DNA from: Desulfobacteraceae bacterium UBA2174
Lineage (GTDB): Bacteria > Desulfobacterota > Desulfobacteria > Desulfobacterales > UBA2174
Reading direction: 5' to 3'
DNA length: 64,000 bases
NCBI GenBank assembly: GCA_002327445.1
Contig: DCWA01000011.1
Coordinates: 13,945-77,944 of the forward strand
Each line of letters begins with the position of its first letter. Positions within the stretch are counted from its first letter, which is position 1. The position numbers and the translations under genes are program-made. The notes under the pieces are model-generated. The model was not told where the DNA came from. It did no database searches and was given only the letters and a program-made list of their open reading frames with translations. Shown one piece after another: positions 1-64,000 of the stretch.

Positions 1-688
1 GGTCCCCGCTGCCCATGAGGGCAAAGAGCAGGATCGGCAGGGTCAGGACGCGGCCGCCGCCGATGATCAGGGTGCTCAGGTACTGGGACCAGGAGAGCAG
101 AAAGGAAAAGAGACCCGCCACCAAGATGCCCGGCCACACCAGAGGCAGGGTCACCCGCCACGCCACGGCCAGGGCGGAGGCCCCCAGACAGCGGGCCTGG
201 GCCTCGAAGTCGGGATCGTAGTTGGCGAAGACGCCCCACATGACGAAAACGGTGTAGGGGAGGCAGACGGTCAGGTGCACCAGGACGACCCCGGCAAAGG
301 TTTCCGCCAGTCCCAGGCGGATGAACCACAGGTGCAGTCCCATGGCCACCGACAAGGGCGGGACGATGAGCGGCAGGACCACCAGCAGGACTGCCAGGGC
401 TTTGCCGCGAAAGGCGTACAGCCCCAGCGCCCGGCCGGCGGGCACGCCCACCACCAGGGAGACGGCCGCGGTGGCGGCGGCCAGGGCCGTGCTGTGGGCA
501 AGCCCGGAAGCGATTTGGCCGCCGGCGGCGTCGAGAAGGTGCTGCCAAGCGCGAAGGCCCCACTGCTGGGGCCAGAGTCCGGGAAAGAACCACCGCTCGC
601 TCAGCGACCAGAGCACCAGGGGCAGAAACGGCACTGCCACGCTCAGGATGATACCCGCCGCAAGGGCTTTCGGGCGCCAGCGGGTCAT
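1..688 (-). CDS. ABC transporter permease, second membrane subunit of the YnjB-type importer (3' end runs off the window)
   Basis: My own reverse-strand translation from ATG 688-686 reads MTRWRPKALAAGIILSVAVPFLPLVLWSL...FEAQARCLGASALAVAWRVTLPLVWPGIL. It is multi-TM with a binding-protein-dependent permease loop. ATGA start/stop overlap with the upstream permease (685-688). Absent from the ORF track because there is no stop inside the window. Confidence 0.8.
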   Translation of the reverse strand, partial: MTRWRPKALAAGIILSVAVPFLPLVLWSLSERWFFPGLWPQQWGLRAWQHLLDAAGGQIASGLAHSTALAAATAAVSLVVGVPAGRALGLYAFRGKALAVLLVVLPLIVPPLSVAMGLHLWFIRLGLAETFAGVVLVHLTVCLPYTVFVMWGVFANYDPDFEAQARCLGASALAVAWRVTLPLVWPGILVAGLFSFLLSWSQYLSTLIIGGGRVLTLPILLFALMGSGD

Positions 689-1599
689 CGGATCGCCTCC
701 CGGCTTCCGGCCAGCCGGTTGAGCCAGACGGCCAGGGCCACGGCCCCCATGACCACCAGGGCGATGATCAGGCCGATGGCGATCCCCTCGGGCCGGGCGG
801 CCAGGTCCACATCCGCGTAGCTCTTGTACCCCCGTACGGGCAGGGACATGGGATAGGTGCGGCCCAGGAGCCAGGGAACCTCGAAGGCGCCGAAGGTGAA
901 GGCGAAGACGATGAGGCAGGCCGCGGCCAGGCTCGGGGCGATGACCGGCAGGAGGATGAAGCGAAAGCGCTGCCAGGGACCGGCCTTGAGGGTGCGGCCG
1001 ACCTCGATCAGTTCGCCGCCGGCGTTCTGGAGCACCGACAGGACCATGAGGGCGATGAAGGGGATCTCCTTCCAGATGTAGACCAGCAGGATGCCGATGG
1101 ACCCGCGATCGTTGACCAGGAGGGGGAACTCCCCCGGCGAGGCGATCAGCCCCAGCGCCGCGGCCAGGCGGGCCGCCAGCCCGGCCGGCGCCAGCAGGAA
1201 CAGCATCGACACCGCCACCACCAGGTGGGGTACGGTGAGGGGGACCTGGAGGACAAAATGCACCAGGCGGCTGCGGATGGACCAGCGGGTGAGCGCCAGG
1301 GCCAGGGCGACGCTGACGACGGCGGCGATGACGGTGCTGGTGAGGGCGATATGCAAGGTCAGGCCCAGGCTGGTGAGAAAGTCGGGGTCTTGGAGCACCC
1401 GGGTGAAGTGGGCGGCCGTCAGCTCGGTCATGCCCGCGCCGGGCAGATACCCCAGGGCCTGAAGCCCTCCCAGGGTCAGTCCGCCGCCGAAGAGCAGGAG
1501 CATCACGGCCAGAGCCGGTGCCAGCAGGCCCGCCAGGCACAGATCCCATCGGGCGGCACGGGTGCGCGCATCGCGGCCGCCGATCTGCCCGGAGACCAT
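685..1599 (-). CDS. ABC transporter permease (first membrane subunit)
   Basis: This is the last 304 codons of track ORF 685..2367; the upstream part of that ORF is R/P/G-rich junk overlapping the binding-protein gene. Real start is ATG 1599-1597 (MVSGQIGG...), which overlaps the stop of the binding-protein gene. Hydrophobic throughout, with the permease loop EVGRTLKAGPWQRFRFILLPVIAPSL. Confidence 0.85.
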   Translation of the reverse strand: MVSGQIGGRDARTRAARWDLCLAGLLAPALAVMLLLFGGGLTLGGLQALGYLPGAGMTELTAAHFTRVLQDPDFLTSLGLTLHIALTSTVIAAVVSVALALALTRWSIRSRLVHFVLQVPLTVPHLVVAVSMLFLLAPAGLAARLAAALGLIASPGEFPLLVNDRGSIGILLVYIWKEIPFIALMVLSVLQNAGGELIEVGRTLKAGPWQRFRFILLPVIAPSLAAACLIVFAFTFGAFEVPWLLGRTYPMSLPVRGYKSYADVDLAARPEGIAIGLIIALVVMGAVALAVWLNRLAGSREAIR

Positions 1600-2846
1600 C
1601 AGCGCCCCTTCAGCACGCGGGTTTCCCACCCCTTTTCCAGGCGGACGAGCAGGTCGGCGGGCAGCTCGGGCAGGCGGCGGGCCTCCAGCTCGGCCCGGGG
1701 CAGGGTGGCGGGGCCGCGGGCGATGACGTCCTGGAAGCGTTTCTGCCACTCGGGTGCCAGGCGGGCGGCATCGATGGCCGGCAGATCGCCCCAGACTTCG
1801 GGATCGGCTTTTTGGAGCTGGGCCTCGGGAGAGAGGAGAAAATCGGCCACCACCATGGCCCCGGCCCGGTGGGCGGCGTTGAAGGGGATGGCCACGAAAT
1901 GGGTATTGGCGATGGTCCCCTCGTCGAAGACGAAGGTGCGTACCGTCGGGGGAAAGAGGCCGTCGAGGATGTTTCGCGATGCCTCGGCCGGGTGGTAGGA
2001 GAAGGCGAAGTCGATTTCGCCGTCGGCAAAGAGGGTGTTGAGGCGCACCGGCGATTCGGGGTAGGTCTTGCCCTCGCGCCAGAGAAACGGCGCCAGGTCC
2101 TTGAGAAGGGCGTAGGTCCGGTTCGCGGCAGCGTCGAAGCCGGCACTTTGTTCGCCGGCCTGCCAGGGATCCGGGCCGCCGGCCAGGTGGTAGAAGACGT
2201 GGCGCACGAAGACCGAGCCGGTGAAATCCGGCGGCGCCGGGTAGGCGAAACGGCCGGGGTGTTGCCGGATCCAGTCGAGCAGGGCCGCGACGGTGCGCGG
2301 CGGCTCCGGCGTGCGGGCGCTGTCGTGGATCATCACCACCTGGGCGCTGCCCCAGGGCGACTCCCATCCGTCAACCGGGGTGCCGAAGTCCTGGCGCACC
2401 GAGGGCCGGGTCCCGTCCACCAGCCGCTGGTTGGGCAGCCGCGGGGCAAAAGGGCCGAAGAGCAGTTCGTTCTTGCGGGCGGTGCGGAAATTTTCCCCGT
2501 TGATCCACATCAGATCCACCCCGCCGCCGTCGGTCTTGCCGGCCTGGCGTTCGATGACGAGCTTGCCCACTACCTCGGCGATGTCCTGCACCGGCACCTG
2601 GCGCAGCGTGATCCCGTAGCGCTCCCGGACCTGATCGGCGATGTACCCGTTGACCAGGGCGTTGACGGCCGGCGATCCGCCCCACATGTACCAGTCCACC
2701 GTCTGGCCGCGGGCGGCGGCCAGCACCGATGACCATTCGGCGGTGAGCAGAGGATCGGCGCCGAATGCCGGCGGGCCGGCAAGGAGCAGCGGGAGCAGAC
2801 AGCAGATGAAAGCCCATCGCGGGAAAGATCCGGATCTTGCGTTCAT
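1599..2846 (-). CDS. Periplasmic substrate-binding protein, YnjB-like
   Basis: 415-aa ORF with an AGGAG RBS upstream of ATG 2846. Signal peptide MNARSGSFPRWAFICCLLPLLLAGPPAFG. Motifs such as VDWYMWGGS and DLMWINGENF recall the E. coli YnjB family. First gene of a three-gene operon with two permeases. Confidence 0.8.
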   Translation of the reverse strand: MNARSGSFPRWAFICCLLPLLLAGPPAFGADPLLTAEWSSVLAAARGQTVDWYMWGGSPAVNALVNGYIADQVRERYGITLRQVPVQDIAEVVGKLVIERQAGKTDGGGVDLMWINGENFRTARKNELLFGPFAPRLPNQRLVDGTRPSVRQDFGTPVDGWESPWGSAQVVMIHDSARTPEPPRTVAALLDWIRQHPGRFAYPAPPDFTGSVFVRHVFYHLAGGPDPWQAGEQSAGFDAAANRTYALLKDLAPFLWREGKTYPESPVRLNTLFADGEIDFAFSYHPAEASRNILDGLFPPTVRTFVFDEGTIANTHFVAIPFNAAHRAGAMVVADFLLSPEAQLQKADPEVWGDLPAIDAARLAPEWQKRFQDVIARGPATLPRAELEARRLPELPADLLVRLEKGWETRVLKGR

Positions 2847-2984
2847 GATGCCTTTCTCCTGTCGGCGTCTGAATGCCAGCGGTGCCGGGCTTGGGCAAAC
2901 TTCAAAAACATTCGGGCATCACGGGCCGGATGTCAAGGCGATGAGTGAGCTTGATGAAGTTCGCCAACGTGGCCGGCCGGTCGA

Positions 2985-3023
2985 GTTTTCCCCGTCCGAC
3001 AAGTCGGACAAGTCGGACCGGTC
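2985..3023. repeat. Upstream copy of a ~39-bp direct repeat (9-nt GTCNGAYAA periodicity) that also ends the four-helix-bundle gene
   Basis: gttttccccgtccgacaagtcggacaagtcggaccggtc here matches gtttgccccgtccgacaagtctgacaagtccgatcagtc at 3873-3911 with about 5 mismatches. In frame it would read ...GRPVEFSPSDKSDKSDRS, like the gene's C-terminus ...GRPPERFAPSDKSDKSDQSDR. Confidence 0.85.
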
Positions 3024-3250
3024 CGTCCCTGTCCGGTCGAATCCCGGGTGCCCGTCAAGGGTGGCCCAAATGCTTGCAGTCATTGTCGCTGACCTGCCGC
3101 ATTTGACACGGATTGTAACTTTTGCTAAGCGCCGATCGATTTCTCGAGAAAACCTCCAACCCGGAGGATACTGGAAATGCGTGGTGGCAGCTGAACCCCC
3201 CTCTCTTTGCAACGGATGGCGGGGTTTTGTATTTTTCTGAGGCGAGCGCG

Positions 3251-3921
3251 ATGGAAACCAGCAATACGCCGCTGCTTTCCCACGGAGGCTACCGCGGCCT
3301 CCGCAGTTACAAGGTGGCCGAAGCGGTGTACGATGCCACGGTGGCCTTTTGCCGGCGCTTTTCCCCAATGACCGGCGTATGATCGACCAGATGGTGCAGG
3401 CGGCCCGCAGCGGGGTGCGCAACATCAGCGAAGGCAGCGGGGCGGCGGCCACCTCGCGCAAGAGCGAGTTGAAGCTGACCAACGTGGCCCGCGCCAGCCT
3501 TAGCGACGAGCTGCTGCCCGACTACGAAAGCTTCCTGCGCCAGAAGGGGCTGCGGATGTGGGCCAAGGAATCGCGGGAAGCCCGGGCCATGCGTCTGCGG
3601 TTGGCAAGCGACCATGTAAAGCATCTGCCGCCGCCTCCGCCCGGTGGCGTTCGCCTGAGCGGCCTGGCCGGCCTGGCGGATTTCGTGGCCAAGGCCTCGC
3701 CCGAACTGGCCGCCAATGCCATGATCTGCGCGGTGAACCAGGCGGCCTACCTGCTCAAGCGCCAGATCGAGAGCCAGGGCAGGGCGTTTCTGAAAGAAGG
3801 CGGATTTACCGAAAACCTTTACCGGCAGCGGATTCAGGCGCGGAACCGGGCGACAGGGAGACCACCGGAACGGTTTGCCCCGTCCGACAAGTCTGACAAG
3901 TCCGATCAGTCGGACAGATAG
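3251..3921 (+). pseudogene. Four-helix-bundle protein (23S rRNA intervening-sequence-protein-like, with suffix domain), apparent -1 frameshift
   Basis: The N-terminal part is METSNTPLLSHGGYRGLRSYKVAEAVYDATVAFCRRFSP (frame 2, track ORF 3122..3382). It continues as NDRRMIDQMVQAARSGVRNISEGSGAAATSRKSELKLTNVARASLSDELLPDYESFLRQKGL... in frame 1 (track ORF 3349..3921). Adding one base at the TTTT/CCCC run 3359-3366 joins them. The motif pattern is typical of four-helix-bundle proteins. Confidence 0.7.
3873..3911. repeat. Downstream copy of the ~39-bp direct repeat (encodes the PSDKSDKSDQSD tail)
   Basis: See 2985-3023. It consists of tandem 9-nt units gtccgacaa/gtctgacaa/gtccgatca/gtcggacag. Confidence 0.85.
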
Positions 3922-3927
3922 GACAAG

Positions 3928-4830
3928 TCAAAGATGAAAAAATCTACCGGTTTTTTCGATCTTGGGATTGAGTTCTTCGCGCAGCCAGTCGGCAAAGAGG
4001 TTGATGCCCACCACCAGCAGGACCAGGGCCGCGCCGGGAAAGACGATCATCCACCACATGCCGGCGTAGATGTAGTTCTTGCCGATGGAAATCATCATCC
4101 CCAGGCTCGGTTCGGTCAGCGGAACCCCGACTCCCAGGAAGCTCAGGGTCGCTTCCAGCATGATCACCACGGCCAGGTCCACCGCCACCACGACGAAGAT
4201 GGGGGTCAAGGCATTGGGGAGGATGTGGCGGAACATGATGCGCAGGTCTCCGGCGCCGGCGGCCCGGGCGGCCGTGATAAAGGCTTCCTCCTTGACCTCC
4301 AGGACGCTGCCGCGCATGGTGCGCGCGTAGCGCACCCAGTCGGCGATGCAGATCGCCAGGATCACCACCCCGATCCCGCCGTGCTTCATGATGCCCAGCA
4401 GCAGGAAGGCCAGCAGGGTGGTGGAAAAGGAGAAGACCGTGTCGGCCAGCCGCATGGTGACGACATCCAGCCAGCGGCCGTAGTAGCCGGCCATCAGGCC
4501 GATCAGGACCCCGAAGGTGCCGGAAATCAGGACCACCGAGAAGCCGACGATCAGGGAGGTGCGGCAGCCGAAGACAATGGTGCTCAGGATGTCGCGGCCC
4601 TGGTCGTCGGTGCCGAGCAAAAAGGGCGACAACCCGCCTTCCATCCAGATGGGCGGCTTGAGAAAATGCTCCAGGCTCAGGGTGGTCAGGTCGTAAGGGT
4701 TCTGGGGCGTGATCCAGGGCGCGGCCACGGCCGCGGTGATGAACAGCACGAGGAGCAGACTGCCCGCCAGGGCGGACGGGTCGTGGAGGTAGTTCCACAG
4801 CAGGCGCGATTTGATGCGTCGTTCAGTCAT
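3928..4830 (-). CDS. Peptide/opine-type ABC transporter permease (DppC/OppC-like), operon 1
   Basis: 300-aa ORF. N-terminal ...PYDLTTLSLEHFLKPPIWMEGG...LLGTDDQGRDILSTIVFGCRTSL and the permease loop AARAAGAGDLRIMFRHILPNALTPIF. 8-nt overlap with the upstream permease. Confidence 0.9.
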   Translation of the reverse strand: MTERRIKSRLLWNYLHDPSALAGSLLLVLFITAAVAAPWITPQNPYDLTTLSLEHFLKPPIWMEGGLSPFLLGTDDQGRDILSTIVFGCRTSLIVGFSVVLISGTFGVLIGLMAGYYGRWLDVVTMRLADTVFSFSTTLLAFLLLGIMKHGGIGVVILAICIADWVRYARTMRGSVLEVKEEAFITAARAAGAGDLRIMFRHILPNALTPIFVVVAVDLAVVIMLEATLSFLGVGVPLTEPSLGMMISIGKNYIYAGMWWMIVFPGAALVLLVVGINLFADWLREELNPKIEKTGRFFHL

Positions 4831-5788
4831 AGCGGATCTTGGGGTTGAGCAGGGCGTAGAGGATGTCCACCACCATGTTCAAGGTGATGATGATGGCGGC
4901 CGCCAGCATGATGTAGGTGACGATCACGGGCTGATCGTTTTCATAGATCGAGGTGAGCAGCAGGTTGCCCATCCCCGGCCACTGGTAGATGGTTTCGGTG
5001 ACGATGGAAAAAGCGAGCAGCTCGCCGAACTGCAGGCCGGTGATGGTCACCACCGGAATCATCACGTTGCGCAGGGCGTGTTTGAGCACCACCGTGTGCG
5101 GCGCCAAACCCTTGGCCCAGGCGGTCTTGATGTATTCCTGGGTCAACACTTCGCGCATCCCGGCGCGCGTGAGGCGCAGCAGGACCGCCAGTTGATAGCT
5201 GGCCAGCGTCAGGGCCGGCAGGATCAGGTGCTTGAGGCCTTCGACGGTGAGCAGGCCGGTTCGCCAGAACCCCACCTGGACCGTTTCCCCCCGGCCGAAG
5301 GAGGGGAGCAGCTGCCAAAAGACCGAAAAAATCATGATCAGCAGGATTCCGGTGAGGAAGGTGGGCATGGAGATCCCGCCCAGGCTCAGGGCCATGATCA
5401 ACCGGTTGCGCAGGGCGTAGGGCTTGAGCGAAACCAGGACGCCCAGCCCCAGCCCGGTGCCGAAGGCGATGCAGACGGCGCAGGCCGCCAGCTCGAAGGT
5501 GGCCGGGAACCGCTCCAGGATCAAGCCCAGGGCCGGCACGCGGCTGACGTAGGATTTGCCGAAGTTGCCCTGCACGGCATTCCAGATGAACAGCGCGTAG
5601 CGTTCGTGGATCGGCTTGTCCAGGCCGAAAGCCCGGCGCACCTCCTCCTGCTCCTGGAAGGTGGCGTAGCGGCCGGCCATGGTGATCACCGGATCGCCCA
5701 TGAACTGGAAGATGAAAAAGCAGATCATCGAAACGGCCAGCAGCACCACGATGCCCTGCAAGAATCGTCGGGTGATGTAAGTGAGCAT
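4823..5788 (-). CDS. Peptide/opine-type ABC transporter permease (DppB/OppB-like), operon 1
   Basis: 321 aa. MLTYITRRFLQGIVVLLAVSMICFFIF...YIKTAWAKGLAPHTVVLKHALRNVMIPVVT...DILYALLNPKIRYD is the canonical DppB signature. Confidence 0.9.
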   Translation of the reverse strand: MLTYITRRFLQGIVVLLAVSMICFFIFQFMGDPVITMAGRYATFQEQEEVRRAFGLDKPIHERYALFIWNAVQGNFGKSYVSRVPALGLILERFPATFELAACAVCIAFGTGLGLGVLVSLKPYALRNRLIMALSLGGISMPTFLTGILLIMIFSVFWQLLPSFGRGETVQVGFWRTGLLTVEGLKHLILPALTLASYQLAVLLRLTRAGMREVLTQEYIKTAWAKGLAPHTVVLKHALRNVMIPVVTITGLQFGELLAFSIVTETIYQWPGMGNLLLTSIYENDQPVIVTYIMLAAAIIITLNMVVDILYALLNPKIRYD

Positions 5789-5860
5789 TGTCTTCCGCCG
5801 GCGGAGAAAAAGGGCCGGAAGGCCGCACTGGAGACGGCCTTCCGGGCCGGTTGGGCCGAG

Positions 5861-7384
5861 TTACTTGAAGCTCAGTTCCTTGTAGATCATCCAGCGGTCG
5901 GGGCGCGGCTGGAAATTGAGCTGGCTGTCCTTGCGTACGGCGTAGACGTCCATCTGGTAGTGCAGCGGGATCCAGACGATCTTGTCCACCATGGCCATGC
6001 GGTTGAGCTTCTGGAGCTGTTTCTCGCGCTCCTTGGCGTCGAGAATCACGGCGGTGGACTCGATGAGGGCGTCGATTTCCGGATCGCTGTAGCTGGCGCC
6101 GTTCAGTTCGCCGAAACCGCGATCCTTGTCACGGGTGTGGCCCAGTTTGGCATAGGTGCGGCCCATGTCGAAGGTGCCGTCGAACCAGCCAATCAGGTAG
6201 AACTGCAGGATGCCCTCGTTGACCTGGGGGAAGAAAATCGACTTGGGCTTGACGTCCAGGGTGGCCTGGATCCCGACCTTGGCCAGGTACTTGGCCACCG
6301 CCTCGGCGATCTTGGCATCCTGGATGTAGCGGTCGTTGGGGCCGGTGACGGTGATGGCGAACCCCTTTTCGTATCCGGCCGCCTTGAGCAGTTCCTTGGC
6401 CTTTTGCGGGTCATAGGGCAGGCGCTTCAATTCGGCATCGTAGCCGATGGTGGGCGGATCGGGGATCTGGGCCGCCGGGGCCGCCTGGCCGCGCATCACC
6501 TTGGCGATGATCTCGTCCTCGTCGATGGCCATGTAGATGGCCTGGCGGACCCGGATGTCCGCCATGGGCGTTCCCGGGGCGTTGGACAGCGCCAGGAAGA
6601 TCGCCCGGCGCGCCGGTTTGCTGACGATCTCGAGCTGGGGGTTCTTGCTGATCTGGTCGTAGAGTTCCACCGGGACGCCGGTGAGCATGGCCACCTGGCC
6701 GGAGACCAGGGCGGCGAACCGGGTGGACGATTCGCTGATGGGGCGAATTTCCACGTTCTTGATGGGGGGCGCGCCCTCCCAGTAATCTTCGTTGGCCGCC
6801 ATCTTCACGTAGGAACCCTTGACCCATTCCACGAACTTGTAGGCGCCGGTGCCGATGGGCCGCACCATCACGTCGCCCGGGTCGCGGGTGGTGGTGTCTT
6901 CCTTGTCCATGATGAAGATCTGGTGCAGGTTGTTGACAAACCAGGGCACCGCGGCTTTGGTCTTGATGGTGAGGGTGTAGTCGTCATGGATGGTGATGCT
7001 GTCGATGGACTTGCCGGTGTTGACCATCTCCGAGACGTTGGGATCCGAGAGGCGCTCGAAGGTGAACTTGACATCCTCGGCGGTGAAGGGGTTGCCGTTG
7101 TGAAATCTCACCCCTTGGCGAAGCCAGAATTTCCAGTTCAGTTCATCCAGCCGCTCCCACTTGACCGCCAGGGCCGGAGACAGGATGCCGTCGGGGCCCT
7201 TGCGCTCCAGCAACCCATCGAAGAAATTGGCAAAATACTGCAAGCCGGCGTCCGAGTCGTCCCCGTGGGGATTCATCATGCGGGGTGAGTCGTCCTGGGC
7301 CGCCACCAGGGTTTTCTGGGCCCGGGCGTCGCCTGCCGCAAGCAGGACGACCATTGCCAAAAGAATGGTGAGCGTTCTTTTCAT
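5861..7384 (-). CDS. Family-5 (DppA/OppA-like) substrate-binding protein, operon 1
   Basis: Track ORF 5861..7468, trimmed to ATG 7384. This start is preceded by AAGGAGG and gives the signal peptide MKRTLTILLAMVVLLAAGDARA. ...WKFWLRQGVRFHNGNPFTAEDVKFTFERL... is typical of SBP family 5. Confidence 0.9.
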   Translation of the reverse strand: MKRTLTILLAMVVLLAAGDARAQKTLVAAQDDSPRMMNPHGDDSDAGLQYFANFFDGLLERKGPDGILSPALAVKWERLDELNWKFWLRQGVRFHNGNPFTAEDVKFTFERLSDPNVSEMVNTGKSIDSITIHDDYTLTIKTKAAVPWFVNNLHQIFIMDKEDTTTRDPGDVMVRPIGTGAYKFVEWVKGSYVKMAANEDYWEGAPPIKNVEIRPISESSTRFAALVSGQVAMLTGVPVELYDQISKNPQLEIVSKPARRAIFLALSNAPGTPMADIRVRQAIYMAIDEDEIIAKVMRGQAAPAAQIPDPPTIGYDAELKRLPYDPQKAKELLKAAGYEKGFAITVTGPNDRYIQDAKIAEAVAKYLAKVGIQATLDVKPKSIFFPQVNEGILQFYLIGWFDGTFDMGRTYAKLGHTRDKDRGFGELNGASYSDPEIDALIESTAVILDAKEREKQLQKLNRMAMVDKIVWIPLHYQMDVYAVRKDSQLNFQPRPDRWMIYKELSFK

Positions 7385-7412
7385 CTTGCCTCCTTTGGTT
7401 GGGTGCTCGGTT

Positions 7413-8438
7413 TCAAGTTCCGGCGGGGGTTCCCGCCGGCGATTCGTACAGAAAACACGCCACGGCATGGCCGGCGGCCACCTCCTTGAGCATCGGGGTT
7501 TCCTCGCTGCACCGGGGCATGCGGTGGCGGCAGCGCGGGTGAAAGGCGCATCCGGACGGCGGTTGAATCGGGCTGGGGACGTCGCCGCCGAGCAGGATGC
7601 GCTGGCGCCGGTTCCGCGGATCGGCCACGGGGACCGCCGAGAGCAGGGCCTGGGTGTAGGGGTGCTTGGGGTTGCCGTAAATATCGGCGTAAACGGCTGT
7701 TTCCACGATTTTTCCCAGATACATCACCGCGATGCGGTCGCAGAGGTGCTCCACCACCGCCAGGTCGTGGGCGATGATGATGTACGAGAGGCCGAATTCG
7801 GCTTGCAGGTCGATGAGCAGGTTGATGATCTGGGCCTGGATGGAGACGTCCAGGGCCGAGACCGGTTCGTCGCCGATGACCATGTCCGGATTGAGGGCCA
7901 GCGCCCGGGCGATGCCGATGCGCTGGCGCTGGCCGCCGGAAAATTCGTGGGGGTAGCGACGGCCCTGTTCGGGGGTCAAGCCGACCTTCTTCAGCAGAAA
8001 GGCGACCTTGTCGCGCCGTTCGGCCGGGGTGTGCACCCGGTGGATCACCATCGGCTCGGCCACGATCTGATTGACGGTCATGCGGGGGTCCAGGGAGGAG
8101 TATGGATCCTGGAAGATGAACTGGATGTGGCGCTTGAGCAGGCGCAGGGCGTCCTGGTCCAGGGCGGTGACATCCTGCCCGGCAAACTGGATCCGGCCAC
8201 CGGTGGGTTCGATGAGGCGCAGCACCGCCAGGCCGGTGGTGGTCTTGCCGCAGCCGCTTTCACCCACGAGGCCGAGGGTTTCCCCCTTGCCCAAGGTAAA
8301 GGAGACGCCGTCCACGGCATAGACATGCCCGACGGTGCGTCCCAACAGCCCTCGGGTGATGGGAAAATGGACTTTGAGATGTTCGACGGTCAGCAAAGGG
8401 TCCATGGATTTCGGGTCGTTTCCGTTGAGAGCGGACAT
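7413..8438 (-). CDS. ABC transporter ATP-binding protein (DppF/OppF-like), operon 1
   Basis: 341 aa. Walker [10 protein letters not shown], signature [15 protein letters not shown], Walker [13 protein letters not shown]. The C-terminal oligopeptide-ATPase extension carries a CxxxC-type tail. Confidence 0.9.
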
Positions 8439-9422
8439 TCAGACATACAGCCAACAGCGCACGGCGTGCCCGGCGCCGGTGTCGAGCATTTCCGGCAGTT
8501 GCGTGCGGCATATTTCCAGCCGTTCCGGGCAGCGCGGATAGAACCGGCAGCCCTCCGGCAAATCGTAGAGGCTCGGCACCATCCCCTTGATTTCGCGAAG
8601 CCGGCGGCGGCCGTGGCGCGCCCGTTCCCCCAGCTGGGGGATGGACTGCAGCAGGCCGCGGGTGTACGGGTGCTTGGGGTCCTCGAACAGAACCGCGGTG
8701 GATGCGGTTTCCACCACCTTGCCAGCGTACATCACCACCACCCGCTGGGCCATTTCCGCAATGACGCCCAGATCGTGGGTGATCATCATGACGGCCGTCT
8801 GGTAATCGGCCCTGAGCTGCAGCATCAAATCCAGAATCTGGGCCTGGATGGTGACATCCAGGGCCGTGGTCGGTTCGTCGGCGATGAGGATTTCCGGGTT
8901 GCAGGCCAGGGCCATGGCGATCATGGCGCGCTGGCGCATGCCTCCCGACAGCTGGTGCGGGAAGGCCTGCACCCGTTTTTCCGGTGCCGGAATCTGCACT
9001 CTGCGCAGCATCTCGACAGCCCTGGCCAGGCTTTCGCGGCGCGACAGGCCCAAATGACGCCGGAACATCTCCCCGATCTGATCCCCCACGGTGTAGACCG
9101 GATTCAAGGAACTCATCGGCTCTTGGAAGATCATGGCAATGCGCCGGCCGCGTATGGTGCGCATCTGCTCGGGCGCCAGGGTGACGAGATCCCGGCCATC
9201 GAAGCGGATATGGCCCTGGACGATCCGGCCGGGGGGTTCGGGGATCAGCCGCATCACCGATTGGGCGGTCACGCTCTTGCCGCACCCCGACTCGCCCACC
9301 ACCCCCAGGATCTCTCCCTTGGCCAAGTCGAAGGAAACGTCGTCCACGGCTCTGGCCACACCCTCGAAGGTGAAGAAGTAGGTTTTGAGGGACTCGATCT
9401 GAAGAATGGGGACGTCGTTCAT
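8439..9422 (-). CDS. ABC transporter ATP-binding protein (DppD/OppD-like), operon 1
   Basis: 327 aa. Walker [10 protein letters not shown], signature [15 protein letters not shown], Walker [13 protein letters not shown]. The start ATG 9422 overlaps the stop of the M20 gene (ATGA). Confidence 0.9.
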
Positions 9423-10507
9423 TGGCCTCGCTGTCTGGCGGCTTCGGATAGAAAGGACGCCAGGGCGTCATGCACCTGCTGGATGCTTTCGATGACCACG
9501 TGTTCGTTGGCCGAGTGCTGGCTCATTTCCCCGTCGCCGCCCCAGACGACGCCGGCCATGCCGTGGGCCGAGAGAAAACGGGCATCGCTGGCGCCATGTT
9601 CGAAAACCAGTTCGGCGCCGGCGGCCTGCTGCAAGAGATCGAGGTAAGGGGAGTCGCCGGAGGTGAACAGCGGCCACCGCTCCTGGACCTCGATATCTCC
9701 TGCGATGGCGGCGCGCAGTTCATCCAGGAGCGCGTCCATGTCGTCGGTTTCGGTGAAGCGGATGTCGAGCCAGGCCTCGGCCAGGTCGGGGACCTGGTTC
9801 ACCGATTCGCCGGCCCGCACGATGCCCCAGTTCAGAGTGCGGTGCCAGTGGTCCGGGGTTTCGCTCTGGAAAAAGGCCTTGATCTTCCGGTAGTCGGCCA
9901 CCAGCGCCTCGATGGCGTTGGTGCCCAGCCAGGGACGCGCGCCGTGGGCGGTTTTGCCGCGGGCGGTGAGCTTCAGGCGCATCACGCCCTTCTCCTTGAC
10001 CACGATGCGTTTGGGGCTGCCGCCGTCCAGGGCGATGCAGAAGTCGGTGCGGATGCGGGCGAGGGCCTGCTGGGCGCCGTTGATCCCGCCCACCTCCTCG
10101 TCGCCGGTGAGCAGGATGCCGAAGGACGCATCCGCCTGGCCCCTGCCCTGGTCCTTGAGCCGTCCCAGTTCATTTTTCATCATCACCAGCGAGAGGGCGG
10201 CGGCGTATTTGTCGTCGATGCTGCCGCGCCCGTAGAGGCGGCCGTCCTGGATGCGGGGGGCGAACAGGTCATCCGGACCGGCCACCACGTCGAAATGGGC
10301 CATGAGCAGCACCGGCGCGAAGTCCTTGGCGGGCAGGGCGGCAATGGAGGGGACGCCGTTGTGTTCGGTGCGGTCAAATCGAATCCCGTGTTGCGTCAGA
10401 TAGCCGCAGATGAAATCGGCGCATTCCCGGATCTGGTCCGGGCGCGCGGCGGTGGATGGGTAGCGGATCAGCGATTGGGTCAGCTCGACAATTTCGTTGA
10501 TGGCCAT
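9419..10507 (-). CDS. M20-family metallopeptidase / deacylase (ArgE/DapE/ACY1-like)
   Basis: Track ORF 9419..10768, trimmed to ATG 10507 ([18 protein letters not shown]...) with a GGAG RBS. Motifs [27 protein letters not shown] and a C-terminal SQHSANEHV. Translationally coupled to the ABC operon. Confidence 0.85.
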
Positions 10508-10694
10508 GAATATCTCCGTTGGTTGAAGTAAGTCCCGCCGCTGGCGGTATTTTTTTATCCCCATTAAACAGCGCCGCCTTGATTTCTTCAATATGATTTT
10601 TTCCGGCATGACGATAACTTGAAGTGATAACAGAAAATCCTTTCCGGCGGAGTCGGCGTGAACCGGCAGGGCCGGCGCCGGGAGATCGAAAAGA

Positions 10695-12035
10695 TCAAAA
10701 GCGCTGCGCGCCGTCGAGAAGGCTGAGGAGATCGGTGAAACCGCCCGATCCCAGGCGCCCGGCGGCATCCCCGATGGCTTGCGAAAACGCCGGTGAAAGC
10801 GAGGCAGCGCCGGCGAGGCGGCGAAACTTGGCTTCCAGCGCCGCGTCGTCGAGGGGGTTGGCCGGATCGCCCCGAGGGGTCAGGACGGTTTTTTCGATCC
10901 GCCGGCCGCCGGTTTCCACCGCGACCCGGGCGGGGGTTTGAGCGGGGAAAAGGGCGTCCAGGGCAGGGTCAACGGTCAGCACCACGCGGCGTGCCAAGGC
11001 CACGGACCGCGGATCGTGAAGACTGGTCCAGGAGAGGGGCAGGAGGGCTTCGGCCCCGTGCAAAGCCGCCACGGCGAGGCAGAAGGGGATGCTGTACTGG
11101 GCGCCTTCGATGGTGTCCGGATCGGTTTCGTTGTTGAGGCGCAGGGCACGGGCGAAAGTGTCGACGGTGATCCTTTCGATGGCGGAAGGGTCCGGATGGT
11201 GCTCCGCCAGGATGGCCAGCAGGGCATCGAGGGCCGCATGGCTCCAGCGGCAGCTCGAGTAGGGCTTGAAATAAACGGACTCGACGGCCCGGCCGAAGTC
11301 TTTTCCGGCGAGGATCCGCCGGGCATCGAACCAGTCGGGATGATCGAGAATGTCCAGGGGCCCGGTGAATCCCTCCCGGGCCAGGGCCACGGCGCTGATG
11401 CCCAGCAGCACGGCCCAGGGGATGCCTTCCTTGACATGGTTGCCCATCACCCGCGAGTAGCCCGAGGCGGCGAGATCCGGCGCCTGGACTCCGGCAATGG
11501 CCAGTGCCTGGGCCAGCAAGGACTTCGGAACGCCGTGCAGCCGGCCCACGGCGGCCGCCACCCCGTAGGGGGCCCAGCGTCCCGTGGACAGGGTCGGCAG
11601 GCGGTCGATGTCCCGGGCGGCGGCCACCTGGCAGCCGACCTCGTAACCCACGGCGATGGCCGCCAGAATTTCCGGAGTGGAAGATTCCAGGATCGGCGCC
11701 ACGGCGAAGACCGCCGGAATGACGGCTGCACCCGGATGTCCGGCCGCACCCCGGTGCCCGTCGTCCAGATCCAGGGCGCTGGCCGCGGCGGCATTCACCA
11801 TGGCGGCCGCCGCGGGGGGAAGCCGGTCGCCGGTGAACCAGACGCCGCCTTGCCCCGATCCGAAGGATTGCAGGGCCATGCGGCGCAATGCCCGGGCCGA
11901 GGCGGCCCGGTGGCCGGCGATGGCGGCGCCGATCAGGTCCAGGATGCAGCGTTGGATCGCCTTGCCCGTGGTCCGGGTCAGGTCCCCGGTCTGGAATGCC
12001 AGGGCCGCTTCAGCCAGTTTTTCGGTGGTGTCCAT
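10695..12035 (-). CDS. MmgE/PrpD-family protein (2-methylcitrate-dehydratase-like)
   Basis: 446 aa. ...AASALDLDDGHRGAAGHPGAAVIPAVFAVA... and ...YFKPYSSCRWSHAALDAL... are characteristic of MmgE/PrpD. Confidence 0.85.
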   Translation of the reverse strand: MDTTEKLAEAALAFQTGDLTRTTGKAIQRCILDLIGAAIAGHRAASARALRRMALQSFGSGQGGVWFTGDRLPPAAAAMVNAAAASALDLDDGHRGAAGHPGAAVIPAVFAVAPILESSTPEILAAIAVGYEVGCQVAAARDIDRLPTLSTGRWAPYGVAAAVGRLHGVPKSLLAQALAIAGVQAPDLAASGYSRVMGNHVKEGIPWAVLLGISAVALAREGFTGPLDILDHPDWFDARRILAGKDFGRAVESVYFKPYSSCRWSHAALDALLAILAEHHPDPSAIERITVDTFARALRLNNETDPDTIEGAQYSIPFCLAVAALHGAEALLPLSWTSLHDPRSVALARRVVLTVDPALDALFPAQTPARVAVETGGRRIEKTVLTPRGDPANPLDDAALEAKFRRLAGAASLSPAFSQAIGDAAGRLGSGGFTDLLSLLDGAQRF

Positions 12036-12098
12036 GATCCGGCGTGTTCGCCCATCCGGTGAGGGATGGCGTCTCGTTTGGGTCTATCGTGTCTTGCC

Positions 12099-12389
12099 GT
12101 CATTGCGGACGCAGAGAGACATCTTGCCGGCGCCTGGAGATCCCTCGTCGCGTTCCTCGGGATGACAGCAGGATTGAGCATGGGCGCCCCGGGATGACAT
12201 GGGTTGTTCCTCGGGATGGCGTTTTTTTCCCGTTGTCATTCCGAGCGTCGGCGAGGAATCTGCAGTCGGGAATACGGCGGGAAATGGCGGTGGATTCAAA
12301 GAGACCCCTCGTCGCGTGGCGCCGCGGAATGACAGCAGGATTGAGCATGGGCTCCTCGGGATGACAGCAGGATTGGGCGTGGGCGCCCC
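12099..12389. repeat. Cluster of short GC-rich interspersed (REP/MITE-like) repeats
   Basis: There are three copies of GGRATGACAGCAGGATTGRGCRTGGGC (about 12160, 12326, 12357). There are also arms gagatccctcgtcgcgttcctcgggatgac (12137-12166) and gtcattccgagcgtcggcgaggaatct (about 12236). Both arm types recur as an inverted pair at 62596-62687. Confidence 0.85.
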
Positions 12390-13540
12390 GGTGCGGATTT
12401 TATCGCTTCCCACAAGGTGCGCGCAGTGGGCGCTTCGGCGATCAGCGCCTCGGCCACGCGCCGGCTGGCATCGATCCACGGCTGGGGGTCCACATCGAGG
12501 TAGCTCACCCCGTAGCGGCGCACGTTGGCCGTCTCGTTCTCCGGCTCGGCCCGGGCCACTTCGGCACTGAAAAAATCTCCCGCCTCGTCGCAGGCCTCCG
12601 CCAGGCCGGCTTGCAGCGCCGGGGGGAGGCAGGCGTGGCGCGCTTCGTTGACGGCCACCATCAGGACGGGGGCCACGTCGTTCAGGCAGGAGACGAAGCG
12701 CCCGCGCCGGCAGAACCCCAGGGGATACAGATGCGCCTTGTGGGTGGGCAGCAGGTCCACTTCCCCCCGCAGCCAGGCCCGGCGCACCCGGGGCCACGGA
12801 ATCACCACCGGCCGGGCGCCCAGGCTTTCCCAGAATTTGGCCAGGAGGGCCGATTCGAAAATCCGCACCCGCAAACCGCGCACCTGGTCCGGATGGGTGA
12901 TGGGCCGGGTGGCCAGGATGACCCACTCCAACCCCCGGCGCCAGTTCCAGCGCCGGTTGATCGGCCGGACCCCCTGCTCGATGAGCGGCTGGCGGACCCA
13001 TCGATGGAAGTCGCCGGACTGGAGAAAGGCGGCCTGTTCCGCCGCATCCCTGAACACGTACGGCAGGCTCAAGAGGTCCAGCGCCGGCACCAGATCGCGG
13101 AAGGCCGGCAGATCCTCGATGAACAAATCGATGAGCCCTTCCCGGAGCATGGCGGCCTGGCGGGTCTGGGTGCCCAGAACGTTGGCCTTGAGGGGCACCA
13201 GGGACAGGCGTCCCCGGCTGCGGCGGGCCACCTCCTCGGCGAACCAGGCCGTGCCCCGGCTCTCGGGGCCGGCCACGGTGGTCATGGTCCCCAGGACCCG
13301 CGGGATTTCCGCCTCCTTTTGAAAGAGGTAGCTCAGGGGGCGGCCCAGTACCCGGCACAACTCGGTGAGGGCGGCGATAGAGATGGCCGCCTTGCCGGTC
13401 TCGATCTTGGAAAGCTGCCCCTGGGAGAGCCCGGCTTGCCGGGCCAGCGTCACGGCGGTCATCTCGGCGGCCAGGCGCAGTTCCCGGATCTTGGTGCCCA
13501 CCTGGCGGCGGACCGCCATTTCTTCCGTCGACGAATTCAT
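12296..13540 (-). CDS. Transcriptional regulator: N-terminal XRE-type HTH fused to a TRAP DctP-like solute-binding domain
   Basis: 414 aa. N-terminus is VGTKIRELRLAAEMTAVTLARQAGLSQGQLSKIETGKAAISIAALTELCRVLGRPLSYLF (Cro/C1 HTH). The rest looks DctP-like (...LSLPYVFRDAAEQAAFL..., ...HPDQVRGLRVRIFESALLAKFWESLGARPVVIPW...) with no signal peptide. The last ~30 codons are encoded by the REP cluster. Only a 6-nt gap from the upstream gene. Confidence 0.7.
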   Translation of the reverse strand: MNSSTEEMAVRRQVGTKIRELRLAAEMTAVTLARQAGLSQGQLSKIETGKAAISIAALTELCRVLGRPLSYLFQKEAEIPRVLGTMTTVAGPESRGTAWFAEEVARRSRGRLSLVPLKANVLGTQTRQAAMLREGLIDLFIEDLPAFRDLVPALDLLSLPYVFRDAAEQAAFLQSGDFHRWVRQPLIEQGVRPINRRWNWRRGLEWVILATRPITHPDQVRGLRVRIFESALLAKFWESLGARPVVIPWPRVRRAWLRGEVDLLPTHKAHLYPLGFCRRGRFVSCLNDVAPVLMVAVNEARHACLPPALQAGLAEACDEAGDFFSAEVARAEPENETANVRRYGVSYLDVDPQPWIDASRRVAEALIAEAPTARTLWEAIKSAPGRPRPILLSSRGAHAQSCCHSAAPRDEGSL

Positions 13541-13546
13541 GCCGGC

Positions 13547-14692
13547 TCAGGAAAGATCCTCGACCCGTCTGGACACGTGGATGCCGCGGTCCTCGAGCTG
13601 CGCCAGCACCCGTTCCGCGGGGACATCGACTATGGGCGACAGCACCCCCGGCCGGCGGATTTCCCCTGCCAGCACCATCTGGGTGGCGATGCTGGCGGTA
13701 AACCCCACCGTGCGGTTCATGGCGAAAAGGCCGGTTTCCAGGTCCCGGTAGTCGATCACCTCGTAGGTCAGCCGTTTTTTGACACCGTCCTTCACTCCCC
13801 AGGACTGGACGCGCAGCACGGCCACGTCCCGTTCGTTGTCCCGGTATTGGAGGCGCGGGGCGAGATGGCACACCAGAAACTGGAGTGGTTCGTCTTCCAG
13901 GAGCCCCAGATCCGCCATGACGCGCCAGAAGGCGCAGTGGCCGGGCCAGCGGGCGGCAAAACGGGCCATGTCCCGCAGTTCGGCCCCCAGGCCGAAGCGC
14001 TGGATGAATTCCAGGGCATCGCCGTTGGGATAGGCTTCCATTTCACCCAGGCCGTCCACCGCGATGGTGTGGATATTCTCGGGGCGGAAAATCTGCGTGC
14101 CGGGGATCTCCACGGTTTGCCCGTCCTTGAGGATCCGGGCCGGACGGCGGTAGGCGTTGAGGACGCCTTCCAGGGTCCAGGTGATCTTGTACTTGAGGGC
14201 ATTGTCGGCCGCCGCCGGCTCCGGGACGCCCAGGCCGTAGCTGTAAAGGCCATGCACCGTGTCCAGGCCGCGCACCGCCAGGGCTCCCAGAAACAGGTCG
14301 ATGCCCGGATCCATGCCCATTTCCGGCAGGATGGTGATGCCGTTCTCGCGGGCCTGCCCGTCCAGGTCGGCCACCCAATGGGCGTAGCTGGTGTTGACGA
14401 AGGGGATGCCGACGGCGATGCAGGCTTCGGCCACGGTGTGCGCCAGGAAGGTGGGCAGCATGCACACGGCGATGGCCGCCCCGGTGCTGCGCATCAGCGC
14501 CACCAGATCATCCTTCTTTCGGGCGTCGATCTTCTGCAAACGAACCTTGGGATAGCGGCCCCGCTGGAGAAAGGCTTCCGCCGCGCCGGTGTCCATGTCC
14601 GCGCCGATGATGGCCTCGATCGAATCGCTTTGCGACAGATCGTGGATCACGGCCCTGCCTTGAAGCCCGAGACCGAGCACAAGTACTTTCAT
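13547..14692 (-). CDS. Saccharopine-dehydrogenase-family NAD(P)-binding oxidoreductase
   Basis: Track ORF 13547..14704. I prefer ATG 14692 (MKVLVLGLGLQGRAVIHDL, a Rossmann GxGxxG) with AAGGAG upstream; the first codon of the track ORF is TTG. Length and C-terminal pattern fit saccharopine dehydrogenase-like proteins. Confidence 0.75.
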   Translation of the reverse strand: MKVLVLGLGLQGRAVIHDLSQSDSIEAIIGADMDTGAAEAFLQRGRYPKVRLQKIDARKKDDLVALMRSTGAAIAVCMLPTFLAHTVAEACIAVGIPFVNTSYAHWVADLDGQARENGITILPEMGMDPGIDLFLGALAVRGLDTVHGLYSYGLGVPEPAAADNALKYKITWTLEGVLNAYRRPARILKDGQTVEIPGTQIFRPENIHTIAVDGLGEMEAYPNGDALEFIQRFGLGAELRDMARFAARWPGHCAFWRVMADLGLLEDEPLQFLVCHLAPRLQYRDNERDVAVLRVQSWGVKDGVKKRLTYEVIDYRDLETGLFAMNRTVGFTASIATQMVLAGEIRRPGVLSPIVDVPAERVLAQLEDRGIHVSRRVEDLS

Positions 14693-14716
14693 GTCAGGTT
14701 CCAACTCCTTTCCGGG

Positions 14717-15622
14717 TCAGCCGGGAATGTTTCTCAGGCGCGGGTCCAGGGCATCCCTCAGCCCGTCGCCCAAGAGGTTGATGGACAGGATGGTGAGCAT
14801 GATGGCCAGCCCCGGCAAGGTCACCAGCCACCAGGCATCGGCGATGTACACCCGTCCTTCGGCCAGCATGCGGCCCCAGGTGGGCATGGGCGGCGGCACG
14901 CCCATGCCGAGAAAGGACAGCCCGCTCTCCCAGATGATGATATTGGCCACCCGCACGGTACCCAGCACCAGAATCGGCGACAGCACGTTGGGAAAGACAT
15001 GGCGCAGCAGGATCACCCGGTGGGGCGTGCCCACGCTGCGCGCCGCCATGACGAATTCCTTCTTCTTGATGCTCAGGACGCTGCCGCGAATGGTGCGGGC
15101 GTAGGTCACCCAGTCCGAGAGTCCCAGGACCAGGATCAGGTTGAAGATCGAGTTTCCGAGCACCGCGATCACCGAGATGGTGAGCAGCATGAACGGGTAG
15201 GCCATGAAGACATCCGCCAGGCGCATGATGAAATGGTCCACCCGCCCGCCGTAATAACCCGAGATCAACCCCAGGGCGATCCCCGCCACGCTGGCCACCA
15301 GGACCGCCGAGAAGCCCACCAGGAGGCTCACCCGGCTGCCGTAGAGGATGCGCACCAGCACGTCGCGGCCCAGGTTGTCCGTGCCCAGGGGGTAGGCCAG
15401 GCTGCCGCCTTCCTGCCAGAAGGGTGGGATCAGGCGGGACAGCAGTTCCTGGGCCAGGGGGTCGCGCGGGTAGAGAAGCGGAAAGCCCAAGCTCACGGCG
15501 ATGATGGCGACGAAGAGCAGGCCGCCGATCACCGCGCCGGGGGAACGGCTCAGCGCCTGGAAGGTCTCGGCCCACAAGCGCCAACTGGCGCTGAGGTGGC
15601 GGAAGCGGCCGGCCCCTTTCAC
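14717..15622 (-). CDS. Peptide/opine-type ABC permease (DppC-like), operon 2
   Basis: This is the C-terminal 301 codons of track ORF 14717..15901. The start GTG 15622-15620 (VKGAGRFRHLSASW...) overlaps the stop of the DppB-like gene (GTGA). ...LGTDNLGRDVLVRILYGSRVSL..., AARSVGTPHRVILLRHVFPNVLSPIL. Confidence 0.85.
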   Translation of the reverse strand: MKGAGRFRHLSASWRLWAETFQALSRSPGAVIGGLLFVAIIAVSLGFPLLYPRDPLAQELLSRLIPPFWQEGGSLAYPLGTDNLGRDVLVRILYGSRVSLLVGFSAVLVASVAGIALGLISGYYGGRVDHFIMRLADVFMAYPFMLLTISVIAVLGNSIFNLILVLGLSDWVTYARTIRGSVLSIKKKEFVMAARSVGTPHRVILLRHVFPNVLSPILVLGTVRVANIIIWESGLSFLGMGVPPPMPTWGRMLAEGRVYIADAWWLVTLPGLAIMLTILSINLLGDGLRDALDPRLRNIPG

Positions 15623-16545
15623 TTGGCCTCCAGGTAGCTGATCTGGGGATCGAGGTACAGGTAGACCAGGTCCGTGATCAGGTTGATCAGGACGAAGAGG
15701 ACGGCCAGCACCAGCACCGCCGCCTGGACCAGGGGATAGTCCCGGCTGAAGATCGCCTGGACCACCAGGCGTCCCACCCCCGGCCAGGCGAAGACGGTCT
15801 CGATGATGACCGTGCCGCCGATGAGAAAGCCGAACTGCATGCCGGCCACCGTCACCAGGGGAATCAGGGCGTTCTTGAGGGCATGCTTGCCGATGACCCA
15901 TTGCTCCCGCAGCCCCTTGGCCCGGGCGGTGCGAACGTAATCCTGGCTGAGGACCTCGAGCATTACCGAGCGGGTCAGGCGGGCGAACATGGCCATGAGG
16001 CTCAAGCCGAGGGCCAGTGACGGCATGATCAGGTGCGCCAGGGTCCCCCGGCCGGAGGTGGGCAGCCAGCCCAGGTGGACCGAAAAGAGCAGGATCATCA
16101 TGATGCCCAGCCAGAAATGCGGCATGGAGAGCCCGAAAAGGGCCCCGAGCATGGACGAGACGTCCCAGAACGAGCCGCGCTTGACCGCCGAGACGATCCC
16201 CAGGGGAATGGAGACCACCAGGGCGATGAGCATGGCGGCGCCGGCCAGTTCCAGGCTGGCGGGCAGACGCTCGAAAATCAGGTCGATGGCCGGCACCCGG
16301 TGGTAGAGGGAAGTGCCCAGGTCCCCGCGGACGGCGTGGCTGGCAAAGCGCCAGTACTGCACCGGGAGCGGGTCGTTGAACCCGAGCTGCTCGCGCAGGG
16401 CCTCGACCTCCGCATGGGAGGCGTCCGGGGGCAGCATCAGCATCACCGGGTCGCCGGACAGGTGGATGAAAAAGAAGCTGATGATGGAGATGCCGACGGC
16501 CACGTAGACCGTGTGCCAGAGCCTTTTGAGGATGTAACGGCCCAT
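15619..16545 (-). CDS. Peptide/opine-type ABC permease (DppB-like), operon 2
   Basis: 308 aa. MGRYILKRLWHTVYVAVGISIISFFFIHL...YVRTARAKGLREQWVIGKHALKNALIPLVT... Confidence 0.9.
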   Translation of the reverse strand: MGRYILKRLWHTVYVAVGISIISFFFIHLSGDPVMLMLPPDASHAEVEALREQLGFNDPLPVQYWRFASHAVRGDLGTSLYHRVPAIDLIFERLPASLELAGAAMLIALVVSIPLGIVSAVKRGSFWDVSSMLGALFGLSMPHFWLGIMMILLFSVHLGWLPTSGRGTLAHLIMPSLALGLSLMAMFARLTRSVMLEVLSQDYVRTARAKGLREQWVIGKHALKNALIPLVTVAGMQFGFLIGGTVIIETVFAWPGVGRLVVQAIFSRDYPLVQAAVLVLAVLFVLINLITDLVYLYLDPQISYLEAK

Positions 16546-16703
16546 GGGTCAGGATCCGGGTTCAAGGTTCAAAATTCCAGGTTTCGGGTTTGAAAGGACC
16601 CAAAGGACCCGGTTTCGAATTTCGAGTTTCCAGGTTCCGCCGGGTGCCGGATGATTTTCCCCCCATCCGGCGCCCGAGCGCTCAAGACGTCGACCCGCCC
16701 CGC

Positions 16704-18200
16704 TTACTTCTTCGGCTTGGCGGTGCTCATGATGAGGTAGCCATCCCGCAACCCCTTGTAATCGACGGCGTTGGAGACGGCAAAGACCTCCGGAATCACG
16801 TAGAGGTACACCCAGGGAGCGTCCTCGTACAGGAAGCGGTCCAGCTCGTTGTAGACCTTGACCCGGGCCGCCGGATCCATGGTGGAGCGGCCCTTGTCCA
16901 GGAGCTGGTCCACGGTTTCGTTCTTGTAGTAGTAGTCGCGGCTCTTGGAGTGGAACAGCGAATACATGTAGCGGTCCGGCTCCGGTGCGTCATCCCAGAA
17001 GTAGATGTACATCTGGTGCAGCTTCTTCTTGTAGCGGTCCCACATCACGGCGCGCTCGAAGGGCTCGAGGGTCGCCTTGATGCCCACCTTGGCCAGGTCC
17101 GCGGCGATGGCTTCGGCCTGCTCCTGGATCTGGGGCATGTAGGTGCCGTAGGCCAGCCGGGTCTCGAAGCCATTGGGGTAGCCCGCGTCGGCCAGGATCT
17201 TCTTGGCTTTTTCCGGATCATAGGCATAAGGCTTGAGGGACGGGTCGGCACCGAGGGTCCGCGGGCTGATGGGGCCGGCGCAGAGGATGGCCTTGCCGTT
17301 GAAGAGGGCCTTGTTGATCAGCGGCCGGTTGACGGCGTGGTTGACCGCCTGGCGCACCCGCACATCGCTGAAGGGCTTCTCGTAGGTGTTGAGGCCCAGG
17401 TAGTTCATCGAGCCCATCTGGTCGGTCAGGTACGCCTTGCCCGAATCCAGAATCTTCTGGCGTTGGTGTACCGGCACACCGCTGATGACGTCCGCTTCCC
17501 CGGTGAGCAGGGCGGCGATGCGGGACGACTCTTCGGGGACCCCCTTGAAAATCAACTTCTTGTACGCTGGTTGGGGGCCGTAGTACTTGTCGTAGGCCGA
17601 CATCACGATCTCCTGGCCCTTGACCCACCGATCCAGCTTGTAGGCCCCGCAACCCACGGGTTTGAGGTTGAACTCGGCGTCGCCGACCTGTTGGACGTAT
17701 TTGGGCGGAACGATGAACAGGTACTGGGCCAGCATGTAGAGGCCCGGGGCGTAGGGTTGGTGCATGGAGATGGTGAAGGTGCGGTCGTCGATCACCTTCA
17801 CTTCCTTGAAGCTGTTGAGTTTCCCCTTGTGGGGGCTCTTGAGGGTATCGCTCATGATGCGATCGAAGGAAAATTTCACCGCTTCGGCGTTGATGGGTTC
17901 GCCGTTGTGAAAGGTGGCCCCTTTGACCAGGGTGAATTTCCAGGTCAGATCGTCCACCGCCTCCCATTTTTCGGCCAGCCCCGGTTTGACCGTGGCGTCT
18001 TCCTGGGGCTTGAGCAGGGTGTCATGGATGTTGTAGCCGACGCTCATGGTGGTCTGGATGGAACTCTGCATGATGTCCAGCCCCACCGGCTCCGCCTCCT
18101 GAACCACCACCAGCGTGTCTCCGGCCGCTGCTGCCGGCCCGGCGTAAAGCAGGGCGGCGATGGCGAGCGACACGATGATCCACATCCCGTTCCGTTTCAT
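16704..18200 (-). CDS. Family-5 substrate-binding protein, operon 2
   Basis: Track ORF 16704..18269, trimmed to ATG 18200 (AAGGAG RBS). Signal peptide MKRNGMWIIVSLAIAALLYAGPAAAA. ...WKFTLVKGATFHNGEPINAEAVKFSFDRI.... Clearly paralogous to the operon-1 SBP but divergent, roughly one-third identical by eye. Confidence 0.9.
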   Translation of the reverse strand: MKRNGMWIIVSLAIAALLYAGPAAAAGDTLVVVQEAEPVGLDIMQSSIQTTMSVGYNIHDTLLKPQEDATVKPGLAEKWEAVDDLTWKFTLVKGATFHNGEPINAEAVKFSFDRIMSDTLKSPHKGKLNSFKEVKVIDDRTFTISMHQPYAPGLYMLAQYLFIVPPKYVQQVGDAEFNLKPVGCGAYKLDRWVKGQEIVMSAYDKYYGPQPAYKKLIFKGVPEESSRIAALLTGEADVISGVPVHQRQKILDSGKAYLTDQMGSMNYLGLNTYEKPFSDVRVRQAVNHAVNRPLINKALFNGKAILCAGPISPRTLGADPSLKPYAYDPEKAKKILADAGYPNGFETRLAYGTYMPQIQEQAEAIAADLAKVGIKATLEPFERAVMWDRYKKKLHQMYIYFWDDAPEPDRYMYSLFHSKSRDYYYKNETVDQLLDKGRSTMDPAARVKVYNELDRFLYEDAPWVYLYVIPEVFAVSNAVDYKGLRDGYLIMSTAKPKK

Positions 18201-19243
18201 ACGCTTTCTCCTTTGTCTTGGGGTTGAAGCCGGATTTCCGTTCGGGAAGCCGGCGGCTGCACGATCCATTCCTCGTGGTCGTTGTACAGGTGACAGCAGA
18301 CGCGATGGCCCGCGGCCAGACGGCGCATGCGGGGGGGCTCCTCCCGGCAGATGGCCATGGCTTCCGGGCAGCGGGGGTGAAAGTGGCAGCCCGGTGGCGG
18401 ATGGATGGGCGAGGGGACATCCCCCTGCAAGACGATGCGCCGGCGCCGGCGCCGGGGATCCGGCAAGGGCACCGCCGAGAGCAGCGCCCGGGTGTAGGGG
18501 TGGGCCGGTTGGTCATAGATGGTTTTCACATCCGCCATTTCCACCAGGCGGCCCAGGTACATGACGCCGACCCGGTGGCTGACGTAGCGGATCACCGACA
18601 GGTCGTGGGAAATGAACAGGTAGGAGAGCTTGAGTTGCCGCTGCAACCGGACCATGAGGTTGAGCACCTGGGCGCGCACCGACACATCCAGGGCCGATAC
18701 CGGTTCGTCGCCGATCACCAGCCGGGGCTGGAGCACCAGGGCCCTGGCCACGCAGATTCGCTGGCGTTGACCGCCGGAAAACTCGTGGGGAAATCGGGTC
18801 ATGTATTCGGGCAGCAACCCCACGGTTTCCAGCGCTTCGGCTACTCTTTGCTTGCGTTGGCCGCTGGCGAGGTCTTCGTAGTTCAGCAGCGGCTCCTCCA
18901 CGATGCGTTCCACCGTCATGCGCGGATTGAGCGAGCCGAACGGATCCTGAAAGACGATCTGCATCTTGCGCCGATGGGTACGCAACCGCTCGGGGGACAA
19001 TGCCGGCAGGTTTTCGCCCTCGAACCAGACCTCGCCGGAAGTGGGTTCGATGAGCCGCAGGATGCTGAAGCCGGCGGTGGACTTGCCGCATCCGGATTCA
19101 CCCACCAGGCCGAGGGTTTCGTTTTCCGCGATGTTGAAAGAAATGTCGTCCACCGCGCGAACCGCAGCTCCCTGGCGGCCCCAGAAGCCCTGCCGCAGGG
19201 GAAAATGCTTCACCAGGTGGCGCACCGCGAGCAGCTCAGCCAT
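18197..19243 (-). CDS. ABC ATP-binding protein (OppF-like), operon 2
   Basis: 348 aa. Walker [10 protein letters not shown], signature [15 protein letters not shown], Walker [13 protein letters not shown]. Confidence 0.9.
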   Translation of the reverse strand: MAELLAVRHLVKHFPLRQGFWGRQGAAVRAVDDISFNIAENETLGLVGESGCGKSTAGFSILRLIEPTSGEVWFEGENLPALSPERLRTHRRKMQIVFQDPFGSLNPRMTVERIVEEPLLNYEDLASGQRKQRVAEALETVGLLPEYMTRFPHEFSGGQRQRICVARALVLQPRLVIGDEPVSALDVSVRAQVLNLMVRLQRQLKLSYLFISHDLSVIRYVSHRVGVMYLGRLVEMADVKTIYDQPAHPYTRALLSAVPLPDPRRRRRRIVLQGDVPSPIHPPPGCHFHPRCPEAMAICREEPPRMRRLAAGHRVCCHLYNDHEEWIVQPPASRTEIRLQPQDKGESV

Positions 19244-20204
19244 GGGTCACCGCCCAGCAGGCCACCCGGTGGTCGGGGGCCACGGCGACCAGCGGCGGCA
19301 CTTCGGTGCGGCAGACATCCATCACCCGGGGGCAGCGCGGCGCGAAATGGCATCCCGGCGGCAAATTTCCCAAGCCGGGAACCACGCCCTGGATTTCGGT
19401 CAAGGCCTCGGTTTCGAAGGTAGCGTCCGCCCTCGGAATGGCCCCCATCAGTCCCAGGGTGTAGGGATGCAAGGGGTTGTCGAAGAGCGTGACAGTGGAG
19501 GCTTCCTCCATGATGCGGCCGGTATACATCACCGCCACCCGCTGGGTCATCTCCGCCACCACGCCCAGATCGTGGGTGATCAGCATGATGGCCGTGCCCA
19601 TGTCCTCCTTGAGGGCGATCATCAGCTCCAGGATCTGGGCCTGGATGCTCACATCCAGGGCCGTGGTGGGCTCGTCGGCCAGCAGCAGGTCCGGGTTGCA
19701 GGCCAGGGCCATGGCGATCATCACCCGCTGGCGCATGCCACCGGAGAGCTGGTAAGGGTATTCCTTCACACGCCGCTCCGGGGCCGGGACGCCCACTTTG
19801 GCCAACATTTCCACCGATTCCCGCAGGGCCTCGGCCCGCCCGAGGTTGCGGTGGACGCGAAAAACCTCCATGAGCTGGTTGCCGACGGTAAAGACGGGGT
19901 TGAGGGCCGTCATGGGCTCCTGAAAGATCATGCCGATGGCGTTGCCCCTCAGCCGCCGCCAGGCATCGCCGGGAAGCTTCAGCAGGTCTTGATCCCTGAA
20001 CAGGATTTTGCCTCCGGCCACGAAGGCCGGCGGCTGGGGCAGGAGACCGAGAACAGAAAGGGCCAGCACCGACTTGCCGCAGCCGGATTCGCCCACCACC
20101 CCCAGGACCTCTCCCTCGTCAAGGGACAGGCTGACGCCGTCCACCGCGTGGATGGTCCCCCGGGGGGTGTGGAATCCGATGACCAGGTCGGTGATTGAAA
20201 GCAC
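19236..20204 (-). CDS. ABC ATP-binding protein (OppD-like), operon 2
   Basis: 322 aa, GTG start at 20204. Walker [10 protein letters not shown], signature [15 protein letters not shown], Walker [13 protein letters not shown]. Confidence 0.9.
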
Positions 20205-20384
20205 GGGAAGGCGACGCTCCGGAAATGAAATGAATGATGTTCATTAATTCTAATCGAATTACTTTTCGTATGGCAGAGAAAAATATGCCTGTCAAGAATA
20301 TCCTCCTTCCGGAATCTCGCCTGAAAGCGCCCCGATTTTTCAAATCGCTTGACCCCTCGGGCGGTCCGGTCTAACAGAGCCGGG

Positions 20385-21706
20385 ATGGAACCCCTCCCGA
20401 AAAGGCACAAATCGCCCGCTGCGCGACACCTGCCGCCCCTGCGCACCGCCTGGTGGGTTTGGGGCATGGCGGCACCGCTTTACCTGATCGGGTTCTTTTA
20501 CCGGGTGGCCCCCGCGGTGATGACCGCCGAAATGATGCGCACGTTTTCCATCGGCGCGGCGGCGCTGGGGAACCTGTCGGCCTTCTATTTTTACAGCTAT
20601 GTGTTGATGCAGATCCCCACCGGGGTCCTGGCCGATCGGTGGGGGCCGCGCCGGCTGCTCACCACCGGGGCGCTGGTGGCCGGGGCGGGAGGGGCGCTCT
20701 TCGCTTTGGCCCCCTCGTTGGGTTGGGCCTATCTGGGGCGTTTTCTCATCGGTGCCTCGGTGGCCGTGGCTTGGATCGGGTTGCTGAAGGTGGCCTCCGA
20801 CTGGTTTCCGCCGCGGCTGTTTGCCATGGTGACCGGGGTGGGGCTGCTCGGTGGAATTCTGGGGGCCGTGGGGGCGGGACCGCCGCTGCGCCTGCTCATC
20901 GACCACGTTCACTGGCGCATCGTGATGCTGGCGGCGGCCGGCGTCACCCTGGCGGTGGGCGCCGCGGTCTGGATGGTGGTACGCGATACCCCCGCGCAAA
21001 AGGGGTTTGTCAACTATTCGCACAGCGGTCCGGCCAAGACCCATCGGCCGGTGCGGGAAGGCTTGGCGGAGGTGTTGCGTTTTCGCAACGCCTGGCTGCT
21101 CTTCGTGATTCCCGGAGGCTTGGTCGGCGCCATCCTTACCTTCGCCGGACTCTGGGGAGTGCCGTTTCTCACTTCTCAATACGGGATGTCCACCGCCCGG
21201 GCATCGGTGTTGACATCGGTCCAATTGGTGGCCTGGGCCCTGGCCAGCCCCCTGTTCGGATGGTTTTCCGACCGCCTGGGGCGGCGCAAACCGCTTTACC
21301 TGGCCGGCCTGGTCACCGATTTGGCCGCCTGGGGGGCACACTGGTCTATCTTCCCGGTCTGCCACTGGCGGCGGTGGTGGGGCTTCTGGTGGTGACCGGC
21401 TGCGCATCCGGAGCCATGATCGTCAGTTTTGCCTTCGCCAAGGAATCGGTCCCGGCGGACCTGGCCGGCACGGTTTCGGGCCTGGTGAACATGGGAGTGA
21501 TGCTCGGCCCCATGCTGTTGCAGCCCCTGGTGGGCTGGGTTCTGGATACCTGTTGGACCGGCACCCTGGTGGACGGGGTGCGCCGATACGATGCCGCCGC
21601 CTACCGGGCGGGCTTTTCATTGATGATCGCCTGGCTGGCCCTGTCTTTGCTCCTGATTCTGTTCACCCGCGAAACCCGCTGCCGCCAATATCCGGCCACG
21701 CCTTGA
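20385..21706 (+). pseudogene. MFS transporter with an apparent -1 frameshift at a G6 run
   Basis: Frame 3 (track ORF 20349..21395; ATG at 20385) reads MEPLPKRH...FYFYSYVLMQIPTGVLADRWGPRRLL...FSDRLGRRKPLYLAGLVTDLAAWG. The protein continues in frame 2 (track ORF 20453..21706) as GTLVYLPGLPLAAVVGLLVVTGCASGAMIVSFAFAKE.... The break is at GGGGGG 21331-21336, and one extra G restores a 12-TM MFS. Confidence 0.8.
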
Positions 21707-22045
21707 CAGCCGAAACGATCTTCCGTTCCGGTCGCCGCCGCATATTAAATGAATGGAATTTGGTTTTTCTTGACGCTTCTATCCGATGAATTGTAATATT
21801 CACTACACTATCGTTTTGTCGTCTCTGAAAAAATCGTTCCTCAGAGGCGCCGCGCCGGCCGGATCCTGCGCCGGCGCGGCGAATGCGGATTCAGAGCTTG
21901 CAAGAGGATGCCGTTTCCCTGGTGGGCATGCGTAAGCGTCCGGGGAACCGCATCTTCTCAAGCCCATGAAAATTTCTCACAGATGGTCTCCACAGGCCGT
22001 GAACTATTTCAGCCAAGGAGGAGACATCGTGACAAGCGTTACCGT

Positions 22046-22308
22046 CGGCCACGGTGGTGTCCGGTTTGATCAAGGAGGTGACGACTGCATTGGTAATTTC
22101 CGGATGCGCTTCCGCCGTCTCGTCCCGATGAACATGGATTCCGGATCAAGTCCGGAATGACGGAACGGGGCCGGACGAATCCGGGTTCCTTCAGCAGGCC
22201 GTCACCCCGGTCCCGGATCAAGTCCGGGATGACGGACCCGGGGTCCATTTCGAACGGCTGAAGAATTCCAGGAGTATTTCCAGGCAATTGAGCGTAGTCA
22301 CATATAAG
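22046..22308. repeat. Copy A of a ~250-bp direct repeat bounding the TetR/radical-SAM cassette (contains MITE-like cores)
   Basis: cggccacggtggtgtccggtttgatcaaggaggtgacgactgc...gagcgtagtcacata(t/c)aag is near-identical to 26075-26318, with three substitutions seen. Copy A has a 25-nt segment (tcccggatcaagtccgggatgacgg, a second MITE core) where copy B has 6 nt. Confidence 0.9.
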
Positions 22309-22314
22309 GAGGTC

Positions 22315-22343
22315 TTGACAATTTTGGCCCGATGGACTAAATT
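22315..22343 (+). promoter_or_regulatory. Candidate sigma70-type promoter of the tetR gene
   Basis: TTGACA (22315-22320), a 17-nt spacer, then TAAATT (22338-22343). It sits 34 nt upstream of the tetR ATG and starts immediately after repeat copy A ends. It is followed by the direct repeat TAGTCATATAGTCAT. Confidence 0.45.
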
Positions 22344-22376
22344 AGTCATATAGTCATTTCCAAAAGGATTCGAGCT

Positions 22377-22976
22377 ATGGGGACAAAAGAGGCGAATACC
22401 TTGCGTGAGAGCATACTCGCTGCATCGAAAGAATTGTTTGCCCGGCTTGGTTTTAAGAAGACTGCGGTGGATGAGATCGCCAAGAAGGCGCGGGTAGCAA
22501 AAGGCACGATCTACAATTATTTCCGAAGCAAGGAGGAAATTTACCGGGCTATTTTGCAGCGAGAGGGCAAGATCATGATTGTCAAAATGCGTGAGGCGAT
22601 GGGGAACCAGAAGACTTCCCAATTGAAGGTAAGGGAGATGATCATTGCCAAGATCAAATATTATAAAGATTTGAGCCTGTTATACGAGATCAACCGCCAG
22701 CGGGCGGAGGATCTCCTACCTTTTATAGAGAAAGAGCGGGCGGAGATCGCCAAACAGGAGTTGAACCTCATCAAGGAGATTCTGGAAGAAGGGGTGAACA
22801 ACTCAGCACTCCAGGCAATAAATATCCCTGCTACAGCAAAGGCAATCGCGGCGGCAATTAACGGGCTTGAATTTGGATGGACTCTGGAAATGGAGTTAGA
22901 GGGGGCAACCGCCGAGATAGACGATCTCCTTCAAATCCTTTTTCATGGCCTTGAGCTCCGTAACGCAAGGGAGTAA
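22377..22976 (+). CDS. TetR/AcrR-family transcriptional regulator
   Basis: 199 aa. The N-terminal HTH is ILAASKELFARLGFKKTAVDEIAKKARVAKGTIYNYFRSKEEIY. G+C is visibly lower than the flanks (28/60 on line 22381-22440). Confidence 0.9.
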   Translation: MGTKEANTLRESILAASKELFARLGFKKTAVDEIAKKARVAKGTIYNYFRSKEEIYRAILQREGKIMIVKMREAMGNQKTSQLKVREMIIAKIKYYKDLSLLYEINRQRAEDLLPFIEKERAEIAKQELNLIKEILEEGVNNSALQAINIPATAKAIAAAINGLEFGWTLEMELEGATAEIDDLLQILFHGLELRNARE

Positions 22977-22991
22977 TTTTTTTTTACCTGT

Positions 22992-23020
22992 AAATGACCA
23001 AACGACCAATTTGGTCATTT
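22992..23020. promoter_or_regulatory. Perfect 11-bp inverted repeat, candidate TetR operator
   Basis: AAATGACCAAA-cgaccaa-TTTGGTCATTT lies between the tetR stop (22976) and the ATG of the fusion gene (23049). An AAAGGAG RBS follows at about 23036. Confidence 0.55.
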
Positions 23021-23048
23021 TTGGGGATAGAGGAAAAAGGAGCACTAA

Positions 23049-25436
23049 ATGTTTTATTTAAATTACTTCGTTATCTTTTCTATTATGGGGTGGATACTGG
23101 AAGCGCTTTTCCGTTCGGTGAAAAACCGTCGAATGATCAACCCTGGTTTGCTGAAAGGCTTCTACCTGCCAATTTACGGCTTCGGAGCCCTCTTTGTTTT
23201 AGGGGGTCATGTTATTTTTGATACATACAGCCTGCCGATCCGCTCCCTTTTTTATCTCATTTGTTTGTCGGTTCTCGAATTAATCACGGGAGCAGTCATA
23301 GAAAAGATTTTTCATGTACGTCTTTGGGATTATAGAGACGACCGCTTCAACATCCGAGGGCACGTTTGCCTGCTTTTTTCGATTTATTGGATGTTGCTGG
23401 CGACCGGGCTTGATGTTGCTCTCGATTTCCTTATTCCCTGGGCGTTACATGTTTATGAACGATTCGATTTCCTTATTGACGTTGTTCTTGGCTCGGTAGG
23501 GCTGGCAATGCTTATGGATTTCATCTTGGTTGCGCGCAGGAGGATAAGAGAACGCAGCGGGCTGGTGGATCAGGATACAGCCCGACGGAGATTTATTGAG
23601 ATCGCCCGGCCGCTGCTTGAACATCCGGGCGTTATCAAGTTAAAGGATTTTAACCACCATTTCGGTAAATCCCGCCTTGACCACGTCCTGGACGTTTCCT
23701 GGAAGGCGTTTCGGATATCAAAGCGCTTATCGCTCGACTCCGAAGCCGTAGTCAAAGGCGCCCTTTTACACGATCTTTTTTATTACGACTGGCTCCGGGA
23801 AGGACCGCGATGGCACGGCATCAGACACCCCCTCATTGCCCTACAAAACGCGCGGAAGATTACCCCCCTCTCCGCCAAGGAGGAAGACATCATCAGGAAA
23901 CACATGTGGCCTTTAACCGTGATTCCCCCTCGATATCCCGAGTCCTGGGTGGTGTGTTTCACGGATATCTATTGTTCGTGGCGCGACTATCTGGCACCGA
24001 TGGCGCTGTTTTGCGTGGGCAGGCGCAAGGAGTGGCTCCCGAGCGAAACGTCCCGTTTTCCTTCATATCGCGTTATAAACAATGGCTTTTTGCTCAACGT
24101 GGAAAAGGTCTCCAGCCTTCCCGGGCCGAAGCTCGCCGGCCGCTCTCTGAATATTTTGCTGATTGACGCGCAACCGCGCGCCTTACCGTTCACCAAGTTC
24201 AGAACCCTCACCCTGCCGCGATTGGCCGGAGCGACTCCGGGTAAGCACAACGTGCGGATTATCGATGGCCGGGTGGAGAAGATCGAGATCCCTTCGGGTA
24301 TGTTTGACTTGGCGGGAATCACCTTCTCGACCAATAACGTTCCAATGGCTTACGAGCTTGCCCAAAAGGCTAAGAAGACCGGCCTATTAACCGTGGCGGG
24401 AGGAACCCACGCCACCGCTGTTCCCGAAGAGGTTCTCGAACATTTCGACGCTGTTCTTATCGGCGAGGCCGAGGGCGGAGCATGGGAGAGTTTGCTGAAA
24501 GACGCAGAACTTGGTTCGTTGAAAAGAGTTTATCGTAATGCGGAGCCGCCGGATCTGCGCAATTTAGCGCCGCCTCGTCTTGACTTACTGCACGGACTTT
24601 ATCTGCCGGTCTACCCGGTGGAAGCCACCCGAGGATGTCCCAATCGTTGCTCCTACTGCTTCAATCGATATATTCATCCGACCTATCGTAAACGCCCCAT
24701 TGACGAGGTGGCAGCCGATGTGGCGCGTGCCGACAGCCGTCATATTTTCTTTATGGACGATAACCTCTGCGCTGACCGCGAGTATGCAAAGGAACTGTTC
24801 GCGGCCTTAGCCCCCTTGAAGAAAAAATTATGGATGCAAATGGAGCTGAGGTCCGCCCAAGACGAAGAACTGCTGCGCCTGGCTGCGGAGGCCGGCTGCA
24901 AGGGCGTTTTTGTCGGGTTGGAAAGCATCAATTCGGCAAGCCTGAAATCCGTCGATAAGTCCTTTAACCACGCGCAAAAATACAAGGAACAAATATCGGC
25001 TTTAACCCGGCATGGGATATTAGTCGGCGGCGGCCTGATCTTTGGGCTTAACGGCGATGGTCCTGAAGTTTTTACGCAGACTCTGGAGTTCTTCAAAAAC
25101 AGCGATATTACTTCCCTTGCGCCCAATCTTGTCATTCCATACCCGGGCACGGCCTTTCACAGACAAATTACAAATGAGGGGCGGTTATTGAATCGTGATT
25201 ATAAGCGCTACACAGGCTATAGCGTGCTCGTCCAGCCGGAGCGCATGACAGCCGATCAATTGGAAATGGAATACGACAAATTCAACCAGGAATTCTTTAG
25301 CATCAAAAACATCACCAGTCGATTTCGGCATCAGAATCTGCCCCTTCGGGTTCTGCCCTATTATCTTGTTTTTAATATGGCCTATCGTGTCCCGCGAAAA
25401 GCGAAATCACGGACTCATTGGGCGGAACTGGGGTGA
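23049..25436 (+). CDS. Tri-domain fusion: CmpB-like (PF06541-type) membrane domain + HD phosphohydrolase domain + B12-binding radical SAM domain
   Basis: 795-aa uninterrupted ORF. Residues 1-150: FSIMGWILEALF...LKGFYLPIYGFGALFVL...EKIFHVRLWDYRDDRFNIRGHVCLLFSIYW. Residues ~175-310: ...SRLDHVLDVSW...GALLHDLFYYDW...IIRKHMWPL. Residues ~360-795: ILLIDAQP...GGTHATAVPEEVLEHFDAVLIGEAEG (B12-binding-like), then EATRGCPNRCSYCFN (CxxxCxxC) and ...GVFVGLESINSASLKSV.... Confidence 0.8.
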   Translation: MFYLNYFVIFSIMGWILEALFRSVKNRRMINPGLLKGFYLPIYGFGALFVLGGHVIFDTYSLPIRSLFYLICLSVLELITGAVIEKIFHVRLWDYRDDRFNIRGHVCLLFSIYWMLLATGLDVALDFLIPWALHVYERFDFLIDVVLGSVGLAMLMDFILVARRRIRERSGLVDQDTARRRFIEIARPLLEHPGVIKLKDFNHHFGKSRLDHVLDVSWKAFRISKRLSLDSEAVVKGALLHDLFYYDWLREGPRWHGIRHPLIALQNARKITPLSAKEEDIIRKHMWPLTVIPPRYPESWVVCFTDIYCSWRDYLAPMALFCVGRRKEWLPSETSRFPSYRVINNGFLLNVEKVSSLPGPKLAGRSLNILLIDAQPRALPFTKFRTLTLPRLAGATPGKHNVRIIDGRVEKIEIPSGMFDLAGITFSTNNVPMAYELAQKAKKTGLLTVAGGTHATAVPEEVLEHFDAVLIGEAEGGAWESLLKDAELGSLKRVYRNAEPPDLRNLAPPRLDLLHGLYLPVYPVEATRGCPNRCSYCFNRYIHPTYRKRPIDEVAADVARADSRHIFFMDDNLCADREYAKELFAALAPLKKKLWMQMELRSAQDEELLRLAAEAGCKGVFVGLESINSASLKSVDKSFNHAQKYKEQISALTRHGILVGGGLIFGLNGDGPEVFTQTLEFFKNSDITSLAPNLVIPYPGTAFHRQITNEGRLLNRDYKRYTGYSVLVQPERMTADQLEMEYDKFNQEFFSIKNITSRFRHQNLPLRVLPYYLVFNMAYRVPRKAKSRTHWAELG

Positions 25437-25704
25437 ACGCGGGCTACCTGGAGCGATGAACAACTGAACCGTTGCTTTTCAATTGTTCCAGAATTTGAGA
25501 GGGAAATACATCGAAGAAGAGCACCCACATTATGCTTGGGCTTCTTGCGGCAATCGGATTGATGGCGCTGCACGGCTGTGCTTCCGTGCGCCCCAATGTC
25601 ATAAACTTAGGCTAAAACCTGCTGAATTACTTGACTTTTCAGCGTATTCTGCTATCCTGTGAACAGCTCAAAAACCCATCTTTTTTTCATCGAAAGGAGA
25701 AAAA

Positions 25705-25906
25705 ATGTCAAAAAATTCTTTGAAAAACGATAATGTTGGCACGGAGGTTGCTTTGCCAATCCTATGCCAAACTTATTGAATTTTTTAGAAATATCGTTAC
25801 CAGCCCCGAATTCTGCATCAAGCACCGCAACTCGGGAAAAGACTTCTCCAGAAACCGCAAGATTCCTTTTGTTGCCTTCCGCATTAATCCGCAGAAAAAT
25901 TCCTGA
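25705..25906 (+). pseudogene. Degenerate 5' remnant of an IS4-superfamily transposase gene
   Basis: An AAAGGAG RBS plus ATG 25705 gives MSKNSLKNDNVGTEVALP... and then a stop. Another frame continues with ...EFFRNIVTSPEFCIKHRNSGKDFSRNRKIPFVAF.... This resembles the conserved N-terminal box (F..HR....FTR.R.LPF) of IS4-like transposases. It is only ~65 codons and needs at least 2 frame changes. Confidence 0.35.
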
Positions 25907-26074
25907 TTAATTCGACCTTTGCTGGACAATTTCAGATTAAATCGGCGAGCCGCGGAAGCGGCCCGACGTGAGCTGAGTCAGTTGGCGGTTAGAACGGGAT
26001 GTTGTCTCGCATGGGGCAATGGTCTTTATAGCAGATCACCGGCGGACGCAACTTTCGATTGTCAGCGCCGCCGC

Positions 26075-26318
26075 CGGCCACGGTGGTGTCCGGTTTGATC
26101 AAGGAGGTGACGACTGCCTTGGTAATTTCCGGATGCGCTTCCGCCGTCTCGTCCCGATGAACATGGATTCCGGATCAAGTCCGGAATGACGGAATGGGGC
26201 CGGACGAATCCGGGTTCCTTCAGCAGGCCGTCACCCCGGGCAAAGACCCGGGGTCCATTTCGAACGGCTGAAGAATTCCAGGAGTATTTCCAGGCAATTG
26301 AGCGTAGTCACATACAAG
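26075..26318. repeat. Copy B of the ~250-bp direct repeat
   Basis: See 22046-22308. It contains the MITE core ggattccggatcaagtccggaatgacgg. Confidence 0.9.
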
Positions 26319-26588
26319 CCATGCCGCCGGCCGCAGGTGCGGCCTGATTGATCGTAGAAGAAGCTTTTACTTGAGCATGGGACGATTCACCTTTATGAGC
26401 ATGGCTGTTTTTTGGAACGGTAGCAGTCGAGACCCTTTTATCACTGGAGCATCTTGCCCCTATGACAAGCATGGTTCCGGGCCGCCCATGATCAATGATG
26501 AGGCAACCGCACTCACCTAAATTTTCCAGCTTCCTGTCAACTCAATCTGAAATCAACCCGCGGGTTCAAGACACTTTATTGTGGGACC

Positions 26589-26801
26589 CTACAGCGGATC
26601 GCTTGCTTGTCGGCGGTGACAGGGCAAGTCGCTCTTGATGACATAGCAGCCGTCGAGCTCGGCCACCTGCGCGATGTACGCCGTGTCCACGTTGACAGTG
26701 ATATGCCGGTCCGAGACGGTCACTGTCACCATGGAGCCCGAAACCAACCGCTCGGCCTTCTCCACGACTTTCATCCGCTTCCCCGGGAACATCCGTTCCA
26801 C
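26589..26801 (-). pseudogene. Internal fragment of an IS1634/IS4-type transposase
   Basis: The 70-aa track ORF reads ...FPGKRMKVVEKAERLVSGSMVTVTVSDRHITVNVDTAYIAQVAELDGCYVIKSDLP. The ...LDGCYV(I/L)K(S/T)DL box is characteristic of IS1634-family transposases. The downstream conserved (RYKDL...VE.AFR) part is missing. Confidence 0.4.
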
Positions 26802-26967
26802 CTCCGATCCTCGTCTTGGCCCGGCTCGAAAGGGCGGTTCTGCACGGCGAGGTGCCCGAAGATGTGCACATCGCCCTCGGGCGTCGAGGACTCTGGCATG
26901 GCCTCGATGCTTCCGGCAGGCTCGGTTGGGCGCGGCTGGCCCGGGCGGCCGGCGAGAAAGAGATATA

Positions 26968-29400
26968 TCAATGCCAGTTGATCAGTTTTTTGCGTGCTTT
27001 TGCGAGGTCTTCGGCTTCTTCCGGGAAGGTCGCCGGCAGTTTGAGGGCCTGCCGCAACTGGGCGAGAGCGGCTTCGCGCCGTCCCATGGCATGGTAGACC
27101 TTGGCCAGGCTGTACCGATGGGATATGCGATCTTTTGTCGCAATTGCCCGCAGCAGGAGGCTTTCCGCTTTTTCCAGCGAGGCGGGGGGGAGTCCACCAT
27201 AGACAAATCCGACGAAAGCCCCGGTCCAGGGCGGCAGGGAAGCAACCTTGTAATGCCAGCGGCTGAGCACAAGCAGGGAAATATCATCGTCGGGATCGAG
27301 GGAGAGGGCTTTCTCGATGTTTTCCTTAACCTTGCGAGAGAGGCGGATCCGCTCCCTTACATTGACATCTTCGGCCCGGGCTCCCAAGGCGACCGCCAGC
27401 CATTTGTATCCTTCGTCATTGCGCAGGTCCGCCTTGATGGCCTGTTGCGCCAATGCCTCCGCACGGCGGAAATGAGCGGATTTTTTGCGCGGGTCGCTGC
27501 TTGTCCGGCCAAGTTCGTACTGGTCGTACGCCTGGCGCCATAGGGGTATCGCCTGAGTTTTAACGGCTGTAACCGTGGAAGAGGGGGGCTGAATGACTCC
27601 CCCTACCGAAGGGGTGCCGGATAGAAAGCTCAAAGGTATGGACAGGACGGCAGACAAGAGAAGCATGTGAAACGGTTTCACTGGCGCTACCGTTCCGGTG
27701 GAAACCCTCGTGGGTTCGCTGCGATCGAGAACCACGGTCTTGTCCTTGATGCCGTAAACCCGGTCCGCAACTTTGACCAGCGCGGGCTGATGAGATATGG
27801 TAAGCATTGTGACTTTACCGCGGAGGCCGGCCAGAGTTTCGCAAATTGCTTTTTCGCTCTCGGGATCGAGGGCGCTTGTCGCTTCGTCGAGAATCAGGAG
27901 AGCCGGCCGATGGGCAAGCGCGCGGGCAATGGCGATACGCTGGCGCTGGCCGCCCGACAGTTGGGAACCGCGTTCCCCGACAATAGTCTGCAGCCCTTCC
28001 GGCATTGCCGAGACAAAATCCCGGGCTCCAGCGGCACGAAGCGCTGCTTCTGCATCGGTCGCATCGAGCCCGGAATCCCCCAGGGTGATATTGGCCAGAA
28101 TGGAATCGTGAAGAAGGACCGTGTCCTGGGGAACGTAGCCGATTTTGCTGCGCCAGTATTTCACGTCCATGTCACTCATGGGCACGCCGTCCACCAGCAC
28201 CTCCCCCTGCTGTGGACGCAGGAGGCCGGTCACAAGATCCACCAGGGTGGTTTTGCCGGCCCCCGAAGGCCCGATTACCGCAATGGAGGCTCCGGCGGGG
28301 ATCTCAAGGGATACCGATTTCAGAATCTGGACTTTGCCATAACTGAAGCTGACCCCGTCGAAACGCAGATTTTTTTCCAGCTCCACCTTTTTCTGACCGA
28401 GGTTCGGCTCTTGTTGCAGGTTGGCATCGTCGATTTTTTGTTGCAGCGACCAGAATGCACTTTCGCAGGTGCCCATTTCCTGGAGCTTGCGCTGCATCTT
28501 GCCGAATTCGCCGAGAAGCCGCGCCAGCAGAAAAACCATTACCATGACGCTCGGCAGATCATAGTTCCAAAGGACCAGCGTTGCATAGAGCCCTGCCACT
28601 ATGATGAGAATCAGGAACGGTTCCTGGAGGCTTTTCAGTATGGCTTTGCTGTAGACCTGTTTGCGCAGCGCCTTATTGAGCTTGAGGGTATCCTTCTCGA
28701 GCATTTTTTCGGCCAACTGCTCCCGTCCCATCGCTTTCAGCGGTTTTACCGATTGCAGGCAATCGGTTAAGCGGGAAAGCAGGGACTGCATCAAAGAGGT
28801 TTCCTGTCTGCCGGCCTTTTTTGCTTTGCGTATGAGGCGATTGAGTAAAACCATCAGCAGGCACCCGGCCGCAAAGGCCACGACACTGGCTTTCCAGGAG
28901 ATCATCAGGGCGACCACTGCATAAACGAAACACGTTACCATGTAGGTAACGGCCAAAGTCCCGTGCACGTAGGCAGTAGAGGCCCGTATGACTTCGCTGG
29001 CGGCAGAATTAGCCAGGCTGCCTATGGGGTGGCTAATATAATACTCCCAGCGGGTTCCAAGAATGGCACGCAGCAATGTAAGGCGCAGGTCTGTTGCCAC
29101 CAGGGCAACGGTGTACCCGACTTTGCGGTCGGCCAGCAGCACTAAAGCGCTTTTGAGAAGAACGCCTGCAACCACAACCATCAACAAGGAGGAGGCTGTC
29201 GGCGCAATACCCATGGCATGCAGTGCGGAGGTGACGGTTTTCCCGATCCCGGAATTCTTGGTGCCGCCAACGGCGATGTTAAGCATCGGCAAAAGGGCGG
29301 TCAGGCTGATTCCCTCCATTAAGCCGGCGAGAAGCTGGGCCAGGAGCATGGTGAGGGTATGCCGGGGGTAAGTCCGCAAAAAGTGAAGCATAAGTCGCAT
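26968..29400 (-). CDS. MsbA-like ABC exporter (6-TM domain + NBD) fused in frame to a hydrophobic anchor and a ~210-aa TPR-like domain; possibly two genes
   Basis: 810-aa ORF. The TMD covers residues 1-300. The NBD has [25 protein letters not shown] and LILDEATSALD, and ends ...ADRVYGIKDKTVVLDRS. With no stop, it continues as ...VKPFH-MLLLSAVLSIPLSFLSGTPSVGG (signal-peptide/TM-like; internal ATG at 27666). A helical-repeat domain follows (...AHFRRAEALAQQAIKADLRNDEGYKWLAVALG...YHAMGRREAALAQLRQALKL). Confidence 0.75.
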   Translation of the reverse strand: MRLMLHFLRTYPRHTLTMLLAQLLAGLMEGISLTALLPMLNIAVGGTKNSGIGKTVTSALHAMGIAPTASSLLMVVVAGVLLKSALVLLADRKVGYTVALVATDLRLTLLRAILGTRWEYYISHPIGSLANSAASEVIRASTAYVHGTLAVTYMVTCFVYAVVALMISWKASVVAFAAGCLLMVLLNRLIRKAKKAGRQETSLMQSLLSRLTDCLQSVKPLKAMGREQLAEKMLEKDTLKLNKALRKQVYSKAILKSLQEPFLILIIVAGLYATLVLWNYDLPSVMVMVFLLARLLGEFGKMQRKLQEMGTCESAFWSLQQKIDDANLQQEPNLGQKKVELEKNLRFDGVSFSYGKVQILKSVSLEIPAGASIAVIGPSGAGKTTLVDLVTGLLRPQQGEVLVDGVPMSDMDVKYWRSKIGYVPQDTVLLHDSILANITLGDSGLDATDAEAALRAAGARDFVSAMPEGLQTIVGERGSQLSGGQRQRIAIARALAHRPALLILDEATSALDPESEKAICETLAGLRGKVTMLTISHQPALVKVADRVYGIKDKTVVLDRSEPTRVSTGTVAPVKPFHMLLLSAVLSIPLSFLSGTPSVGGVIQPPSSTVTAVKTQAIPLWRQAYDQYELGRTSSDPRKKSAHFRRAEALAQQAIKADLRNDEGYKWLAVALGARAEDVNVRERIRLSRKVKENIEKALSLDPDDDISLLVLSRWHYKVASLPPWTGAFVGFVYGGLPPASLEKAESLLLRAIATKDRISHRYSLAKVYHAMGRREAALAQLRQALKLPATFPEEAEDLAKARKKLINWH

Positions 29401-29599
29401 TTATTCGTCCTTGAGCAGCCCCGGGAAGAGTACGATGATATAGCCCTTTTTTATAACATGATACACGGATCGAGGGAAGCGGACACGGTTTTCGGGCAAA
29501 AAAACCGGTTGAAAACGCACCGGCAGATAACCTATTCTGTTAAATTCGCACCTGTTCTTCCGTCGCTACCGCCATCCCCAAGGAGATTTTTCGGGCATC

Positions 29600-29775
29600 C
29601 AGGCAGACCTGTGGCTCTCGCAGGATGGTCGAGGAGTTGGGAGAGGCCGGCTACCGATGTTGGCCGCTATCGGGTCCGCAGCCTGATGCGCAGGTTGGGT
29701 CTCGGGGCCAAGACGCCGAGGCGCTACAAGGTGACCACCGACAGCAATCACAAGCATCCGGTGGCCCCTAGGATA
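29600..29775 (+). pseudogene. Short fragment of an IS3-family transposase (OrfB N-terminal region)
   Basis: Two frames read ...GSRRMVEELGEAGY and DVGRYRVRSLMRRLGLGAKTPRRYKVTTDSNHKHPVAP. This is the classic IS3 OrfB box (R.MR..GL....RR...TTDS.H...VAPN). It is about 60 codons and frameshifted, and is embedded in the spurious 5' part of track ORF 29359..30987. Confidence 0.6.
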
Positions 29776-29829
29776 AATTCTGTCTTCGTTTTGAACGGGT
29801 CACCATGCCGTAGAAGGGGATTTTGTATC

Positions 29830-30987
29830 GTGGTTCGAGTTGGATTCCTTTTCAATCATTATTTCATTCATCAAGTGCCTCATGCGGCTCCTTATGCTTT
29901 TGAGTTGTCGAGGCGTTATCCGAATATCGATGTCTTTATCGCATGCTCCTCTCGTCAAGAGATGAACTTTGCACAAGCCATCGCATCGCTCTATCCCGGA
30001 CATCGCTGCCAATTCACGAAACTTAAGATCCCCTGGTATTACAGATGCGTCGATCCGATCATATCCAAGTGGATATTCATGCGCAAAAATATCGTTCTCC
30101 GTCATAATCTCAATTTTTTTCGGGGACTGGACGCGCTTGTGTCGCCGGAGCGCCATTGTGTCAAGCTGCGCACCAAATATGGCCTGAAAGATTTGATCCT
30201 GATCAACACCCGTCATGGCGCAGGTGATAGGGAGGGGAGCTTCGATGACCGATCCGGTTCCTTTGATTTTACCCTTTTGCCGGGACAAAAATATGTTGAT
30301 CGGCTCAAAGACTTGGGCTACCTGGCGAAAGGGCGCTATGCCGTGGTCGGCTACCCGAAATTCGAAGTCGTCCGTGGCCTGAGGCGGAACGTTCCGCGAC
30401 TTTTCAACAATGATAATCCTACTATAATATATAATCCCCATTTTGACCCATCGGTCTCCTCCTGGAAGCCGATGGGGGTGGATGTTCTTGAATTTTTCAA
30501 TAAAAACAGAGCTTTTAACGTGATTTTGGCCCCCCATGCGGTGCTTTTTAAAAGAACCCACCGGCATCATGCCTCGCTTCCCGGCAAATACCGTTTAATC
30601 CCGAATATTCATGTCGATACAGGCAGTAACGCTTTAGCCGATATGACCTATACGCTTGCAGCCGATATCTACCTTGGGGATGTCAGCAGTCAAGTCTATG
30701 AATTTCTCCTGGAACCCCGTCCCTGTATTTTCCTTAACGGACATAAAGTCGCATGGCAGGGCAATCCATACTATGCGCATTGGAGGCTGGGGCAGGTAGT
30801 CGATAAAATTCAACCGGATTTGGGCCAGGCCCTGGAGCGGGCATTTACCGCACATCAGCAGTTTTTGGAAAAACAGCATGAGGCTTTCGTTTACACTTTC
30901 TATACTGAGGTAGGGACTACGGCGGCGGAGAGGGGAGCCGACGCCATAGCCAACTTTATTCTGACTTCGTCTAGTTTCCATCCATAA
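29830..30987 (+). CDS. TagB/TagF-like (CDP-glycerol glycerophosphotransferase-like) protein; start uncertain
   Basis: This is the 3' 385 codons of track ORF 29359..30987. The candidate start is GTG 29830, 9 nt after AGGGGA. Patterns PTIIYNPHFDP..., NVILAPHAVLF, ...LADMTYTLAADIYLGDVSSQVYEFLLEPRPCIFLN resemble the Glyphos_transf family (..DvlITDYSS...dfl.l.kPiif). It has the lowest G+C seen (21/60 on line 29821-29880). Confidence 0.45.
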   Translation: MVRVGFLFNHYFIHQVPHAAPYAFELSRRYPNIDVFIACSSRQEMNFAQAIASLYPGHRCQFTKLKIPWYYRCVDPIISKWIFMRKNIVLRHNLNFFRGLDALVSPERHCVKLRTKYGLKDLILINTRHGAGDREGSFDDRSGSFDFTLLPGQKYVDRLKDLGYLAKGRYAVVGYPKFEVVRGLRRNVPRLFNNDNPTIIYNPHFDPSVSSWKPMGVDVLEFFNKNRAFNVILAPHAVLFKRTHRHHASLPGKYRLIPNIHVDTGSNALADMTYTLAADIYLGDVSSQVYEFLLEPRPCIFLNGHKVAWQGNPYYAHWRLGQVVDKIQPDLGQALERAFTAHQQFLEKQHEAFVYTFYTEVGTTAAERGADAIANFILTSSSFHP

Positions 30988-31035
30988 CTGGCTTACCGAT
31001 CATGGAAGGCGTTGTATCCCCGTTTGGGTGTCGAT

Positions 31036-32238
31036 TCAGGCGGGAGCATGCCGCAAACCGACATTTGCGGCCAAATCTCCGAACAGGGATACAATCCGCT
31101 CGATCTGCTCCTCCGTATGGGCCGCGCTGACGCTGCAGCGCAGCAGGCTTTCCCCCTTGGGGGCTGCCGGCGGCCATACCAGATTGACATAGATGCCGTT
31201 TTCGAGGAGTTCTTTCCAGCAAGCGAGGGTTTCTTCCTTCGATCCCATGTACACGGCAACCACCGGTGTCGGTTCGGGGCCGAGGCGGTATCCCAGCTCC
31301 GAAAGCCCCTCATAGAGCCTGTGGGCGTTTGCCCAGAGACGCTCGCGCAGATTCGCTCCGGCGGCAAGAACCTGAAGCGCCCGGCGCACCGAGGCGATGG
31401 TGGCCGGGGACGGAGACGCGGTAAAGAGGTAGGAGCGGCTCGCATAGCGTACCAGGTCGAGCTCGGGATGGTTGCTCACGCAGAATCCGCCGATGGCCCC
31501 GAGGCTTTTGCTGAAGGTGCCGATGATGAAATCGACGTCATCCATACAGCCGCACTCTTCCCCGAGCCCTCTGCCATTTTGGCCGAGAACCCCCAGCGAA
31601 TGGGCCTCGTCGACCAAGAGCCAGAAGCCGTATCGCTTCTTCAGGGAGACGATTTTGGCCAGAGGCGCCCGGTCGCCGAGCATGCTGTAGATTCCCTCGA
31701 CGATGATCAGGGTATTCTTTGCCCGGTCACCCAGGCGGCGCAGGCGCTTTTCGAGGTCGACGGTATCGTTGTGCCGGAAGCGGAGGATGTCGGCTCCCCC
31801 CATCCGGCAGCCGTCGTAGATGCTGGCATGGGAGTCGCCGTCTATAATTAAGGTGTCCCCGGGGCCGGTGAGGGTGGAGATGACGCCCAGGTTGGCGACG
31901 AATCCCGTGGAGAAGACGATGGCTTTGGCGCAGCCGAAGAACTCGGCCAGTTCCCTTTCCAGGGCACGATGCCCGGCGAATGTGCCGTTGGCCGTTCGCG
32001 AGCCGGTGGTGCCGGTCCCTTCAGATCGGGTAGCCTGGCAGGCCGCTTCGATGCACCGGGGATCGAAGGTCAGCCCGAGGTAGTTGTTGGTACCCGCCAG
32101 AAGCACCTTGCGGCCGGCTATGCGGGCTTCGGTTGGCGAGAGGATCTCCTCAATCTCCACGTTGAATGGATCGATCCCCATCTCATCCAGCGCCTGGCGC
32201 GCTTGGGCAACGAATGCGAGTTTATCGAAGAGTCCCAT
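31036..32238 (-). CDS. spt: Serine palmitoyltransferase (alpha-oxoamine synthase, PLP-dependent)
   Basis: 400 aa. It aligns by eye block-for-block with Sphingomonas SPT as I remember it: SPTEA.I.G...GTNNYLGLTFDP, GTGTTGSRTANGTF, AIVFSTGFVANLGVISTL, DSHASIYDGC...ILRFRHND, VEGIYSMLGD, LVDEAHSLG..GQNGRG, GTFSKSLGAIGGF (PLP lysine), LLRCSVSAAHT. An ACP gene lies immediately upstream. Confidence 0.9.
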   Translation of the reverse strand: MGLFDKLAFVAQARQALDEMGIDPFNVEIEEILSPTEARIAGRKVLLAGTNNYLGLTFDPRCIEAACQATRSEGTGTTGSRTANGTFAGHRALERELAEFFGCAKAIVFSTGFVANLGVISTLTGPGDTLIIDGDSHASIYDGCRMGGADILRFRHNDTVDLEKRLRRLGDRAKNTLIIVEGIYSMLGDRAPLAKIVSLKKRYGFWLLVDEAHSLGVLGQNGRGLGEECGCMDDVDFIIGTFSKSLGAIGGFCVSNHPELDLVRYASRSYLFTASPSPATIASVRRALQVLAAGANLRERLWANAHRLYEGLSELGYRLGPEPTPVVAVYMGSKEETLACWKELLENGIYVNLVWPPAAPKGESLLRCSVSAAHTEEQIERIVSLFGDLAANVGLRHAPA

Positions 32239-32241
32239 GTC

Positions 32242-32499
32242 TCAGGCCTCGATTTCTTTTTGAATCCGCAAAACGAAATCCCTCACCGTCCGGATTTCGG
32301 CTAGCTCGTTCAAGGTGAAGGAAATATCGTAGGCATCCTCCACTTCCTGAACAAGTTCCATCACCCGAAGGGAGTCCAGACCAAGATCGTTGACAATTTC
32401 CATTTCCTCCCGGATGCATTCCGGAACCTTGTCGAAGCGCTCGAGGATCGCCTTGACCGCTTCAAATATCTCCGCATAGTCTTTTTGGGGCACAGCCAT
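32242..32499 (-). CDS. Acyl carrier protein (dedicated, sphingolipid-type)
   Basis: 85 aa with the phosphopantetheine site LGLDSLRVMELV. 3-nt gap to spt. Confidence 0.9.
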   Translation of the reverse strand: MAVPQKDYAEIFEAVKAILERFDKVPECIREEMEIVNDLGLDSLRVMELVQEVEDAYDISFTLNELAEIRTVRDFVLRIQKEIEA

Positions 32500-32530
32500 G
32501 TTCCTCTACATTAAGAGCTTGATGAACGCG

Positions 32531-33499
32531 TCACCCGAGCGTGCGAAGCAACCCTTCGCGCAGCCCGACTTCCGGAGCCCAGCGGGTGACGCGCCTGAAA
32601 TCCGAATGATCGCCGACCCAGTCATCGTGGCACAGTTCTCCAACCTTGCCCGGCGTCAGCATCGGCAGGTATCCCGTGAGACGGGAAAAGGCCAAGTTGA
32701 CATGGGCCGCGGCATCCAGGGCGATCCGCGGAACATCGATACGCCTGACGGGACGCCGGTAGAGCTCGGAGGCTGTTTCCCGGACCTCTTCCCAGCAGTA
32801 CCCTCCCGCCTTGCCGTCGTGCAGCTCGAAGCAGCCGCCGCTGCCGGCGCCGCTCACCAGCCAGCTCAGGACCGCCTCCGCAAGGTCGTCGATGAAAATC
32901 AGCGAAAAGCGCCCTCGCCCACCTGCCGGGACAAAGGCGATTCCCCGCCGGAGCCATCGCAGCAGGGGAAGCATTTCGCGATCTCCGGGGCCATACACCG
33001 CCGGCGGCCGGATGATCGTCCAGTCGAGCCCGTCCGCCGCGCCGCGCAGGACCTCTTCCCCTTGCCGCTTGCTTGCGGCATAGCAGGAGAGTTGCGGCGA
33101 TCTGGCAGCCAGGGAGGAGATCAGAAGAAGGCGCGGAGAGTCCACCGAATTCCGCGCCATGGGTACGATCTTTGCCACTCCGGAAACGTTGGCCGGCACA
33201 AAGTCGGACACCGATGCGCCGCGCACGGATCCGGCACAATAAATAACGGCCGAAGCTCCGTCGAGAAGTTGCCTCAGACTTTCCTCACGGTTCAACTCGC
33301 CATGAATCCATGACAGCCCCGGCGCGTTGAAGCACGACGATATGGAGGCCGGGCGTACCAGCGCCCTGACGCGAATATTTTCCCGCAGGAAGCGATGAAT
33401 GAGGGATTTGCCGATGAAGCCGGTCCCGCCGGTCATGGCGACGGTTGTGACGTGGGCGGGCGCGGCATCATTGCGCGACTCGCGTACGGGTTCGACCAT
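32531..33499 (-). CDS. NAD(P)-dependent epimerase/dehydratase-family reductase (CerR-like candidate)
   Basis: Track ORF 32531..33787, trimmed to ATG 33499 (GGAG RBS; lies just after the ligase stop at 33504). The Rossmann motif is VAMTGGTGFIGKSL, and YAASK provides the catalytic YxxxK. Its position between the ACP and acyl-AMP ligase genes matches the Caulobacter spt-acp-cerR-ACP-synthetase order. Confidence 0.7.
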   Translation of the reverse strand: MVEPVRESRNDAAPAHVTTVAMTGGTGFIGKSLIHRFLRENIRVRALVRPASISSCFNAPGLSWIHGELNREESLRQLLDGASAVIYCAGSVRGASVSDFVPANVSGVAKIVPMARNSVDSPRLLLISSLAARSPQLSCYAASKRQGEEVLRGAADGLDWTIIRPPAVYGPGDREMLPLLRWLRRGIAFVPAGGRGRFSLIFIDDLAEAVLSWLVSGAGSGGCFELHDGKAGGYCWEEVRETASELYRRPVRRIDVPRIALDAAAHVNLAFSRLTGYLPMLTPGKVGELCHDDWVGDHSDFRRVTRWAPEVGLREGLLRTLG

Positions 33500-33503
33500 G
33501 CCC

Positions 33504-35270
33504 CTATCTCCCGGTTCGGCCGGCACACTGCAAGGGGGCTGAGAACAGATCCCGGTTCCGCCGGAGGAAATCGGCCCGCGCCATGCTTCTCGATATCTTC
33601 CCGGATGACGTTTGCGGCAGGGTGTGCGGGGGGACGAGCTCGACCATGCAATCGATGCCGAACTCTTCCCTGACGCGACCGCGCAGGGCCTGCACCAGGC
33701 GGTCGCGTTCCGTCCCGTCGAACTGACGGCACTGAACGACCAGAACCACGGTCTCGTCTTCTCCAGCCTCGCCGATGGAAAATGCAACAGCGTCCCGCGA
33801 ACGGATTCCCGGCATCTGCTCGGCTATGCATTCAATATCCTGCGGCCATATATTCCGGCCGTTGACGATGATCATGTCTTTTTTGCGGCCGGTGATAATC
33901 ATTTGGCCGCCGGCCAGATAGGCGAGGTCTCCGGTATTGAGCCAACCGTCGGGAGACAGGACTTCCCTTGTGGATTCCCGGTCGCCGAAGTATCCGCTCA
34001 TGACGCTGGGTCCGCGCACATGCAGCACCCCGCAGCGCCGCTCGGGCAGGACCATCCCCCGCTCGTCGCGGATCTCGATCTCGTACCCGGGAAGGGGCGC
34101 GCCGCAGAAGACGAGTTCTCTCGTCTTTCCATTGCTTTTGCTATCTTCAACGGGCATGGCTGTTCCGTTTTTCGCGAGCGTCTCGGCACTTATCCGGTCG
34201 ATCACCAGACCTTCGCCCAGGGGGGCGAAACTGACGGCAAGGGAACATTCCGCCAGGCCGTACGAGGCGACAAAGGCCCGGGAATGGAAGCCGGCCGGTT
34301 CCAGCAGCCGGGCGAAACGTTCGAGGATATCCGCACGGATGGGCTCGGCACCGATCCCGGCAATGCGCCAGGAGCTCAGATCGTACGGTTCGATTTCGGT
34401 GGGGCGGATGCGCCGCGCACATAGGGCGTATCCGAAGGTGGGGCTGTAGGAAATTGTGGCGCGGTTCCTGGAAATCAATGCCGGCCAGAGCCGCGGTCGC
34501 ATGGCGAAATCCCGCGTGCTCAGGTAATCGATGGAAAGCTGCGAAGCCATCGGCGCGAGAAGAAAGCCCACAAGCCCCATATCGTGGTAGAAGGGGAGCC
34601 ATGAGGCGCACCTGTCTCCGGGGCGGACACCGAGCCCGTTGCGGATGATCCCTTTCAGGTTGGCCATGACCGCTTTCTGCGTGATCACGACCCCGCGCGG
34701 GAAACGGGTGCTGCCCGAAGTGTATTGCAGGTAGGCGACTTCATCGCGATGAGGATGCTGCAGCGGCAAATCCGTCTCCGGAAGGGCGTCGAAGCAGGCT
34801 GGTTCCCCGACATGGACCAGATTCAGACCGTCAACGGCATCGGCCAGGAAGGGGCAGAAGGAGCTGGAACTCATTGCGGCCTTGGCTCCGCAGGAGACCA
34901 GGAGTTTGCGCAAATTTTCGCTAACGGCCTGGCGGCCGCCCAGATGGACTGCCGCGGGGAGAGGGACGGGAACCAGTCCGGCATACTGGCAGGCGAAGAA
35001 AAAGCGCACAAAATCGGCATCGGTACCGGCGATCAGGGCCATGCGCTCGCCCCGCTCGAGGCCCAGCCCCAGGAGCTTGCCCGCCAGCGACCGGGCACCG
35101 TCTCGCAACCGCGCATAGGAGAGGGAGGCTTCAAGCGCCCCTTTGCCGGAATAGAAATTGATCCCCGTCGTGCCTTCGGCTGCATAATCGAGGGCCTCGG
35201 CCAGGGTCTGAAAATCGCCTTGACGCAAGGCGATGGAGTTTTCGGTCGGCGTCATTTTAAGTTCATTCAT
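33504..35270 (-). CDS. Fatty acyl-AMP ligase / acyl-ACP synthetase
   Basis: 588 aa. AMP-binding motifs YLQYTSGSTRFPRGVVITQ, LPFYHDMGLVGF, ...YGLAE..., TGDLAY, and C-terminal ...PQTSSGKISR. The FAAL-type N-terminus is ...DFVRFFFACQYAGLVPVPL. Confidence 0.85.
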   Translation of the reverse strand: MNELKMTPTENSIALRQGDFQTLAEALDYAAEGTTGINFYSGKGALEASLSYARLRDGARSLAGKLLGLGLERGERMALIAGTDADFVRFFFACQYAGLVPVPLPAAVHLGGRQAVSENLRKLLVSCGAKAAMSSSSFCPFLADAVDGLNLVHVGEPACFDALPETDLPLQHPHRDEVAYLQYTSGSTRFPRGVVITQKAVMANLKGIIRNGLGVRPGDRCASWLPFYHDMGLVGFLLAPMASQLSIDYLSTRDFAMRPRLWPALISRNRATISYSPTFGYALCARRIRPTEIEPYDLSSWRIAGIGAEPIRADILERFARLLEPAGFHSRAFVASYGLAECSLAVSFAPLGEGLVIDRISAETLAKNGTAMPVEDSKSNGKTRELVFCGAPLPGYEIEIRDERGMVLPERRCGVLHVRGPSVMSGYFGDRESTREVLSPDGWLNTGDLAYLAGGQMIITGRKKDMIIVNGRNIWPQDIECIAEQMPGIRSRDAVAFSIGEAGEDETVVLVVQCRQFDGTERDRLVQALRGRVREEFGIDCMVELVPPHTLPQTSSGKISRSMARADFLRRNRDLFSAPLQCAGRTGR

Positions 35271-35358
35271 TCATAGAACCCCTCTGTCCGGGAACCCCTC
35301 TGACGGGCCTTCGCCTTATCTCCGCGGGGGCTCCCGGCGACGAGGCGGATCCGTTGTA

Positions 35359-36204
35359 TTATTGCACAGGTTCAATTCCATAGGAAGGCTTTCCTATCAC
35401 GCTTTCCCGACGTCCTGAAAGGATTTTCTCCGTAAGAGCCCAGTCCTCGACCTTGTCGACGTCCACCGCCGCTTCCGCCTCGGGCATCCAGACCACGCCG
35501 GCGCGGGCATCCATCACGGACGACATGCGGGCCAATCCTTCTTCAAGGGTCAGGCGGCCGAGAAGATAGCGCAGGACAGCCATCAACCCGAGGGATTTTA
35601 CGATTCTAAGGGGGTGCTTGCGCTGCTCTTCGACCCGCCGCCAGAAGATTACCGCATTGCCGGCCCGGGGCGTGAGCAACGCAAAGAGATTGCATCCGCA
35701 GTATCCGCCATCGCGCAGGCGCGTTACGGTCCGGCGGCTTTCGGGAAAGGCTGCCGCCACCATCTCGGAGCGGGCGAGGCCGGCAACGACGTCGCATCCC
35801 GATTGGGCGGCCTTGGTGCAGAAACGATCGACCATCTCCGGCGTGAGGAGCGCGTGATCCGCCGTGGTCACCAGCACCGGCCGGTCGGGCGGCAGTTCGC
35901 CCAGGGCCGCTTGGGCGCTACGGCTGGGCGATGGTTGGTTCTCGATCCAGCGAACCTTTGCGGAAGCGATCCGGGCATCGAGCTCGGGGGATTTGCCCGG
36001 GAGGCGGTCCGAGGAGCCGCATACAAGGCATGAATCTATGACGGCCGCACCTTCGAGGGCATCGAGCACGCGCAGGATCATGGGCCGCCCGGCAACGGGG
36101 ACCAGCGCCTTGCAACTGACGCCGGCCGCCTTGACGAGGGGGTCTTCGGCGCCGCGGTCGCCGGCGAGAATAACGGCGACAAACTTTACGGGAACAGGGT
36201 TCAT
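35359..36204 (-). CDS. Nucleotidyltransferase-family protein (MobA/CobY-like NTP_transf_3 fold)
   Basis: Track ORF 35359..36225. I prefer ATG 36204, which overlaps the stop of the upstream gene (ATGA), giving MNPVPVKFVAVILAGDRG...KALVPVAGRPMILRVLDAL. Confidence 0.65.
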   Translation of the reverse strand: MNPVPVKFVAVILAGDRGAEDPLVKAAGVSCKALVPVAGRPMILRVLDALEGAAVIDSCLVCGSSDRLPGKSPELDARIASAKVRWIENQPSPSRSAQAALGELPPDRPVLVTTADHALLTPEMVDRFCTKAAQSGCDVVAGLARSEMVAAAFPESRRTVTRLRDGGYCGCNLFALLTPRAGNAVIFWRRVEEQRKHPLRIVKSLGLMAVLRYLLGRLTLEEGLARMSSVMDARAGVVWMPEAEAAVDVDKVEDWALTEKILSGRRESVIGKPSYGIEPVQ

Positions 36205-37403
36205 GTCAGCGGATCTCTCGCGCAAGCGAGGTCCTTGCGGTAAATGCGATAGCGCTTGTAGGACTTTCCGCCGATCGACTCGATGATCGCGCGCATTCCG
36301 ATGTTGTTCTCAAGTATCCAGGACGCCTCTACTTCTTCCAGGCCGCGGCGGCGCGCCGAATCCTGCAGCGAGGTGATCAGCAGCAGAGCCAGGATGGCCC
36401 CGAGACGGTTCCCCTGATAACGCCGCCGAACTCCCATCAGCGGCACACGGCCGGTTTTCACGCCGCCGACCTTGAGCCGCCAGAGCAATTTGAGCCAGCC
36501 CAGGGGGAACAGCCTGCCGTCCAGATCCCTGATCGCTTCGTTGAGATTGGGGAAAACCACCATCATTGCCGCCGGTTCGCCGTCAACTTCGGCGATGCGG
36601 ACAAAGTCGGTCGGTACGAAGAGTTTGAGGCTTTTCCCCAAATCGTTGAACTCCTCCGTGGTAAATGGCAGGAAGCCCCAGTTGTTGGCCCAGGCATCTT
36701 CGAAGATGTCCTTGAGGATTGCCAGGTCTTCCGTGAATTCCCGGCGACGCATCGGTCGCAGGCGTACCTGTCCGGCAACGCGTGAGTTCAGTGACTCAAG
36801 CTGACGGGGCGCGGCAAAGTCCGACCGGATGCGATAGGCCAAGAGATCCTGCTCGGCGGTAAACCCCTGTTCTTCGATACGCCGGGAATAATAAGGCAGG
36901 GCATGCCCCATCATGATGACAGGGGGCGTGTCGAAGCCTTCGACGAGCAAGCCGCATTCCTGATTGATCGAAAGGTTGAAGGGCCCCCGGATGCGTTTCA
37001 TGCCCCGTTCGCGCAGCCAGGCTTGAGCGGTATCGAAAAGGGCTTGAAAGACCTCCGGATCATCCTGTGCCTCCAGCATTCCGAAAAAACCGGTATGGTC
37101 GTCGTAGCGCTGCAGATGGAGCTGGTCCACCTGGGCGCTGATGCGTCCGACGGTTTTGTTTCCGCGCCGGGCGATCCACGCCTGAAACGTGGCGTGTTCG
37201 AAATAGGGATTGTTCTTTGAGAGATGCGCCCTGCGTTCGAGGAGCAGGGGAGGAATCCAGGCCGGGTCATGGGCATACAGCGATCCGGGAAGATGCAGAA
37301 ATTCGCGGCGTGCGGCCTTGTCGCCTACTGGCAGGATTTGCAGCCGGGCGGTTGAGGAAGTGTCCTTTTCGGCCGTTGCCGATTCATGGGGTCGGGTGGT
37401 CAT
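36201..37403 (-). CDS. GNAT-fold N-acyltransferase, bacterial ceramide synthase (bCerS)-like candidate
   Basis: 400 aa. ...FLHLPGSLYAHDPAWIPPLLLERRAHLSKNNPYFEHATFQAWIARRGNKTVGRISAQVD...GFFGMLEAQDD...GPFNLSINQECGLLVEGFDTPPVIMMGH.... The C-terminal GNAT core is ...GVRRRYQGNRLGAILAL.... The call rests on the fold pattern plus its position in the spt operon. Confidence 0.6.
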   Translation of the reverse strand: MTTRPHESATAEKDTSSTARLQILPVGDKAARREFLHLPGSLYAHDPAWIPPLLLERRAHLSKNNPYFEHATFQAWIARRGNKTVGRISAQVDQLHLQRYDDHTGFFGMLEAQDDPEVFQALFDTAQAWLRERGMKRIRGPFNLSINQECGLLVEGFDTPPVIMMGHALPYYSRRIEEQGFTAEQDLLAYRIRSDFAAPRQLESLNSRVAGQVRLRPMRRREFTEDLAILKDIFEDAWANNWGFLPFTTEEFNDLGKSLKLFVPTDFVRIAEVDGEPAAMMVVFPNLNEAIRDLDGRLFPLGWLKLLWRLKVGGVKTGRVPLMGVRRRYQGNRLGAILALLLITSLQDSARRRGLEEVEASWILENNIGMRAIIESIGGKSYKRYRIYRKDLACARDPLT

Positions 37404-37505
37404 GGGTATCCGAAAGTACCTTTCCTTGGAGGTCCGGGGAAGCAGCTCGGGGCATGGCCCGCAACCGCTTTCTCAATTTATTTCACCGAACCGGGACAGC
37501 GATCT

Positions 37506-38264
37506 TTATACCGCTCCGCGCATGGCGCCGGCCTGTCTTTCCGCGATGGCGCGCACCACTTTTGCGGCATGTTTCAGGTCCGCGGGGCAGTCGACCTCGC
37601 CCCAGAGCAGCCCTTCGATGCAGCAGGTCCAGACGGGCGTCTTCCGGGCCAGTTCGTCGATAACGGACAGATACCAGCGCTTGAGGGCGGCGGGATGACG
37701 CATGACATCTTCCACGGCTTGCCGGAACAGCTCCGGCCCCTCTCCGCGGAACAGCAGCATGCCGATGGACTCGGCGCGAACCTGGTCGAGGGGGAGGTCC
37801 TTGCCGATGCGTAGCAGGCGCGCGCCATCCAGAATGACCTTCATGTCATCGTCGTCATAGCGGTTTTTGCGATCGATGGTTACCGTTACCGGGCGCGGCT
37901 CGGAGGCAAGGAGGGTTTCCAGGACAGGGGCCTGAAAGAGGGTGTCGCCGTTCAGGAGGATGAAATCCTCCGTCATCTCGGACCGGGCGATCCAGCAGGT
38001 GCCCAGGTTGTCGGCCACGGAGTGGAAGGGATTGAAAAGGATGCGTACGCCGTCTTGTCCGTAGCGGTCCTTGAGCCGTTGCTCGACCTTGTCGGCCCCG
38101 TACCCGACCACGACGCAGATGTCTTCGACGCCGCACTTGATCAGTTCATCGATCTGCCATTCAACCATGGTCCGGCCATGAATGGGAACGATACACTTGG
38201 GCCGTTCAGCGGTATAGGGAAGCAGTCTCTTGCCCTGCCCTGCGCTGAGAATAATGGCTTTCAT
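37506..38264 (-). CDS. LicC-like phospho-alcohol cytidylyl/nucleotidyltransferase
   Basis: Track ORF 37506..38303, trimmed to ATG 38264 (GAGGAG RBS). MKAIILSAGQGKRLLPYTAERPKCIVPIHGRTMVEWQIDEL is a G-rich NTP loop. The C-terminal ...WYLSVIDELA...LWGEVDCPADL resembles LicC/IPCT-type enzymes. First gene of the minus-strand lipid operon. Confidence 0.7.
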   Translation of the reverse strand: MKAIILSAGQGKRLLPYTAERPKCIVPIHGRTMVEWQIDELIKCGVEDICVVVGYGADKVEQRLKDRYGQDGVRILFNPFHSVADNLGTCWIARSEMTEDFILLNGDTLFQAPVLETLLASEPRPVTVTIDRKNRYDDDDMKVILDGARLLRIGKDLPLDQVRAESIGMLLFRGEGPELFRQAVEDVMRHPAALKRWYLSVIDELARKTPVWTCCIEGLLWGEVDCPADLKHAAKVVRAIAERQAGAMRGAV

Positions 38265-38307
38265 GCTGTTTCGATCTCCTCTTCGTCTTGCGATAACCGG
38301 CAATTTC

Positions 38308-38337
38308 TTGTCGCCGGTAGCTTTAGTATGTTATAAT
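38308..38337 (+). promoter_or_regulatory. Candidate sigma70 promoter for lptF/lptG in the divergent intergenic region
   Basis: TTGTCG (38308-38313), an 18-nt spacer, then a perfect TATAAT (38332-38337). It lies in an AT-rich 165-bp gap between divergent operons. Confidence 0.4.
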
Positions 38338-38428
38338 CAAATTTTAACAATCTAGAGAAAATGTTGGTAAGAGTCAAGGGAATTGCCGTTGCGGGAACTT
38401 ACATTTATCTCTTGCAGACTCATTTGAA

Positions 38429-39523
38429 GTGTTTGGAGCCGCTTTGATTCTGGAGCGCTATATCGTAGGGGAAATTATGGCCCGCCTGGTGGCGGTCTGC
38501 GCGGTTTTGATCATGATTTTCGCCGGCTACAGCGCCGTCCGCTTTCTTAACGATGCGGTCAACGGCCTGCTTTGCGGCGAAACGGTTGTCGTCCTGGTCG
38601 GGCTCAAGGTACTCATAGCCCTTGAAGTGCTTCTTCCGGTCACGCTTTATCTGGCGGTTGTCCTTGCCTTGAGCCGCCTGCATGCCGACAGCGAGATGAC
38701 GGCCTTGGAGGCATGCGGCGTGGGTCCGGGGCGAATCGTCATCTCGGTTTTTTCCCTGGCGCTTTTCCTAGGCCTCGTGGTTGCCACCCTTTCGCTCTTC
38801 GTCCGTCCCCGGGCTTATGAGAAAATCTATGCCCTGGAAGCCAAGGGGAAGAATGACTTCGACATCGCCAAGGTTGAGGCCGGGCGGTTCTACGAGTTGG
38901 GCGAGGAAGTGGTCTTTTTTGCCGAAAAGCTCGATCCGGCTGGTAACCGGGCCGGCAATGTGCGGGTATGGGAGTTGGAATCGGACAGGCGGAAAGTGAC
39001 AACGGCCCGCGACGCCCACCAGATCGATGGTCCGGGAGAGGGACAAAAGGCCATCGTTTTCCGGGATGGCTACCGCTATGTGCTGAATCGGAAGACGGGA
39101 GCCGACCTGATTACCCACTTCAGCAAAAGCGTATTTCGGCTCGATACCGACCGGACCCCTCCCGCCGAATATCGCCGCAAGGCCGCATCGACGCTGCATC
39201 TGGCCCGCTCACCGGCGCCGGAGGATATGGCGGAGTTCCAATGGCGGCTTTCTACGGGCATTTCCACCGTCCTGATGTCCCTGCTGGCGATCCCCCTGAG
39301 CCGGGTTGCCCCGCGGCGCGACAAATACGGCAAAGTGACCCTAGCCATCGTGTTGTTCTTCGCCTTTTACAATCTTAACTTGATAGCCAAGACCTGGGTC
39401 GAAAAACAGGTGGTCGGCGCCGTGCCCGGCATATGGTGGGTGACGGCCCTGCTCGGCGTTCTGGTTCTGATCATGCTTCCGGGACGCAATCCCTTTCGCC
39501 GTCTTTTGGGGCGCCGCCCCTGA
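38429..39523 (+). CDS. lptF: LptF-like permease (YjgP/YjgQ family)
   Basis: 364 aa. ...ILERYIVGEIMARLVAVCAVLIMIF...LEVLLPVTLYLAVVLALSRLHADSEMTALEACGVG... is followed by a periplasmic beta-jellyroll-sized insert and C-terminal TMs. The GTG 38429 start is uncertain; a TTG at 38444 gives the typical MILERY... N-terminus. Confidence 0.7.
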   Translation: MFGAALILERYIVGEIMARLVAVCAVLIMIFAGYSAVRFLNDAVNGLLCGETVVVLVGLKVLIALEVLLPVTLYLAVVLALSRLHADSEMTALEACGVGPGRIVISVFSLALFLGLVVATLSLFVRPRAYEKIYALEAKGKNDFDIAKVEAGRFYELGEEVVFFAEKLDPAGNRAGNVRVWELESDRRKVTTARDAHQIDGPGEGQKAIVFRDGYRYVLNRKTGADLITHFSKSVFRLDTDRTPPAEYRRKAASTLHLARSPAPEDMAEFQWRLSTGISTVLMSLLAIPLSRVAPRRDKYGKVTLAIVLFFAFYNLNLIAKTWVEKQVVGAVPGIWWVTALLGVLVLIMLPGRNPFRRLLGRRP

Positions 39524-39542
39524 TCGGTGGGGAGTTTTTGCC

Positions 39543-40607
39543 GTGAAAATTCTCGACCGTTATCTGGCAGCCGTTTTTTTGCGCACATGGCTCAATGTCA
39601 ATCTTGTCCTGGCCGGGCTGCTCAGCTTTCTTGAGCTGGCCGGCCAACTGGACGACGTCGGCAAGGGGAGCTACAGCTCGAGCGACGCCCTGCTGTACGT
39701 TGCTCTGACCCTGCCGGACCGCATGATGGATCTGGCTCCGCCGAGTGCTCTGCTCGGAAGCATCGTCGCCCTTGGGCTGTTGTCCAAAAACCTCGAACTG
39801 CTCGCCATGCGGGCCAGCGGAATCTCGATCCAACGTGTCGGGTGGGCTTTTGCGAAACCTGCGCTTCTTACCCTTCTTGCCCTCCTGCTTGGCGCCCAGT
39901 TCGTCATTCCGTCCCTGGAGCAGACGGCCTGGACCCTGCGTGAAACCGCGCTTTCGGAGGCGGGAACCATTCTGCCGCGAGGGGATTTCTGGACGAGAAG
40001 CGCAAGGCGCTTTATAAACCTGCGCACCAGCAGGGAACACGGGACTCAGGCGGCCGACATCTACGAGTTTGACGAGGAGAGGAGGCTGACGCGCTATATC
40101 CATGCTCGGGAGACAAAGATCGGCCCCGAGGGGGAATGGGTATTGCACGGAGTGCGGCAGAAGATGATCACGGACCGGGGAGTGGCGGTGCGCGAAATCC
40201 CCCAGCTTGCCCTTCCCGGCCTGCTCACCAGCAAGGAGGCGGCTCAACTGGCGCTGCCACCGCAGACCCTCTCTTTGACGGAACTGGCCAGGGTCATCGG
40301 CAATCGGCAGAAACGGGGAGAAAATCCGGGGCGCTACCGGCTGGCGCTCTGGCAGAAGCTGAGCCTTCCGGTGATGACCGGCGCGATGATCATGATATCG
40401 CTTCCGTTTGTGTGCCGCTCGACCCGCGGTTCCGGTCTCGGCTGGCTCATCATGGTCGGGGCCATTACCGGTGTGGCGTTCTTCTTTCTCAATCAGATTC
40501 TTGGCTATACCGGCCTGATCCTCCAGATATCGCCCGCCTGGACAACTCTCGTTCCTGCTCTGGCGGTTCTGGCCGGCGGGGTTTTCCTGACGCGAAGGAT
40601 CCCCTGA
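39543..40607 (+). CDS. lptG: LptG-like permease (YjgP/YjgQ family)
   Basis: 354 aa, GTG start. MKILDRYLAAVFLRTWLNV...LPDRMMDLAPPSALLGSIVALGLLSKNLELLAMRASGIS.... No lptB-type ATPase is adjacent. Confidence 0.7.
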   Translation: MKILDRYLAAVFLRTWLNVNLVLAGLLSFLELAGQLDDVGKGSYSSSDALLYVALTLPDRMMDLAPPSALLGSIVALGLLSKNLELLAMRASGISIQRVGWAFAKPALLTLLALLLGAQFVIPSLEQTAWTLRETALSEAGTILPRGDFWTRSARRFINLRTSREHGTQAADIYEFDEERRLTRYIHARETKIGPEGEWVLHGVRQKMITDRGVAVREIPQLALPGLLTSKEAAQLALPPQTLSLTELARVIGNRQKRGENPGRYRLALWQKLSLPVMTGAMIMISLPFVCRSTRGSGLGWLIMVGAITGVAFFFLNQILGYTGLILQISPAWTTLVPALAVLAGGVFLTRRIP

Positions 40608-40634
40608 AAAGAGAGCCGACTTGCGGAGGATTCG

Positions 40635-41600
40635 TCAGGGATTGCGGGCAGGCAGGCGGATTTCCTTCTCCGCGCCGGCTATGAATGCGTGCTGCACTGG
40701 AGCATAGGCGCGAACGGCGAGACGCAGCCGCCAACCGTCTGCCGTGCGTTGAAAACGGCAAATGCGATAACGGGCCGTGCGCTTCGGGATGGGGCCGGCA
40801 TTGGATGCCGAGGGAACCCCGAGAACGGGGATAGGATGCCTCCCGGCGACGAGTTCATCCTCCTTGGAGACGTGGGCATGCCCGTGAAGAATCAGTTCCG
40901 CCCCTTGGCGGGCAACAACCTCGCCGAAAAGGCGGGCGTCGGTCAACCGCTTGCGCCAGGAGATACTGCCGGGAATCGGCGGATGGTGGATCAGGACAAT
41001 GCGCAGCAGGCCGAGCCGGCCGGTCCGCTCCAGCATTTCTTCGAAGCGCGCCAGTTGCCGGCGGCCAAGACTGCCCACGGCGACAAACGGCATGCTGGGG
41101 CGGGCGGATGAAAGACCGATCAATGCCACCGGACCTCGCACTCTCAAACTCGGATAAGCCCCGGCGCCGTCATCGTCTCCCGCCAGATAGGGGGCCCACC
41201 GGCTGAATGTGTCCTGCCATGAGGTGGCGACGTAGGCGTCGTGGTTGCCGGGGACCACCGTAACCTTTTCCGGCGGGCCAAGGCGCTTGAGCCACAGGGC
41301 TGCCTGACGGAACTCGTCCGGCAACCCCAGGTTGGTCAGATCTCCGGTTACGGCTACATGGTCCGGCGCCGCTTCGGCCAGGTCCAGCAGCAGCGCGTCA
41401 AGAACGTGCGGCGAGTGGATGTGGCGGCGGCGACACTGCCAGGAGAGATAGCCGAGCAGGCGTTTGTTGAGCAGCAAGGTGGGGCGTACCCCGGTCGGAG
41501 AAGAGAGATGCAGGTCCGATATATGGGCAAGAACAAACGTTTCTTTCTCCTTGTTCCCGGAAGTAGGGGCGGTTCGCGAACCGCCCCCTACGCGAAACAA
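40635..41600 (-). CDS. Calcineurin-like metallophosphoesterase; start codon unresolved
   Basis: Motifs are FVLAHISDLHL, AVTGDLTN, VPGNHD and ...LIHHPP...HGHAH. A strong AAGGAG (41552-41547) precedes the domain, but there is no ATG/GTG/TTG between it and HISDLH. The nearest in-frame start is TTG 41600, upstream of a palindromic hairpin. The track ORF extends to 41711. Confidence 0.7.
   Translation of the reverse strand: MFRVGGGSRTAPTSGNKEKETFVLAHISDLHLSSPTGVRPTLLLNKRLLGYLSWQCRRRHIHSPHVLDALLLDLAEAAPDHVAVTGDLTNLGLPDEFRQAALWLKRLGPPEKVTVVPGNHDAYVATSWQDTFSRWAPYLAGDDDGAGAYPSLRVRGPVALIGLSSARPSMPFVAVGSLGRRQLARFEEMLERTGRLGLLRIVLIHHPPIPGSISWRKRLTDARLFGEVVARQGAELILHGHAHVSKEDELVAGRHPIPVLGVPSASNAGPIPKRTARYRICRFQRTADGWRLRLAVRAYAPVQHAFIAGAEKEIRLPARNP
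41564..41590. repeat. GC-rich near-perfect palindrome (hairpin) in the 5' region of the phosphoesterase gene
   Basis: taggggcggttcg|cgaaccgccccc-ta has 12-13-bp arms and one extra C in the right arm. Confidence 0.8.
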
Positions 41601-42002
41601 CGGACACCCAATCGCAGGAAGGGTGAAGGATATTCTCAGACAGTGTCTTACGGCCGGACCAGGCGCCGAAACCCCTCCCCGCCTCGAGACTCCCCTTGCG
41701 AGAGGTACCAACCGCGGGTCCCGTCGTTTATCCGCGCCATGGAAGGAGTCTACCTATAACTATACCAGCTTGAGCCATAGATCAAGAGTCGCTTTGCTTT
41801 AAATTCGGTGCCATAATAGAAAAAAACCCGGCCTGCTTCGCCTTGACATATAAGGAACCTCTTGCTATGTCTTTCCTCAATAAACCGGGGTGACTCCACA
41901 GACTTTCCGGATTCCGGCGAAGGCCGGATCCAGAGGGGTTACCCATGGTTATTGAAATATTACCTCGCTGTGCTCTTGCATCAGCAAAACAGATAAAGAA
42001 AG

Positions 42003-43229
42003 ATGTCATCAAACATGGCCTTTAAACTGAATCATCTTGAGTACTACAGGCTTCCGTGGAATTACGCGGATAACGGCATTTCCTGGCTGGAGCCGACCAG
42101 TCTATGCAATCTGAGATGTAAGGGATGTTACAGAGACCCGAAAGGCCATAGGTCTCTGGAAGAGGTCCGTTCCGACTTGGCGGTCTTCCGAAAATTGAGG
42201 AAAAGCGACTGCATGAGTATCGCCGGAGGTGAGCCTCTCGTCTACCCTCATATTGTCGAAACGGTAAGAATGGTCAAGGAAATGGGTTGGAAGCCCATTG
42301 TGAACACGAATGGAGTTGCACTCACGGAATCTCTATTGAAGGACCTCAAGAAAGCGGGTGTCTTCGGTTTCACCTTCCATATCGATACGAGCCAGAATCG
42401 ACCCAATGTAAACGCGACAACAGAAACGGAGCTGAATGACCTGCGGTATCATTACACAAGCATGCTGGCCAGGGCCGGCGGGATCGCCTGTTCCTTCAAT
42501 GCCACGATATCGGAGAAGACCCTTGCGGAAATACCCAATATGGTGCGTTGGGCTCAAGAACACGCGAATATCGTCCATACCATGGTGTTTATTCTTTATC
42601 GATCCCCCAACCTGACAGGGGATTTCGATTTCTATGCACAAGGTCAAAAAGTCGATCCGGGCCTCATGTACCATGAAAGCGAGTGGGGAGGAGCGAAGCC
42701 GCTGATGGCGGAAGATGCCGTGGAGATGATTCGAAAAGCGGACCCTGCGTATGAACCTGCGGCCTACTTGAATGGGACCGCTAATCCGGATTCTCTCAAG
42801 TGGCTTTTGGCCAACCGAATCGTTTTCAATGGGAAGGTCATGGGGTACATGTCTCCCAAGCTCATGGAGTTGATCCAGACCTTTAACCATATCTTTACGG
42901 GCACTTACTTGTCTTACGCCACTCCCAAAAGCATGGCGCGAGGGAAACTTGCCTCGCTTTTCGGGCTTGTGGATCGAAAAATGAGGAAGGCCCTGGTCAA
43001 TGTAATGAGGGAGATCGTCTCCAAGCCGGCGACCATGTTCCGCCCGGCCCACCTTCAGAGCTTCATGATCATCCAACCCGTAAACTTCGAACCGGACGGA
43101 CGGCAGGACATGTGCGATGGTTGCCCGGATATCACCGTCCACGAGGGCAAGCTTGTCTGGAGTTGTCGGCTCGAAGAAATGAACCGGTTTGGTGCGTTTT
43201 TGCAAACCGTCCCCAAGAATAATCCATAA
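42003..43229 (+). CDS. Radical SAM protein (non-B12), HpnH/DUF3463-like C-terminal Cys motif
   Basis: 408 aa. WLEPTSLCNLRCKGCYR is the CxxxCxxC motif, and MSIAGGEPLVYPHIVE is SAM-binding. The C-terminus is ...DMCDGCPDITVHEGKLVWSC.... G+C is lower than its neighbours. Confidence 0.8.
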   Translation: MSSNMAFKLNHLEYYRLPWNYADNGISWLEPTSLCNLRCKGCYRDPKGHRSLEEVRSDLAVFRKLRKSDCMSIAGGEPLVYPHIVETVRMVKEMGWKPIVNTNGVALTESLLKDLKKAGVFGFTFHIDTSQNRPNVNATTETELNDLRYHYTSMLARAGGIACSFNATISEKTLAEIPNMVRWAQEHANIVHTMVFILYRSPNLTGDFDFYAQGQKVDPGLMYHESEWGGAKPLMAEDAVEMIRKADPAYEPAAYLNGTANPDSLKWLLANRIVFNGKVMGYMSPKLMELIQTFNHIFTGTYLSYATPKSMARGKLASLFGLVDRKMRKALVNVMREIVSKPATMFRPAHLQSFMIIQPVNFEPDGRQDMCDGCPDITVHEGKLVWSCRLEEMNRFGAFLQTVPKNNP

Positions 43230-43255
43230 AGCAGGACGACTTGGTCATGGAGCTT

Positions 43256-44323
43256 TCATAATCTGAAGAATTTTATTTGCCCTCCACTTCTGAGCGACAG
43301 CTCTCCACGCTGAGGGTCGGGAAGGTACAGTTGGCCGTCAAGTGTGAAGCCGCTTTGCATGAGAAGTCTAACGTCGCGGACGTTATGGCTTATGTACCCG
43401 TGGTCAGGGCTTCCCAGCCGACTCCTTCGACCCCTGATCAGGGATGGAATCGCCCGAAGGAGATGTTCTGCATCGGAGCGAACTACGGTAAGGTGCAAGG
43501 GGCCGGATTCGCTGCCCCAGTAGGGACGAATTCCCAGAAACAGACGCTCCAGAGTGGTGGCAAGGATGACCAGGGCATTTATGGGCCGCATCGGCATGCC
43601 GTCCAGGCTCATTCGAATGGCGGCCGGTGGGATGGTTCGTTTGTCATCGCCGACCGCGGCCAATAAGAACCGGCCCAAGGTAAGCCCTGCCGCCAGTTCA
43701 CCCCGCACGCCCGCCCGGTGTATCCGATTCAGGCAAAATTCGATCCCCTGATAAATCCCGCCGGCGCCGAAAAACATACCGTATAGGGGCTGAGCGCCGA
43801 CCGCCCCTTCTAAACGCAAGACGGGCCGTTCTACAATGGACGGCGCACCACGCCCGGAAGAGGACCACTCCAGAAGCCGAGACAAGGCCCGTAACCCTGA
43901 ACCCCTCAGCCCCACGTCTCTGGCAATCATGCTGGCCGTTCCCGCACGTAGGAGCGCCAACACCGGCAACCGATGTGGGCATCCGGTAGTAAACAGGGCG
44001 GTCAAGACCGCATGAATGGTCCCATCGCCCCCGTTCACCACCAGGAGATCCACCCCACGGCAAGCGAAATCTCGTACCGCCGCCGTCACTTGTTCGGGAT
44101 CAACGGCCTTTCGGTGCAAGACCCGGCGGTACCCGGAAAGGATCCGCTCTACAGGCTGCAACCCTTTTCGGTTCCCACCGCTCAATGGATTGCTGATGAC
44201 CCCGATACGGGGCCTCGTGGCGCCGGCAAGCCATTCGGGATCACCTGTGATCAAACACCCCGCATGGTTGAGCCTTCCGGTGTAAATCGTATCCTCCATA
44301 ATCCGATCACTCACGGGTTGCAT
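43256..44323 (-). CDS. DAGK-catalytic-domain lipid kinase (YegS / sphingosine-ceramide kinase family)
   Basis: 355 aa. RIGVISNPLSGGNRKG...DLLVVNGGDGTIHAVLTAL contains the GGDGT motif. ATG 44323 lies inside the first 83-bp tandem repeat unit, so the alternative ATG 44299 (MEDTIYTG...) may be the true start. Confidence 0.75.
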   Translation of the reverse strand: MQPVSDRIMEDTIYTGRLNHAGCLITGDPEWLAGATRPRIGVISNPLSGGNRKGLQPVERILSGYRRVLHRKAVDPEQVTAAVRDFACRGVDLLVVNGGDGTIHAVLTALFTTGCPHRLPVLALLRAGTASMIARDVGLRGSGLRALSRLLEWSSSGRGAPSIVERPVLRLEGAVGAQPLYGMFFGAGGIYQGIEFCLNRIHRAGVRGELAAGLTLGRFLLAAVGDDKRTIPPAAIRMSLDGMPMRPINALVILATTLERLFLGIRPYWGSESGPLHLTVVRSDAEHLLRAIPSLIRGRRSRLGSPDHGYISHNVRDVRLLMQSGFTLDGQLYLPDPQRGELSLRSGGQIKFFRL

Positions 44324-44487
44324 TTATGCCATTGGCTTGTTTTTAAAGATGAACGTCGAACATCGAACATTGAACGTTGAACATCGAATGAAAACTCGGG
44401 TTGCATCTATGCCATTGGGTTGTTTTTAAAGATGAACGTCGAACATCGAACATTGAACGTTCAACATCGAATGAAAAACCGGGTTGC
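44314..44487. repeat. 83-bp tandem repeat (2 units + 8-nt start of a third), each unit carrying five GAACRTY heptads
   Basis: The units at 44314-44396 and 44397-44479 differ at about 5 positions. Heptad arrays gaacgtc gaacatc gaacatt gaacgtt gaacatc lie at 44348-44390 and 44431-44473. Confidence 0.9.
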
Positions 44488-44492
44488 TTCTT

Positions 44493-44694
44493 GTTCCCAA
44501 GCTCCAGCTTGGGAACACAACTGTGCAGAAGCTCCAGCTTCGGTGACGCCGTTACCAAGCGAGAGTTTGGGAACGAGGGGAAAGACCACTTCGAGATCCT
44601 GGCGAGCTCCCTAGAAAGAAAGCGCGTTTCAGCTGTAGAAGGAGGGAAGCTGGAGCTTCCCGGGCAGGGCGTTCCCAAGCTGGAGCTTGGGAAC
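44493..44694. repeat. Segment with palindromic GTTCCCAAGCT(C/G)(C/G)AGCTTGGGAAC motifs and repeated TTGGGAACGAGGGGAAAG
   Basis: The palindromes are at 44493-44516 and 44671-44694. gggaagctggagcttccc is at about 44645-44662. TTGGGAACGAGGGGAAAG occurs at about 44566-44583 and 44686-44703. Confidence 0.85.
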
Positions 44695-44750
44695 GAGGGG
44701 AAAGTTTTAACCATCGCTGGGTCTCCCTAAGTTCCTTTTTCCCCATTCAC

Positions 44751-44813
44751 CATTCGATGTTCGATGTTCAATGTTCGATGTTCGATGTTCGATGTTCAAT
44801 GTTCAATGTTCAT
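44751..44813. repeat. Inverted array of eight RATGTTC heptads (reverse complement of the GAACATY arrays)
   Basis: The sequence is cattc gatgttc gatgttc aatgttc gatgttc gatgttc gatgttc aatgttc aatgttc at. Both ends (ATGAAC... / ...CATCGAATG) match the forward arrays. Confidence 0.9.
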
Positions 44814-45280
44814 TTTTCCAGTCGATACCGGGCAAAAACAACTTGGCGCTTATTGTGGCCAGCCCCGCGGAAGCAAAAGCGGGCGGCGCGAGGCCAAGTT
44901 GCGGGGGCGTACAGCGCCCACCCCAAACGGTGGTACTGCCACCGGACAACCGCAGGCGGGAATCCTCCAGGGCGATACCGCGACCAATGATACAGGCATC
45001 CGTTTTCAGTTTCAACTCGCCGCGGCTTCCGGCCAAATCCATCCGTATATCAATCTCCTCTGGCACTCCCAGCCGTTTTCCTTGCCGTCGGCCGAGCAAT
45101 TTGCTAACCTGTACCGCTAAATTTGGTTGATCGTGATTCCAGCTATCCTGGCATCGTGAAGTGGAAGAGGACCATCGCCGAATCATCGTAGGAGCGGCGC
45201 CCTCGCCGCGATGAACCAACTTTTTTTGTATCGGCTCCGATTGTGGCCGTCGATTCCAATATTTTTCCGAGAGCATAACA

Positions 45281-46480
45281 ATGACCGTCCATGCGTTGAT
45301 CCTTGCGGAGACCCCCATCCGGTTGTGGAGCCTTTCCAGCCGCCAGCGTCTCGAGCGTATCCTGAAAAGAATGAATATCACCAGTGTGATCGATGACCTC
45401 GCATCCGTCTCCAGTGAAGATTCGGTCCTGCTCCTGCGAGGCGATTACCTCTATGATGAGCGTGTCATCGGGAACCTGGTCCGGAAACCCGGAACCGTTC
45501 TCCGGACTGCCACGGAAGCGGGGAGCAGGCCCGTCGCCGCCCACGTGGCGGTGGCCGATGCTCTCCTGGTTCGCGATGTGCTGGAGGGGAAGCCCGGCAG
45601 CGCGTTGCCTCCGTCCCTTTCATTCGAGACCCCTCAGACCCTTGCGCCGACATACATGGAGCAGTTGCACAAGATCGACCCTCCCTATCTTCTGCCCATT
45701 GCCGATGGGAACAGGGAAACTCTGGAACGACGCCTGTTTTCCGGGTCGTACAAGGGCGTTACCGATCTGGTCACAAAATGGCTCTGGCCCGGGCCGGCGC
45801 GGGTGGTGACCCGCTTCTGCGCCGACAGAGGCATTACCCCCAATATGGTAACCTCCCTGAGCCTGGTTCTGGTCATCATCGCCGGTTTCCTCTTCTACCA
45901 TGGCCACTTCGCTCTCGGCCTGGCAGCCGCCTGGGCGATGACCTTCCTTGATACCGTCGACGGCAAGCTTGCGCGGGTCACCGTCAATTCCAGCCGTTTC
46001 GGGCACATTTTCGACCATGCCATCGATCTGATCTCGCCCCCCTTGTGGTACCTTGTCTGGGGTCTCGGATTGACAAGCTGGGATCCGGGAATGCCTCTTT
46101 CCCTGGTGGACGCCTTCTGGGCGATCTTCATCGGCTACATTGCCGGCCGCATGGTTGAAGTTATCTTCAAGAAATACCTGGAGCCTTCGGGGATTTTCTG
46201 CTGGCGGCCCATCGATTCCTATTTCCGCCTGATAACGGGGCGGCGCAACCCCAACCTGATCCTTCTCACCCTGGGGCTCATTGCCGGACGGCCAGACCCG
46301 GGGCTGGTGGCGGTTGCCTTGTGGACGGTCATTTCCAGCATGTTCCTGGTAGTGCGGCTGGCAACCGGTTTTGCCTTCCGGATCGCCAAGGGCCCTCTGA
46401 GGTCCTGGTTTCTTGACATCGACCCCGACGAAAAAAATCCGACTCTTGCCCAACGATGCTTTTCGAACAACCGCCTGTAA
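45281..46480 (+). CDS. CDP-alcohol phosphotransferase with a ~150-aa N-terminal extension
   Basis: 399 aa. It carries the complete family motif DTVDGKLARVTVNSSRFGHIFDHAIDLISP (D-x2-DG-x2-AR-x8-G-x3-D-x3-D) and multiple TMs. The N-terminal MTVHALILAETPIRLW...LLLRGDYLYDERVI looks like a decayed nucleotidyltransferase fold lacking the G-x-G-x-R loop. Confidence 0.85.
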   Translation: MTVHALILAETPIRLWSLSSRQRLERILKRMNITSVIDDLASVSSEDSVLLLRGDYLYDERVIGNLVRKPGTVLRTATEAGSRPVAAHVAVADALLVRDVLEGKPGSALPPSLSFETPQTLAPTYMEQLHKIDPPYLLPIADGNRETLERRLFSGSYKGVTDLVTKWLWPGPARVVTRFCADRGITPNMVTSLSLVLVIIAGFLFYHGHFALGLAAAWAMTFLDTVDGKLARVTVNSSRFGHIFDHAIDLISPPLWYLVWGLGLTSWDPGMPLSLVDAFWAIFIGYIAGRMVEVIFKKYLEPSGIFCWRPIDSYFRLITGRRNPNLILLTLGLIAGRPDPGLVAVALWTVISSMFLVVRLATGFAFRIAKGPLRSWFLDIDPDEKNPTLAQRCFSNNRL

Positions 46481-46618
46481 ACGGGGAAATCCACGGACAG
46501 CCAGGCCCCCCGGACCATGCCCGGTGCCATGACCATCGGCATGGTCACGAACCCCGGAGCTGAAGTAAGAGGTCGGCCCGGTTTCTGAGAATCTGAGCCG
46601 GCGAGGCCAAGGTTCCCC

Positions 46619-47566
46619 ATGAAGAACGACGCGAACGTAAAGAAAATCATTCAGCATTGGAACACGCGCGCGCTCCCGCCGGAGATCACTGCGTTGTCCG
46701 ATGCCGCCAGGCGACGGCACGACGGGGTGGCCGCCGTGCTTTTCTATGGCTCCTGCCTGCGTAGCGGCCGCGTGGATGAAGGGATGGCCGATCTTTACCT
46801 GTTGGTCGACGATTATAAGGTGGCGTTTCATTCGCGATTGCAGGCATGGATGAATCGCCTGCTGCCGCCGAACGTCTTTTACCTGGAGCTTCCCCATGGG
46901 GAGCGAACCCTGCGGGCCAAGTACGCCGTTCTGACCCTCGACGATTTTGCCAAAGGAACCGCCACGTGGTTTCATTCCTATATCTGGGGGCGTTTTGCCC
47001 AGCCTTCCGCCCTGGTTTACGCCCGCGACGCGGAAGCCTTCGGGCAGGTTCAGGATTCCTTGGCTCGTGCTCTTTATACCTTTGTGGATCGCGCCCTGCC
47101 CCAGGTTCCGGAAATCTTCACGCCCCGCGAACTTTGGGGTATCGGGCTGAGCCTGAGCTATCGCTGCGAGCTCCGGTCGGAAAAACCGGGCACCGCGGTT
47201 CGCCTCTATGACGCCGCTCCGGACTATTATGAAGCAGTTACCATTGAAGCTTTGAAAGCCCGGGGGCTTGCCGCGGAACCCGTTGCCGGCCGGGCCCCCG
47301 GCACTTATCGGACCTTGATTTCCCGGAGGGAAAAATATCTCAACCGTCTTGGCTGGCACCTGCGCAAGGTGCAGGGCAAGGTGCTCTCCGCCCTGAGACT
47401 CCTCAAAGCTCCCCTTACCTTCGACAACGGTCTGGATTACATCCTCTGGAAAATCGAGCGGCACTCCGGCATCCACGTTGAGCCCGGTCCCTCCTTGCGC
47501 CGTTTTCCCGCATCGGCGGTATGCGTCACTTTCTGGAGACTGTTCAGGAAAGGGGGGTTCCGGTAA
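46619..47566 (+). CDS. Tam41/Mmp37-like nucleotidyltransferase (mitochondrial-type CDP-diacylglycerol synthase family)
   Basis: 315 aa. By eye it parallels yeast Tam41 blocks. LFYGSCLRSG matches FGYGSGVFEQ, DLYLLVDD matches IDIILGV, LRAKYAVLTLDDFAKGTATWFHSYIWGRFAQPSALV matches VKYGVVSMETLLKDIATWNTFYLAGRLQKPVKIL, and LSLSYRCELRSE matches ALSYAGDIRYKL. Confidence 0.65.
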   Translation: MKNDANVKKIIQHWNTRALPPEITALSDAARRRHDGVAAVLFYGSCLRSGRVDEGMADLYLLVDDYKVAFHSRLQAWMNRLLPPNVFYLELPHGERTLRAKYAVLTLDDFAKGTATWFHSYIWGRFAQPSALVYARDAEAFGQVQDSLARALYTFVDRALPQVPEIFTPRELWGIGLSLSYRCELRSEKPGTAVRLYDAAPDYYEAVTIEALKARGLAAEPVAGRAPGTYRTLISRREKYLNRLGWHLRKVQGKVLSALRLLKAPLTFDNGLDYILWKIERHSGIHVEPGPSLRRFPASAVCVTFWRLFRKGGFR

Positions 47567-47582
47567 AGCCGTTCTTCGCGGC

Positions 47583-48775
47583 GCCATCGGATTCGAAAAG
47601 ACAAAGGCGAAAAATTTTGGTAATTACCGTGGACGGCCGGGTTGTTCCGGTTGCGGTCGCAAAAGGCCCGGTTATGACGTTTTGCCGCAGCGACGCTTCG
47701 AGTTTGTACCCTATGGGGCATCGCCGTGTTCTTTGTGTACGCCATGCGCCGGGTCAACTGCCCGGGTTGCGGGATAAAGGTTGAGCAAGTGCCCCGGGCA
47801 CAAGGCAAAAACCATCTGACCACCACCTACAGTTGGTTTTTGGCCAGGTGGGCCAGGCTTCTTTGCTGGAAGCAGGTGTCCGAAGTTTTCAATACCAGTT
47901 GGGACAACGTTTGGCGTTCGGTCAAAATGGCCGTGGCTTGGGGTCTTGAGCAGCGGGATTTTGAAACCGTTACGGCCATCGGCATCGACGAGATCTCCAG
48001 AAAGCGAGGCCATAAGTACGTGACGCTGGTCTACCAGATCGATGCGGGTTGTCGGCGGTTGCTGTGGGTTGGCAAGGAGCGCACGGCAAAAACCCTGCGA
48101 CAGTTTTTCACCGAGTTCGGCCCGCAGCGCACGGCCCGCCTTTGCTTTATCTGCAGCGACATGTGGAAGCCGTACCTGCGCATCATTGCTCAAGAAGCCG
48201 GCCATGCGCTCAATATCCTGGATCGCTTCCATATTATGACTCATGTGAACAAAGCGATTGACAAAATCCGCGCCAATGAGGCCAGAGCCCTGAAGGCTGA
48301 CGGACAAGAGCCGATCTTGACCGGCAGCCGCTGGTGCCTGCTCAAACGCCCCGAGAACCTGACAACCAATCAAACCGTAAAACTCAAGGAGCTGCTGGGT
48401 TTGAATCTGAAAACCGTCCGGGCCTACCTGCTCAAGGAAGACCTGCAACGTTTTTGGAACTACCAGACAGCCGGTTGGGCTGGCCGCTTTCTGGATCAAT
48501 GGTGCCAGCGGACCATGCGCTCGCGCTTGGAGCCGATGAAAAAGGTGGCCTTGATGCTTCGCTCCCATCGACCGCTTCTGCTCAACTGGTTCAAGGTCAG
48601 GGGGCGCCTCGCCCCGGGCGCAGTTGAGGGCTTTAACAACAAGGCGAAACTCACATCGAGAAAAGCCTACGGCTATCGTAGCTTCGATGTACTGAAAATC
48701 TCCTTATATCATACACTTGGTGATCTCCCAAAACCGAAGTTCACCCACAAATTCTGCTGACGAGCCTCAAGATGA
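47583..48775 (+). mobile_element. Degenerate ISL3-family insertion sequence (ends not confidently defined)
   Basis: The transposase coding signal starts at about 47583 (frame 3, ...RPGCSGCGRKRPGYDVLPQRRFEFVP) and runs to the stop at 48760. The right end ...cccacaaattctgctgacgagcc resembles ISL3 IRs that overlap the transposase C-terminus. Only a weak left-end match was seen (gcgaaaaattttggtaattaccgtgg, about 47606). Confidence 0.6.
47726..48760 (+). pseudogene. ISL3-family transposase, main frame (N-terminal zinc-ribbon part displaced to another frame)
   Basis: 344 aa. FFVYAMRRVNCPGCGIKVEQVP...IGIDEISRKRGHKYVTLVYQID...FICSDMWKPYLRII...LDRFHIMTHVNKAIDKIR...VEGFNNKAKLTSRKAYGYRS is the ISL3 DDE pattern. 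Upstream LWGIA continues in this frame, but RRFEFVP is in frame 3. The break is at the CCC run 47709-47711. Confidence 0.85.
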
Positions 48776-48952
48776 TGCTGATTTGTTATTGTGATTTTTT
48801 GACCAATGGCCCATTTTACAAAGAGATCACTCGTGGGACTTTGGCCGGAAAATCCGTTAGCCCCGACCCATAGCCGCGACCATCACGGTTCTGAAACTCG
48901 AAAACGATGGAGGGATGCATTGAGCTCAACGGTCAAAAAATAGGGTACCGGC

Positions 48953-49995
48953 GTGTTGGTTCTTGGTGCGGCGGCAGTTCTGATTCTGTTTCTTTGGCGT
49001 CATTTCGCCGGTGACGAACTGGATGGGCGTATCGCCAGCGCCAACGGCCGGATTGAAGCGGTCGAGATCGATATCGCGGCCAAGACCGCGGGCCGGGTCA
49101 AGGAGATCCTGGTGGACGAAGGCGACTTCATCCGTGCCGGGCAGGTTCTGGCGCGAATGGACACGGCTGTGCTGGAGGCGCAACAAAGAGAGGCGGAGGC
49201 CCGCCTGCGACAGGCGGAGAACGCGGTGCAGACCGCCAACAGCTTGGTCGTGCAGCGCCAATGGGAGAAAAAAGCCGCGCAGGCGGTGGTTGAGCAACGC
49301 CTGGCCGAGGTCGAGGTGACCAGAAAACGGCTGGAGCGTTCCCAAGTGCTGGCGCCTCGCAATGCGGTTTCACAGCAGAAATTGGAAGACGACCGCGCCT
49401 CTTTTCTCAGCGCAAAGGCCATGCTCCGTGCCGCCGAGGTCGATGTAGCAAGGGCGGATGTGGCAATTGCCACGGCAAAATCCCGGGTGCAGGAGGCTCA
49501 ATCGGATGTCAGTGCCTACACGGCGATGCTTGAAAGAATCCAGGTGGAGCTTGACGACAACGTGTTGACCTCGCCGCGCGACGGCCGCGTCCAGTACCGC
49601 ACCGCCCGGCCCGGCGAGGTGCTCTCCCCCGGCGGCGTGGTGCTGAACATGGTCGATCTTTCCGATGTCTACATGACCTTCTTCCTGCCCACGGCACAGG
49701 CCGGGCGGGTCACGCTGGGCACCGAGGTCCGTCTGGTGCTGGATGCCGCCCCCCCCAATACGTGGTCCCGGCCGAAGTCTCCTTCGTCGCCGACGTGGCC
49801 CAGTTCACGCCCAAGACGGTGGAGACGGCCGAGGAGCGGCGGAAGCTGATGTTCCGCATCAAGGCGCGGATCGACCCGGGCCTGCTCAGGCAGCACCTCC
49901 ACCAGGTCAAGACCGGTCTGCCGGGCATGGCCCATGTGCGGCTCGACCCGCGGGTGGATTGGCCGCCTGAACTGCAAACGAGGCTGCCGCAATGA
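48953..49995 (+). pseudogene. HlyD-family membrane fusion protein (YhiI/YbhG-like) with a -1 frameshift at a C8 run
   Basis: Frame 2 (track ORF 48953..49849) reads ...GRIEAVEIDIAAKTAGRVKEILVDEGDFIRAGQVLARMD...coiled coil...[10 protein letters not shown]. The protein continues in frame 1 (track ORF 49762..49995) as [37 protein letters not shown].... The break is at CCCCCCCC 49749-49756. GTG start, with an in-frame TAG 12 nt upstream. Confidence 0.8.
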
Positions 49996-52787
49996 CCGGC
50001 GATCTGCATGCCGAGATCGAGAATGGCGGCGGCCCGGCGGCGGTTGCGCGCCTGCGGGATGTGTCCCTGCGCTATGGCAAGGTGCGCGCGCTCGAGGCCG
50101 TCGATCTGGATATCCCGGCCGGGTGCCTTGCGGGGCTGATCGGCCCGGATGGCGTCGGCAAGTCGAGCCTGCTGGCGCTGGTCGCCGGCGCCCGCAAAAT
50201 TCAAGAAGGGACGGTCGAAGTGCTCGGCGGCGACATGCGCAATGCCCGGTATCGCCGTGCGGCTTGTCCGTGCATCGCCTACATGCCGCAGGGGCTGGGC
50301 CGCAACCTCTACCCGACGCTTTCGGTCTTCGAGAACCTCGATTTTTTCGGCCGCCTGTTCGGCCACGACGGCGGCGAGCGGAGGCGGCGCATCGCGTCTC
50401 TGACCGAGGCCACGGGGCTGGCGCAATTCATCGACCGGCCCGCCGGCAAGCTCTCCGGCGGCATGAAACAGAAGCTCGGCCTGTGCTGCGCGCTGATCCA
50501 CGACCCGGACCTCTTGATCCTCGACGAGCCCACCACCGGCGTCGATCCCCTCTCGCGGCGGCAGTTCTGGGAGCTGATCGCCGGCATCCGCCGCACCCGG
50601 CCCGGCATGAGCGTGCTGGTGGCCACCGCCTACATGGAGGAGGCGGCGCGCTTCGACTGGCTGGCGGCGATGGACGGCGGGCGGGTGCTGGCCACGGACA
50701 CCCCGGAAGGGCTGAAACGGCAGACCGGCACCACCTCGCTGGATGCGGCCTTCATCGCCTTGTTGCCGGAGGAAAAGGGCCGGGCCCATCGCCCGGTGGA
50801 GATCCCGCCCCGCACGGCCGACGACGAGACCGTGATCGAGGCGCAGGATCTGACCATGCGCTTCGGCGATTTCACCGCCGTCGACCATGTCTCCTTCCGC
50901 CTCCGCCGCGGCGAGATCTTCGGCTTCGTCGGCTCCAACGGCTGCGGCAAGACGACGACCATGAAGATGCTCACCGGCCTGCTGTCGCCGAGTGAAGGCC
51001 GCGCCTGGCTGTTCGGCCAGGAAGTGGACCCGCACGACCTGGCGACGCGCCGCCGCGTCGGCTACATGTCGCAGTCCTTCTCACTGTATACCGAGCTGAC
51101 CGTGCGCCAGAACCTGGCGCTGCACGCCCGACTCTTTCAGGTGCCCGCCGCCGAGATTCCGGAACGGGTCGAGGAAATGATCGACCGTTTCGATCTCGCC
51201 GCGGTGATCGACACCCTGCCGGACAAGCTGCCCCTCGGCGTGCGCCAGCGCCTGTCGCTGGCCGTCGCCATGATCCACCAGCCGCAGATGCTGATCCTGG
51301 ACGAGCCCACCTCCGGCGTGGACCCCGTGGCGCGCGACGCCTTCTGGCGCATCCTGGGAGAGCTCTCCCGCCGTGACGGTGTCACCATCTTCCTCTCCAC
51401 CCACTTCATGAACGAGGCCGAGCGCTGTGACCGCCTCTCGCTGATGCACGCCGGCCGGGTGCTTGTCACCGGCGCGCCGGCCGATATCGTGCAAAAGCAG
51501 GGTGGAGAGAGCCTCGAAGAGGCCTTCATCCGCTACCTCGAGGACGCCGCCGGCGAAGGGGCCGCCGCACCGGACGGCGCTGATGATAGCCCGGTAACCG
51601 CCGGCATGGCGAGCGGGGGCGCGTGCGGCGACGATGGCGGGTCGGGTGGCGCACGCCGGTGGTTCGATCCCCGCCGCATGGCGAGCTACGCCCGTCTCGA
51701 AGCGCTGGAGCTGCGCCGCGACCCGATCCGCCTGATCCTGGCGCTGGTCGGCAGCGCCCTGCTGATGTTCGTGATGGGCTACGGCATCAGCCTCGATGTG
51801 GAGGATCTGACCTTCGCGGTCCTGGACCGCGACCAGACCACCGTCAGCCGCGACTACACGCTCAACATCGCCGGTTCCCGCTACTTCATCGAGCAGCCAC
51901 CGATCACCGATTATGAGGACATGGATCGGCGCATGCGCCGCGGCGAGCTTGGTCTTGCGATCGAAATCCCGCCGGGCTTCGCGCGCGACCTCGCCCGGGG
52001 CCGGCCGGTGGAGATCGGCGTCTGGATCGACGGCGCCATGCCGACGCGCGCGGAGACGATCCGCGGCTATGTGCAGGGCATGCACGCCCACTGGCTCGCG
52101 ACCCGGGCGCGGGAAGCCGGGCAGGCGCGCGCCTTGGCCGGGCTCGGCGACATAGAAACCCGCTTCCGCTACAACCCCGACCTCGAGAGCCTGGTCGCCA
52201 TGGTGCCGGCCGTCATCCCGCTGCTGCTCATGCTGATCCCGGCCATGCTGGCGACGCTCAGCGTGGTGCGGGAGAAGGAGCTGGGCTCGATCACCAACTT
52301 CTACGTCACGCCCACCACGCGGCTTGAGTTCCTGCTCGGCAAACAGTCGCCCTATGTAGTGCTGTCATTCCTGAGCTTCCTGCTGCTCACGCTGCTTGCG
52401 GTGACGATTTTCGGCGTGCCGCTGGAGGGCGATTTCCTGACCCTGGCGGCCGGCGCCCTGCTCTATGTCGGCGCCGCCACCGCGCTGGGGCTCTTGATCT
52501 CCACCTTCATGCGCAGCCAGATCGCGGCACTTTTCGGCACGGCGGTGCTCACCATCCTGCCGGCGGCGAACTTCTCCGGCATGATCGACCCGGTTTCCTC
52601 GCTGGAAGGGGCGGGCCGGCTGATCGGCGAGATCTATCCGACCACGCATTTCCTGACCATCGCCCGCGGCACCTTTTCGAAAGCGCTGCATTTCTCCGAT
52701 CTGCTGGCCGCCTTCGTCCCGCTGGCGCTGGCCGTGCCCGTCCTGATCGGGCTCGCCGCCGCGCTGCTGCGCAAGCAGGAGACCTGA
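49992..52787 (+). CDS. RbbA/YhiH-like fused ABC protein: two ATPase domains + ABC-2 permease domain
   Basis: 931 aa. NBD1 has [10 protein letters not shown] / [15 protein letters not shown] / [14 protein letters not shown]2 has [10 protein letters not shown] / [15 protein letters not shown] / [13 protein letters not shown]-terminal ABC-2-type TMD follows. ATGA overlap with the HlyD gene. Confidence 0.85.
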
Positions 52788-52791
52788 AGCC

Positions 52792-53913
52792 ATGCGCGCG
52801 GACAACGTCCTGCATCTCGGCATCAAGGAGCTGCGCAGCCTCGCCCGTGACCCGATCATGCTGGTGCTGATCGTCTACGCCTTCAGCTTTTCCATCTACA
52901 CGCGGGCGACGGCGATGCCGGAAACCCTCAACCAGGCGCCGATCGCGGTGGTCAACGAGGACCGCTCGCCGCTGTCCTGGCGCATCGTCAGCGCCTTCTA
53001 TCCGCCCTACTTCCTGCCGCCAAAACTGATCACCCAGGCCGAAATGGACGCCCGCATGGACGCCGGCCTCGATACCTTCGCCCTCGACATCCCGCCCGGC
53101 TTCCAGCGCGACCTCCTGCGCGGACGCCGGCCGGCGATCCAGCTCAACGTGGACGCCACCCGCATGAGCCAGGCCTTCACCGGCAGCGGTTACATCCGGA
53201 CCATCGTCGAGGGCGAGGTGCGCGGCTTCGTGCAGCGCTACCGCGACGTCGCCGAGCCCGCGGTCGGCCTCGCGCTGCGGGCTCGGTTCAATCCGCTGCT
53301 CGACAAGTCCTGGTTCGGCGCCGTCATGTCGGTCATCGACCACATCACCATGCTCGCCATCGTGCTGACCGGCGCGGCGCTGATCCGCGAGCGCGAGCAC
53401 GGCACGGTCGAGCATCTTTTGGTCATGCCGGTCACGCCCTTCGAGATCATGAGCGGCAAGGTCTGGTCCATGGGCCTGGTGGTGCTCGCCGCGTCCGCCT
53501 TTTCGCTCCTTTTCGTGGTGCAGGGGCTGCTGTCCGTCCCGATCGAAGGCTCGCTCGCGCTGTTTTTGGCCGGGACGGCCTTGCATCTGTTCGCCACCAC
53601 GTCCATGGGCATCTATCTTGCGACCCTGGCCCGCTCCATGCCGCAGTTCGCCCTTCTGCTCATGCTGGTGCTGCTGCCGCTGCAGATGCTCTCCGGCGCC
53701 AGCACGCCGCGCGAGAGCATGCCGGAGGCCGTCCAATACATCATGCTCGCCGCGCCCAACACCCATTTCGTGATGCTCGCCCAGGCCATCCTCTACCGTG
53801 GCGCGGGGCTTGCCGCCGTGTGGCCGCAGTTCCTCGCCATCGCCGCCATCGGCACCGCCCTGTTCGGTCTGGCGCTGGCGCGCTTCCGACGCACCATCGG
53901 CACCATGGCCTGA
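52792..53913 (+). CDS. ABC-2-type transporter permease (YhhJ-like)
   Basis: 373 aa. MRADNVLHLGIKELRSLARDPIMLVLIVYAFSF..., a large periplasmic loop, then 5 C-terminal TMs. Starts 4 nt after the RbbA-like stop. Confidence 0.85.
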   Translation: MRADNVLHLGIKELRSLARDPIMLVLIVYAFSFSIYTRATAMPETLNQAPIAVVNEDRSPLSWRIVSAFYPPYFLPPKLITQAEMDARMDAGLDTFALDIPPGFQRDLLRGRRPAIQLNVDATRMSQAFTGSGYIRTIVEGEVRGFVQRYRDVAEPAVGLALRARFNPLLDKSWFGAVMSVIDHITMLAIVLTGAALIREREHGTVEHLLVMPVTPFEIMSGKVWSMGLVVLAASAFSLLFVVQGLLSVPIEGSLALFLAGTALHLFATTSMGIYLATLARSMPQFALLLMLVLLPLQMLSGASTPRESMPEAVQYIMLAAPNTHFVMLAQAILYRGAGLAAVWPQFLAIAAIGTALFGLALARFRRTIGTMA

Positions 53914-54029
53914 GCGTGCAGATGAGATGGGAACAAGTCCGCTGGACGAGGGCCGGGACATCTCCCCCAACATGCTGGATGCCCTGGAGCCTGACGGCCC
54001 CTGTTTCAGAACAAGCCCTCAAAAAATTG

Positions 54030-54058
54030 TTGACAGCTCTTACTTTCGCACATATCCA
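54030..54058 (+). promoter_or_regulatory. Candidate sigma70 promoter of the TetR-RND operon
   Basis: TTGACA (54030-54035), a 17-nt spacer, then TATCCA (54053-58). It is followed by the near-palindrome TGAGTGCTCA (54061-54070). Confidence 0.4.
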
Positions 54059-54098
54059 AGTGAGTGCTCAATCAAAAAAAACTAGGGGGACTTCATTG

Positions 54099-54704
54099 AT
54101 GAGCCGGAAAGAAACCATTTTGGCAGCGGCAACGGCGCTTTTTGCCCGGAACGGCTTTTCCGCTACGCCGACTTCCGCCATCGCCAAAGAGGCGGGGGTG
54201 GCGGAAGGCCTGATCTTTCATTATTTCAAGAGCAAGGTAGGGATTCTGCTCTGTATTTTAGAAGACGTCACCGAGCGCTATCTCTCCGGTTGCCGCGCCC
54301 GGTTTGAAAATTGCCGGACCGGCCTCGACGCCGTCAAGGCCCTGATCGGCTTTCATTTCGAGTTCGGCACAGAAAATACGGATGCACTCCTGGTATTGAT
54401 CCGGGATGTTCCAGGTTCTTTTTGCCAGAATTTAGCCCCGACGAATCAGAACTCATCCAATGGGATGTACAAGATCCTTTGCATATGGGAGAAATGCATA
54501 GAGCGCGGGAGGCGGGACGGGAGCCTCAGGCACGATCTTCCTCCCCGCGAAACAGCCTTCGTCATCCAGGGGATGTTAATCGGCATAAGCCGGCTCAGAC
54601 TTCTGGCGTCTCTGGATGTATCTTTTTTATCGACGCAGGCAACCGATTTCTGCATAAGAGCGCTCCGCCCCGGGGCAGAAAACGAGCAAACCATAAGTAA
54701 ATAA
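54099..54704 (+). CDS. TetR/AcrR-family regulator
   Basis: Track ORF 53820..54704, trimmed to ATG 54099 (AGGGGGA RBS). MSRKETILAAATALFARNGFSATPTSAIAKEAGVAEGLIFHYFKSK. Confidence 0.9.
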   Translation: MSRKETILAAATALFARNGFSATPTSAIAKEAGVAEGLIFHYFKSKVGILLCILEDVTERYLSGCRARFENCRTGLDAVKALIGFHFEFGTENTDALLVLIRDVPGSFCQNLAPTNQNSSNGMYKILCIWEKCIERGRRDGSLRHDLPPRETAFVIQGMLIGISRLRLLASLDVSFLSTQATDFCIRALRPGAENEQTISK

Positions 54705-54727
54705 TAAAACGGTAAGAGGTATAACAA

Positions 54728-55840
54728 ATGAGAGTATTTCTATCCATTGTGGCGGCTTGTTTCATGTGGCTTCCGGTGTACGGCTTTGCCGGACCTGGCG
54801 ATGATGGCGGCGGGGCTCCTCCGCCCCTGGTTGGAGTAGCAAAAGTAGGGCTTGAGCCCGCAAATCCCCCGGAAAAATATATCGGCCATGTGGAATCCAT
54901 GGAATCCATCGATCTCAGGGCCCGGGTGGAGGGATACCTGGAAAAGCTCGATTTCAAGGAAGGCTCCTTTGTCCGGAAGGGACAGGTCCTTTATGTCATC
55001 GAGCAGGCCCCCTACAAGGCCCGGGTCGCCGTAGCCAGGGCGAAGGTGGCCCAGGCGGAGGCGGATCTTTTCAAGGCGGAGACCCGTCTCGAGCGCCTCC
55101 GTTCCGCACAGCCGGAGAGCGTGCCCAAGACCGATCTCGATGATGCCGTGGCGGCCCGGGATCTGGCCCGGGGCAGGCTGGACGAGGCCAGGGCCAACCT
55201 GGAGCTGGCCGGGATCGACCTGGACTATGCCACCGTGGAAGCCCCGATAACCGGCCGGATCGGAAAGAGCCGCTATAAGCCGGGAGACCTGGTCGGCCCA
55301 TCGTGCCAGCCGCTGGCGGAAATCGTGCGCATGGACCCGATCAGGGTGGTCTTTTCGGTGAGCGAAAATCAGGGGGAAATGATCATGCATGCCCTGGAGG
55401 ATGCCGAAAAAGGGGATACCGCCCCCTTTTTGACCGTCGGTTTGGAGTTCCCCGGCGGTCCGGCCTATCCCCGGAAGGGAGAAATCGATTTCGTGGACAA
55501 CCGGGTGGATCCGGATACGGGGACCATTGCCATTTGGGTCAGGTTCGAGAATCCGGACGGGCGTCTTGTACCGGGCGAATACGTGAGGGTCTTTTTGGGA
55601 GAGGCCAAGCCGGAGATGGTCCCCGCGGTTGCCCAGGCCGCAGTGCAAAGGGACCGGGAAGGGGCCTTTGTCTATGTGGTTGATGAAAAGGACAGGGTGG
55701 AACAGCGCCGGATCGCAACAGGCCCCGTCCTGGACGGCAAGTTCACCGTAACTTCGGGGTTGAAGCCGGGCGAAAAGGTGATCGTTCGGGGGATCCAAAA
55801 GGTGAAACCCGGAATAACCGTGCAGATCGAAGGAGAATAA
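54728..55840 (+). CDS. RND efflux periplasmic adaptor (membrane fusion protein)
   Basis: 370 aa, signal peptide present. ...VESMESIDLRARVEGYLEKLDFKEGSFVRKGQVLYVIE... is followed by a coiled coil, then ...ATVEAPITGRIGKS.... Confidence 0.9.
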   Translation: MRVFLSIVAACFMWLPVYGFAGPGDDGGGAPPPLVGVAKVGLEPANPPEKYIGHVESMESIDLRARVEGYLEKLDFKEGSFVRKGQVLYVIEQAPYKARVAVARAKVAQAEADLFKAETRLERLRSAQPESVPKTDLDDAVAARDLARGRLDEARANLELAGIDLDYATVEAPITGRIGKSRYKPGDLVGPSCQPLAEIVRMDPIRVVFSVSENQGEMIMHALEDAEKGDTAPFLTVGLEFPGGPAYPRKGEIDFVDNRVDPDTGTIAIWVRFENPDGRLVPGEYVRVFLGEAKPEMVPAVAQAAVQRDREGAFVYVVDEKDRVEQRRIATGPVLDGKFTVTSGLKPGEKVIVRGIQKVKPGITVQIEGE

Positions 55841-55847
55841 ACAGACG

Positions 55848-58800
55848 ATGTTTTCCAGGATCTTTATCGAACGTCCCAGGCTGGCCATGGTCATCTCCAT
55901 CCTGATCACCCTGGGAGGACTCATAGCCATATTTAATATTCCGGTGGCCGAGCTGCCCCACATCACACCACCTGCCGTCCGGGTCAGCACCGCCTATCCC
56001 GGGGCCAGTGCCGAGGTGGTCCGGGACACGGTGGCCGCCCCCATCGAGCAGGAGATCAACGGGGTGGAGAACATGCTCTATATGGAATCGAGCTGTTCAG
56101 ACGACGGAAGCTACAGCCTGGTGGTTACTTTTTCCGTGGACTCCAACCCCGATATCGATCAGGTCAATGTACAGAACCGGCTCCAACTGGCCCAATCCCG
56201 GCTTCCCCAGGAGGTGCTGGATCAGGGGATCGATGTGCGCCGCCGTTCCGAGGATATGCTGGGGGTCGTCACCTTTACCTCGCCCCGGGGCACCCGGGAC
56301 CGGATCTTTATGAGCAATTATATCGACCGGACCATTAACGATGCCCTGGTGCGTATTCCCGGGGTCAGCGATGTGAATGTCTTTGGCGAGTATACGTACA
56401 GCATGCGCATCTGGCTGGACCCGGACCGGCTGGCGGCCCTGCGGATGGGACCGGACGATGTGGTGCGGGCCATTCGCCGGCAGAATATCCAGGCCACCCT
56501 GGGCTCGGTGGGGACCGCTCCCGCCCCCCCGGGGCAGGAACTCCAGTACACCTTAAAGGCCAAGGGCCGGCTGGAGAGCCCGGAGGAGTTCGAAAATATC
56601 GTGATCCGGAGCAATGAACAAGGAGGGCTGGTGCGGGTCAAGGATGTGGCCCGGGTGGAGCTGGGCAGCGAGTCCTACGGCACCGAGGGGAGCGTGGACA
56701 ACCGCCCCACGGTGGGTGTAGCGGTGTACAAATCCTCTGAGGCCAATGCCTTGAACACCATGAACGCGGTGAGAGAGGAGCTCAAACGCCAGGCCGAGTT
56801 CCTGCCCGAGGACATGGACTATTTGGTGATGTACGATACCAGCGACTATGTGCGCGAAACGATCAAGGAGATCGTTTTTACCCTGGGGCTGACCTTTTTG
56901 CTGGTGGTTCTGGTCATCTTTGCCTTTTTGCAGAACGTGCGGGCCACCATGATTCCCGCGGCCGCCATACCGGTTTCCATTATCGGTACCTTTGCCGTCC
57001 TGCTCGCCCTGGGATTTTCCGCCAACACCATCAACCTGTTCGCTCTGATTCTGGCCATCGGGGTGGTGGTGGATGACGCCATCATCGTGGTGGAGAATGT
57101 CTATCGCATCCGGGAAGAAGGAGCAGCCGGCGACCGCAAGGAAGCGGCCATCAAGGCCATGGAGGAGATTACCGGGCCGATTGTGGCCACCACCCTGGTC
57201 CTTCTGGCGGTCTTTGTCCCGATTATCTTCATGCCAGGAATCACCGGAGGGCTCTATAGACAGTTCGGGGTGACCCTGTGTGTCTCGGTGGTCATCTCGG
57301 CCATCTGTTCCCTGACCTTGAGCCCCGCCCTGTGCGCGATTTTTTTGAAAAAAACCGAACCCCACCGGCGCGGCCCTTTTGCCTGGTTCAACAGGTTTCT
57401 GGGGGGCTCGCGCACGGTTTATACCTCTGTGGTGGGCTGGCTGATCCGGCATCTGGCCGTAGCGATGTTTTTCTTTCTGATTATTGTCGGCGGGGCCTGG
57501 TTCTTCGCCGGACACCTGCCCACCAGTTTTTTGCCCCAGGAGGACAAGGGCGGATTCTTCTGCGATGTTCAGCTGCCGGAAGGGGCGACCCTGGAGCGGA
57601 CCAACCAGGTCCTGACCCGGGCGACCCAAAAGCTTCTGGAGATGGAAGGAGTGGAGCACGTGCTCTCCGTGAGCGGTTTCAGCCTGCTCAGCGGCCGTTC
57701 GGAAAACGTGGGCTTTGTGATCTGCGATCTGAAGCCCTGGGAAGAGAGGACCAGGCCGGAACTGAGCTTGGATGCCATAGTGGGCAAGGCGGGCAGGGAA
57801 TTCAGCGCCATCACTACGGCCAACATCATCTCCTTTGTACCGCCACCGATTCAGGGTTTAGGGACCACCGGCGGGTTCGATTTCCGGTTGCAGGCCTTGG
57901 CGGGCCAGAGCCCGGCGGAACTGGTATCCGTGGCCGGGGGACTGGTGGCGGCCGCCAATCGGGAGCCCTCCCTTTCCCGGGTCTACACCACCTTTACCGC
58001 GGATACCCCGCAGATTTTTGTGGATCTGGATCGGACCCGGGCAGAACAGATGGGCGTTCCCGTCAGTGAAGTGTTTGCCGTGCTGGGCCAGCAGACGGGG
58101 TCCAGGTATGTAAACGATTTCAACTTGTTCGGCCGGACCTACGACGTCAGGGTCCAAGGTCGGGCCCCATACAGAGCCAAGCCGGAAGATATCCGGGATT
58201 TGTATGTGCTGAGCGGCAAGGGGGCAAAGGTCCCCCTGGAGAGCCTGGTGGATCTGTCCTACAGACTGGGACCCAAGGTGGTCAAACGCTACAACCTGTT
58301 CACCAGCCTGGACATAAAGGGTGAGGCTGCGCCGGGCTATTCTTCGGGCCAGGCCATGGCCGCCATGGAGCGCCTGGCCCGGGAGAAACTGCCTTCGGGT
58401 TATGGGTTTGAATGGTCCTCCATGAGTTATCAGGAAAAACAGGCCAGCGGCACGGTGGTCTATCTGTTCGCCCTAGCCATGATTTTTGCCTATCTCTTTT
58501 TGGTGGGGCTCTACGAGAGCTGGAACCTGCCCGTATCCATCGTCCTTTCCGTCTTGGTGGCCACGCTGGGTGCCTTTATCGGGCTTTGGATATCCGGGCA
58601 TCCCCTGTCCCTGTACGCTCAAATCGGGGTTGTCCTCCTGGTCGGCCTGGCGGCCAAAAACGCCATCCTGATCGTGGAGTTTGCCAGGGACCGCAAAAAC
58701 CAGGGCGCCTCCACCTATGAGGCTGCGGTGGGGGGAGCCGGAACCCGTTTCCGGCCGGTGCTCATGACCGCCCTGACCTTTATTCTGGGGGTTGCCCCCC

Positions 58801-58994
58801 TGGTCGTGGCGACCGGCGCAGGGGCCTCAAGCCGCACCCATATCGGCACCGTAGTTTTTGCCGGCATGATCGCGGCCACCACCCTGGGAATACTGATCAT
58901 CCCGGCGCTGTATTACATTTTTCAGCAGCTGGGTGAAAAGGGACAGGCCCTGCGATGGAAAGGCCGCGGAAAGCGGCGGATGCAAGACGAATAG
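55848..58994 (+). CDS. RND multidrug efflux permease (AcrB/HAE1-like)
   Basis: 1048 aa. MFSRIFIERPRLAMVISILITLGGLIAIFNIPVAELP..., 12-TM/2-loop architecture, ...LAIGVVVDDAIIVVENV.... Confidence 0.95.
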   Translation: MFSRIFIERPRLAMVISILITLGGLIAIFNIPVAELPHITPPAVRVSTAYPGASAEVVRDTVAAPIEQEINGVENMLYMESSCSDDGSYSLVVTFSVDSNPDIDQVNVQNRLQLAQSRLPQEVLDQGIDVRRRSEDMLGVVTFTSPRGTRDRIFMSNYIDRTINDALVRIPGVSDVNVFGEYTYSMRIWLDPDRLAALRMGPDDVVRAIRRQNIQATLGSVGTAPAPPGQELQYTLKAKGRLESPEEFENIVIRSNEQGGLVRVKDVARVELGSESYGTEGSVDNRPTVGVAVYKSSEANALNTMNAVREELKRQAEFLPEDMDYLVMYDTSDYVRETIKEIVFTLGLTFLLVVLVIFAFLQNVRATMIPAAAIPVSIIGTFAVLLALGFSANTINLFALILAIGVVVDDAIIVVENVYRIREEGAAGDRKEAAIKAMEEITGPIVATTLVLLAVFVPIIFMPGITGGLYRQFGVTLCVSVVISAICSLTLSPALCAIFLKKTEPHRRGPFAWFNRFLGGSRTVYTSVVGWLIRHLAVAMFFFLIIVGGAWFFAGHLPTSFLPQEDKGGFFCDVQLPEGATLERTNQVLTRATQKLLEMEGVEHVLSVSGFSLLSGRSENVGFVICDLKPWEERTRPELSLDAIVGKAGREFSAITTANIISFVPPPIQGLGTTGGFDFRLQALAGQSPAELVSVAGGLVAAANREPSLSRVYTTFTADTPQIFVDLDRTRAEQMGVPVSEVFAVLGQQTGSRYVNDFNLFGRTYDVRVQGRAPYRAKPEDIRDLYVLSGKGAKVPLESLVDLSYRLGPKVVKRYNLFTSLDIKGEAAPGYSSGQAMAAMERLAREKLPSGYGFEWSSMSYQEKQASGTVVYLFALAMIFAYLFLVGLYESWNLPVSIVLSVLVATLGAFIGLWISGHPLSLYAQIGVVLLVGLAAKNAILIVEFARDRKNQGASTYEAAVGGAGTRFRPVLMTALTFILGVAPLVVATGAGASSRTHIGTVVFAGMIAATTLGILIIPALYYIFQQLGEKGQALRWKGRGKRRMQDE

Positions 58995-59026
58995 CCAGCC
59001 AAAAGGCGAAAAGCGGGATGCGGAAT

Positions 59027-60532
59027 ATGACCATACCAAACAAAGAAAAGCGGGATCTGCGTGCGGGACGCATGCGGTTTATACCCTGGCTGCTCGTGCT
59101 TATTTCTCTGCTCGCGGGCGGCTGCGCCATGGTGGGGCCGGATTATGAAGAAGTCCGGCCCGAGGTTGACGGAAGCTGGACCGCCCAGATGGAGAAGGGC
59201 CTGGAGGCCTCCGGGCCGGACCGGGACGTTCTGGCCGAGTGGTGGAAGGTATTGGATGATCCGGTGCTCACGGCGTTGGAAGAAAAAGCGGTCCAGGGAA
59301 ATCTGGACCTGCAGACCTCCCTTTCCCGTCTGCGGCAGGCAAGACTCCTCAGAGGCATCAGCGAATCCGACCTCTATCCCACGTTGAATGCCTCGGGTGC
59401 GGTTCAAGAAGAACGAGGCAGCGAGTCCCTGCGGGCGGGAGTCGGCGGAACGGAAGAGGAGTACTACCTGGTTCGGTTCGATTCCGCCTGGGAACTGGAC
59501 CTGTTCGGCGGGATCAGGCGCTCGATCGAGGCCGCCCGGGCCGAGATCGAGGCCGGCCGGGCCGATGTAAGGGATGTCCTGGTCAGCTTGATGGCGGAAG
59601 TCGCCGTAAATTACATAGAGGTACGGACCTATCGGCAAAGATTGGATATCACCCTGGCCAACATAAGGACCCAGGAAAAAACACATGAATTGAACAAGTC
59701 GAGGTATGAGGCCGGTCTGATTGACGAGTTGGCCGAGCAGCAGTCCCTTCGGAACCTGGAGACCAGCCGCTCCCAGATTCCCCGACTGACCAGCGGCCTG
59801 CGGGCGGCCAAGAACCGCCTGGCCGTTCTTTTGGGCCAGGCGCCCGGTTCGATAGATGAACTGCTTGCCGCGGACAAAGGAATCCCCCGGGTTCCCCCCA
59901 GGGTGGCCGTTGGGATCCCGGCCGAGGCCATGCGCCGGCGGCCGGATATCCGCAGGGCCGAAAGGCAACTTGCGGCCCAGACCGCCAGGATCGGAGTGGC
60001 CACGGCTGAGCTCTATCCCAAGTTTCGTTTATCGGGCACCATCGGGCTGGAGGCCATTGAGAGCAATTTCCTCGACGCCCAGAGCCGGTTCTGGGGCATT
60101 GGACCCGGCGTGTCCTGGAATATCTTCCAGGGTGGTGCTCTTCGGCTGAACATTGACCTGCAAACGGAAAGACAAAAAGAGGCCCTGCTTTTCTATAAGT
60201 CCACGGTATTGCAGGCCTTGCAGGAAGTAGAAAACGCGCTGACCGCCTATGCCAAGGAGCAGCTACGGGAAGAATCCCTGGAAAAGGCGGTTGCCGCCGC
60301 CAGGCGGACCGAATTTTTGGCAAGAGACCGCTACGATACAGGGTTGACGGATTTCTACAACGTCCTGGATGCCCAGAGAGCCCTGCTTGAACTGGAGGAT
60401 CAGTTAACCTTGTCCAGGGCGGAAGTGGCCTCGAACCTGGCCCGGCTTTTCAAAGCCCTGGGCGGTGGCTGGGAGTATTACGGAAATCTTTTAGGGCAGT
60501 CGCAACAGCCCGAGGCGATAGGGAGCGACTAA
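59027..60532 (+). CDS. Outer-membrane efflux lipoprotein (NodT/OprM family)
   Basis: Track ORF 58955..60532 overlaps the RND gene. The start is ATG 59027, or 59072 (MRFIPWLLVLISLLAGGCA, a lipobox). ...GPDYEE..., with two repeats of the OEP fold. Confidence 0.85.
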   Translation: MTIPNKEKRDLRAGRMRFIPWLLVLISLLAGGCAMVGPDYEEVRPEVDGSWTAQMEKGLEASGPDRDVLAEWWKVLDDPVLTALEEKAVQGNLDLQTSLSRLRQARLLRGISESDLYPTLNASGAVQEERGSESLRAGVGGTEEEYYLVRFDSAWELDLFGGIRRSIEAARAEIEAGRADVRDVLVSLMAEVAVNYIEVRTYRQRLDITLANIRTQEKTHELNKSRYEAGLIDELAEQQSLRNLETSRSQIPRLTSGLRAAKNRLAVLLGQAPGSIDELLAADKGIPRVPPRVAVGIPAEAMRRRPDIRRAERQLAAQTARIGVATAELYPKFRLSGTIGLEAIESNFLDAQSRFWGIGPGVSWNIFQGGALRLNIDLQTERQKEALLFYKSTVLQALQEVENALTAYAKEQLREESLEKAVAAARRTEFLARDRYDTGLTDFYNVLDAQRALLELEDQLTLSRAEVASNLARLFKALGGGWEYYGNLLGQSQQPEAIGSD

Positions 60533-60556
60533 TTCAACAAACAGGGAGACGCAAGC

Positions 60557-61372
60557 ATGGAAAGCAAGATAGCTCGATCGCTTAACTTGAAATACCATCC
60601 TGTGGCCATCCTCTGGAGTGATGATAGGCCCGAGAAGGCCGTGAGCTTCAAAGAAGGCAAATGGGGTTGTGTCATGTGGATGCTGGTGGCCGCGGCCAAA
60701 GGGAGAACCGCGGCCTTCGATGAAAAGACCTACGGCTGCTGGGGCGGCGGAGTCGGGCTGGGATTCGGAAACCAGTATCTCAACTTCCCCGGCGGCATCG
60801 AATGTTTCAATCATTTCCTGTCCACGGGCAACGAGAATTGGCAGGAAGGCCGCGATATGGCGGAAAAGCTGGAATCCGCCGCAGGCAGGGAATTTTTGGA
60901 GGAATTCCGCCACGGGGAAGGCTATATGAAGTCCCCTGAGCTGGTCAAAAGGTTCATTGACAGCCTGCCTATCATGGATGTGCCTGCAAAATACGTGGTC
61001 TTTAAACCCCTGAATCATCTCGATCCGACCCGGGAACAACCCCGGGTGATGATCTTCCTGGCCGATCCGGACCAACTCTCCGCCCTGGTGGTGCTGGCCA
61101 ACTACGGCAGGGGGGCCAACCAGAACGTGATCGCCCCCTTTGCCGCCGGGTGCCAGCAGATCGGGATCTTACCCTACCAAGAGGCACGCTCCGAGCATCC
61201 CCGGGCGGTTATCGGCCTCACGGACCTTTCCGCAAGAAAGAATCTCAAGAAACAGCTTGACCGGAATGTGCTCTCCTTTGCCGTTCCCTGGCGGATGTTT
61301 GAGGAGATGGAAGACAACGTTGAGGGGAGCTTTTTACAGAAAGAGACCTGGAGGAATCTCCAAGCTACGTAA
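60557..61372 (+). CDS. DUF169-domain protein
   Basis: 271 aa. ...LNLKYHPVAILWSD...KWGCVMWML...GCWGGGVGLGFG... and ...PRVMIFLADPDQLSALVVLANY... are typical of DUF169. Confidence 0.7.
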   Translation: MESKIARSLNLKYHPVAILWSDDRPEKAVSFKEGKWGCVMWMLVAAAKGRTAAFDEKTYGCWGGGVGLGFGNQYLNFPGGIECFNHFLSTGNENWQEGRDMAEKLESAAGREFLEEFRHGEGYMKSPELVKRFIDSLPIMDVPAKYVVFKPLNHLDPTREQPRVMIFLADPDQLSALVVLANYGRGANQNVIAPFAAGCQQIGILPYQEARSEHPRAVIGLTDLSARKNLKKQLDRNVLSFAVPWRMFEEMEDNVEGSFLQKETWRNLQAT

Positions 61373-61549
61373 CGGGTTTTGAAGAATCATTCGGGTTTCC
61401 AGTATCATGAGTCTTTTGAATAAATGATAGACACGGTGCCGGAGGAATATTCAAAGCTTTTTCGGAGCCCGAGATGACCCCGCCCGGGTCTGCGAAAACG
61501 GAATCCTTCAAGGCCCGGTTTTCAGCATTTACATGGGCGTAGAGAATTT

Positions 61550-62569
61550 ATGACAAGAAGGGAGGACAAATCCGTGAATTCCAAAATGGAACGTTACCAT
61601 ATTGTAGTAACTTTTGACATTGACGAAAAAGAAAAAGAGTTGTTGGTTAAAACAATTCCGGAAGGAACATTCTTTTCTTTCCTGGGTGATCTGAACGAAG
61701 AAAACAGAAAGAAAGCGCTGCAAGCGGCAGATGTGCTTTTTTCCTGGAACCCTCCAAAAGAACTATCCAAGGATGAATACCCGCTGCTTACGCGGCTGCG
61801 CTTCCTGCAGCTTCTTTCGGCCGGCGCCGATCATGTTCCCTTCGACGATGTCCCCGAAGGGGTGAAGATCGCAAGCAACGTCGGCGCCTACGCCGAACCG
61901 ATGGCGGAGCACGTACTGGCCATGGTGCTTGCCCTGGCAAAGCAGCTGCTGAAAAATCACGACAAGCTGGCACGCGGCGAATTCAACCAGTTTGAAATCA
62001 ATAAGATGGTGTCCGGTTCAACGGTCGGCATTATCGGTTTCGGTGGCATAGGGCAAGCCGCGGCAAAGCTCTTCCGATGTCCGGGATGCAGAATATACGC
62101 CATAAACTCAAGCGGCAGGACGCGGGAAGCGGTGGATTTCATCGGGACGCTGAAGGACCTCGACCACGTTTTAAAGGAATCCGACATCGTTGTTCTTTCC
62201 ATTGCGCTAAACAAGCAAACACGCAACCTCATCGGTCGTCGCGAGCTTGAGTTGATGAAACCGGACGCTGTTTTGGTAAACGTGGCGCGAGCCGCACTCA
62301 TAGACGAGGCCGCTCTTTTCGAACACCTTGTGAATAACCCTCATTTCAAGGCAGGCATCGACGCCTGGTGGGTCGAACCTTTCGGCGCGGGCACATTTAA
62401 GATGGATCATCCTTTCTGCGGGCTTCCCAATTTCATCGGCTCGCCGCACAATTCGGCGATGGTTCCCGGTGTCATTGAAAGAGCCGTCGAATTGGCGGCT
62501 TTAAATGTTCGTAATTTCATCCAGGAGAATCCGATTCGCGGGGTGGTATCCCGCGAGCAATATAGATGA
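61550..62569 (+). CDS. D-isomer-specific 2-hydroxyacid dehydrogenase family protein
   Basis: 339 aa. The NAD site is VGIIGFGGIGQAAAKL, followed by ...LVNVARAALIDEAAL... and ...GSPHNSAM. In-frame GTG 61574, 7 nt after GGGAGGA, is an alternative start. Confidence 0.85.
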   Translation: MTRREDKSVNSKMERYHIVVTFDIDEKEKELLVKTIPEGTFFSFLGDLNEENRKKALQAADVLFSWNPPKELSKDEYPLLTRLRFLQLLSAGADHVPFDDVPEGVKIASNVGAYAEPMAEHVLAMVLALAKQLLKNHDKLARGEFNQFEINKMVSGSTVGIIGFGGIGQAAAKLFRCPGCRIYAINSSGRTREAVDFIGTLKDLDHVLKESDIVVLSIALNKQTRNLIGRRELELMKPDAVLVNVARAALIDEAALFEHLVNNPHFKAGIDAWWVEPFGAGTFKMDHPFCGLPNFIGSPHNSAMVPGVIERAVELAALNVRNFIQENPIRGVVSREQYR

Positions 62570-62595
62570 TGCCTTCGTAGTAAAAAATCCGAATT

Positions 62596-62687
62596 GTCAT
62601 CCCGAGCGCAGCGAGGGATCTCTTCGTAAAACGAAATGCATAATAATAGCGGATGGTTGAGATCCCTCGTCGCAAGCTCGGAATGAC
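62596..62687. repeat. REP/MITE-like inverted repeat (27-29-bp arms, 36-nt AT-rich loop)
   Basis: gtcatcccgagcgcagcgagggatctc (62596-62622) pairs with gagatccctcgtcgcaagctcggaatgac (62659-62687). It belongs to the same family as the arms at 12137-12166 and about 12236. It may double as a terminator-like hairpin after the dehydrogenase gene. Confidence 0.85.
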
Positions 62688-62766
62688 AATGGCTGTTTTC
62701 GGCTTTTTTACGACGCTATCATTTATGGATGGAAAATAGATAACGTTTAATAAAAGGAGGACGTCT

Positions 62767-63546
62767 ATGCGATGCGAACGTTTGGAAGGGCATGTAGCAC
62801 TCATTACCGGAGGTGCGAGGGGAATCGGCAAGGCCATAGCCAGGCGTCTTTACTCCGAAAAGGCCGATATTGCAATTTGCGGAACCACCGAGGACGTATT
62901 AAAAAAGGCCGCAGAAGAAATAGCCTCCGAAGACCGCGAGGTATTGCCCATGGTCTGTGATGTTTCCGATTCCGGGCAGGTCAAGGCGATGGTGGAAAAG
63001 GCCCGCCGGCGCTTCGGAAAAATCGATATCCTGGTAAACAATGCTGCCGTAATGCTCAGACATATCGGTTACGAGCGGGCAACAAAGCCTTTTTACGAAC
63101 TGGACGAGGCGGACTGGGACCGTGTCATGGACGTAAACGTAAAAGGGATGTGGTTGTGTGCCAGAGAGGTCTTTTCCGACATGCGCGCCCAAAACTGGGG
63201 CCGTATCATCAACATATCATCAGACACCGTTTTTATGGGACGGGGTAACGGCGTTCAGTACATCATCTCCAAGGCGGCGGTTGTCGGCCTTACCAGGGGG
63301 CTGGCGTTTGAAGTGGGCCGTCACGGAATTACCGTAAACGCAATCTCTCCGGGGCTTGTTCAAAGCGAAACGGTTCAGGAACATGATTTCAAAGAGATGA
63401 GCGAGGTACTTGCAAACAGTTCCGCCATACCGAAGCTGGAATACCCGGATGACCTGGCAGGTGCCGCGGCATGGCTGGCCTCGGATGACGCGGCTTTCGT
63501 GACAGGGCAGAACATCAGCGTGTCGGGAGGCCTGAGTTTGCATTAA
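62767..63546 (+). CDS. SDR-family oxidoreductase (FabG-like)
   Basis: 259 aa, AAGGAGG RBS. ALITGGARGIGKAIA, ILVNNAAV, and S...YIISKAAV as the catalytic triad pattern. Confidence 0.9.
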   Translation: MRCERLEGHVALITGGARGIGKAIARRLYSEKADIAICGTTEDVLKKAAEEIASEDREVLPMVCDVSDSGQVKAMVEKARRRFGKIDILVNNAAVMLRHIGYERATKPFYELDEADWDRVMDVNVKGMWLCAREVFSDMRAQNWGRIINISSDTVFMGRGNGVQYIISKAAVVGLTRGLAFEVGRHGITVNAISPGLVQSETVQEHDFKEMSEVLANSSAIPKLEYPDDLAGAAAWLASDDAAFVTGQNISVSGGLSLH

Positions 63547-63696
63547 CCGATAAACGAAGTGGAAGCGTCTCACTGACCGAGACAAAACCGCTGGGACGTC
63601 GCGCTGCGGCTCCATGGATGCATAAAGTCGAGCTTTGAATGCAACCATGCGGCCGTAAACTGTCATTTTCGAATTTGGGCATGGGGCTTGTAAGGC

Positions 63697-64000
63697 ATGG
63701 ATAAGAAAGGTGCGATCGATTCGGTCAGGCTAAATGTTGTTCATCATCCGGGCCGGCATTGTGCAAGCACTGGCATTCGAGACTTAGTCAACTTTCATGG
63801 CATTGATTTTTCAGAAGCCATGTGTTTCGGTATCGGCGCCGGTCTTGGGCTTTGGTATCTGGATTTTGAGGGACTTCCAGTTTCCCGCATGATGCATGTT
63901 CGGTCCATGGATTTTGAAGCCCAATTTTTCAGCCGCATGGGGATGGCCTTTGAATGGGAACAAACAAATGATCCAGCGGCGGGCGAGGCCGCCCTTTGCC
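63697..64000 (+). CDS. BtrH_N-like (peptidase C39-like fold) domain protein, 5' part only
   Basis: My translation from ATG 63697 reads MDKKGAIDSVRLNVVHHPGRHCASTGIRDLVNFHGIDFSEAMCFGIGAGLGLWYLDF.... The H-C-x-S/T-x-x-(I/L)-x-x-L...G.G.G pattern recalls butirosin BtrH N-terminal domain proteins. It runs off the window, so it is absent from the ORF track. Confidence 0.5.
   Translation, partial: MDKKGAIDSVRLNVVHHPGRHCASTGIRDLVNFHGIDFSEAMCFGIGAGLGLWYLDFEGLPVSRMMHVRSMDFEAQFFSRMGMAFEWEQTNDPAAGEAALC

Follow-up and report, generated by a model that had tools for sequence, protein, structure and literature searches.

At positions 22037-26318 of the window (the whole 64,000-nucleotide stretch of the Desulfobacteraceae bacterium UBA2174 genome that was analysed), two direct repeats, copies A and B, enclose an interior (22309-26074) with a regulator gene, a radical SAM fusion gene and remnants of other genes. 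All genes, fragments and repeats located in the window below lie on the + strand. A sigma-70-like promoter of tetR (TTGACA-17-TAAATT, 22315-22343, 10/12 match) starts 7 nt after copy A and is kept in all homologues of the cassette. The tetR-family gene itself (22377-22976) is intact; its 199-aa product matches PF00440 (E=6.6e-16) and is equal in length in the homologous contigs L037 and L094. A palindrome, GACCAATTTGGTC (23004-23016), separates it from the next gene (23049-25436), which is also intact and encodes a 795-aa fusion protein with domain matches to CmpB (membrane), B12-binding and Radical_SAM and a weak HD-like match. We found about 23 clusters of full-length homologues of this protein, at 55-94% identity.

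Downstream of the fusion gene remain about 29 codons of an outer-membrane efflux lipoprotein gene (25505-25591), with a signal peptide and a lipobox, which lacks a start codon and breaks off at 25594. The remnant shares 55% identity, over 29 aa, with the gene that comes next in L037, at the syntenic position. In the L038 context the downstream genes have OEP and RND membrane-fusion (MFP) domains, and in L033-L035 a fragment 3' of the radical SAM gene matches ACR_tran (RND pump). These contexts indicate that what survives of a tetR/radical-SAM/RND-efflux operon is its head, made up of tetR and the radical SAM gene. An end of the cassette at 25480, seemingly common to L033 and L037, was considered and rejected, because the one in L033 is a deletion of its own and L037 continues into the efflux gene at lower identity.

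At 25594 an IS4-like (DDE_Tnp_1) sequence takes over, consisting of the left end and the first ~50 codons and then truncated (25594-25870); it is 96% identical to C43:76253-76529, where the 437-aa transposase is intact. The rest of the interior is a copy of a separate repeat of ~195 bp (25870-26065, ending ...ATTGTCAG), which also has copies in G001 and G002, both of the same genus, and in G019, a genome of the same order. The contents that an earlier note on this DNA had listed were all confirmed: a promoter-like site by the repeat edge, tetR, an operator (here the palindrome), the fusion gene and a transposase remnant. The interior is a patchwork of dead fragments and not a coherent cassette.

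As the same note had proposed, the interior looks foreign. Its G+C content of 0.495 is among the lowest 1.2% of 3.77-kb windows of the genome (0.625±0.039), its tetranucleotide distance is in the top 1.3% of genome windows, and the local G+C is 0.67-0.71 at 20.4-21.0 kb versus 0.42-0.51 at 22.2-23.8 kb. A search of 150 other genomes of the order, three of the four same-genus genomes among them, turned up no copy of the fusion gene, and the tetR/radical-SAM core was absent at the DNA level from all 30 relatives searched, including all four of the genus. Homologues of the cassette, with 73-95% DNA identity, reside in unrelated metagenome contexts, and none of seven distinct homologous contexts has such a repeat beside it. 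A plasmid origin was rejected, as none of 72,556 plasmids carries the fusion protein's homologue in full length. Composition and distribution together support the view that the interior is horizontally acquired accessory DNA.

The two direct repeats

Copy A (22037-22308, 272 bp) and copy B (26066-26318, 253 bp) stand in direct orientation. The repeat blocks 22035-22210/26064-26239 and 22235-22308/26245-26318 are 97% and 99% identical, respectively. The near-identity begins at 22046/26075, where the earlier note had placed it, and its count of three clean substitutions and one indel, which is complex, was borne out by pairwise and family alignments. Homology at the level of the repeat family begins 9 nt further out, at 22037/26066; four A-B transitions lie there, and the first 11 nt of the two copies are divergent. 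Overall, A and B differ at 10 of 251 aligned positions and by a 19-nt indel. The extra core that had been noticed in copy A is present: it is TCCCGGATCAAGTCCGGGATGACGG at 22211-22235, which replaces GCAAAG of copy B and forms an additional REP-type hairpin module within the loop of a conserved hairpin.

Comparison with a young copy on contig C34 gave identities of 241/251 (A-B), 242/251 (B-C34) and 232/251 (A-C34). Copy B has no private change relative to the other two and, by this absence, looks master-like. The three copies form a star around a single master sequence, a pattern suggestive of recent insertions in a burst.

A genus-wide repeat family

Both copies belong to a dispersed family of miniature elements that is genus-wide, non-coding, hairpin-rich and about 250-270 bp long. 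There are 18 family matches and at least nine copies in the genome itself, with full-length copies on C34, C41, C24 and C42 among them, and 46, 13, 8 and 1 matches in the same-genus genomes. Two relatives, G003 and G004, lack the C34 copy in their orthologous intergenic region; both this site and the match counts (1-46) reveal presence/absence polymorphism between related genomes. Outside the genus, a search of another 26 genomes of the order, for which the entire 7.7-kb region was the query, found no full-length copy. In an exact-pattern scan of all GTDB species the family appeared only in two MAGs labelled Desulfobacteraceae, and the copies there are identical to copies from two of the same-genus genomes.

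The element does not contain a transposase gene (ORF tables show short frames only), and we found no terminal inverted repeats joining the family ends. AG stands before the element at 24 of 32 5' ends, and 16 of 21 3' ends finish with it. The sole match in an Rfam scan of 21.0-27.5 kb was a chance miRNA below threshold. RNAalifold applied to 15 repeat copies returned 49 pairs, six of them with double-sided changes, and a covariation term of +0.6, which weakly supports an RNA fold of the element.

Relation to an IS110-family insertion sequence

The genome has intact IS110-family recombinase genes: 468-aa ORFs on contigs C33 and C15 match DEDD_Tnp_IS110 at 88-92 bits, and the C33 protein matches Transposase_20 as well. 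The full IS is ~1.68 kb long, with a left end of ~267 nt and a right end of ~10 nt. The HMM of the repeat family matches the start of the left end in both IS copies (nhmmer E 3e-5 and 8e-5). Family and IS have in common the 5' ~35 nt (the match extends over ~35-50 nt) and the 3' ~10 nt, where the IS reads GTTTCA(T/G)ACGAG and the repeats read GTCACA(T/G)AC(A/G)AG. Since the IS copy in G003 occupies a unique intergenic site, these end sequences are part of the IS itself rather than of its target. An AG dinucleotide appears to bracket the repeat element as it does the IS, and this bracketing, together with the common termini, suggests mobilization of the repeat in trans by the recombinase of the IS. 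Internally, on the other hand, the repeat has no homology to the inside of the IS left end, so that it is not a simple deletion derivative of the IS. No homologue of the recombinase was found in G004, the relative richest in repeats, in an assembly that is 94% complete and fragmented.

The left end of the IS holds guide-like words that change from copy to copy together with the flanks of that copy. In the G003 copy, TAAAACAAG equals the left flank and CAGACGAG the right end; at the aligned positions of the C15 copy, TCAGTGAG equals the left flank and ATACGAG the right end. The site of the C33 copy does not match C33's own guide word, and the guide assignments as a whole are word matches in three IS copies. 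Most repeat copies, moreover, follow ...TCAG, which matches none of the three guide words from the sampled IS copies; this and the C33 site speak against the link of the repeats to the IS110 element. For the repeats, matching the words of the flanks to each copy's own interior yielded no consistent rule across copies; in A, C41 and C24 the matches, in the segment after TTGATC, were suggestive. A right-donor guide in the IS was dropped, as it consisted of one 8-nt match in the window copy and the other copies gave no support. A third IS110-family gene, on contig C7, was rejected as the partner of the repeat, to which its left end is unrelated.

A piece of this IS adjoins copy B. It is a truncated left-end fragment of ~199 nt covering the bridge-RNA region (26319-26517), inserted exactly 3' of the terminal AAG of copy B, and it is 97% identical to C33:187451-187645, which lies upstream of the 468-aa ORF with the DEDD_Tnp_IS110 and Transposase_20 domains. 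It contains a candidate target guide, CTATGACAAG, at 26460-26469. We describe the family, which is new, as probably consisting of IS110-associated miniature elements, and its partner IS with it.

Flank duplications at some copies could be read differently. The repeats would then be ordinary MITEs mobilized by a DDE transposase with a target duplication of 7-9 bp, their likeness to the IS110 ends would be due to target preference or chance, and the two insertions at the locus would still be independent. Indeed, the young C34 copy is flanked by a perfect duplication of 9-11 nt (ACTAGTCAG), as a DDE-type transposon would leave, and the flanks of two older copies, L043 and L040, match at 6 of 7 positions. 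However, while 3 of 12 full-length copies have a 7-9-nt flank duplication, the other 9 have none, the terminal inverted repeats of such an element are missing, and both ends match those of an IS110-family IS, to which the unique site in G003 assigns them. Furthermore, tandem ...TCAG heptamers, frequent in the 5' flanks, can mimic a target duplication; insertion into such short tandem motifs would explain the C34 case. We therefore consider a DDE-type MITE unlikely.

Flanks of the repeats

The sequence to the left of copy A is composite. The 3' end of an MFS-like gene and its downstream region (21482-21931) are 93% identical to a paralogue on contig C17, and this homology ends exactly at 21931, the left edge of the mosaic. 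It is followed by an IS66-family fragment (21932-22036, 89% identity to C24:39496-39601), which comprises the left end (GTAAGCG...), a ribosome-binding site and the first-ORF codons GTG ACA AG and is cut at copy A. Many copies occur in same-genus genomes, and the C24 counterpart continues into TnpB_IS66 and DDE_Tnp_IS66 genes. With a slash marking the position of the element, the left flank of copy A continues as the IS66 first ORF in the C24 copy, GTGACAAG/GGATCAAC; the continuation of the IS66 that flanks copy A itself is absent from the window and the genome. On the right, copy A meets the tetR cassette 6 nt upstream of the tetR -35 box (...ACAAG/GAGG...), at a site that is uninterrupted in homologous cassettes, AAAGTTACAAG/GAGGC. 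Copy A thus has chimeric flanks, IS66 on the left and the tetR cassette on the right. A match of 7 nt links its left flank, GTGACAAG, to the C33-type guide word TATGACAAG, and the IS in G003 sits at AAAACAAG/GAGGC, which resembles the right flank of copy A.

Copy B is inserted at the 3' end of the ~195-bp repeat. The outer flanks of the pair differ, with IS66 codon 3 left of A and the IS110 left end right of B, and have no target-site footprint in common. Insertion into a duplicated target element, one of the options raised earlier, found no support, as the outer flanks are not one split site and the repeats are dispersed independently of the cassette.

We found no tRNA gene between 10 and 40 kb and, by Pfam, no integrase domain in the large ORFs of 19-31 kb, where the sole mobility-related match was a weak one to HTH_21; fragments of ISs and repeats form the borders of the island. 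Synteny with the four same-genus genomes is limited to the MFS-like gene; 26.3-46 kb is hardly conserved in them, and they contain no clean empty site for the island. The 4.3-kb stretch is part of a mosaic accessory island that starts at 21932, 3' of the conserved MFS-like gene, and is not a purpose-built cassette.

Discussion

The explanation that we favour, with a probability of about 0.6, is that the repeats are independently inserted and recombined miniature IS110-type elements in an insertion hot spot, around a truncated acquired operon. They would be transposase-less relatives of the resident IS110-family (bridge-RNA-guided) IS. The payload would be the 5' part of an acquired operon made up of tetR, the CmpB/HD/B12-radical-SAM fusion gene and RND-type efflux genes, which an IS4-like insertion probably cut inside the first efflux gene. 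The IS66 sequence left of copy A suggests that the cassette was joined to the locus by recombination at such an element, which could have been site-specific or homologous between two copies of the element. Copy B would have been inserted separately, into the ~195-bp repeat, and would later have served as the landing site of the IS110 element. Both this order of events and mobilization in trans are what we infer from comparing sequences.

A more far-reaching reading, which we think quite unlikely, is that the repeats may encode a bridge-like guide RNA of their own or supply donor ends, and that the pair, with the IS110 recombinase, captures and moves the genes in between. If true, the pair would act as an RNA-guided counterpart of a composite transposon, and the chimeric flanks of copy A would be the scar of the guided recombination that brought in the tetR/radical-SAM module.

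In composite transposons of the Tn10 or Tn5 type, two IS copies flank the cargo. The locus is similar in that accessory genes whose composition is foreign lie between two direct copies of a single mobile element, and a composite or expanded IS110-type transposon could be imagined, in which the IS110 recombinase uses the outer ends of the two copies, left for A and right for B, to excise a 4.3-kb circle that moves with its cargo as one unit. The direct orientation, the intact family termini of both copies and the recombinase genes elsewhere in the genome would allow it, and there are published precedents in cargo-bearing, stepwise expanded IS110 loci with partial circles and one-sided donor matches (10.64898/2026.08.14.744561) and in a transposase-less module moved by ISPpu9 (PMC12288879). 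The unit, however, is single-copy in the genome and was not found elsewhere; the left junction of A and the A/cassette junction had 0 matches in metagenome contigs, and the seven homologous cassette contexts are without the repeat. Moreover, the interior consists in part of dead IS fragments and a truncated gene, and the outer flanks are not one target site, with no target duplication around the whole unit. In contrast to composite transposons, the flanking elements have neither transposase nor inverted ends, and the nearby IS110 piece is a 199-nt left-end fragment that lies outside the interval. A composite unit is thus very unlikely.

Of the related proposal of an excisable module, only a formal possibility is left. 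About 250 bp of direct repeat at 96-99% identity can recombine, and homologous recombination between the two copies could still remove the interior. Neither a deleted or circular form nor a second unit was found, however, and there is no sign that such a deletion serves a function.

Similarly improbable is a Campbell-type integration, in which a circle with the cassette and one repeat recombined with a resident repeat and left one on each side. The repeats have exactly the extent of a dispersed homologous element, as expected after such an event, and the chimeric flanks of copy A are those of a recombinant copy. Yet the reciprocal junction is missing. It would have AAAGTTACAAG to the left of B and the rest of the IS66 to its right, whereas B has the end of the ~195-bp repeat on the left and the IS110 left end on the right, and no junction of the cassette-side half-site with a following repeat exists in the genome. 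In addition, copy B, without private differences, looks like a source copy and not a recombinant. An assembly artefact, with a repeat copy duplicated or the interior misjoined, as had also been suggested, is highly unlikely to be the cause: although the genome is a 47-contig draft and family repeats coincide with contig ends in relatives (a G003 contig ends 29 bp past the MFS gene), the copies differ by the 10 substitutions and the 19-nt indel, have four different unique flanks and lie well inside a 79-kb contig without N.

Independently inserted miniature IS110-type elements, the reading that we favour, have a close parallel in MITEPpu9 (the ssr9 module), which accompanies ISPpu9, an IS110-family element of Pseudomonas putida KT2440 (PMC12288879). 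Both are short and transposase-less, have left and right ends like those of an IS110-family element and no classical inverted ends, are found adjoining the IS as well as alone elsewhere, and are thought to borrow the recombinase of the IS (PMC12288879). Circles and trans-mobilization have been shown for ssr9 (PMC12288879), whereas for the present family both are inferred from its sequence. The present family is also unrelated in sequence to MITEPpu9, is limited to one genus of sulfate reducers, has no known sRNA, and consists of hairpin-rich elements of about 250-270 bp with nested REP-type hairpin modules.

The partner IS (the C33, C15 and G003 copies) resembles the IS621-type IS110 elements described by Durrant et al. 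2024 (PMC11208160) in its DEDD recombinase, long non-coding left end, very short right end and lack of inverted repeats. As in those elements, the left end contains words identical to the left flank of the IS together with the core, and to its right end together with the core (PMC11208160). The core on the coding strand is AG here and CT there (PMC11208160), and the cassette-flanking repeats differ in having no recombinase gene and an interior that is not homologous to the IS left end. The locus also recalls the expanded, cargo-bearing IS110 loci of a preprint by Hu et al. 2026 (10.64898/2026.08.14.744561), with its locally repeated insertions, one-sided junction matches, accessory genes between element ends, and non-coding units in tandem by an IS110 end, here copy B followed by the IS110 left end. 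Unlike those loci, the interval has no intact recombinase inside, and its cargo is a truncated operon and not a set of resistance genes.

If the favoured reading is correct, the boundaries of the cassette would be accidents of repeat insertion and IS decay, which removes the idea of a self-contained excisable module, while the operon remnant gives a functional context for the tri-domain radical SAM gene. The repeat family would explain contig breaks and repeat nests in assemblies of the genus. It would add to the few described transposase-less derivatives of IS110 elements, with candidate guide words and a case of chimeric flanks, and would agree with growing indications that insertions recur locally at IS110 loci.

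Direct repeats and the DNA between them

The earlier note described near-identical direct repeats that differ by three substitutions and one indel, and both the repeat finder and pairwise alignment bore this out. In the window, the repeat finder reported two collinear direct-repeat blocks, 22035-22210/26064-26239 (97%) and 22235-22308/26245-26318 (99%). Alignment of copy A (22037-22308, 272 bp) with copy B (26066-26318, 253 bp) showed that the blocks are parted by a 19-nt length difference, TCCCGGATCAAGTCCGGGATGACGG in copy A (22211-22235) versus GCAAAG in copy B, besides which three clean substitutions distinguish the copies. At the start of the element, the initial 11 nt (22037-22047 versus 26066-26076) show four transitions, which is why the repeat had been taken to start at 22046. 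The alignment revealed no relatedness outside the repeats on any of the four sides, and an assembly artefact seems, from the sequence itself, an unlikely origin for the pair.

REP-type hairpin modules of the form GGATTCC-stem-loop-GGAATGAC (for example, CCGGATCAAGTCCGG) lie at 22141-22163, 22213-22235 and 26170-26192, and at about 41 sites genome-wide. Their nested positions vary from copy to copy of the repeat family; they have compensatory stem variants (CCTGC/GCAGG and CCGGG/CCCGG) and behave like small insertions in their own right.

The interior (22309-26074) has a G+C content of 0.495 versus 0.625±0.039 for 3.77-kb windows of the genome (lowest 1.2%), and by tetranucleotide distance it ranks among the top 1.3% of genome windows; it is, thus, outlying in both measures, as had been claimed for G+C. 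The contents described previously were all found, namely a promoter-like site (22315-22343), tetR (22377-22976), a palindrome (23004-23016), the gene for a 795-aa CmpB/HD/B12-binding/radical SAM fusion (23049-25436) and a transposase remnant.

Homologues of the fusion protein formed about 23 full-length clusters (55-94% identity), nearly all metagenomic; the gene was not found among 150 other genomes of the order, nor was a full-length homologue found in a plasmid search. A tetR-family gene directly precedes the fusion gene in 7 of the 7 contexts read upstream, and, where downstream DNA was available, two contexts have efflux genes after it: OEP and membrane-fusion genes on metagenome contig L038, and a residual ACR_tran fragment on L033-L035. 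On L037 the next gene had no domain call, yet its start encodes the lipoprotein signal seen in the L038 OEP gene, and L097 carries unrelated genes (enoyl-CoA hydratase and others) downstream instead of efflux genes. DNA identity to the window was 94.8% for L033-L036 (one context), 85-87% for L037, L094 and L096, 79% for L038 and 73-75% for L097. In the window, 29 residues of the efflux gene product remain (25505-25591), with a signal peptide and lipobox and 55% identity to L037 at the syntenic position. This remnant is cut short at 25594 by an IS4-like element, whose left end is 96% identical to an intact copy on contig C43. The IS4-like element is itself truncated at 25870, the start of a separate 195-bp repeat that runs up to copy B with the ending ...ATTGTCAG. 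As a whole, the interior is made up of a truncated operon of foreign origin and debris.

Just upstream of the cassette in L033-L036 (L034 positions 61-169), a repeat of ~110 bp is 91-98% identical to six sites of the source genome (on C37, C9, C45, C13, C11 and C17), so that the 94.8% cassette probably sits in a close relative of the source organism, at another locus. In that copy, deletion has reduced the efflux genes to a 155-aa ACR_tran fragment adjoining vapBC. On L037, positions 266-2873 hold DUF2924, a large serine recombinase and a 153-aa ORF directly upstream of the tetR/radical-SAM module, which suggests that the module is carried on an integrative element in that organism.

A dispersed repeat family

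The source genome (3.86 Mb, 47 contigs) contains 18 matches to the repeat, with full-length or nearly full-length copies on C34, C41, C24 and C42 plus many fragments, and the four same-genus genomes contain 46, 13, 8 and 1. Among 30 relatives searched with the whole 7.7-kb region, full-length copies were confined to same-genus genomes. When one genome of each GTDB species was scanned for an exact pattern, the family turned up in just two MAGs, both labelled Desulfobacteraceae; their copies are the same, base for base, as ones from two of the same-genus genomes. On these searches, the family appears limited to the genus.

The aligned copies have sharp common ends, CGCYGCCGCCGGCC... at the 5′ end (after AG) and ...GTCACA(T/G)AC(A/G)AG at the 3′ end, without terminal inverted repeats. 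The C34 copy sits between two conserved genes, and two same-genus genomes (G003 and G004) lack it in the orthologous intergenic region; the family, therefore, shows insertion polymorphism. Over 251 aligned positions, identities were 241 for A and B, 242 for B and C34, and 232 for A and C34, and copy B had no private change in this alignment, so the three young copies form a star around a B-like master. Such a star is the pattern expected of recent transposition; a local duplication involving A and B alone would not leave it.

Short tandem heptamers such as GTTCAAGGTTTCAG or GTTTCAGGTGTCAG often precede repeat copies (for example, L040, L043 and L054; C41:256 and C41:1832), and may represent favoured target sites, footprints or a portion of the element itself. 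At a contig end of the source genome (C44:23300-23957) are tandem units of ~403 bp, each starting with ACAAG, the boundary and CGCTGCCGCCGGCCGCCGGCTTGATCC, followed by GTGTCATCCCGAGG-type hairpins; the 5′ ends of the repeat family and of the IS110 left end are of this kind too, and the units may be another related miniature element family. A search for the word AAGTTACAAG also found arrays of 8-9-nt units (CTAAAGTGA/CTAAAGTTACAAGTGA...) at several genome sites (for example, C29:4901-4917, C37:135554 and C45:111562), a tandem short-repeat family.

Probable relationship to an IS110-family insertion sequence

The sequence directly 3′ of copy B (26319-26517) is 97% identical to C33:187451-187645, where the match opens a non-coding left end of ~267 nt, followed by a 468-aa ORF with DEDD_Tnp_IS110 and Transposase_20 matches. 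Copies on C33 (187447-189123, L069), C15 (42357-44046, L070; 83% identical) and G003 contig C265 (L072) defined an insertion sequence (IS) of ~1.68 kb, in which the left end is long and the right end lies only ~10 nt beyond the stop codon. The same layout characterizes the IS110 subgroup that encodes a bridge RNA in its left end (PMC11208160). The G003 copy occupies a unique intergenic site, and its parse as left target AAAACA, core AG, IS, AG and right target GAGGCAAC is supported by the orthologous gene start in the source genome. Its left end holds one word, TAAAACAAG, that equals its own left flank plus AG, and another, CAGACGAG, that equals its own right end; at the aligned positions of the C15 copy, TCAGTGAG and ATACGAG likewise equal that copy's own left flank plus AG and own right end. 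Such covariation of word and flank is what bridge-RNA target and donor guides should show. The G003 copy lies on the ribosome-binding site of an acetoacetyl-CoA-synthetase-like gene, where GAGGAGG is rebuilt.

The first ~35 nt of the repeat family match the IS (C NNN GCCGCCGGCC, a hairpin, then TTGATC), with nhmmer E values of 3e-5 and 8e-5 for the two IS copies, and the last ~10 nt are common to both, with the same T/G polymorphism that splits the two IS guide variants. AG stands before 24 of 32 element starts, and it forms the last two bases at 16 of 21 ends. The interiors of the repeat and of the IS left end showed no homology by nhmmer. The closest published counterpart is MITEPpu9, the ssr9 module of the IS110-family ISPpu9, which has IS-like ends as here, is present both alongside the IS and independently of it, and forms circles of its own (PMC12288879). 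Judged by its ends, the repeat family is a probable IS110-associated miniature element.

Movement by a DDE-type mechanism would fit the perfect 9-11-nt duplication that flanks the C34 copy and the 6/7 matches around two older copies; however, short tandem ...TCAG motifs are frequent in the 5′ flanks and could mimic a duplication without true target duplication. Further points weigh against a firm assignment to IS110. Most repeat copies are preceded by ...TCAG, a context that the three sampled guide words leave unexplained. No recombinase homologue was found in G004, the genome richest in repeat copies, in an assembly that is fragmented and 94% complete. Within the repeat, covariation at the RNA level is weak (6/49 pairs).

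Junctions of the cassette

Upstream of the tetR promoter, homologous cassettes read AAAAGTTA(C/T)AA(G/A)GA..TTGACAA without the repeat, and copy A in the window lies exactly between ...AAG and GAGGTCTTGACA. Its left flank, CATCGTGACAAG, derives not from the cassette but from an IS66-family element, of which it comprises the ribosome-binding site and first codons. The left end of the IS66 element begins at 21932; comparison with a paralogous segment on C17 places the end of the ancestral sequence at 21931. An intact IS66 copy on C24 runs on from GTGACAAG across this point into GGATCAAC... and the TnpB_IS66 and DDE_Tnp_IS66 genes; the rest of the window's IS66 copy was not found in the window or genome. 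Copy A, thus, lies at the joint of two half-sites that differ in origin and share the terminal word (T/G)ACAAG, which resembles the C33-type guide word TATGACAAG, also present at 26460-26469. In the window, the segment with the C17 paralogue (21482-21931, 450 bp) comprises the last 225 nt of an MFS-like gene and its downstream region, and its 93% identical duplicate (C17:42129-42579) lies next to unrelated genes.

We infer that recombination at a member of the repeat family, either guide-directed or homologous between two copies, brought the cassette beside the IS66 stump. A simple Campbell integration yielding both A and B is not supported, because the reciprocal flanks are absent from copy B. 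Neither the left junction of copy A nor its junction with the cassette was found in the metagenome collection.

The earlier interpretation of the region as foreign and recombination-prone DNA stands, whereas it errs in taking the repeats for the boundaries of a cassette. The result is a mosaic islet: the head of a decayed tetR/radical-SAM/efflux operon happens to lie between two copies of a probable IS110-associated miniature element. The related IS on C33, C15 and in G003 is a clean natural example of candidate bridge-RNA target and donor guides.

Follow-up and report, generated by a model that had tools for sequence, protein, structure and literature searches.

A rare fusion of CmpB, HD and B12-type radical SAM domains from uncultured anaerobes: a probable membrane-lipid-modifying enzyme

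Several radical SAM enzymes act on unactivated carbons of membrane lipids, among them the hopanoid C-2 and C-3 methylases HpnP and HpnR, the GMGT methylase Gmm, the GDGT ring synthases GrsA and GrsB, and HpnJ, all with a Rossmann B12-type domain, a CxxxCxxC core and C-terminal helices. Most characterised class-B enzymes are methylases, and class-B enzymes usually lack the DxHxxG motif; we know of no universal sequence motif for cobalamin binding in the class. AprD4, a radical SAM 1,2-diol dehydratase of apramycin biosynthesis, has the same Rossmann and radical SAM layout but is soluble, takes an aminoglycoside substrate and is not a methylase; to our knowledge it has a B12-type domain without using cobalamin. 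PgpH, a c-di-AMP hydrolase, joins a polytopic 7TMR-HDED membrane domain to a cytoplasmic multi-histidine HD domain. The ether-lipid synthases Ger and PlsA-PlsR are oxygen-sensitive Fe-S radical enzymes; Ger belongs to the BcrAD_BadFG/2-hydroxyacyl-CoA-dehydratase family, not to radical SAM, and is defined by its BBD core, two stretches of PF01869 plus PF09989 (Sahonero-Canavesi 2022, PMC13159169). Heterologous expression shows that Ger acts on membrane glycerolipids. In D. alkenivorans 10-methyl-C16 chains are abundant, both acyl and alkyl; dialkylglycerols have been reported from Ger itself, Ger2 alone is inactive, the sn-2 ether enzyme is not clearly assigned, and ether-lipid formation is suspected by the authors to involve a further partner or cofactor, or additional enzymes (PMC11150832).

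The gene described here encodes a protein of the HpnP/HpnR layout, whose action on lipid carbons we infer. Whereas the known lipid B12-type radical SAM enzymes are single-module, this one also carries a five-TM domain and an HD hydrolase in a single polypeptide; neither "HD domain" nor "transmembrane" appears as a term in a 2026 review of lipid radical SAM enzymes. The gene sits in a ~4-kb cassette between ~270-bp direct repeats in the window, that is, the whole 64-kb stretch of DNA analysed. The cassette has a GC of 0.43-0.57, against about 0.60-0.69 in the flanks, which, with the repeats, bears out the original prediction of a repeat-bounded low-G+C cassette. The features are as follows.

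22035..22308, no strand: left direct repeat, ~270 bp, with an internal 30-nt duplication (22141-22170 and 22213-22242); families D1-D4
22315..22347, + strand: promoter-like site TTGACA-17-TAAATT (22315-22343), a 10/12 match and the best in the region
22335..22347, + strand: palindrome GACTAAATTAGTC, overlapping the -10 of the promoter-like site; candidate autoregulatory TetR operator
22377..22976, + strand: TetR-family regulator, 199 aa (PF00440, 58 bits), directly upstream of the fusion gene
23004..23016, + strand: palindrome GACCAATTTGGTC, 33 nt before the fusion ATG; candidate TetR operator
23049..25436, + strand: fusion gene, CmpB-HD-B12-like-radical SAM, 795 aa, with an ATG start and no internal stop
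23049..23543, + strand: CmpB (PF06541) membrane domain, residues 1-165, five predicted TM helices
23559..24083, + strand: HD metal-dependent hydrolase domain, residues ~171-345, ligands H212, H241-D242, H256/H260, H285 and D306
24144..24548, + strand: Rossmann-like B12-binding-type domain (PF02310), residues ~366-500, beta-alpha-beta pattern in the model
24606..25148, + strand: radical SAM core (PF04055), residues ~520-700, C530-x3-C534-x2-C537
25149..25433, + strand: helical C-terminus with weak likeness to DUF4070; its last helix is hydrophobic and conserved
25437..26063, no strand: low-GC non-coding cassette tail, no credible ORF
26064..26318, no strand: right direct repeat, ~255 bp, 97-99% identical to the left copy
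26968-29400, - strand: ABC exporter, MsbA/HepA-like, below every family cut-off
31036-32238, - strand: serine palmitoyltransferase equivalog (630 bits vs a cut-off of 500)

The prediction that three modules share one chain is upheld by Pfam, AlphaFold and invariant motifs. When the full-length protein was searched against Pfam with the gathering cut-offs, PF06541 (ABC_trans_CmpB) matched residues 6-160 at 114.5 bits (cut-off 25.9; profile positions 2-149 of 151), PF02310 residues 417-476 at 35.1 bits (cut-off 32.1; 35.1-36.5 bits across full-length and segment scans) and PF04055 residues 525-681 at 63 bits (cut-off 29.5). PF01966 (HD), at residues 209-247, fell below its cut-off of 22 in the full protein (20.5 bits) and barely passed, at 22.4 bits, only when the HD segment was scanned alone. 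The AlphaFold model has a pLDDT of 90.9. The five-helix CmpB domain, with its invariant charged residues, lies in the membrane, and the HD and radical SAM domains are cytoplasmic by predicted topology, with K/R-rich loops in the hydropathy analysis placing the C-terminal domains on that side. The terminal hydrophobic helix spans residues ~766-785 (LPxY...N...PR).

The fusion gene is real and conserved but rare, and its small family extends beyond the source genome. Collinear fusions were found in at least 23 protein clusters with 55-94% identity, with the HD ligands and CxxxCxxC invariant, and therefore the fusion is no assembly artefact. The notion that an assembly or frameshift error had joined separate genes draws on the separate existence of CmpB-HD and radical SAM genes elsewhere, and on two loci (L008 and L019) in which a truncated CmpB fragment of 100 aa precedes the radical SAM gene in another frame; this fragment derives from the fusion by deletion. 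The notion is effectively refuted: 11 contigs, assembled independently and drawn from NCBI, ENA and JGI assemblies, encode the very same protein, both domain junctions are confidently modelled save for residues 353-362, and the stop or frameshift that would have split the reading frame is contradicted by 22 further full-length clusters, in which domain order is kept and the linkers vary yet stay uninterrupted, and by a second, divergent fused lineage (P0292; 35% identical) that also keeps the frame. At 50% clustering the fusion amounts to one representative plus the one divergent lineage, and about 8 of 185,579 species genomes carry it, every one an uncultured MAG of Desulfobacterota type. No full-length copy was found on the plasmids or phages searched. 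Throughout the family, purifying selection maintains the CmpB, HD, Rossmann and radical SAM features.

The architecture had been put forward as unfamiliar, and indeed we found no characterised member in the fused family, the CmpB family or the surrounding radical SAM clade, nor any characterised protein with this architecture; it is not, however, unique to the source genome. In the literature searched, B12-binding radical SAM, HD domain and lipid never came together in one paper, and no description was found of a class-B-type radical SAM enzyme tethered covalently to the membrane and a phosphohydrolase. A role as an anti-phage defence protein was considered and rejected, as PADLOC models gave solely a generic 26-bit radical SAM match (PDC-M51A).

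In the CmpB domain, E18, R22, E77, W93, Y95 and D157 are invariant in the fused family and its stand-alone relatives, while D94 is invariant in the former and at least 90% conserved in the latter. A fold search with the AlphaFold model of residues 1-345 gave no solved structural counterpart of this domain, and the literature on PF06541/CmpB/DUF1113 yielded nothing functional or experimental. The HD domain is a divergent member of its superfamily: structures of that superfamily were the sole matches of the same model at a probability of ~1, with weak E-values (at least 0.05). In our alignments (A1 and A3), H212, H241-D242, H256, H260, H285 and D306 are invariant in the fused family and in 70 stand-alone CmpB-HD relatives, and by this measure the domain retains the complete H..HD..H..H..D ligand set. 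The PgpH HD domain (E 0.28) and an HD-GYP protein were among the fold matches, and a membrane domain followed by an HD domain is a typical signalling layout, so that one might picture a membrane sensor with a second-messenger phosphodiesterase like the 7TM-HD protein PgpH, the radical SAM domain being unrelated or regulatory. We consider this very unlikely. The matches are weak (E at least 0.28, TM about 0.4) and at best equal to those with generic HD hydrolases; PF06541, and not 7TMR-HDED, makes up the membrane domain, and there is no similarity to PgpH at the sequence level; cyclase or effector genes and other signalling context are absent near the loci examined; and coupling to Ger, together with the added radical SAM domain, favours a metabolic role.

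That coupling is seen in the stand-alone CmpB-HD proteins, a large family of at least 594 clusters which is itself uncharacterised and lacks the radical SAM half. Members in Desulfobacterota (~342 aa) are 45-66% identical to residues 1-345 of the fusion and carry the same invariant residues, and they are the evolutionary source of its N-terminal half. They are annotated as "phosphohydrolase" or "putative ABC transporter permease". At four loci (L011, L012, L013 and L099) a stand-alone CmpB-HD gene is followed at once by a gene for a 1479-1505-aa protein with two stretches of PF01869 plus PF09989, which we call Ger-type by the BBD architecture criterion of PMC13159169 alone. In Desulfobacterota the stop and start codons of the two genes overlap, indicating translational coupling, and the island also holds an RND pump, a patatin, DUF6781 and UbiB. 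L011 has the order TetR, CmpB-HD, Ger-like, its TetR and CmpB-HD proteins each ~63% identical to their window counterparts. Among 120 listed CmpB-HD clusters, 15 had a longest contig of the same size as that of one of 120 listed Ger-like clusters, and 3 of these 15 pairings were confirmed on contig sequence. The validated D. alkenivorans Ger (SHJ90043) was absent among the best 120 matches of a family with at least 8000 members. Since Ger is enough, on its own, for ethers to form in E. coli, CmpB-HD is no obligatory Ger subunit. The flanks examined of HD or CmpB-HD genes from Listeria, Enterococcus and gut contigs contained no Ger or PlsA, and we dropped the extension of an HD-PlsA link to Firmicutes. 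The fusion shares a genomic niche with Ger but no sequence or fold kinship, and the BBD core is absent from the fusion protein and from the entire window; like Ger and PlsA-PlsR, its radical SAM half would be an oxygen-sensitive Fe-S radical enzyme.

This half is class-B-type by its modelled fold, as the original prediction had it: PF02310 is above its cut-off, CxxxCxxC (C530/C534/C537) is invariant in 23 sequences, and Foldseek gave a probability of 1.0 to many radical SAM structures, with matches of the B12-type Rossmann plus radical SAM half to TsrM, TokK, CysS, OxsB, MgmA and AprD4. The Rossmann-like domain has the invariant stretch V449-A450-G451-G452, H454 and T456, and DxHxxG is absent from its translation. 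The further step, that class B implies methylation, is unsafe. The closest solved structure for residues ~350-795 is the diol dehydratase AprD4 (PDB 6FD2; Foldseek E 8e-19, target-normalised TM 0.71; phmmer E 1.4e-6, 17% identity), and HpnJ- and BchE-type scores are far below cut-off. The best NCBIfam model is HpnJ, at 91.8 bits against a cut-off of 577.6, with every other named equivalog lower; HpnR (64 vs 650) is among the best, yet both score 5-10 times under their cut-offs. AprD4 (48 vs 500), PhpK, BchE, the ladderane radical SAM TIGR04072, MgmA and TsrM likewise stayed below theirs. Ten relatives in the radical SAM clade also reached no named B12-radical SAM equivalog cut-off, with BchE among their best scores; about 1500 representatives of this uncharacterised clade have an E-value under 1e-30.

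A less likely reading, in our estimation, is that the enzyme acts on the same membrane-lipid substrate without methylating it, by forming the sn-2 ether, tail-to-tail C-C coupling, cyclisation or dehydration, and perhaps without cobalamin. Apart from AprD4, the best NCBIfam scores are for a ring-contracting enzyme (HpnJ) and, in the relatives, a cyclase (BchE); the radical SAM domain replaces Ger, a reductase/dehydratase-type enzyme; GrsA and GrsB make lipid rings with B12-type radical SAM domains (review of lipid radical SAM enzymes); and an sn-2 ether enzyme is what D. alkenivorans, with Ger2 inactive alone, has not clearly been assigned (PMC11150832). However, the PF02310 match and the conserved GG Rossmann domain, under selection as it is, fit real cobalamin use, the weight of precedent in class B lies with methylases, and dialkylglycerols are ascribed to Ger.

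The lipid context of the fusion comes from four loci and from unfused relatives. Genes of its radical SAM clade are found in the Ger island as well. L006 has the fusion among MMPL, HAD, CDP-OH-P-transferase, MMPL-PgpA, MlaC and OEP genes; L008 and L021 share DUF6781 (61% identity), patatin and UbiB with the Ger clusters; and L019 runs TetR, B12-radical SAM, a second radical SAM, CDP-alcohol phosphatidyltransferase, CmpB-HD, Ger-like. Radical SAM relatives (33-40% identity) are independently fused to MMPL/HpnN-like, MBOAT, LolA-like/MucB and PLD/cardiolipin-synthase-like domains. The Rosetta-stone expectation of a stand-alone radical SAM gene beside CmpB-HD held solely in L019, and no CmpB was found near the stand-alone radical SAM genes of L007/L023 and L009/L010. 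The second radical SAM of L008 and L019 could not be established as a Tes/Mss-type membrane-spanning lipid synthase: it reached only 22 bits against GDGT-MAS and is a generic SPASM/twitch radical SAM. Most fused genes, the window's included, have no lipid genes near them beyond TetR.

In the window, nearness to sphingolipid genes and the ABC exporter had been offered as an argument for lipid function, but it is a weak one: an identical TetR plus fusion cassette occurs in a different genomic context in L003, its homology to the window beginning at 22030, and most homologues have unrelated neighbours. Because of this second context, the sphingolipid proximity is probably coincidental. The claim of an own TetR and operator is borne out as far as the TetR gene at 22377..22976 and operator-like palindromes go; inverted repeats lie at the equivalent position between the TetR and fusion genes in L005, L015, L017, L018 and L022. 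The nearest NCBIfam model for the regulator is the acyl-CoA-responsive FadR of the Bacillus type, at 72 bits, below the cut-off of 200. The downstream palindrome was also flagged as a weak terminator-like hairpin. An Rfam search of 21400-27200 returned nothing credible, only a spurious miRNA match. In the cassette tail there is a 27-codon remnant (25532-25615) resembling a lipoprotein signal peptide.

Compact TetR plus fusion units, often isolated among the homologues, a low-GC repeat-bounded cassette in two genomic contexts, and the MFS and ABC exporters that adjoin it in the window would also suit an enzyme under TetR control that tailors, or confers resistance to, a small lipophilic compound (xenobiotic, antibiotic or signal) and not bulk membrane lipids, with CmpB capturing the compound and the cassette spreading like a resistance module. 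We think this unlikely. The CmpB-HD family is tied to Ger-type lipid islands, not to clusters for biosynthesis or resistance, the radical SAM relatives are fused to lipid-handling domains, no plasmid or phage copy was found, and the exporters are chance neighbours because the cassette is mobile. Extremely unlikely, in our judgement, is a B12-radical SAM methylase modifying a RiPP peptide or protein on an export-type membrane domain. There is weak NCBIfam likeness to RiPP C-methyltransferases and the MCR glutamine methylase, a fold match to MgmA, and PF06541 is nominally a "putative ABC transporter" family. Those scores lie far under the family cut-offs, though, and no RiPP precursor or other small gene was found in the 630-bp tail. 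An ABC ATPase, a protease and a RiPP recognition element are absent from all of more than 10 loci; no ABC ATPase stands beside the CmpB-containing genes of L005, L006, L008, L011-L013, L021 and L097-L099, and the ATPase association expected of an ABC transporter type IV component was not seen for PF06541 at the loci examined.

Because its unfused relatives adjoin the ether-lipid synthase Ger, membrane lipids of uncultured anaerobes are the most likely substrate of the fusion. With somewhat better than even confidence, we suggest that it is a self-contained, TetR-repressed, membrane-anchored enzyme modifying membrane glycerolipids, with radical SAM in the place of Ger. CmpB-HD would be a membrane adaptor and phosphohydrolase, normally working with an oxygen-sensitive radical enzyme whose substrates are intact phospholipids; for most Desulfobacterota this enzyme would be a Ger/PlsA-type ester-to-ether reductase encoded directly downstream, and here a class-B-type radical SAM domain would take its position, fused in frame, so that one polypeptide would do lipid binding, hydrolysis and radical chemistry. 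CmpB may bind the lipid in the membrane; the head group, or else a phosphorylated intermediate, may have a phosphoester hydrolysed by the HD domain; and radical C-H chemistry on the lipid may fall to the radical SAM domain. Our preferred chemistry would be cobalamin-dependent methylation of an unactivated chain carbon, which would agree with the methyl branches on acyl and alkyl chains in sulfate reducers that make ether lipids; non-methylating chemistry (ether, C-C bond or ring) is nearly as likely. TetR probably leaves its two related palindromic operators on binding a lipophilic ligand. The Ger coupling, the lipid islands and the lipid-domain fusions strengthen the original prediction of a phosphorylated substrate embedded in the membrane, here taken to be a lipid; the substrate itself and the chemistry, methylation or other, we infer entirely.

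A bolder proposal, which we hold to be rather doubtful, is that the fusion, together with its unfused CmpB-HD and B12-radical SAM relatives in Ger islands, is a missing enzyme of bacterial branched ether-lipid biosynthesis and that CmpB-HD is a membrane partner, so far unrecognised, needed for full activity of Ger-type and radical SAM lipid enzymes. The enzyme, embedded in the membrane, would then install mid-chain methyls (the 10-methyl of sulfate reducers, extra brGDGT-type methyls) or, alternatively, a second ether or C-C bond on intact phospholipids.

Among the major environmental biomarkers are bacterial lipids that have ether bonds, carry methyl branches or span the membrane; brGDGT palaeothermometry hinges on the count and position of methyl branches, and several steps of anaerobe lipid pathways lack an assigned gene. 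Both CmpB-HD, as a conserved, coupled partner of Ger-type synthases in Desulfobacterota, and the B12-type radical SAM clade, repeatedly fused to lipid-handling modules, are testable leads, and as the fusion unites the two, a single gene can serve for a functional test. To radical SAM enzymology the protein would add a class-B-type enzyme whose own chain also carries a membrane anchor and a phosphohydrolase.

The fusion gene reads through its domains as one uninterrupted frame, as the original prediction had claimed, and three of the four domain families expected there (PF06541, PF02310 and PF04055) lie above their Pfam cut-offs. The HD assignment stands as borderline, its segment reaching 22.4 bits, against a cut-off of 22, when scanned by itself.

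The fusion gene and its domains (Pfam matches are to the full protein)
23049-25436, forward strand: fusion gene, ATG start, uninterrupted, 795 aa
residues 6-160: PF06541 (ABC_trans_CmpB), 114.5 bits
residues 209-247: PF01966 (HD), 20.5 bits, slightly below the 22-bit cut-off
residues 417-476: PF02310 (B12-binding), 35.1 bits, cut-off 32.1
residues 525-681: PF04055 (Radical_SAM), 63 bits

The HD ligands H212, H241-D242, H256, H260, H285 and D306 are invariant across the fused family and 70 stand-alone relatives, and the radical SAM (rSAM) cysteines C530, C534 and C537 are invariant in the fused-family alignment. In the CmpB domain, E18, R22, E77, W93, Y95 and D157 are invariant in the fused and stand-alone alignments alike, while D94 does not vary within the fused family and shows conservation of at least 90% in stand-alone relatives. 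Such invariant charged and polar residues within a membrane domain argue that CmpB is more than a passive anchor.

There is next to no chance that the fusion is an artefact, since an identical protein was called on 11 contigs from NCBI (GCA_002403345.1), ENA and JGI, and 5.8 billion proteins, searched by word index, yielded 22 more full-length clusters, 55-94% identical and with the domain order kept, in which the linkers at ~160-185 and ~320-365 vary and are never interrupted. The fusion is thus real and conserved, but rare. When 1.84 billion representatives at 50% identity were searched exhaustively with HMMER, the fused family came down to one representative, and a divergent second lineage, P0292 (895 aa, 35% identity), has the same CmpB-HD-B12-rSAM order with HD ligands intact. 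Carriers make up ~8 of 185,579 species genomes, all of them MAGs of uncultured bacteria under the labels Deltaproteobacteria, Thermodesulfobacteriota, Desulfomonilia or 'Bacteriovoracaceae', and searches of known plasmids and phages gave no copy. All four domain families are already known, and the fusion is not categorically new. To our knowledge, no member of the fused family, the CmpB family or the surrounding rSAM clade has been characterised. The original prediction named no characterised protein with this architecture; literature searches likewise yielded nothing on it, and neither 'HD domain' nor 'transmembrane' occurs as a term in a 2026 review of radical SAM enzymes that modify lipids.

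AlphaFold models the whole protein with confidence (mean pLDDT 90.9, pTM 0.68), disorder being confined to residues 353-362. Five transmembrane helices are predicted, and the K/R-rich loops share one face with the C-terminal side of helix 5, so that the HD and rSAM domains are predicted to be cytoplasmic. Fe-S/SAM chemistry needs this location. The structure search gave no solved counterpart for the CmpB membrane domain; matches to residues 1-345 (pLDDT 88) were all of the HD superfamily, with probability ~1 and weak E-values. That this half makes the protein a PgpH-like signalling phosphodiesterase seems to us improbable.

The C-terminal half resembles the class-B-type radical SAM structures AprD4, MgmA, TsrM, CysS, TokK and OxsB, in agreement with the predicted class-B enzyme with a Rossmann-like cobalamin-type region. 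AprD4, a dehydratase, is closest (E 8e-19, TM 0.71). The fusion reaches no curated NCBIfam family (HpnJ 92 vs 578, PhpK 70 vs 600, HpnR 64 vs 650, BchE 60 vs 481), and neither does any of ten rSAM-clade relatives.

Stand-alone relatives of the N-terminal half are far more numerous. A search with residues 1-329 gave at least 594 clusters of ~342-aa CmpB-HD proteins, mainly from Desulfobacterota (Desulfosarcina, Desulfobacterium, Desulforhabdus, Geoalkalibacter), whose annotations go no further than 'phosphohydrolase' or 'putative ABC transporter permease'. In all four comparison loci inspected (L011, L012, L013 and L099), the gene directly after CmpB-HD encodes a protein of 1479-1505 aa that combines DUF2229 (PF09989) with two stretches of BcrAD_BadFG (PF01869); the CmpB-HD stop overlaps the start of the large gene in L011-L013, and in L099 a called ORF of 56 codons connects them. 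This 'BBD' core defines Ger, the glycerol ester reductase that turns ester into ether bonds in anaerobic bacteria, of which many deltaproteobacterial homologues have been reported (Sahonero-Canavesi et al., PMC13159169). Contig sizes support the association: among the matches listed, 120 clusters of each kind, 15 of the 120 CmpB-HD clusters match a Ger-like cluster's longest contig in exact size, eight of these coincidences falling on contigs of ≤30 kb and three being borne out by inspection of the contigs.

The conserved CmpB-HD/Ger island also holds TetR, an outer-membrane factor, an MFP and RND pump, a patatin-like phospholipase, a DUF6781 protein of 381 aa, and either UbiB or LpxR. The DUF6781 protein (~381 aa; L012 13579-14724, L008 3838-4980, L021 9638-10780, L011 6505-7647) is conserved in these islands at 57-61% identity among loci; it is helical and Ala/Glu/Lys-rich, a composition like that of apolipoprotein or phasin-type proteins, and its usual companions are an unannotated 353-357-aa protein, patatin and UbiB. 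The Desulfosarcina alkanivorans island (L012) carries an inserted DDE_3 transposase at 1348-2745, beside which the patatin N-terminus is duplicated over 42 aa.

This island is also home to the radical SAM half. Locus L019 reads TetR, stand-alone B12-rSAM (66% identical to the rSAM half of the fusion), SPASM-type rSAM, CDP-alcohol phosphatidyltransferase, CmpB-HD and Ger-like; L008 has the same rSAM pair followed by a DUF6781 protein, 61% identical to that of the Desulfosarcina Ger cluster, patatin and UbiB. In L021 the full fusion has an RND pump and TetR regulators on one side and DUF6781, UbiB, YitT and patatin on the other, and in L006 it neighbours LolA-like, DUF1302, MMPL, HAD, CDP-OH-P-transferase/GtrA, MMPL-PgpA, MlaC and OEP genes. 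The order in L011 is TetR, CmpB-HD, Ger-like, the first two each sharing ~63% identity with their counterparts in the window, its TetR and the N-terminal half of its fusion, so the rSAM domain appears to take Ger's position in the window's lineage as an in-frame fusion.

In two MAGs (L008 608-2237 and L019 3768-5397) the fusion is reduced to a 100-aa CmpB fragment and, in another frame, an rSAM of 446-476 aa that starts shortly past the HD region; this split is a lineage-specific deletion derivative of the fusion. The separate CmpB-HD and Ger-like pair of L019 lies 2.6 kb downstream, its CmpB-HD apparently split in two ORFs (7881-8546, 8458-8976). In a Desulfomonilia MAG (L005 6784-9068), MarR and two genes for HGD-D, the 2-hydroxyacyl-CoA dehydratase D-component, precede the TetR and fusion pair; Ger/PlsA draw their dehydration modules from this superfamily as well.

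The rSAM half has stand-alone relatives of ~440 aa at 33-41% identity (1508 representatives with E < 1e-30), and several of these carry additional domains.

Additional domains in relatives of the rSAM half
P0378: HAE3/HpnN-like MMPL transporter
P0401: weak MBOAT match
P0379: MBOAT, LolA-like and MucB/RseB domains
P0309: PLD / cardiolipin-synthase-like domain
other relatives: DUF362, GNAT and ferredoxin domains

These independent fusions point towards lipids as substrates. A role as a RiPP or protein methylase is most improbable.

The fusion was said to have its own TetR and operator and to lie in a repeat-bounded low-G+C cassette, and each of these elements was found, the operator as candidate palindromes.

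Regulator gene, candidate regulatory sites and boundaries of the cassette
22377-22976: TetR gene preceding the fusion
22315-22343: promoter-like site TTGACA-17-TAAATT, best match in the region
22335-22347: palindrome GACTAAATTAGTC, overlapping that site
23004-23016: related palindrome GACCAATTTGGTC, 33 nt upstream of the fusion start codon
22035-22308 and 26064-26318: ~270-bp direct repeats bounding the TetR and fusion cassette

Inverted repeats occur at the position equivalent to GACCAATTTGGTC in five other lineages, and nine out of the 11 fused contexts inspected have a TetR gene immediately upstream. It is unlikely, in our judgement, that the fusion serves under TetR control in small-molecule tailoring or resistance. 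The unit has a GC of 0.43-0.57, against 0.60-0.69 in its flanks. The cassette has moved, because L003 (7282-11118) carries it at 99.9% nucleotide identity downstream of a pyruvate:ferredoxin oxidoreductase gene, with homology to the window beginning at the left repeat's edge (22030). This suggests insertion by recombination at a repeated segment; the cassette spans ~4 kb and has no integrase or transposase inside. L004 lacks a 42-bp internal duplication (22171-22212) of the left repeat. A 27-codon ORF at 25532-25615 (forward strand; MLGLLAAIGLMALHGCASV...), resembling a lipoprotein signal peptide with lipobox before an early stop, is probably all that is left of a gene that decayed in the tail of the cassette.

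This mobility weakens the argument from neighbouring genes. The predicted sphingolipid genes are real. That they and the ABC exporter lie close to the fusion is probably chance, and other fused genes likewise lie in unrelated neighbourhoods. The bacterial sphingolipid-type cluster (31036-35270, reverse strand) comprises serine palmitoyltransferase (NF047599, 630 bits vs a cut-off of 500), an NAD-dependent epimerase/reductase-like gene and fatty acyl-AMP ligase (806 vs 600). The MsbA/HepA-like ABC exporter (26968-29400, reverse strand), below all cut-offs, has an unusual C-terminal ~190-aa TPR / RMD1-3-like extension (residues 620-794). A 542-aa ORF (29359-30987, forward strand) in a second lower-GC stretch (0.49-0.55) has a weak HTH_21 Pfam match alone and no NCBIfam family; it may represent a further insertion of foreign DNA or an artefact ORF in non-coding sequence. 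A second radical SAM gene (42003-43229, forward strand, 408 aa), weakly NirJ2-like (59 bits; tetraether synthase Tes model 55 vs 450), lies between lptF/lptG (38429-40607) and a DAGK_cat lipid-kinase-like gene (43256-44323, reverse strand).

From architecture, conservation, predicted topology and gene-neighbourhood associations, we infer that the fusion is a membrane-anchored lipid-modifying enzyme. CmpB would bind or present a membrane glycerolipid, HD would hydrolyse a phosphoester of the head group or of a phosphorylated intermediate, and the rSAM domain would perform radical chemistry on the lipid. A PGP-type substrate for HD is an attractive candidate, because CDP-alcohol phosphatidyltransferase and PgpA recur in related clusters. 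For the rSAM step, we favour cobalamin-dependent C-methylation, given the conserved B12-type domain and the 10-methyl-C16 acyl and alkyl chains that abound in ether-lipid-producing sulfate reducers, D. alkenivorans among them (PMC11150832). A non-methylating lipid reaction, the rival to which we give most weight, is nearly as likely as methylation, because a dehydratase is the closest structure and the profiles that score best are of the HpnJ and BchE types. Ger2 was also noted to be inactive on its own, with further enzymes or a cofactor possibly missing (PMC11150832); as a speculation, CmpB-HD might fill that gap. One fused gene thereby gives experiments a direct way into two large families that are still uncharacterised, CmpB-HD and the rSAM clade, both apparently linked to the biosynthesis of ether and branched lipids in bacteria.

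Follow-up and report, generated by a model that had tools for sequence, protein, structure and literature searches.

Probable core of a Caulobacter/E. coli-type sphingolipid gene cluster in a Desulfoglaeba-like sulfate reducer

The minus strand of the window (the whole 64,000-nucleotide stretch of DNA analysed here) carries seven intact open reading frames between positions 31036 and 38264, exactly where the first-pass annotation had placed them. Starting at spt and going upstream, they encode a predicted PLP-dependent serine palmitoyltransferase (31036–32238, 400 aa), an acpR-like dedicated acyl carrier protein (32242–32499, 85 aa; PF00550, 3.3e-11), a cerR-like NAD(P)-dependent SDR/epimerase-family reductase (32531–33499, 322 aa; PF01370 and PF13460), an aasR-like fatty acyl-AMP ligase/acyl-ACP synthetase (33504–35270, 588 aa; NF006624), a CC_1153-like MobA/CofC-type nucleotidyltransferase (NTP_transf_3; 35359–36204, 281 aa; PF12804, 1.4e-18), a tandem-GNAT N-acyltransferase of the cerS/bCerS/YghO family, predicted to be a ceramide synthase (36201–37403, 400 aa), and a CC_1152-like sugar-phosphate/alcohol-phosphate nucleotidyltransferase (NTP_transferase, NTP1; 37506–38264, 252 aa; PF12804 and PF00483). 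The intergenic distances, in the same direction, are 3, 31, 4, 88, –4, and 102 nt. The 88-nt and 102-nt gaps are outside the range of 3–30 nt given earlier for the four-gene core. The negative value is an ATGA stop/start overlap, read directly in the sequence, that translationally couples the cerS-like GNAT gene to the CC_1153-like gene.

Identical metagenome contigs whose genes were called independently have the same seven genes, and the identical locus is present in at least four independent assemblies. Compared with two relatives, each gene has a dN/dS of 0.15–0.41, hence these are real genes under selection rather than chance reading frames. The motifs are intact: the GTFSKS segment with the PLP lysine in Spt (residues 240–245) and the DSL phosphopantetheine site of the ACP (residue 42), both singled out in the first-pass annotation, as well as GGTGFIG and YAASK in the SDR. 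The analysis shows directly what the genes are, their homology and synteny, the fold, that they are intact, and that purifying selection acts on them.

Spt scored 630 bits against the NCBI serine palmitoyltransferase model (NF047599, cut-off 500) and fell below the cut-off of the bioF, KBL, ALAS, and CqsA models; comparison with the BioF, KBL, and ALAS families had been proposed as a check on the original call. Its best matches among solved structures were the SPTs of S. wittichii (433 bits) and S. paucimobilis (418 bits), against 239 bits for KBL and at most 194 bits for BioF, and the RefSeq-annotated spt of E. coli is 57.6% identical. The call is upheld: judged by sequence, the product of 31036–32238 is a true serine palmitoyltransferase. 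Use of alanine, glycine, or cysteate, which would lead to 1-deoxy-ceramides or sulfonolipids instead of canonical sphingolipids, is very improbable. Black Sea lipidomics does tentatively tie Desulfobacterota to 1-deoxy- and sulfono-1-deoxy-ceramides (PMC11334938), and a solved cysteate-C-fatty acyltransferase is detectable as a homologue of Spt at 208 bits. However, the serine-specific SPT scores twice as high, the SPT equivalog model is passed, GTFSKS and a C-terminal LLRCS segment align between the window Spt and S. wittichii SPT, and the downstream lipid kinase and phospho-head-group genes require a C1 hydroxyl, which comes from serine only.

The ACP gene lies 3 nt upstream of spt, the placement also seen in Caulobacter and E. 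coli (PMC9386255). The epimerase-family gene at the equivalent position in E. coli, listed as the counterpart of CC_1164 (ECD_02852; PMC9386255), shares 39.8% identity with the SDR over 304 aa. The ligase scored 806 bits against NF006624 (cut-off 600) and shares 49% identity over 572 aa with the E. coli 'fatty acyl-AMP ligase' that adjoins spt. The likeness to Caulobacter that had been noted for these genes is borne out, since aasR-cerR-acpR-spt is the order in Caulobacter, in E. coli (PMC11324152), and in the window; the E. coli B SPT, AcpR, and AasR have been biochemically characterised (PMC9386255).

For the GNAT protein, the E. coli match is YghO, at 50.9% identity across 373 aa (93% of the length of the GNAT protein); the literature groups YghO with the Caulobacter ceramide synthase CC_1154, as its orthologue and as an N-acyltransferase (PMC9386255). 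Membership of this family agrees with the bacterial ceramide synthase role first assigned to it. It is extremely unlikely that the protein is instead an unrelated acetyltransferase, of the N-acyl-amino-acid or aminoglycoside type, that just happens to be encoded next to spt genes, even though Pfam gives a weak GNAT hit (23.5 bits), no NCBIfam model matched, and the nearest solved folds are small-molecule acetyltransferases (MshD, glucosamine N-acetyltransferase) at about 14% identity. The AF2 model (pLDDT 93.5) found tandem-GNAT enzymes as its best Foldseek matches (E = 1e-15). Besides the identity to YghO, an Spt or FAAL gene lies within 10 kb of the GNAT gene in 56 of 80 species loci, spanning Desulfobacterota, Nitrospirota, and Beta- and Gammaproteobacteria, and the published identities of CC_1154 to the syntenic Neut_1100, Avin_44290, and FOB45_16305 are 41–47% (E of 1e-105 or better). 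A GNAT gene followed directly by an NTP_transf_3 gene recurs in 66 of the 80 loci. Homology to CC_1154 and CC_1164 is drawn here through the E. coli, Nitrosomonas, and Pseudomonas orthologues rather than by direct alignment.

Only five of the seven genes in the ceramide operon as first described would make ceramide; the other two, which that description left uninterpreted, are the nucleotidyltransferases, and these occupy the places of CC_1152 and CC_1153, genes for the ceramide di-phosphoglycerate head group. Caulobacter CPG2 requires both. The CC_1153-like gene is positioned as Neut_1101 and FOB45_16310, and NTP1 shares 59% identity with a P. asuensis gene placed like FOB45_16315, which is the orthologue of CC_1152 in P. 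luteola.

Further genes of this kind flank the block, whose limits had been drawn too narrowly at 31036–38264: the seven genes belong to a larger sphingolipid synthesis and export cluster of about 26968–47566. A calcineurin-type metallophosphoesterase (40635–41711, minus strand; PF00149), found in 34 of 80 loci, resembles CC_1158, itself a calcineurin-type phosphoesterase (S1 Text, PMC11324152). A DAGK_cat lipid kinase (43256–44323, minus strand; PF00781 with a GGDG motif) is CC_1160- or ceramide-kinase-like. It shares just 44% identity with its counterpart at related locus L001, against 86–92% for flanking genes. It is a replacement copy, brought in together with a radical-SAM gene (42003–43229) by a 3.66-kb insertion at 41564–45221, and the original kinase was lost. 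On the plus strand follow a CC_1159-like CDP-alcohol phosphotransferase (45281–46480; PF01066, DTVDGKLAR motif) at the position of Neut_1104 and FOB45_16330, and a CC_1161-like putative cytidylyltransferase of the Tam41/Mmp37 type (46619–47566; PF09139, 3.7e-06) at that of Neut_1106 and FOB45_16340.

Downstream of spt, and convergent with it, lies a TagB/SpsB-like putative glycerophosphotransferase gene (29830–30987, plus strand, 385 aa). The protein itself has no Pfam match; homologues that are 63–78% identical to it either contain PF04464 or go by the name CDP-glycerol glycerophosphotransferase, and CC_1167 belongs to the same InterPro family. The gene is possibly analogous to CC_1167, and no TagB-like gene was found near the cluster in other lineages. 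Because of this gene, the kinase swap, and the loss of a HIT-family gene from the window lineage, the ceramide-based lipid may have a head group other than the Caulobacter-type (di)phosphoglycerate, such as phosphoglycerol, phosphoinositol, or a glycerophosphate polymer. The CDP-alcohol transferase is nearest to inositol-phosphate-type synthase models (although far below their cut-off), NTP1 weakly matches inositol-1-phosphate cytidylyltransferase, and sister genomes have glycosyltransferases in place of the TagB-like gene. Nevertheless, all six genes implicated in CPG/CPG2 (CC_1152, 1153, 1158, 1159, 1160, and 1161) have counterparts, placed like the literature-assigned orthologues in Pseudomonas and Nitrosomonas, and we regard another head group as unlikely. 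The exact structure is here inferred to be of the phosphoglycerate type.

Two sets of flanking genes suggest transport. An lptF/lptG-type permease pair (38429–39523 and 39543–40607, plus strand) is divergent from the seven genes; it passes TIGR04407 (317 bits) and TIGR04408 (298 bits), and about 45 of the 80 loci, like E. coli, have such a pair next to the cluster. Caulobacter sphingolipid transport requires LptF2/G2 (bioRxiv 10.64898/2026.04.12.717747). Given that the pair passes canonical LPS-export models, it could instead be the only, housekeeping copy of the cell. An MsbA/HepA-like ABC half-transporter with a C-terminal TPR-like tail (26968–29400, minus strand, 810 aa; PF00664, PF00005, PF21033), for which HepA and MsbA are the best NCBIfam matches, each below cut-off, is a candidate sphingolipid flippase; of the 37 species loci with room for such a gene, 16 have a homologue immediately after spt and in the same orientation.

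The 88-nt gap between the CC_1153-like and ligase genes (35271–35358, minus strand) is a remnant left by loss of the CC_1157-like HIT gene, which stands at the equivalent position in 21 of 80 species loci; in a blastn comparison with L001, 38 nt of the window stand in place of the HIT gene (L001 12095–12573). This bears on whether the locus is one transcription unit or two, [NTP1-cerS-CC_1153-like] and [aasR-cerR-acpR-spt], the second read from a promoter retained in the gap. Two units would agree with a rule stated in the literature, by which cerS never shares a transcript with the de novo genes, and in 47 of 56 species loci the modules lie on different strands, which makes them certainly separate. 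Moreover, the de novo operon of relatives is headed by the HIT gene, translationally coupled to the ligase gene and preceded by an 85-nt intergenic region, of which about 50 nt survive in the window. On the other hand, all seven genes share a strand with a gap of just 88 nt, and no sigma-70-like promoter or intrinsic terminator was predicted within 30500–38300 (such consensus scans being weak evidence either way); promoter-like sites occur only upstream of the first gene, at 38341–38377. A single transcript is at most slightly favoured, two units having a little less than an even chance. A co-directional arrangement of cerS and the de novo genes, here 88 nt apart, is found in nine of the 56 loci, and is the sole, mildly unusual feature of the locus.

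Among known systems, the Caulobacter crescentus locus CC_1152–CC_1168 (CCNA_01210–01226) is covered nearly whole, with 13–14 of its 17 genes in families also present in the window. In both, cerS adjoins CofC/MobA-type and LicC-type nucleotidyltransferases and the LptF/LptG pair, and both have the kinase, CDP-alcohol transferase, Tam41-like protein, and metallophosphoesterase. The earlier statement that Caulobacter cerS is encoded elsewhere in the genome does not hold: CC_1154 lies eight genes from spt in the same 17-gene locus (PMC11324152), albeit in another operon, whereas the window cerS and nucleotidyltransferases are directly upstream of aasR. The window lacks homologues of HIT (CC_1157), LptC2 (CC_1168), and the Wzx-type flippase (CC_1166), having the MsbA-like ABC exporter instead, and its host, unlike Caulobacter, belongs to the Desulfobacterota and is a strict anaerobe that reduces sulfate. 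At the E. coli locus (BL21 ECD_02850–02854), where RefSeq names 'spt', 'fatty acyl-AMP ligase', 'protein YghO', and a second lptF/lptG, the five ceramide genes are 40–58% identical to those of the window and an lptF/lptG pair is likewise adjacent; yghO, however, is divergent from the four-gene operon, and head-group genes of the CC_1152/1153/1159/1160/1161 type are absent.

The ceramide-CPG2 clusters of Pseudomonas luteola, Azotobacter vinelandii, and Nitrosomonas eutropha comprise the same 13 families (PMC11324152, Fig 7, S2 Table), and published tables give the identities of the Nitrosomonas and Pseudomonas genes to CC_1152–CC_1165. The window is syntenic gene by gene with Nitrosomonas (Neut_1100–1106) and P. 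asuensis/P. luteola. Gene for gene, the published orders are reproduced at the P. asuensis locus (L076) and the Nitrosomonas loci (L067–L078), whose proteins are 42–62% identical to ours. Unlike the window, Pseudomonas has the cerS-CC_1153 pair diverging from the HIT-aasR-cerR-acpR-spt operon, and Nitrosomonas has the two far apart on the chromosome. The sister genome Desulfoglaeba alkanexedens ALDC (CP040098.1) has the same seven-gene order and strand, a divergent LptF/G pair, no HIT gene, and proteins 90–95% identical; its intergenic gaps are larger, and the place that the TagB-like gene and ABC exporter take downstream of spt in the window is held there by two GT4 glycosyltransferases. Collectively, the seven genes are very probably the biosynthetic core of a Caulobacter/E. 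coli-type ('Rhodobacteria-type') sphingolipid cluster in a Desulfoglaeba-like host of the Syntrophobacterales.

A literature search found no lipid data for the source organism or Desulfoglaeba, and each catalytic step is modelled on characterised orthologues. The AasR-like ligase would activate a free fatty acid with ATP and load it onto the AcpR-like ACP, and Spt would condense L-serine with the acyl-ACP to 3-oxo-sphinganine. The CerS/YghO-family enzyme would then N-acylate the amine from an acyl thioester, and the CerR-like SDR would reduce the 3-oxo group to give dihydroceramide. Jointly, the CC_1152- and CC_1153-like nucleotidyltransferases, lipid kinase, Tam41-like protein, CDP-alcohol transferase, and metallophosphoesterase may convert ceramide to an anionic phospho-sphingolipid of the ceramide-phosphoglycerate type, which the MsbA-like exporter and LptF/LptG pair may carry towards the outer membrane.

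The locus had been thought worth recording as a consolidated operon for a product restricted to a few lineages. The pathway is wider than that, and clustering is common (PMC11334938). This argument from rarity fails because the GNAT family divides into over 1,300 clusters when grouped at 50% identity, yghO lies beside an annotated spt in 4,549 of 5,426 complete E. coli genomes, and the complete D. alkanexedens genome shares the gene order, with its Spt named 'serine palmitoyltransferase' by RefSeq (WP_211341259.1). The find is correct but ordinary: the bacterial route to ceramide seen here has already been described, and clusters of this type are widely distributed.

The seven minus-strand open reading frames that the first-pass annotation had placed at 31036-38264 are all intact, and their coordinates were confirmed: Spt (31036-32238, 400 aa), an ACP (32242-32499, 85 aa), an SDR/epimerase-type reductase (32531-33499, 322 aa), a fatty acyl-AMP ligase (33504-35270, 588 aa), a MobA-like nucleotidyltransferase (35359-36204, 281 aa), a GNAT protein (36201-37403, 400 aa), and a second nucleotidyltransferase (37506-38264, 252 aa). 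Counted upstream from spt, the intergenic gaps are 3, 31, 4, 88, -4, and 102 nt; the -4 gap, read directly in the sequence, is an ATGA overlap between the genes for the MobA-like nucleotidyltransferase and the GNAT protein. The same seven gene models appear in gene calls for identical metagenome contigs. The motifs cited in the annotation were also found, namely the PLP-lysine motif GTFSKS in Spt (residues 240-245) and DSL with the phosphopantetheine serine in the ACP; the SDR has the Rossmann motif GGTGFIG and catalytic YAASK. Pseudogenisation was considered given nearby IS fragments, the loss of a HIT gene, and the swap of a lipid kinase, but was ruled out because every reading frame is intact and dN/dS is 0.15-0.41 across all seven genes, that is, they are under purifying selection. 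Since gene families and positions match the Caulobacter, Nitrosomonas, and Pseudomonas loci, we read the seven as five ceramide genes and two head-group genes (the nucleotidyltransferase genes, to which the first-pass annotation gave no interpretation), in a functional cluster that extends over about 26968-47566.

The alpha-oxoamine synthase scored 630.4 bits against the NCBIfam serine palmitoyltransferase model (NF047599, cut-off 500). By contrast, it fell below the cut-offs of the bioF (342 bits; cut-off 426), KBL (330; 460), ALAS (232; 339), and CqsA-type (213; 428) models, which exclude these identities. Among solved structures, the SPTs of Sphingomonas wittichii (2x8u, 433 bits) and S. 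paucimobilis (2jg2, 418 bits) scored above Sphingobacterium SPT (283 bits), KBL (239 bits), and BioF (at most 194 bits). Because the SPT scores exceed those for BioF and KBL, the protein falls with SPT by models and structures alike, and the Spt call withstood the BioF/KBL comparison that the first-pass annotation had proposed for it. The window Spt is thus predicted to be a 'Rhodobacteria-type' bacterial serine palmitoyltransferase.

The genes next to spt fit the same assignment. The ACP matches PF00550 and its gene lies immediately upstream of spt, at a distance of 3 nt; the ligase scored 806 bits against the FAAL model NF006624 (cut-off 600). The two have the features expected of AcpR and AasR, namely an ACP encoded directly ahead of spt and, within the same operon, a ligase of FAAL type. 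In Caulobacter and E. coli B, the ligase has been shown to acylate its cognate AcpR, not CoA or the housekeeping AcpP (PMC9386255). The SDR matches PF01370 and PF13460; over 304 aa it shares 39.8% identity with the E. coli gene at the same position, 'epi' ECD_02852, which is grouped with CC_1164 (CerR) (PMC9386255). The window protein therefore appears to have an extended-SDR/epimerase fold and to be homologous to the spt-operon reductase CerR. Its N-terminus (MVEPVRESRNDAAPAHVTTVAMTGGTGFIGK) leads directly into the Rossmann motif, and a hydrophobic signal sequence is not evident in the sequence; Caulobacter CerR has been reported to be periplasmic and peripheral at the inner membrane. Overall identities to the E. 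coli comparison locus (L089, STEC1585 chromosome 798545-821663) are 57.6% for Spt, 51% for the GNAT protein, 49% for the ligase, 44% for the ACP, and 40% for the SDR, and the SPT, AcpR, and AasR of E. coli B have been biochemically characterised (PMC9386255). Together with the models and motifs, these identities support the function that had been proposed for the Spt-ACP-reductase-ligase group.

The GNAT protein was harder to place by profile searches: its match to Pfam PF00583 is weak (23.5 bits), NCBIfam holds no matching model, and a sequence search of the PDB gave no match at E≤1. The family is very large: at E≤1e-30, clustering at 50% identity gives 1,314 groups, almost all with proteins of about 380 aa. 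An AlphaFold (AF2) model built with 42 homologues (pLDDT 93.5, pTM 0.90) had as its top Foldseek matches the tandem-GNAT proteins 2wpw, 7q3a, 5kf1, and MshD (E=1e-15 to 1e-12, TM 0.55-0.71), consistent with a GNAT-type acyltransferase fold. The protein is similar to E. coli YghO, with 50.9% identity over residues 21-392 (E=4e-131). This similarity first surfaced in a tblastn search against plasmid records; the yghO-bearing 'plasmid' was in fact an E. coli chromosome without annotation, and the RefSeq collection was used instead. The published list of N-acyltransferase genes of dihydroceramide synthesis reads 'CC_1154, yghO ECD_02850, Swit_3908, ... Neut_1100' (Padilla-Gomez et al., PMC9386255), and published figures put syntenic orthologues at 41-47% identity with CC_1154. 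Because of its identity to YghO and the listing of YghO with CC_1154, we assign the GNAT protein to the CerS/bCerS/YghO family as a predicted ceramide synthase. The role suggested at first pass is therefore supported at the level of family membership by full-length homology, predicted fold, and synteny.

The sphingolipid locus of Caulobacter spans 17 genes, CC_1152-CC_1168, with aasR-cerR-acpR-spt at CC_1165-1162 and cerS at CC_1154 (Olea-Ozuna et al., PMC11324152). Caulobacter cerS and spt thus occupy one locus, contrary to the earlier statement that cerS is encoded elsewhere in that genome. The same locus encodes the nucleotidyltransferases CC_1153 (CofC/MobA-like) and CC_1152, both required for CPG2 (ceramide di-phosphoglycerate), the ceramide kinase CC_1160, the CDP-alcohol transferase CC_1159, the Tam41-like CC_1161, the calcineurin-type phosphoesterase CC_1158, the HIT protein CC_1157, and LptF2/LptG2 (CC_1156/1155) (PMC11324152). 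The window shares with it the nucleotidyltransferase pair, LptF/LptG (38429-40607, plus strand), a metallophosphoesterase (40635-41711, minus), a DAGK_cat kinase (43256-44323, minus), a CDP-OH transferase (45281-46480, plus), and a Tam41-like protein (46619-47566, plus), each of the latter assigned by family match. Six head-group families (NTP_transferase, NTP_transf_3, Metallophos, CDP-OH_P_transf, DAGK_cat, and Tam41) therefore lie beside the ceramide genes, in positions that agree with Neut_1100-1106 of Nitrosomonas eutropha and FOB45_16305-16340 of Pseudomonas luteola. Nitrosomonas loci have the order GNAT-NTP3-LptF-LptG-CDPOH-DAGK-Tam41, exactly that of Neut_1100-1106, which have been published as orthologues of CC_1154, 1153, 1156, 1155, 1159, 1160, and 1161; the Pseudomonas asuensis locus repeats the 13-gene order of P. 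luteola (FOB45_16280-16340). By family content, a complete head-group module of the CC_1152/1153/1158-1161 type appears to adjoin the ceramide genes.

The LptF/LptG pair can be read in two ways. It scores 317 and 298 bits, above cut-off, on the equivalog models for canonical LPS export. In Caulobacter, transport of sphingolipids requires LptF2/G2 (bioRxiv 10.64898/2026.04.12.717747). The window pair could be a second, dedicated copy of the kind present in Caulobacter and E. coli, or it could be the organism's only pair.

Comparison with the locus of a relative (L001, GCA_021849215.1, 89% nucleotide identity) revealed that 41564-45221 is a 3.66-kb insertion. It carries a radical-SAM gene (42003-43229), whose weak best matches (NirJ2, the tetraether lipid synthase Tes, and HpnH) are all far under cut-off, and the divergent DAGK-family kinase gene (43256-44323). 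The inserted kinase is 44% identical to the original one, the gene for which once lay between the CDP-OH transferase and Tam41 genes and has been deleted in the window. An ORF at 44803-45381 and another at 26674-27543 had zero Pfam matches and are probably non-coding or of unknown kind. An ISL3-family transposase gene (47726-48760, plus) lies just past the Tam41-like gene, at one cluster edge.

To survey gene arrangement, we scanned GTDB species genomes for GNAT loci. A first, very diverse GNAT alignment yielded no conserved stretch sufficient for the scan; an alignment of 14 closer sequences returned 80 loci, Caulobacter being absent from the set. NTP_transf_3 directly follows the GNAT gene in 66 of these, and a FAAL/ligase or Spt gene lies within 10 kb of it in 56 (the other 24 include several short contigs). 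The GNAT gene is therefore genomically associated with spt and cerR. A published statement holds that bacterial cerS is 'always' in an operon of its own, and the de novo operon (aasR-cerR-acpR-spt) is on the strand opposite cerS in 47 of the 56 loci. RefSeq E. coli is likewise arranged, with yghO divergent to an operon of fatty acyl-AMP ligase, NAD-dependent epimerase/dehydratase, acyl carrier protein, and spt, and with a second lptF/lptG pair adjoining; in E. coli K-12 this locus is disrupted. In the remaining nine loci, all of Desulfobacterota type, cerS and the de novo operon are co-directional. The Desulfoglaeba arrangement is thus an exception, at least positional, to the separate-operon rule.

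The 88-nt gap between the ligase and MobA-like genes (35271-35358) arose through deletion of a HIT-family gene (CC_1157-like), as seen against L001 12095-12573. In relatives the gene is retained after the cerS module and ahead of the ligase gene, where it is normally the first cistron of the de novo genes. The loss is precise, is shared with D. alkanexedens, and leaves about 50 nt of the de novo operon's ancestral upstream region in the gap. Neither promoter-like nor terminator-like sites were predicted within the seven-gene block, and promoter-like sites were predicted at 38341-38377. Given the retained upstream stretch, the block may be transcribed as one unit or as two. An Rfam search of the whole window found no RNA families, so a riboswitch or leader is absent as an explanation of regulation.

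On the spt side, 26968-29400 (minus) encodes an 810-aa ABC half-transporter of MsbA/HepA-like type that ends in a TPR-like (RMD1-3) tail. Of the 37 species loci with room for one, 16 have a homologue directly downstream of spt and in the same orientation, among Desulfobacterota, Nitrospirota, and Beta- and Gammaproteobacteria; Pseudomonas asuensis and P. luteola are examples of species with the gene beside spt. Because it is conserved beside spt, is undiscussed in the sphingolipid literature that we found, and the bacterial sphingolipid flippase is still unidentified according to that literature, we regard the MsbA-like exporter as a candidate for this flippase. The ORF at 29359-30987 (plus) is composite, with a 5' fragment of an IS3-type HTH_21 transposase followed by a 385-aa gene (29830-30987). 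The sequence of the latter has no Pfam match of its own; its homologues either match PF04464 or bear the name CDP-glycerol glycerophosphotransferase (TagB/SpsB), an InterPro family shared with Caulobacter CC_1167, and it stands where sister genomes have glycosyltransferase genes after spt. The ISL3 transposase and the IS3 fragment near 29.4-29.8 kb suggest that mobile elements reshuffled the region.

Further out, a segment of low G+C (22377-25436, plus; 0.49-0.51 against 0.60-0.70 in its flanks) contains a TetR regulator and a 795-aa fusion of unusual architecture, with CmpB-like membrane, HD, B12-binding, and radical-SAM domains. The flanks carry genes for housekeeping and efflux that are unrelated to the cluster: on the left (1-21700) two family-5 solute-binding proteins, a permease, an M20 peptidase, and an MmgE/PrpD protein, and on the right (48953-63546) an ABC-2 exporter with HlyD, an AcrB-type RND pump with HlyD and OEP, a DUF169 protein, a 2-hydroxyacid dehydrogenase, and an SDR.

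We infer every step of the proposed pathway, since each is drawn from characterised orthologues. The AasR-like ligase would convert a fatty acid and ATP to acyl-AMP and then acyl-AcpR, which Spt would condense with L-serine to 3-oxo-sphinganine. [quoted passage not shown] The kinase would then form ceramide-1-phosphate, and the Tam41-like protein, CDP-alcohol transferase, CC_1152/1153-like nucleotidyltransferases, and phosphoesterase may add an anionic phosphoglycerate-type head group, the least certain step. The ABC flippase and LptF/G would mediate export. We tentatively suggest, while considering it rather unlikely as a whole, that after loss of the HIT gene in the Desulfoglaeba lineage cerS and the de novo genes fused in one transcription unit, an exception to the 'always' rule, and that the cluster provides these strictly anaerobic alkane-degrading sulfate reducers with anionic phospho-sphingolipids of Caulobacter type, which the conserved MsbA-like exporter from the gene downstream of spt would flip.

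The cluster had been deemed worth recording for the rarity of sphingolipid lineages and its consolidated operon. The functional reading stood, whereas this case for interest did not: the pathway is widespread, clustering is common, cerS lies in the spt locus of Caulobacter, and a sister genome is already annotated. Spt-like genes occur in about 40 phyla according to metagenomic surveys; a Black Sea study lists Desulfobacterota among the Spt-bearing phyla and describes Spt, bCerS, and CerR as often clustered (PMC11334938); and among complete E. coli genomes, 4,549 of 5,426 have yghO. Exact copies of the window Spt and GNAT proteins are present in assemblies from NCBI, JGI, ENA, and Logan. At 90% identity, Spt clusters with WP_211341259.1, 'serine palmitoyltransferase [Desulfoglaeba alkanexedens]', so RefSeq already has a name for the key gene in the sister species. 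In the complete genome of D. alkanexedens ALDC the seven genes follow the same order beside a divergent LptF/G pair, with 90-95% protein identity, and the window is accordingly attributed to a Desulfoglaeba-like bacterium of the Syntrophobacterales. A literature search found no paper tying Desulfoglaeba or Syntrophobacter to sphingolipids.

This is thus a known kind of cluster, with minor points of interest that can be tested: a co-directional cerS, as a natural case in which cerS and the de novo genes may be co-transcribed; one lineage in which the HIT gene was lost and the lipid kinase swapped; and a conserved MsbA-like exporter adjoining spt that could be the missing flippase. These points leave the current picture of bacterial sphingolipid synthesis unaltered. 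'Rhodobacteria-type' AasR/AcpR/Spt/CerR/CerS genes, together with predicted phosphoglycerate-type head-group and putative Lpt2 export genes, reach into the Desulfobacterota, consistent with the metagenomic surveys, and Desulfoglaeba, a syntrophic, sulfate-reducing alkane degrader, provides an example from a cultivable genus.
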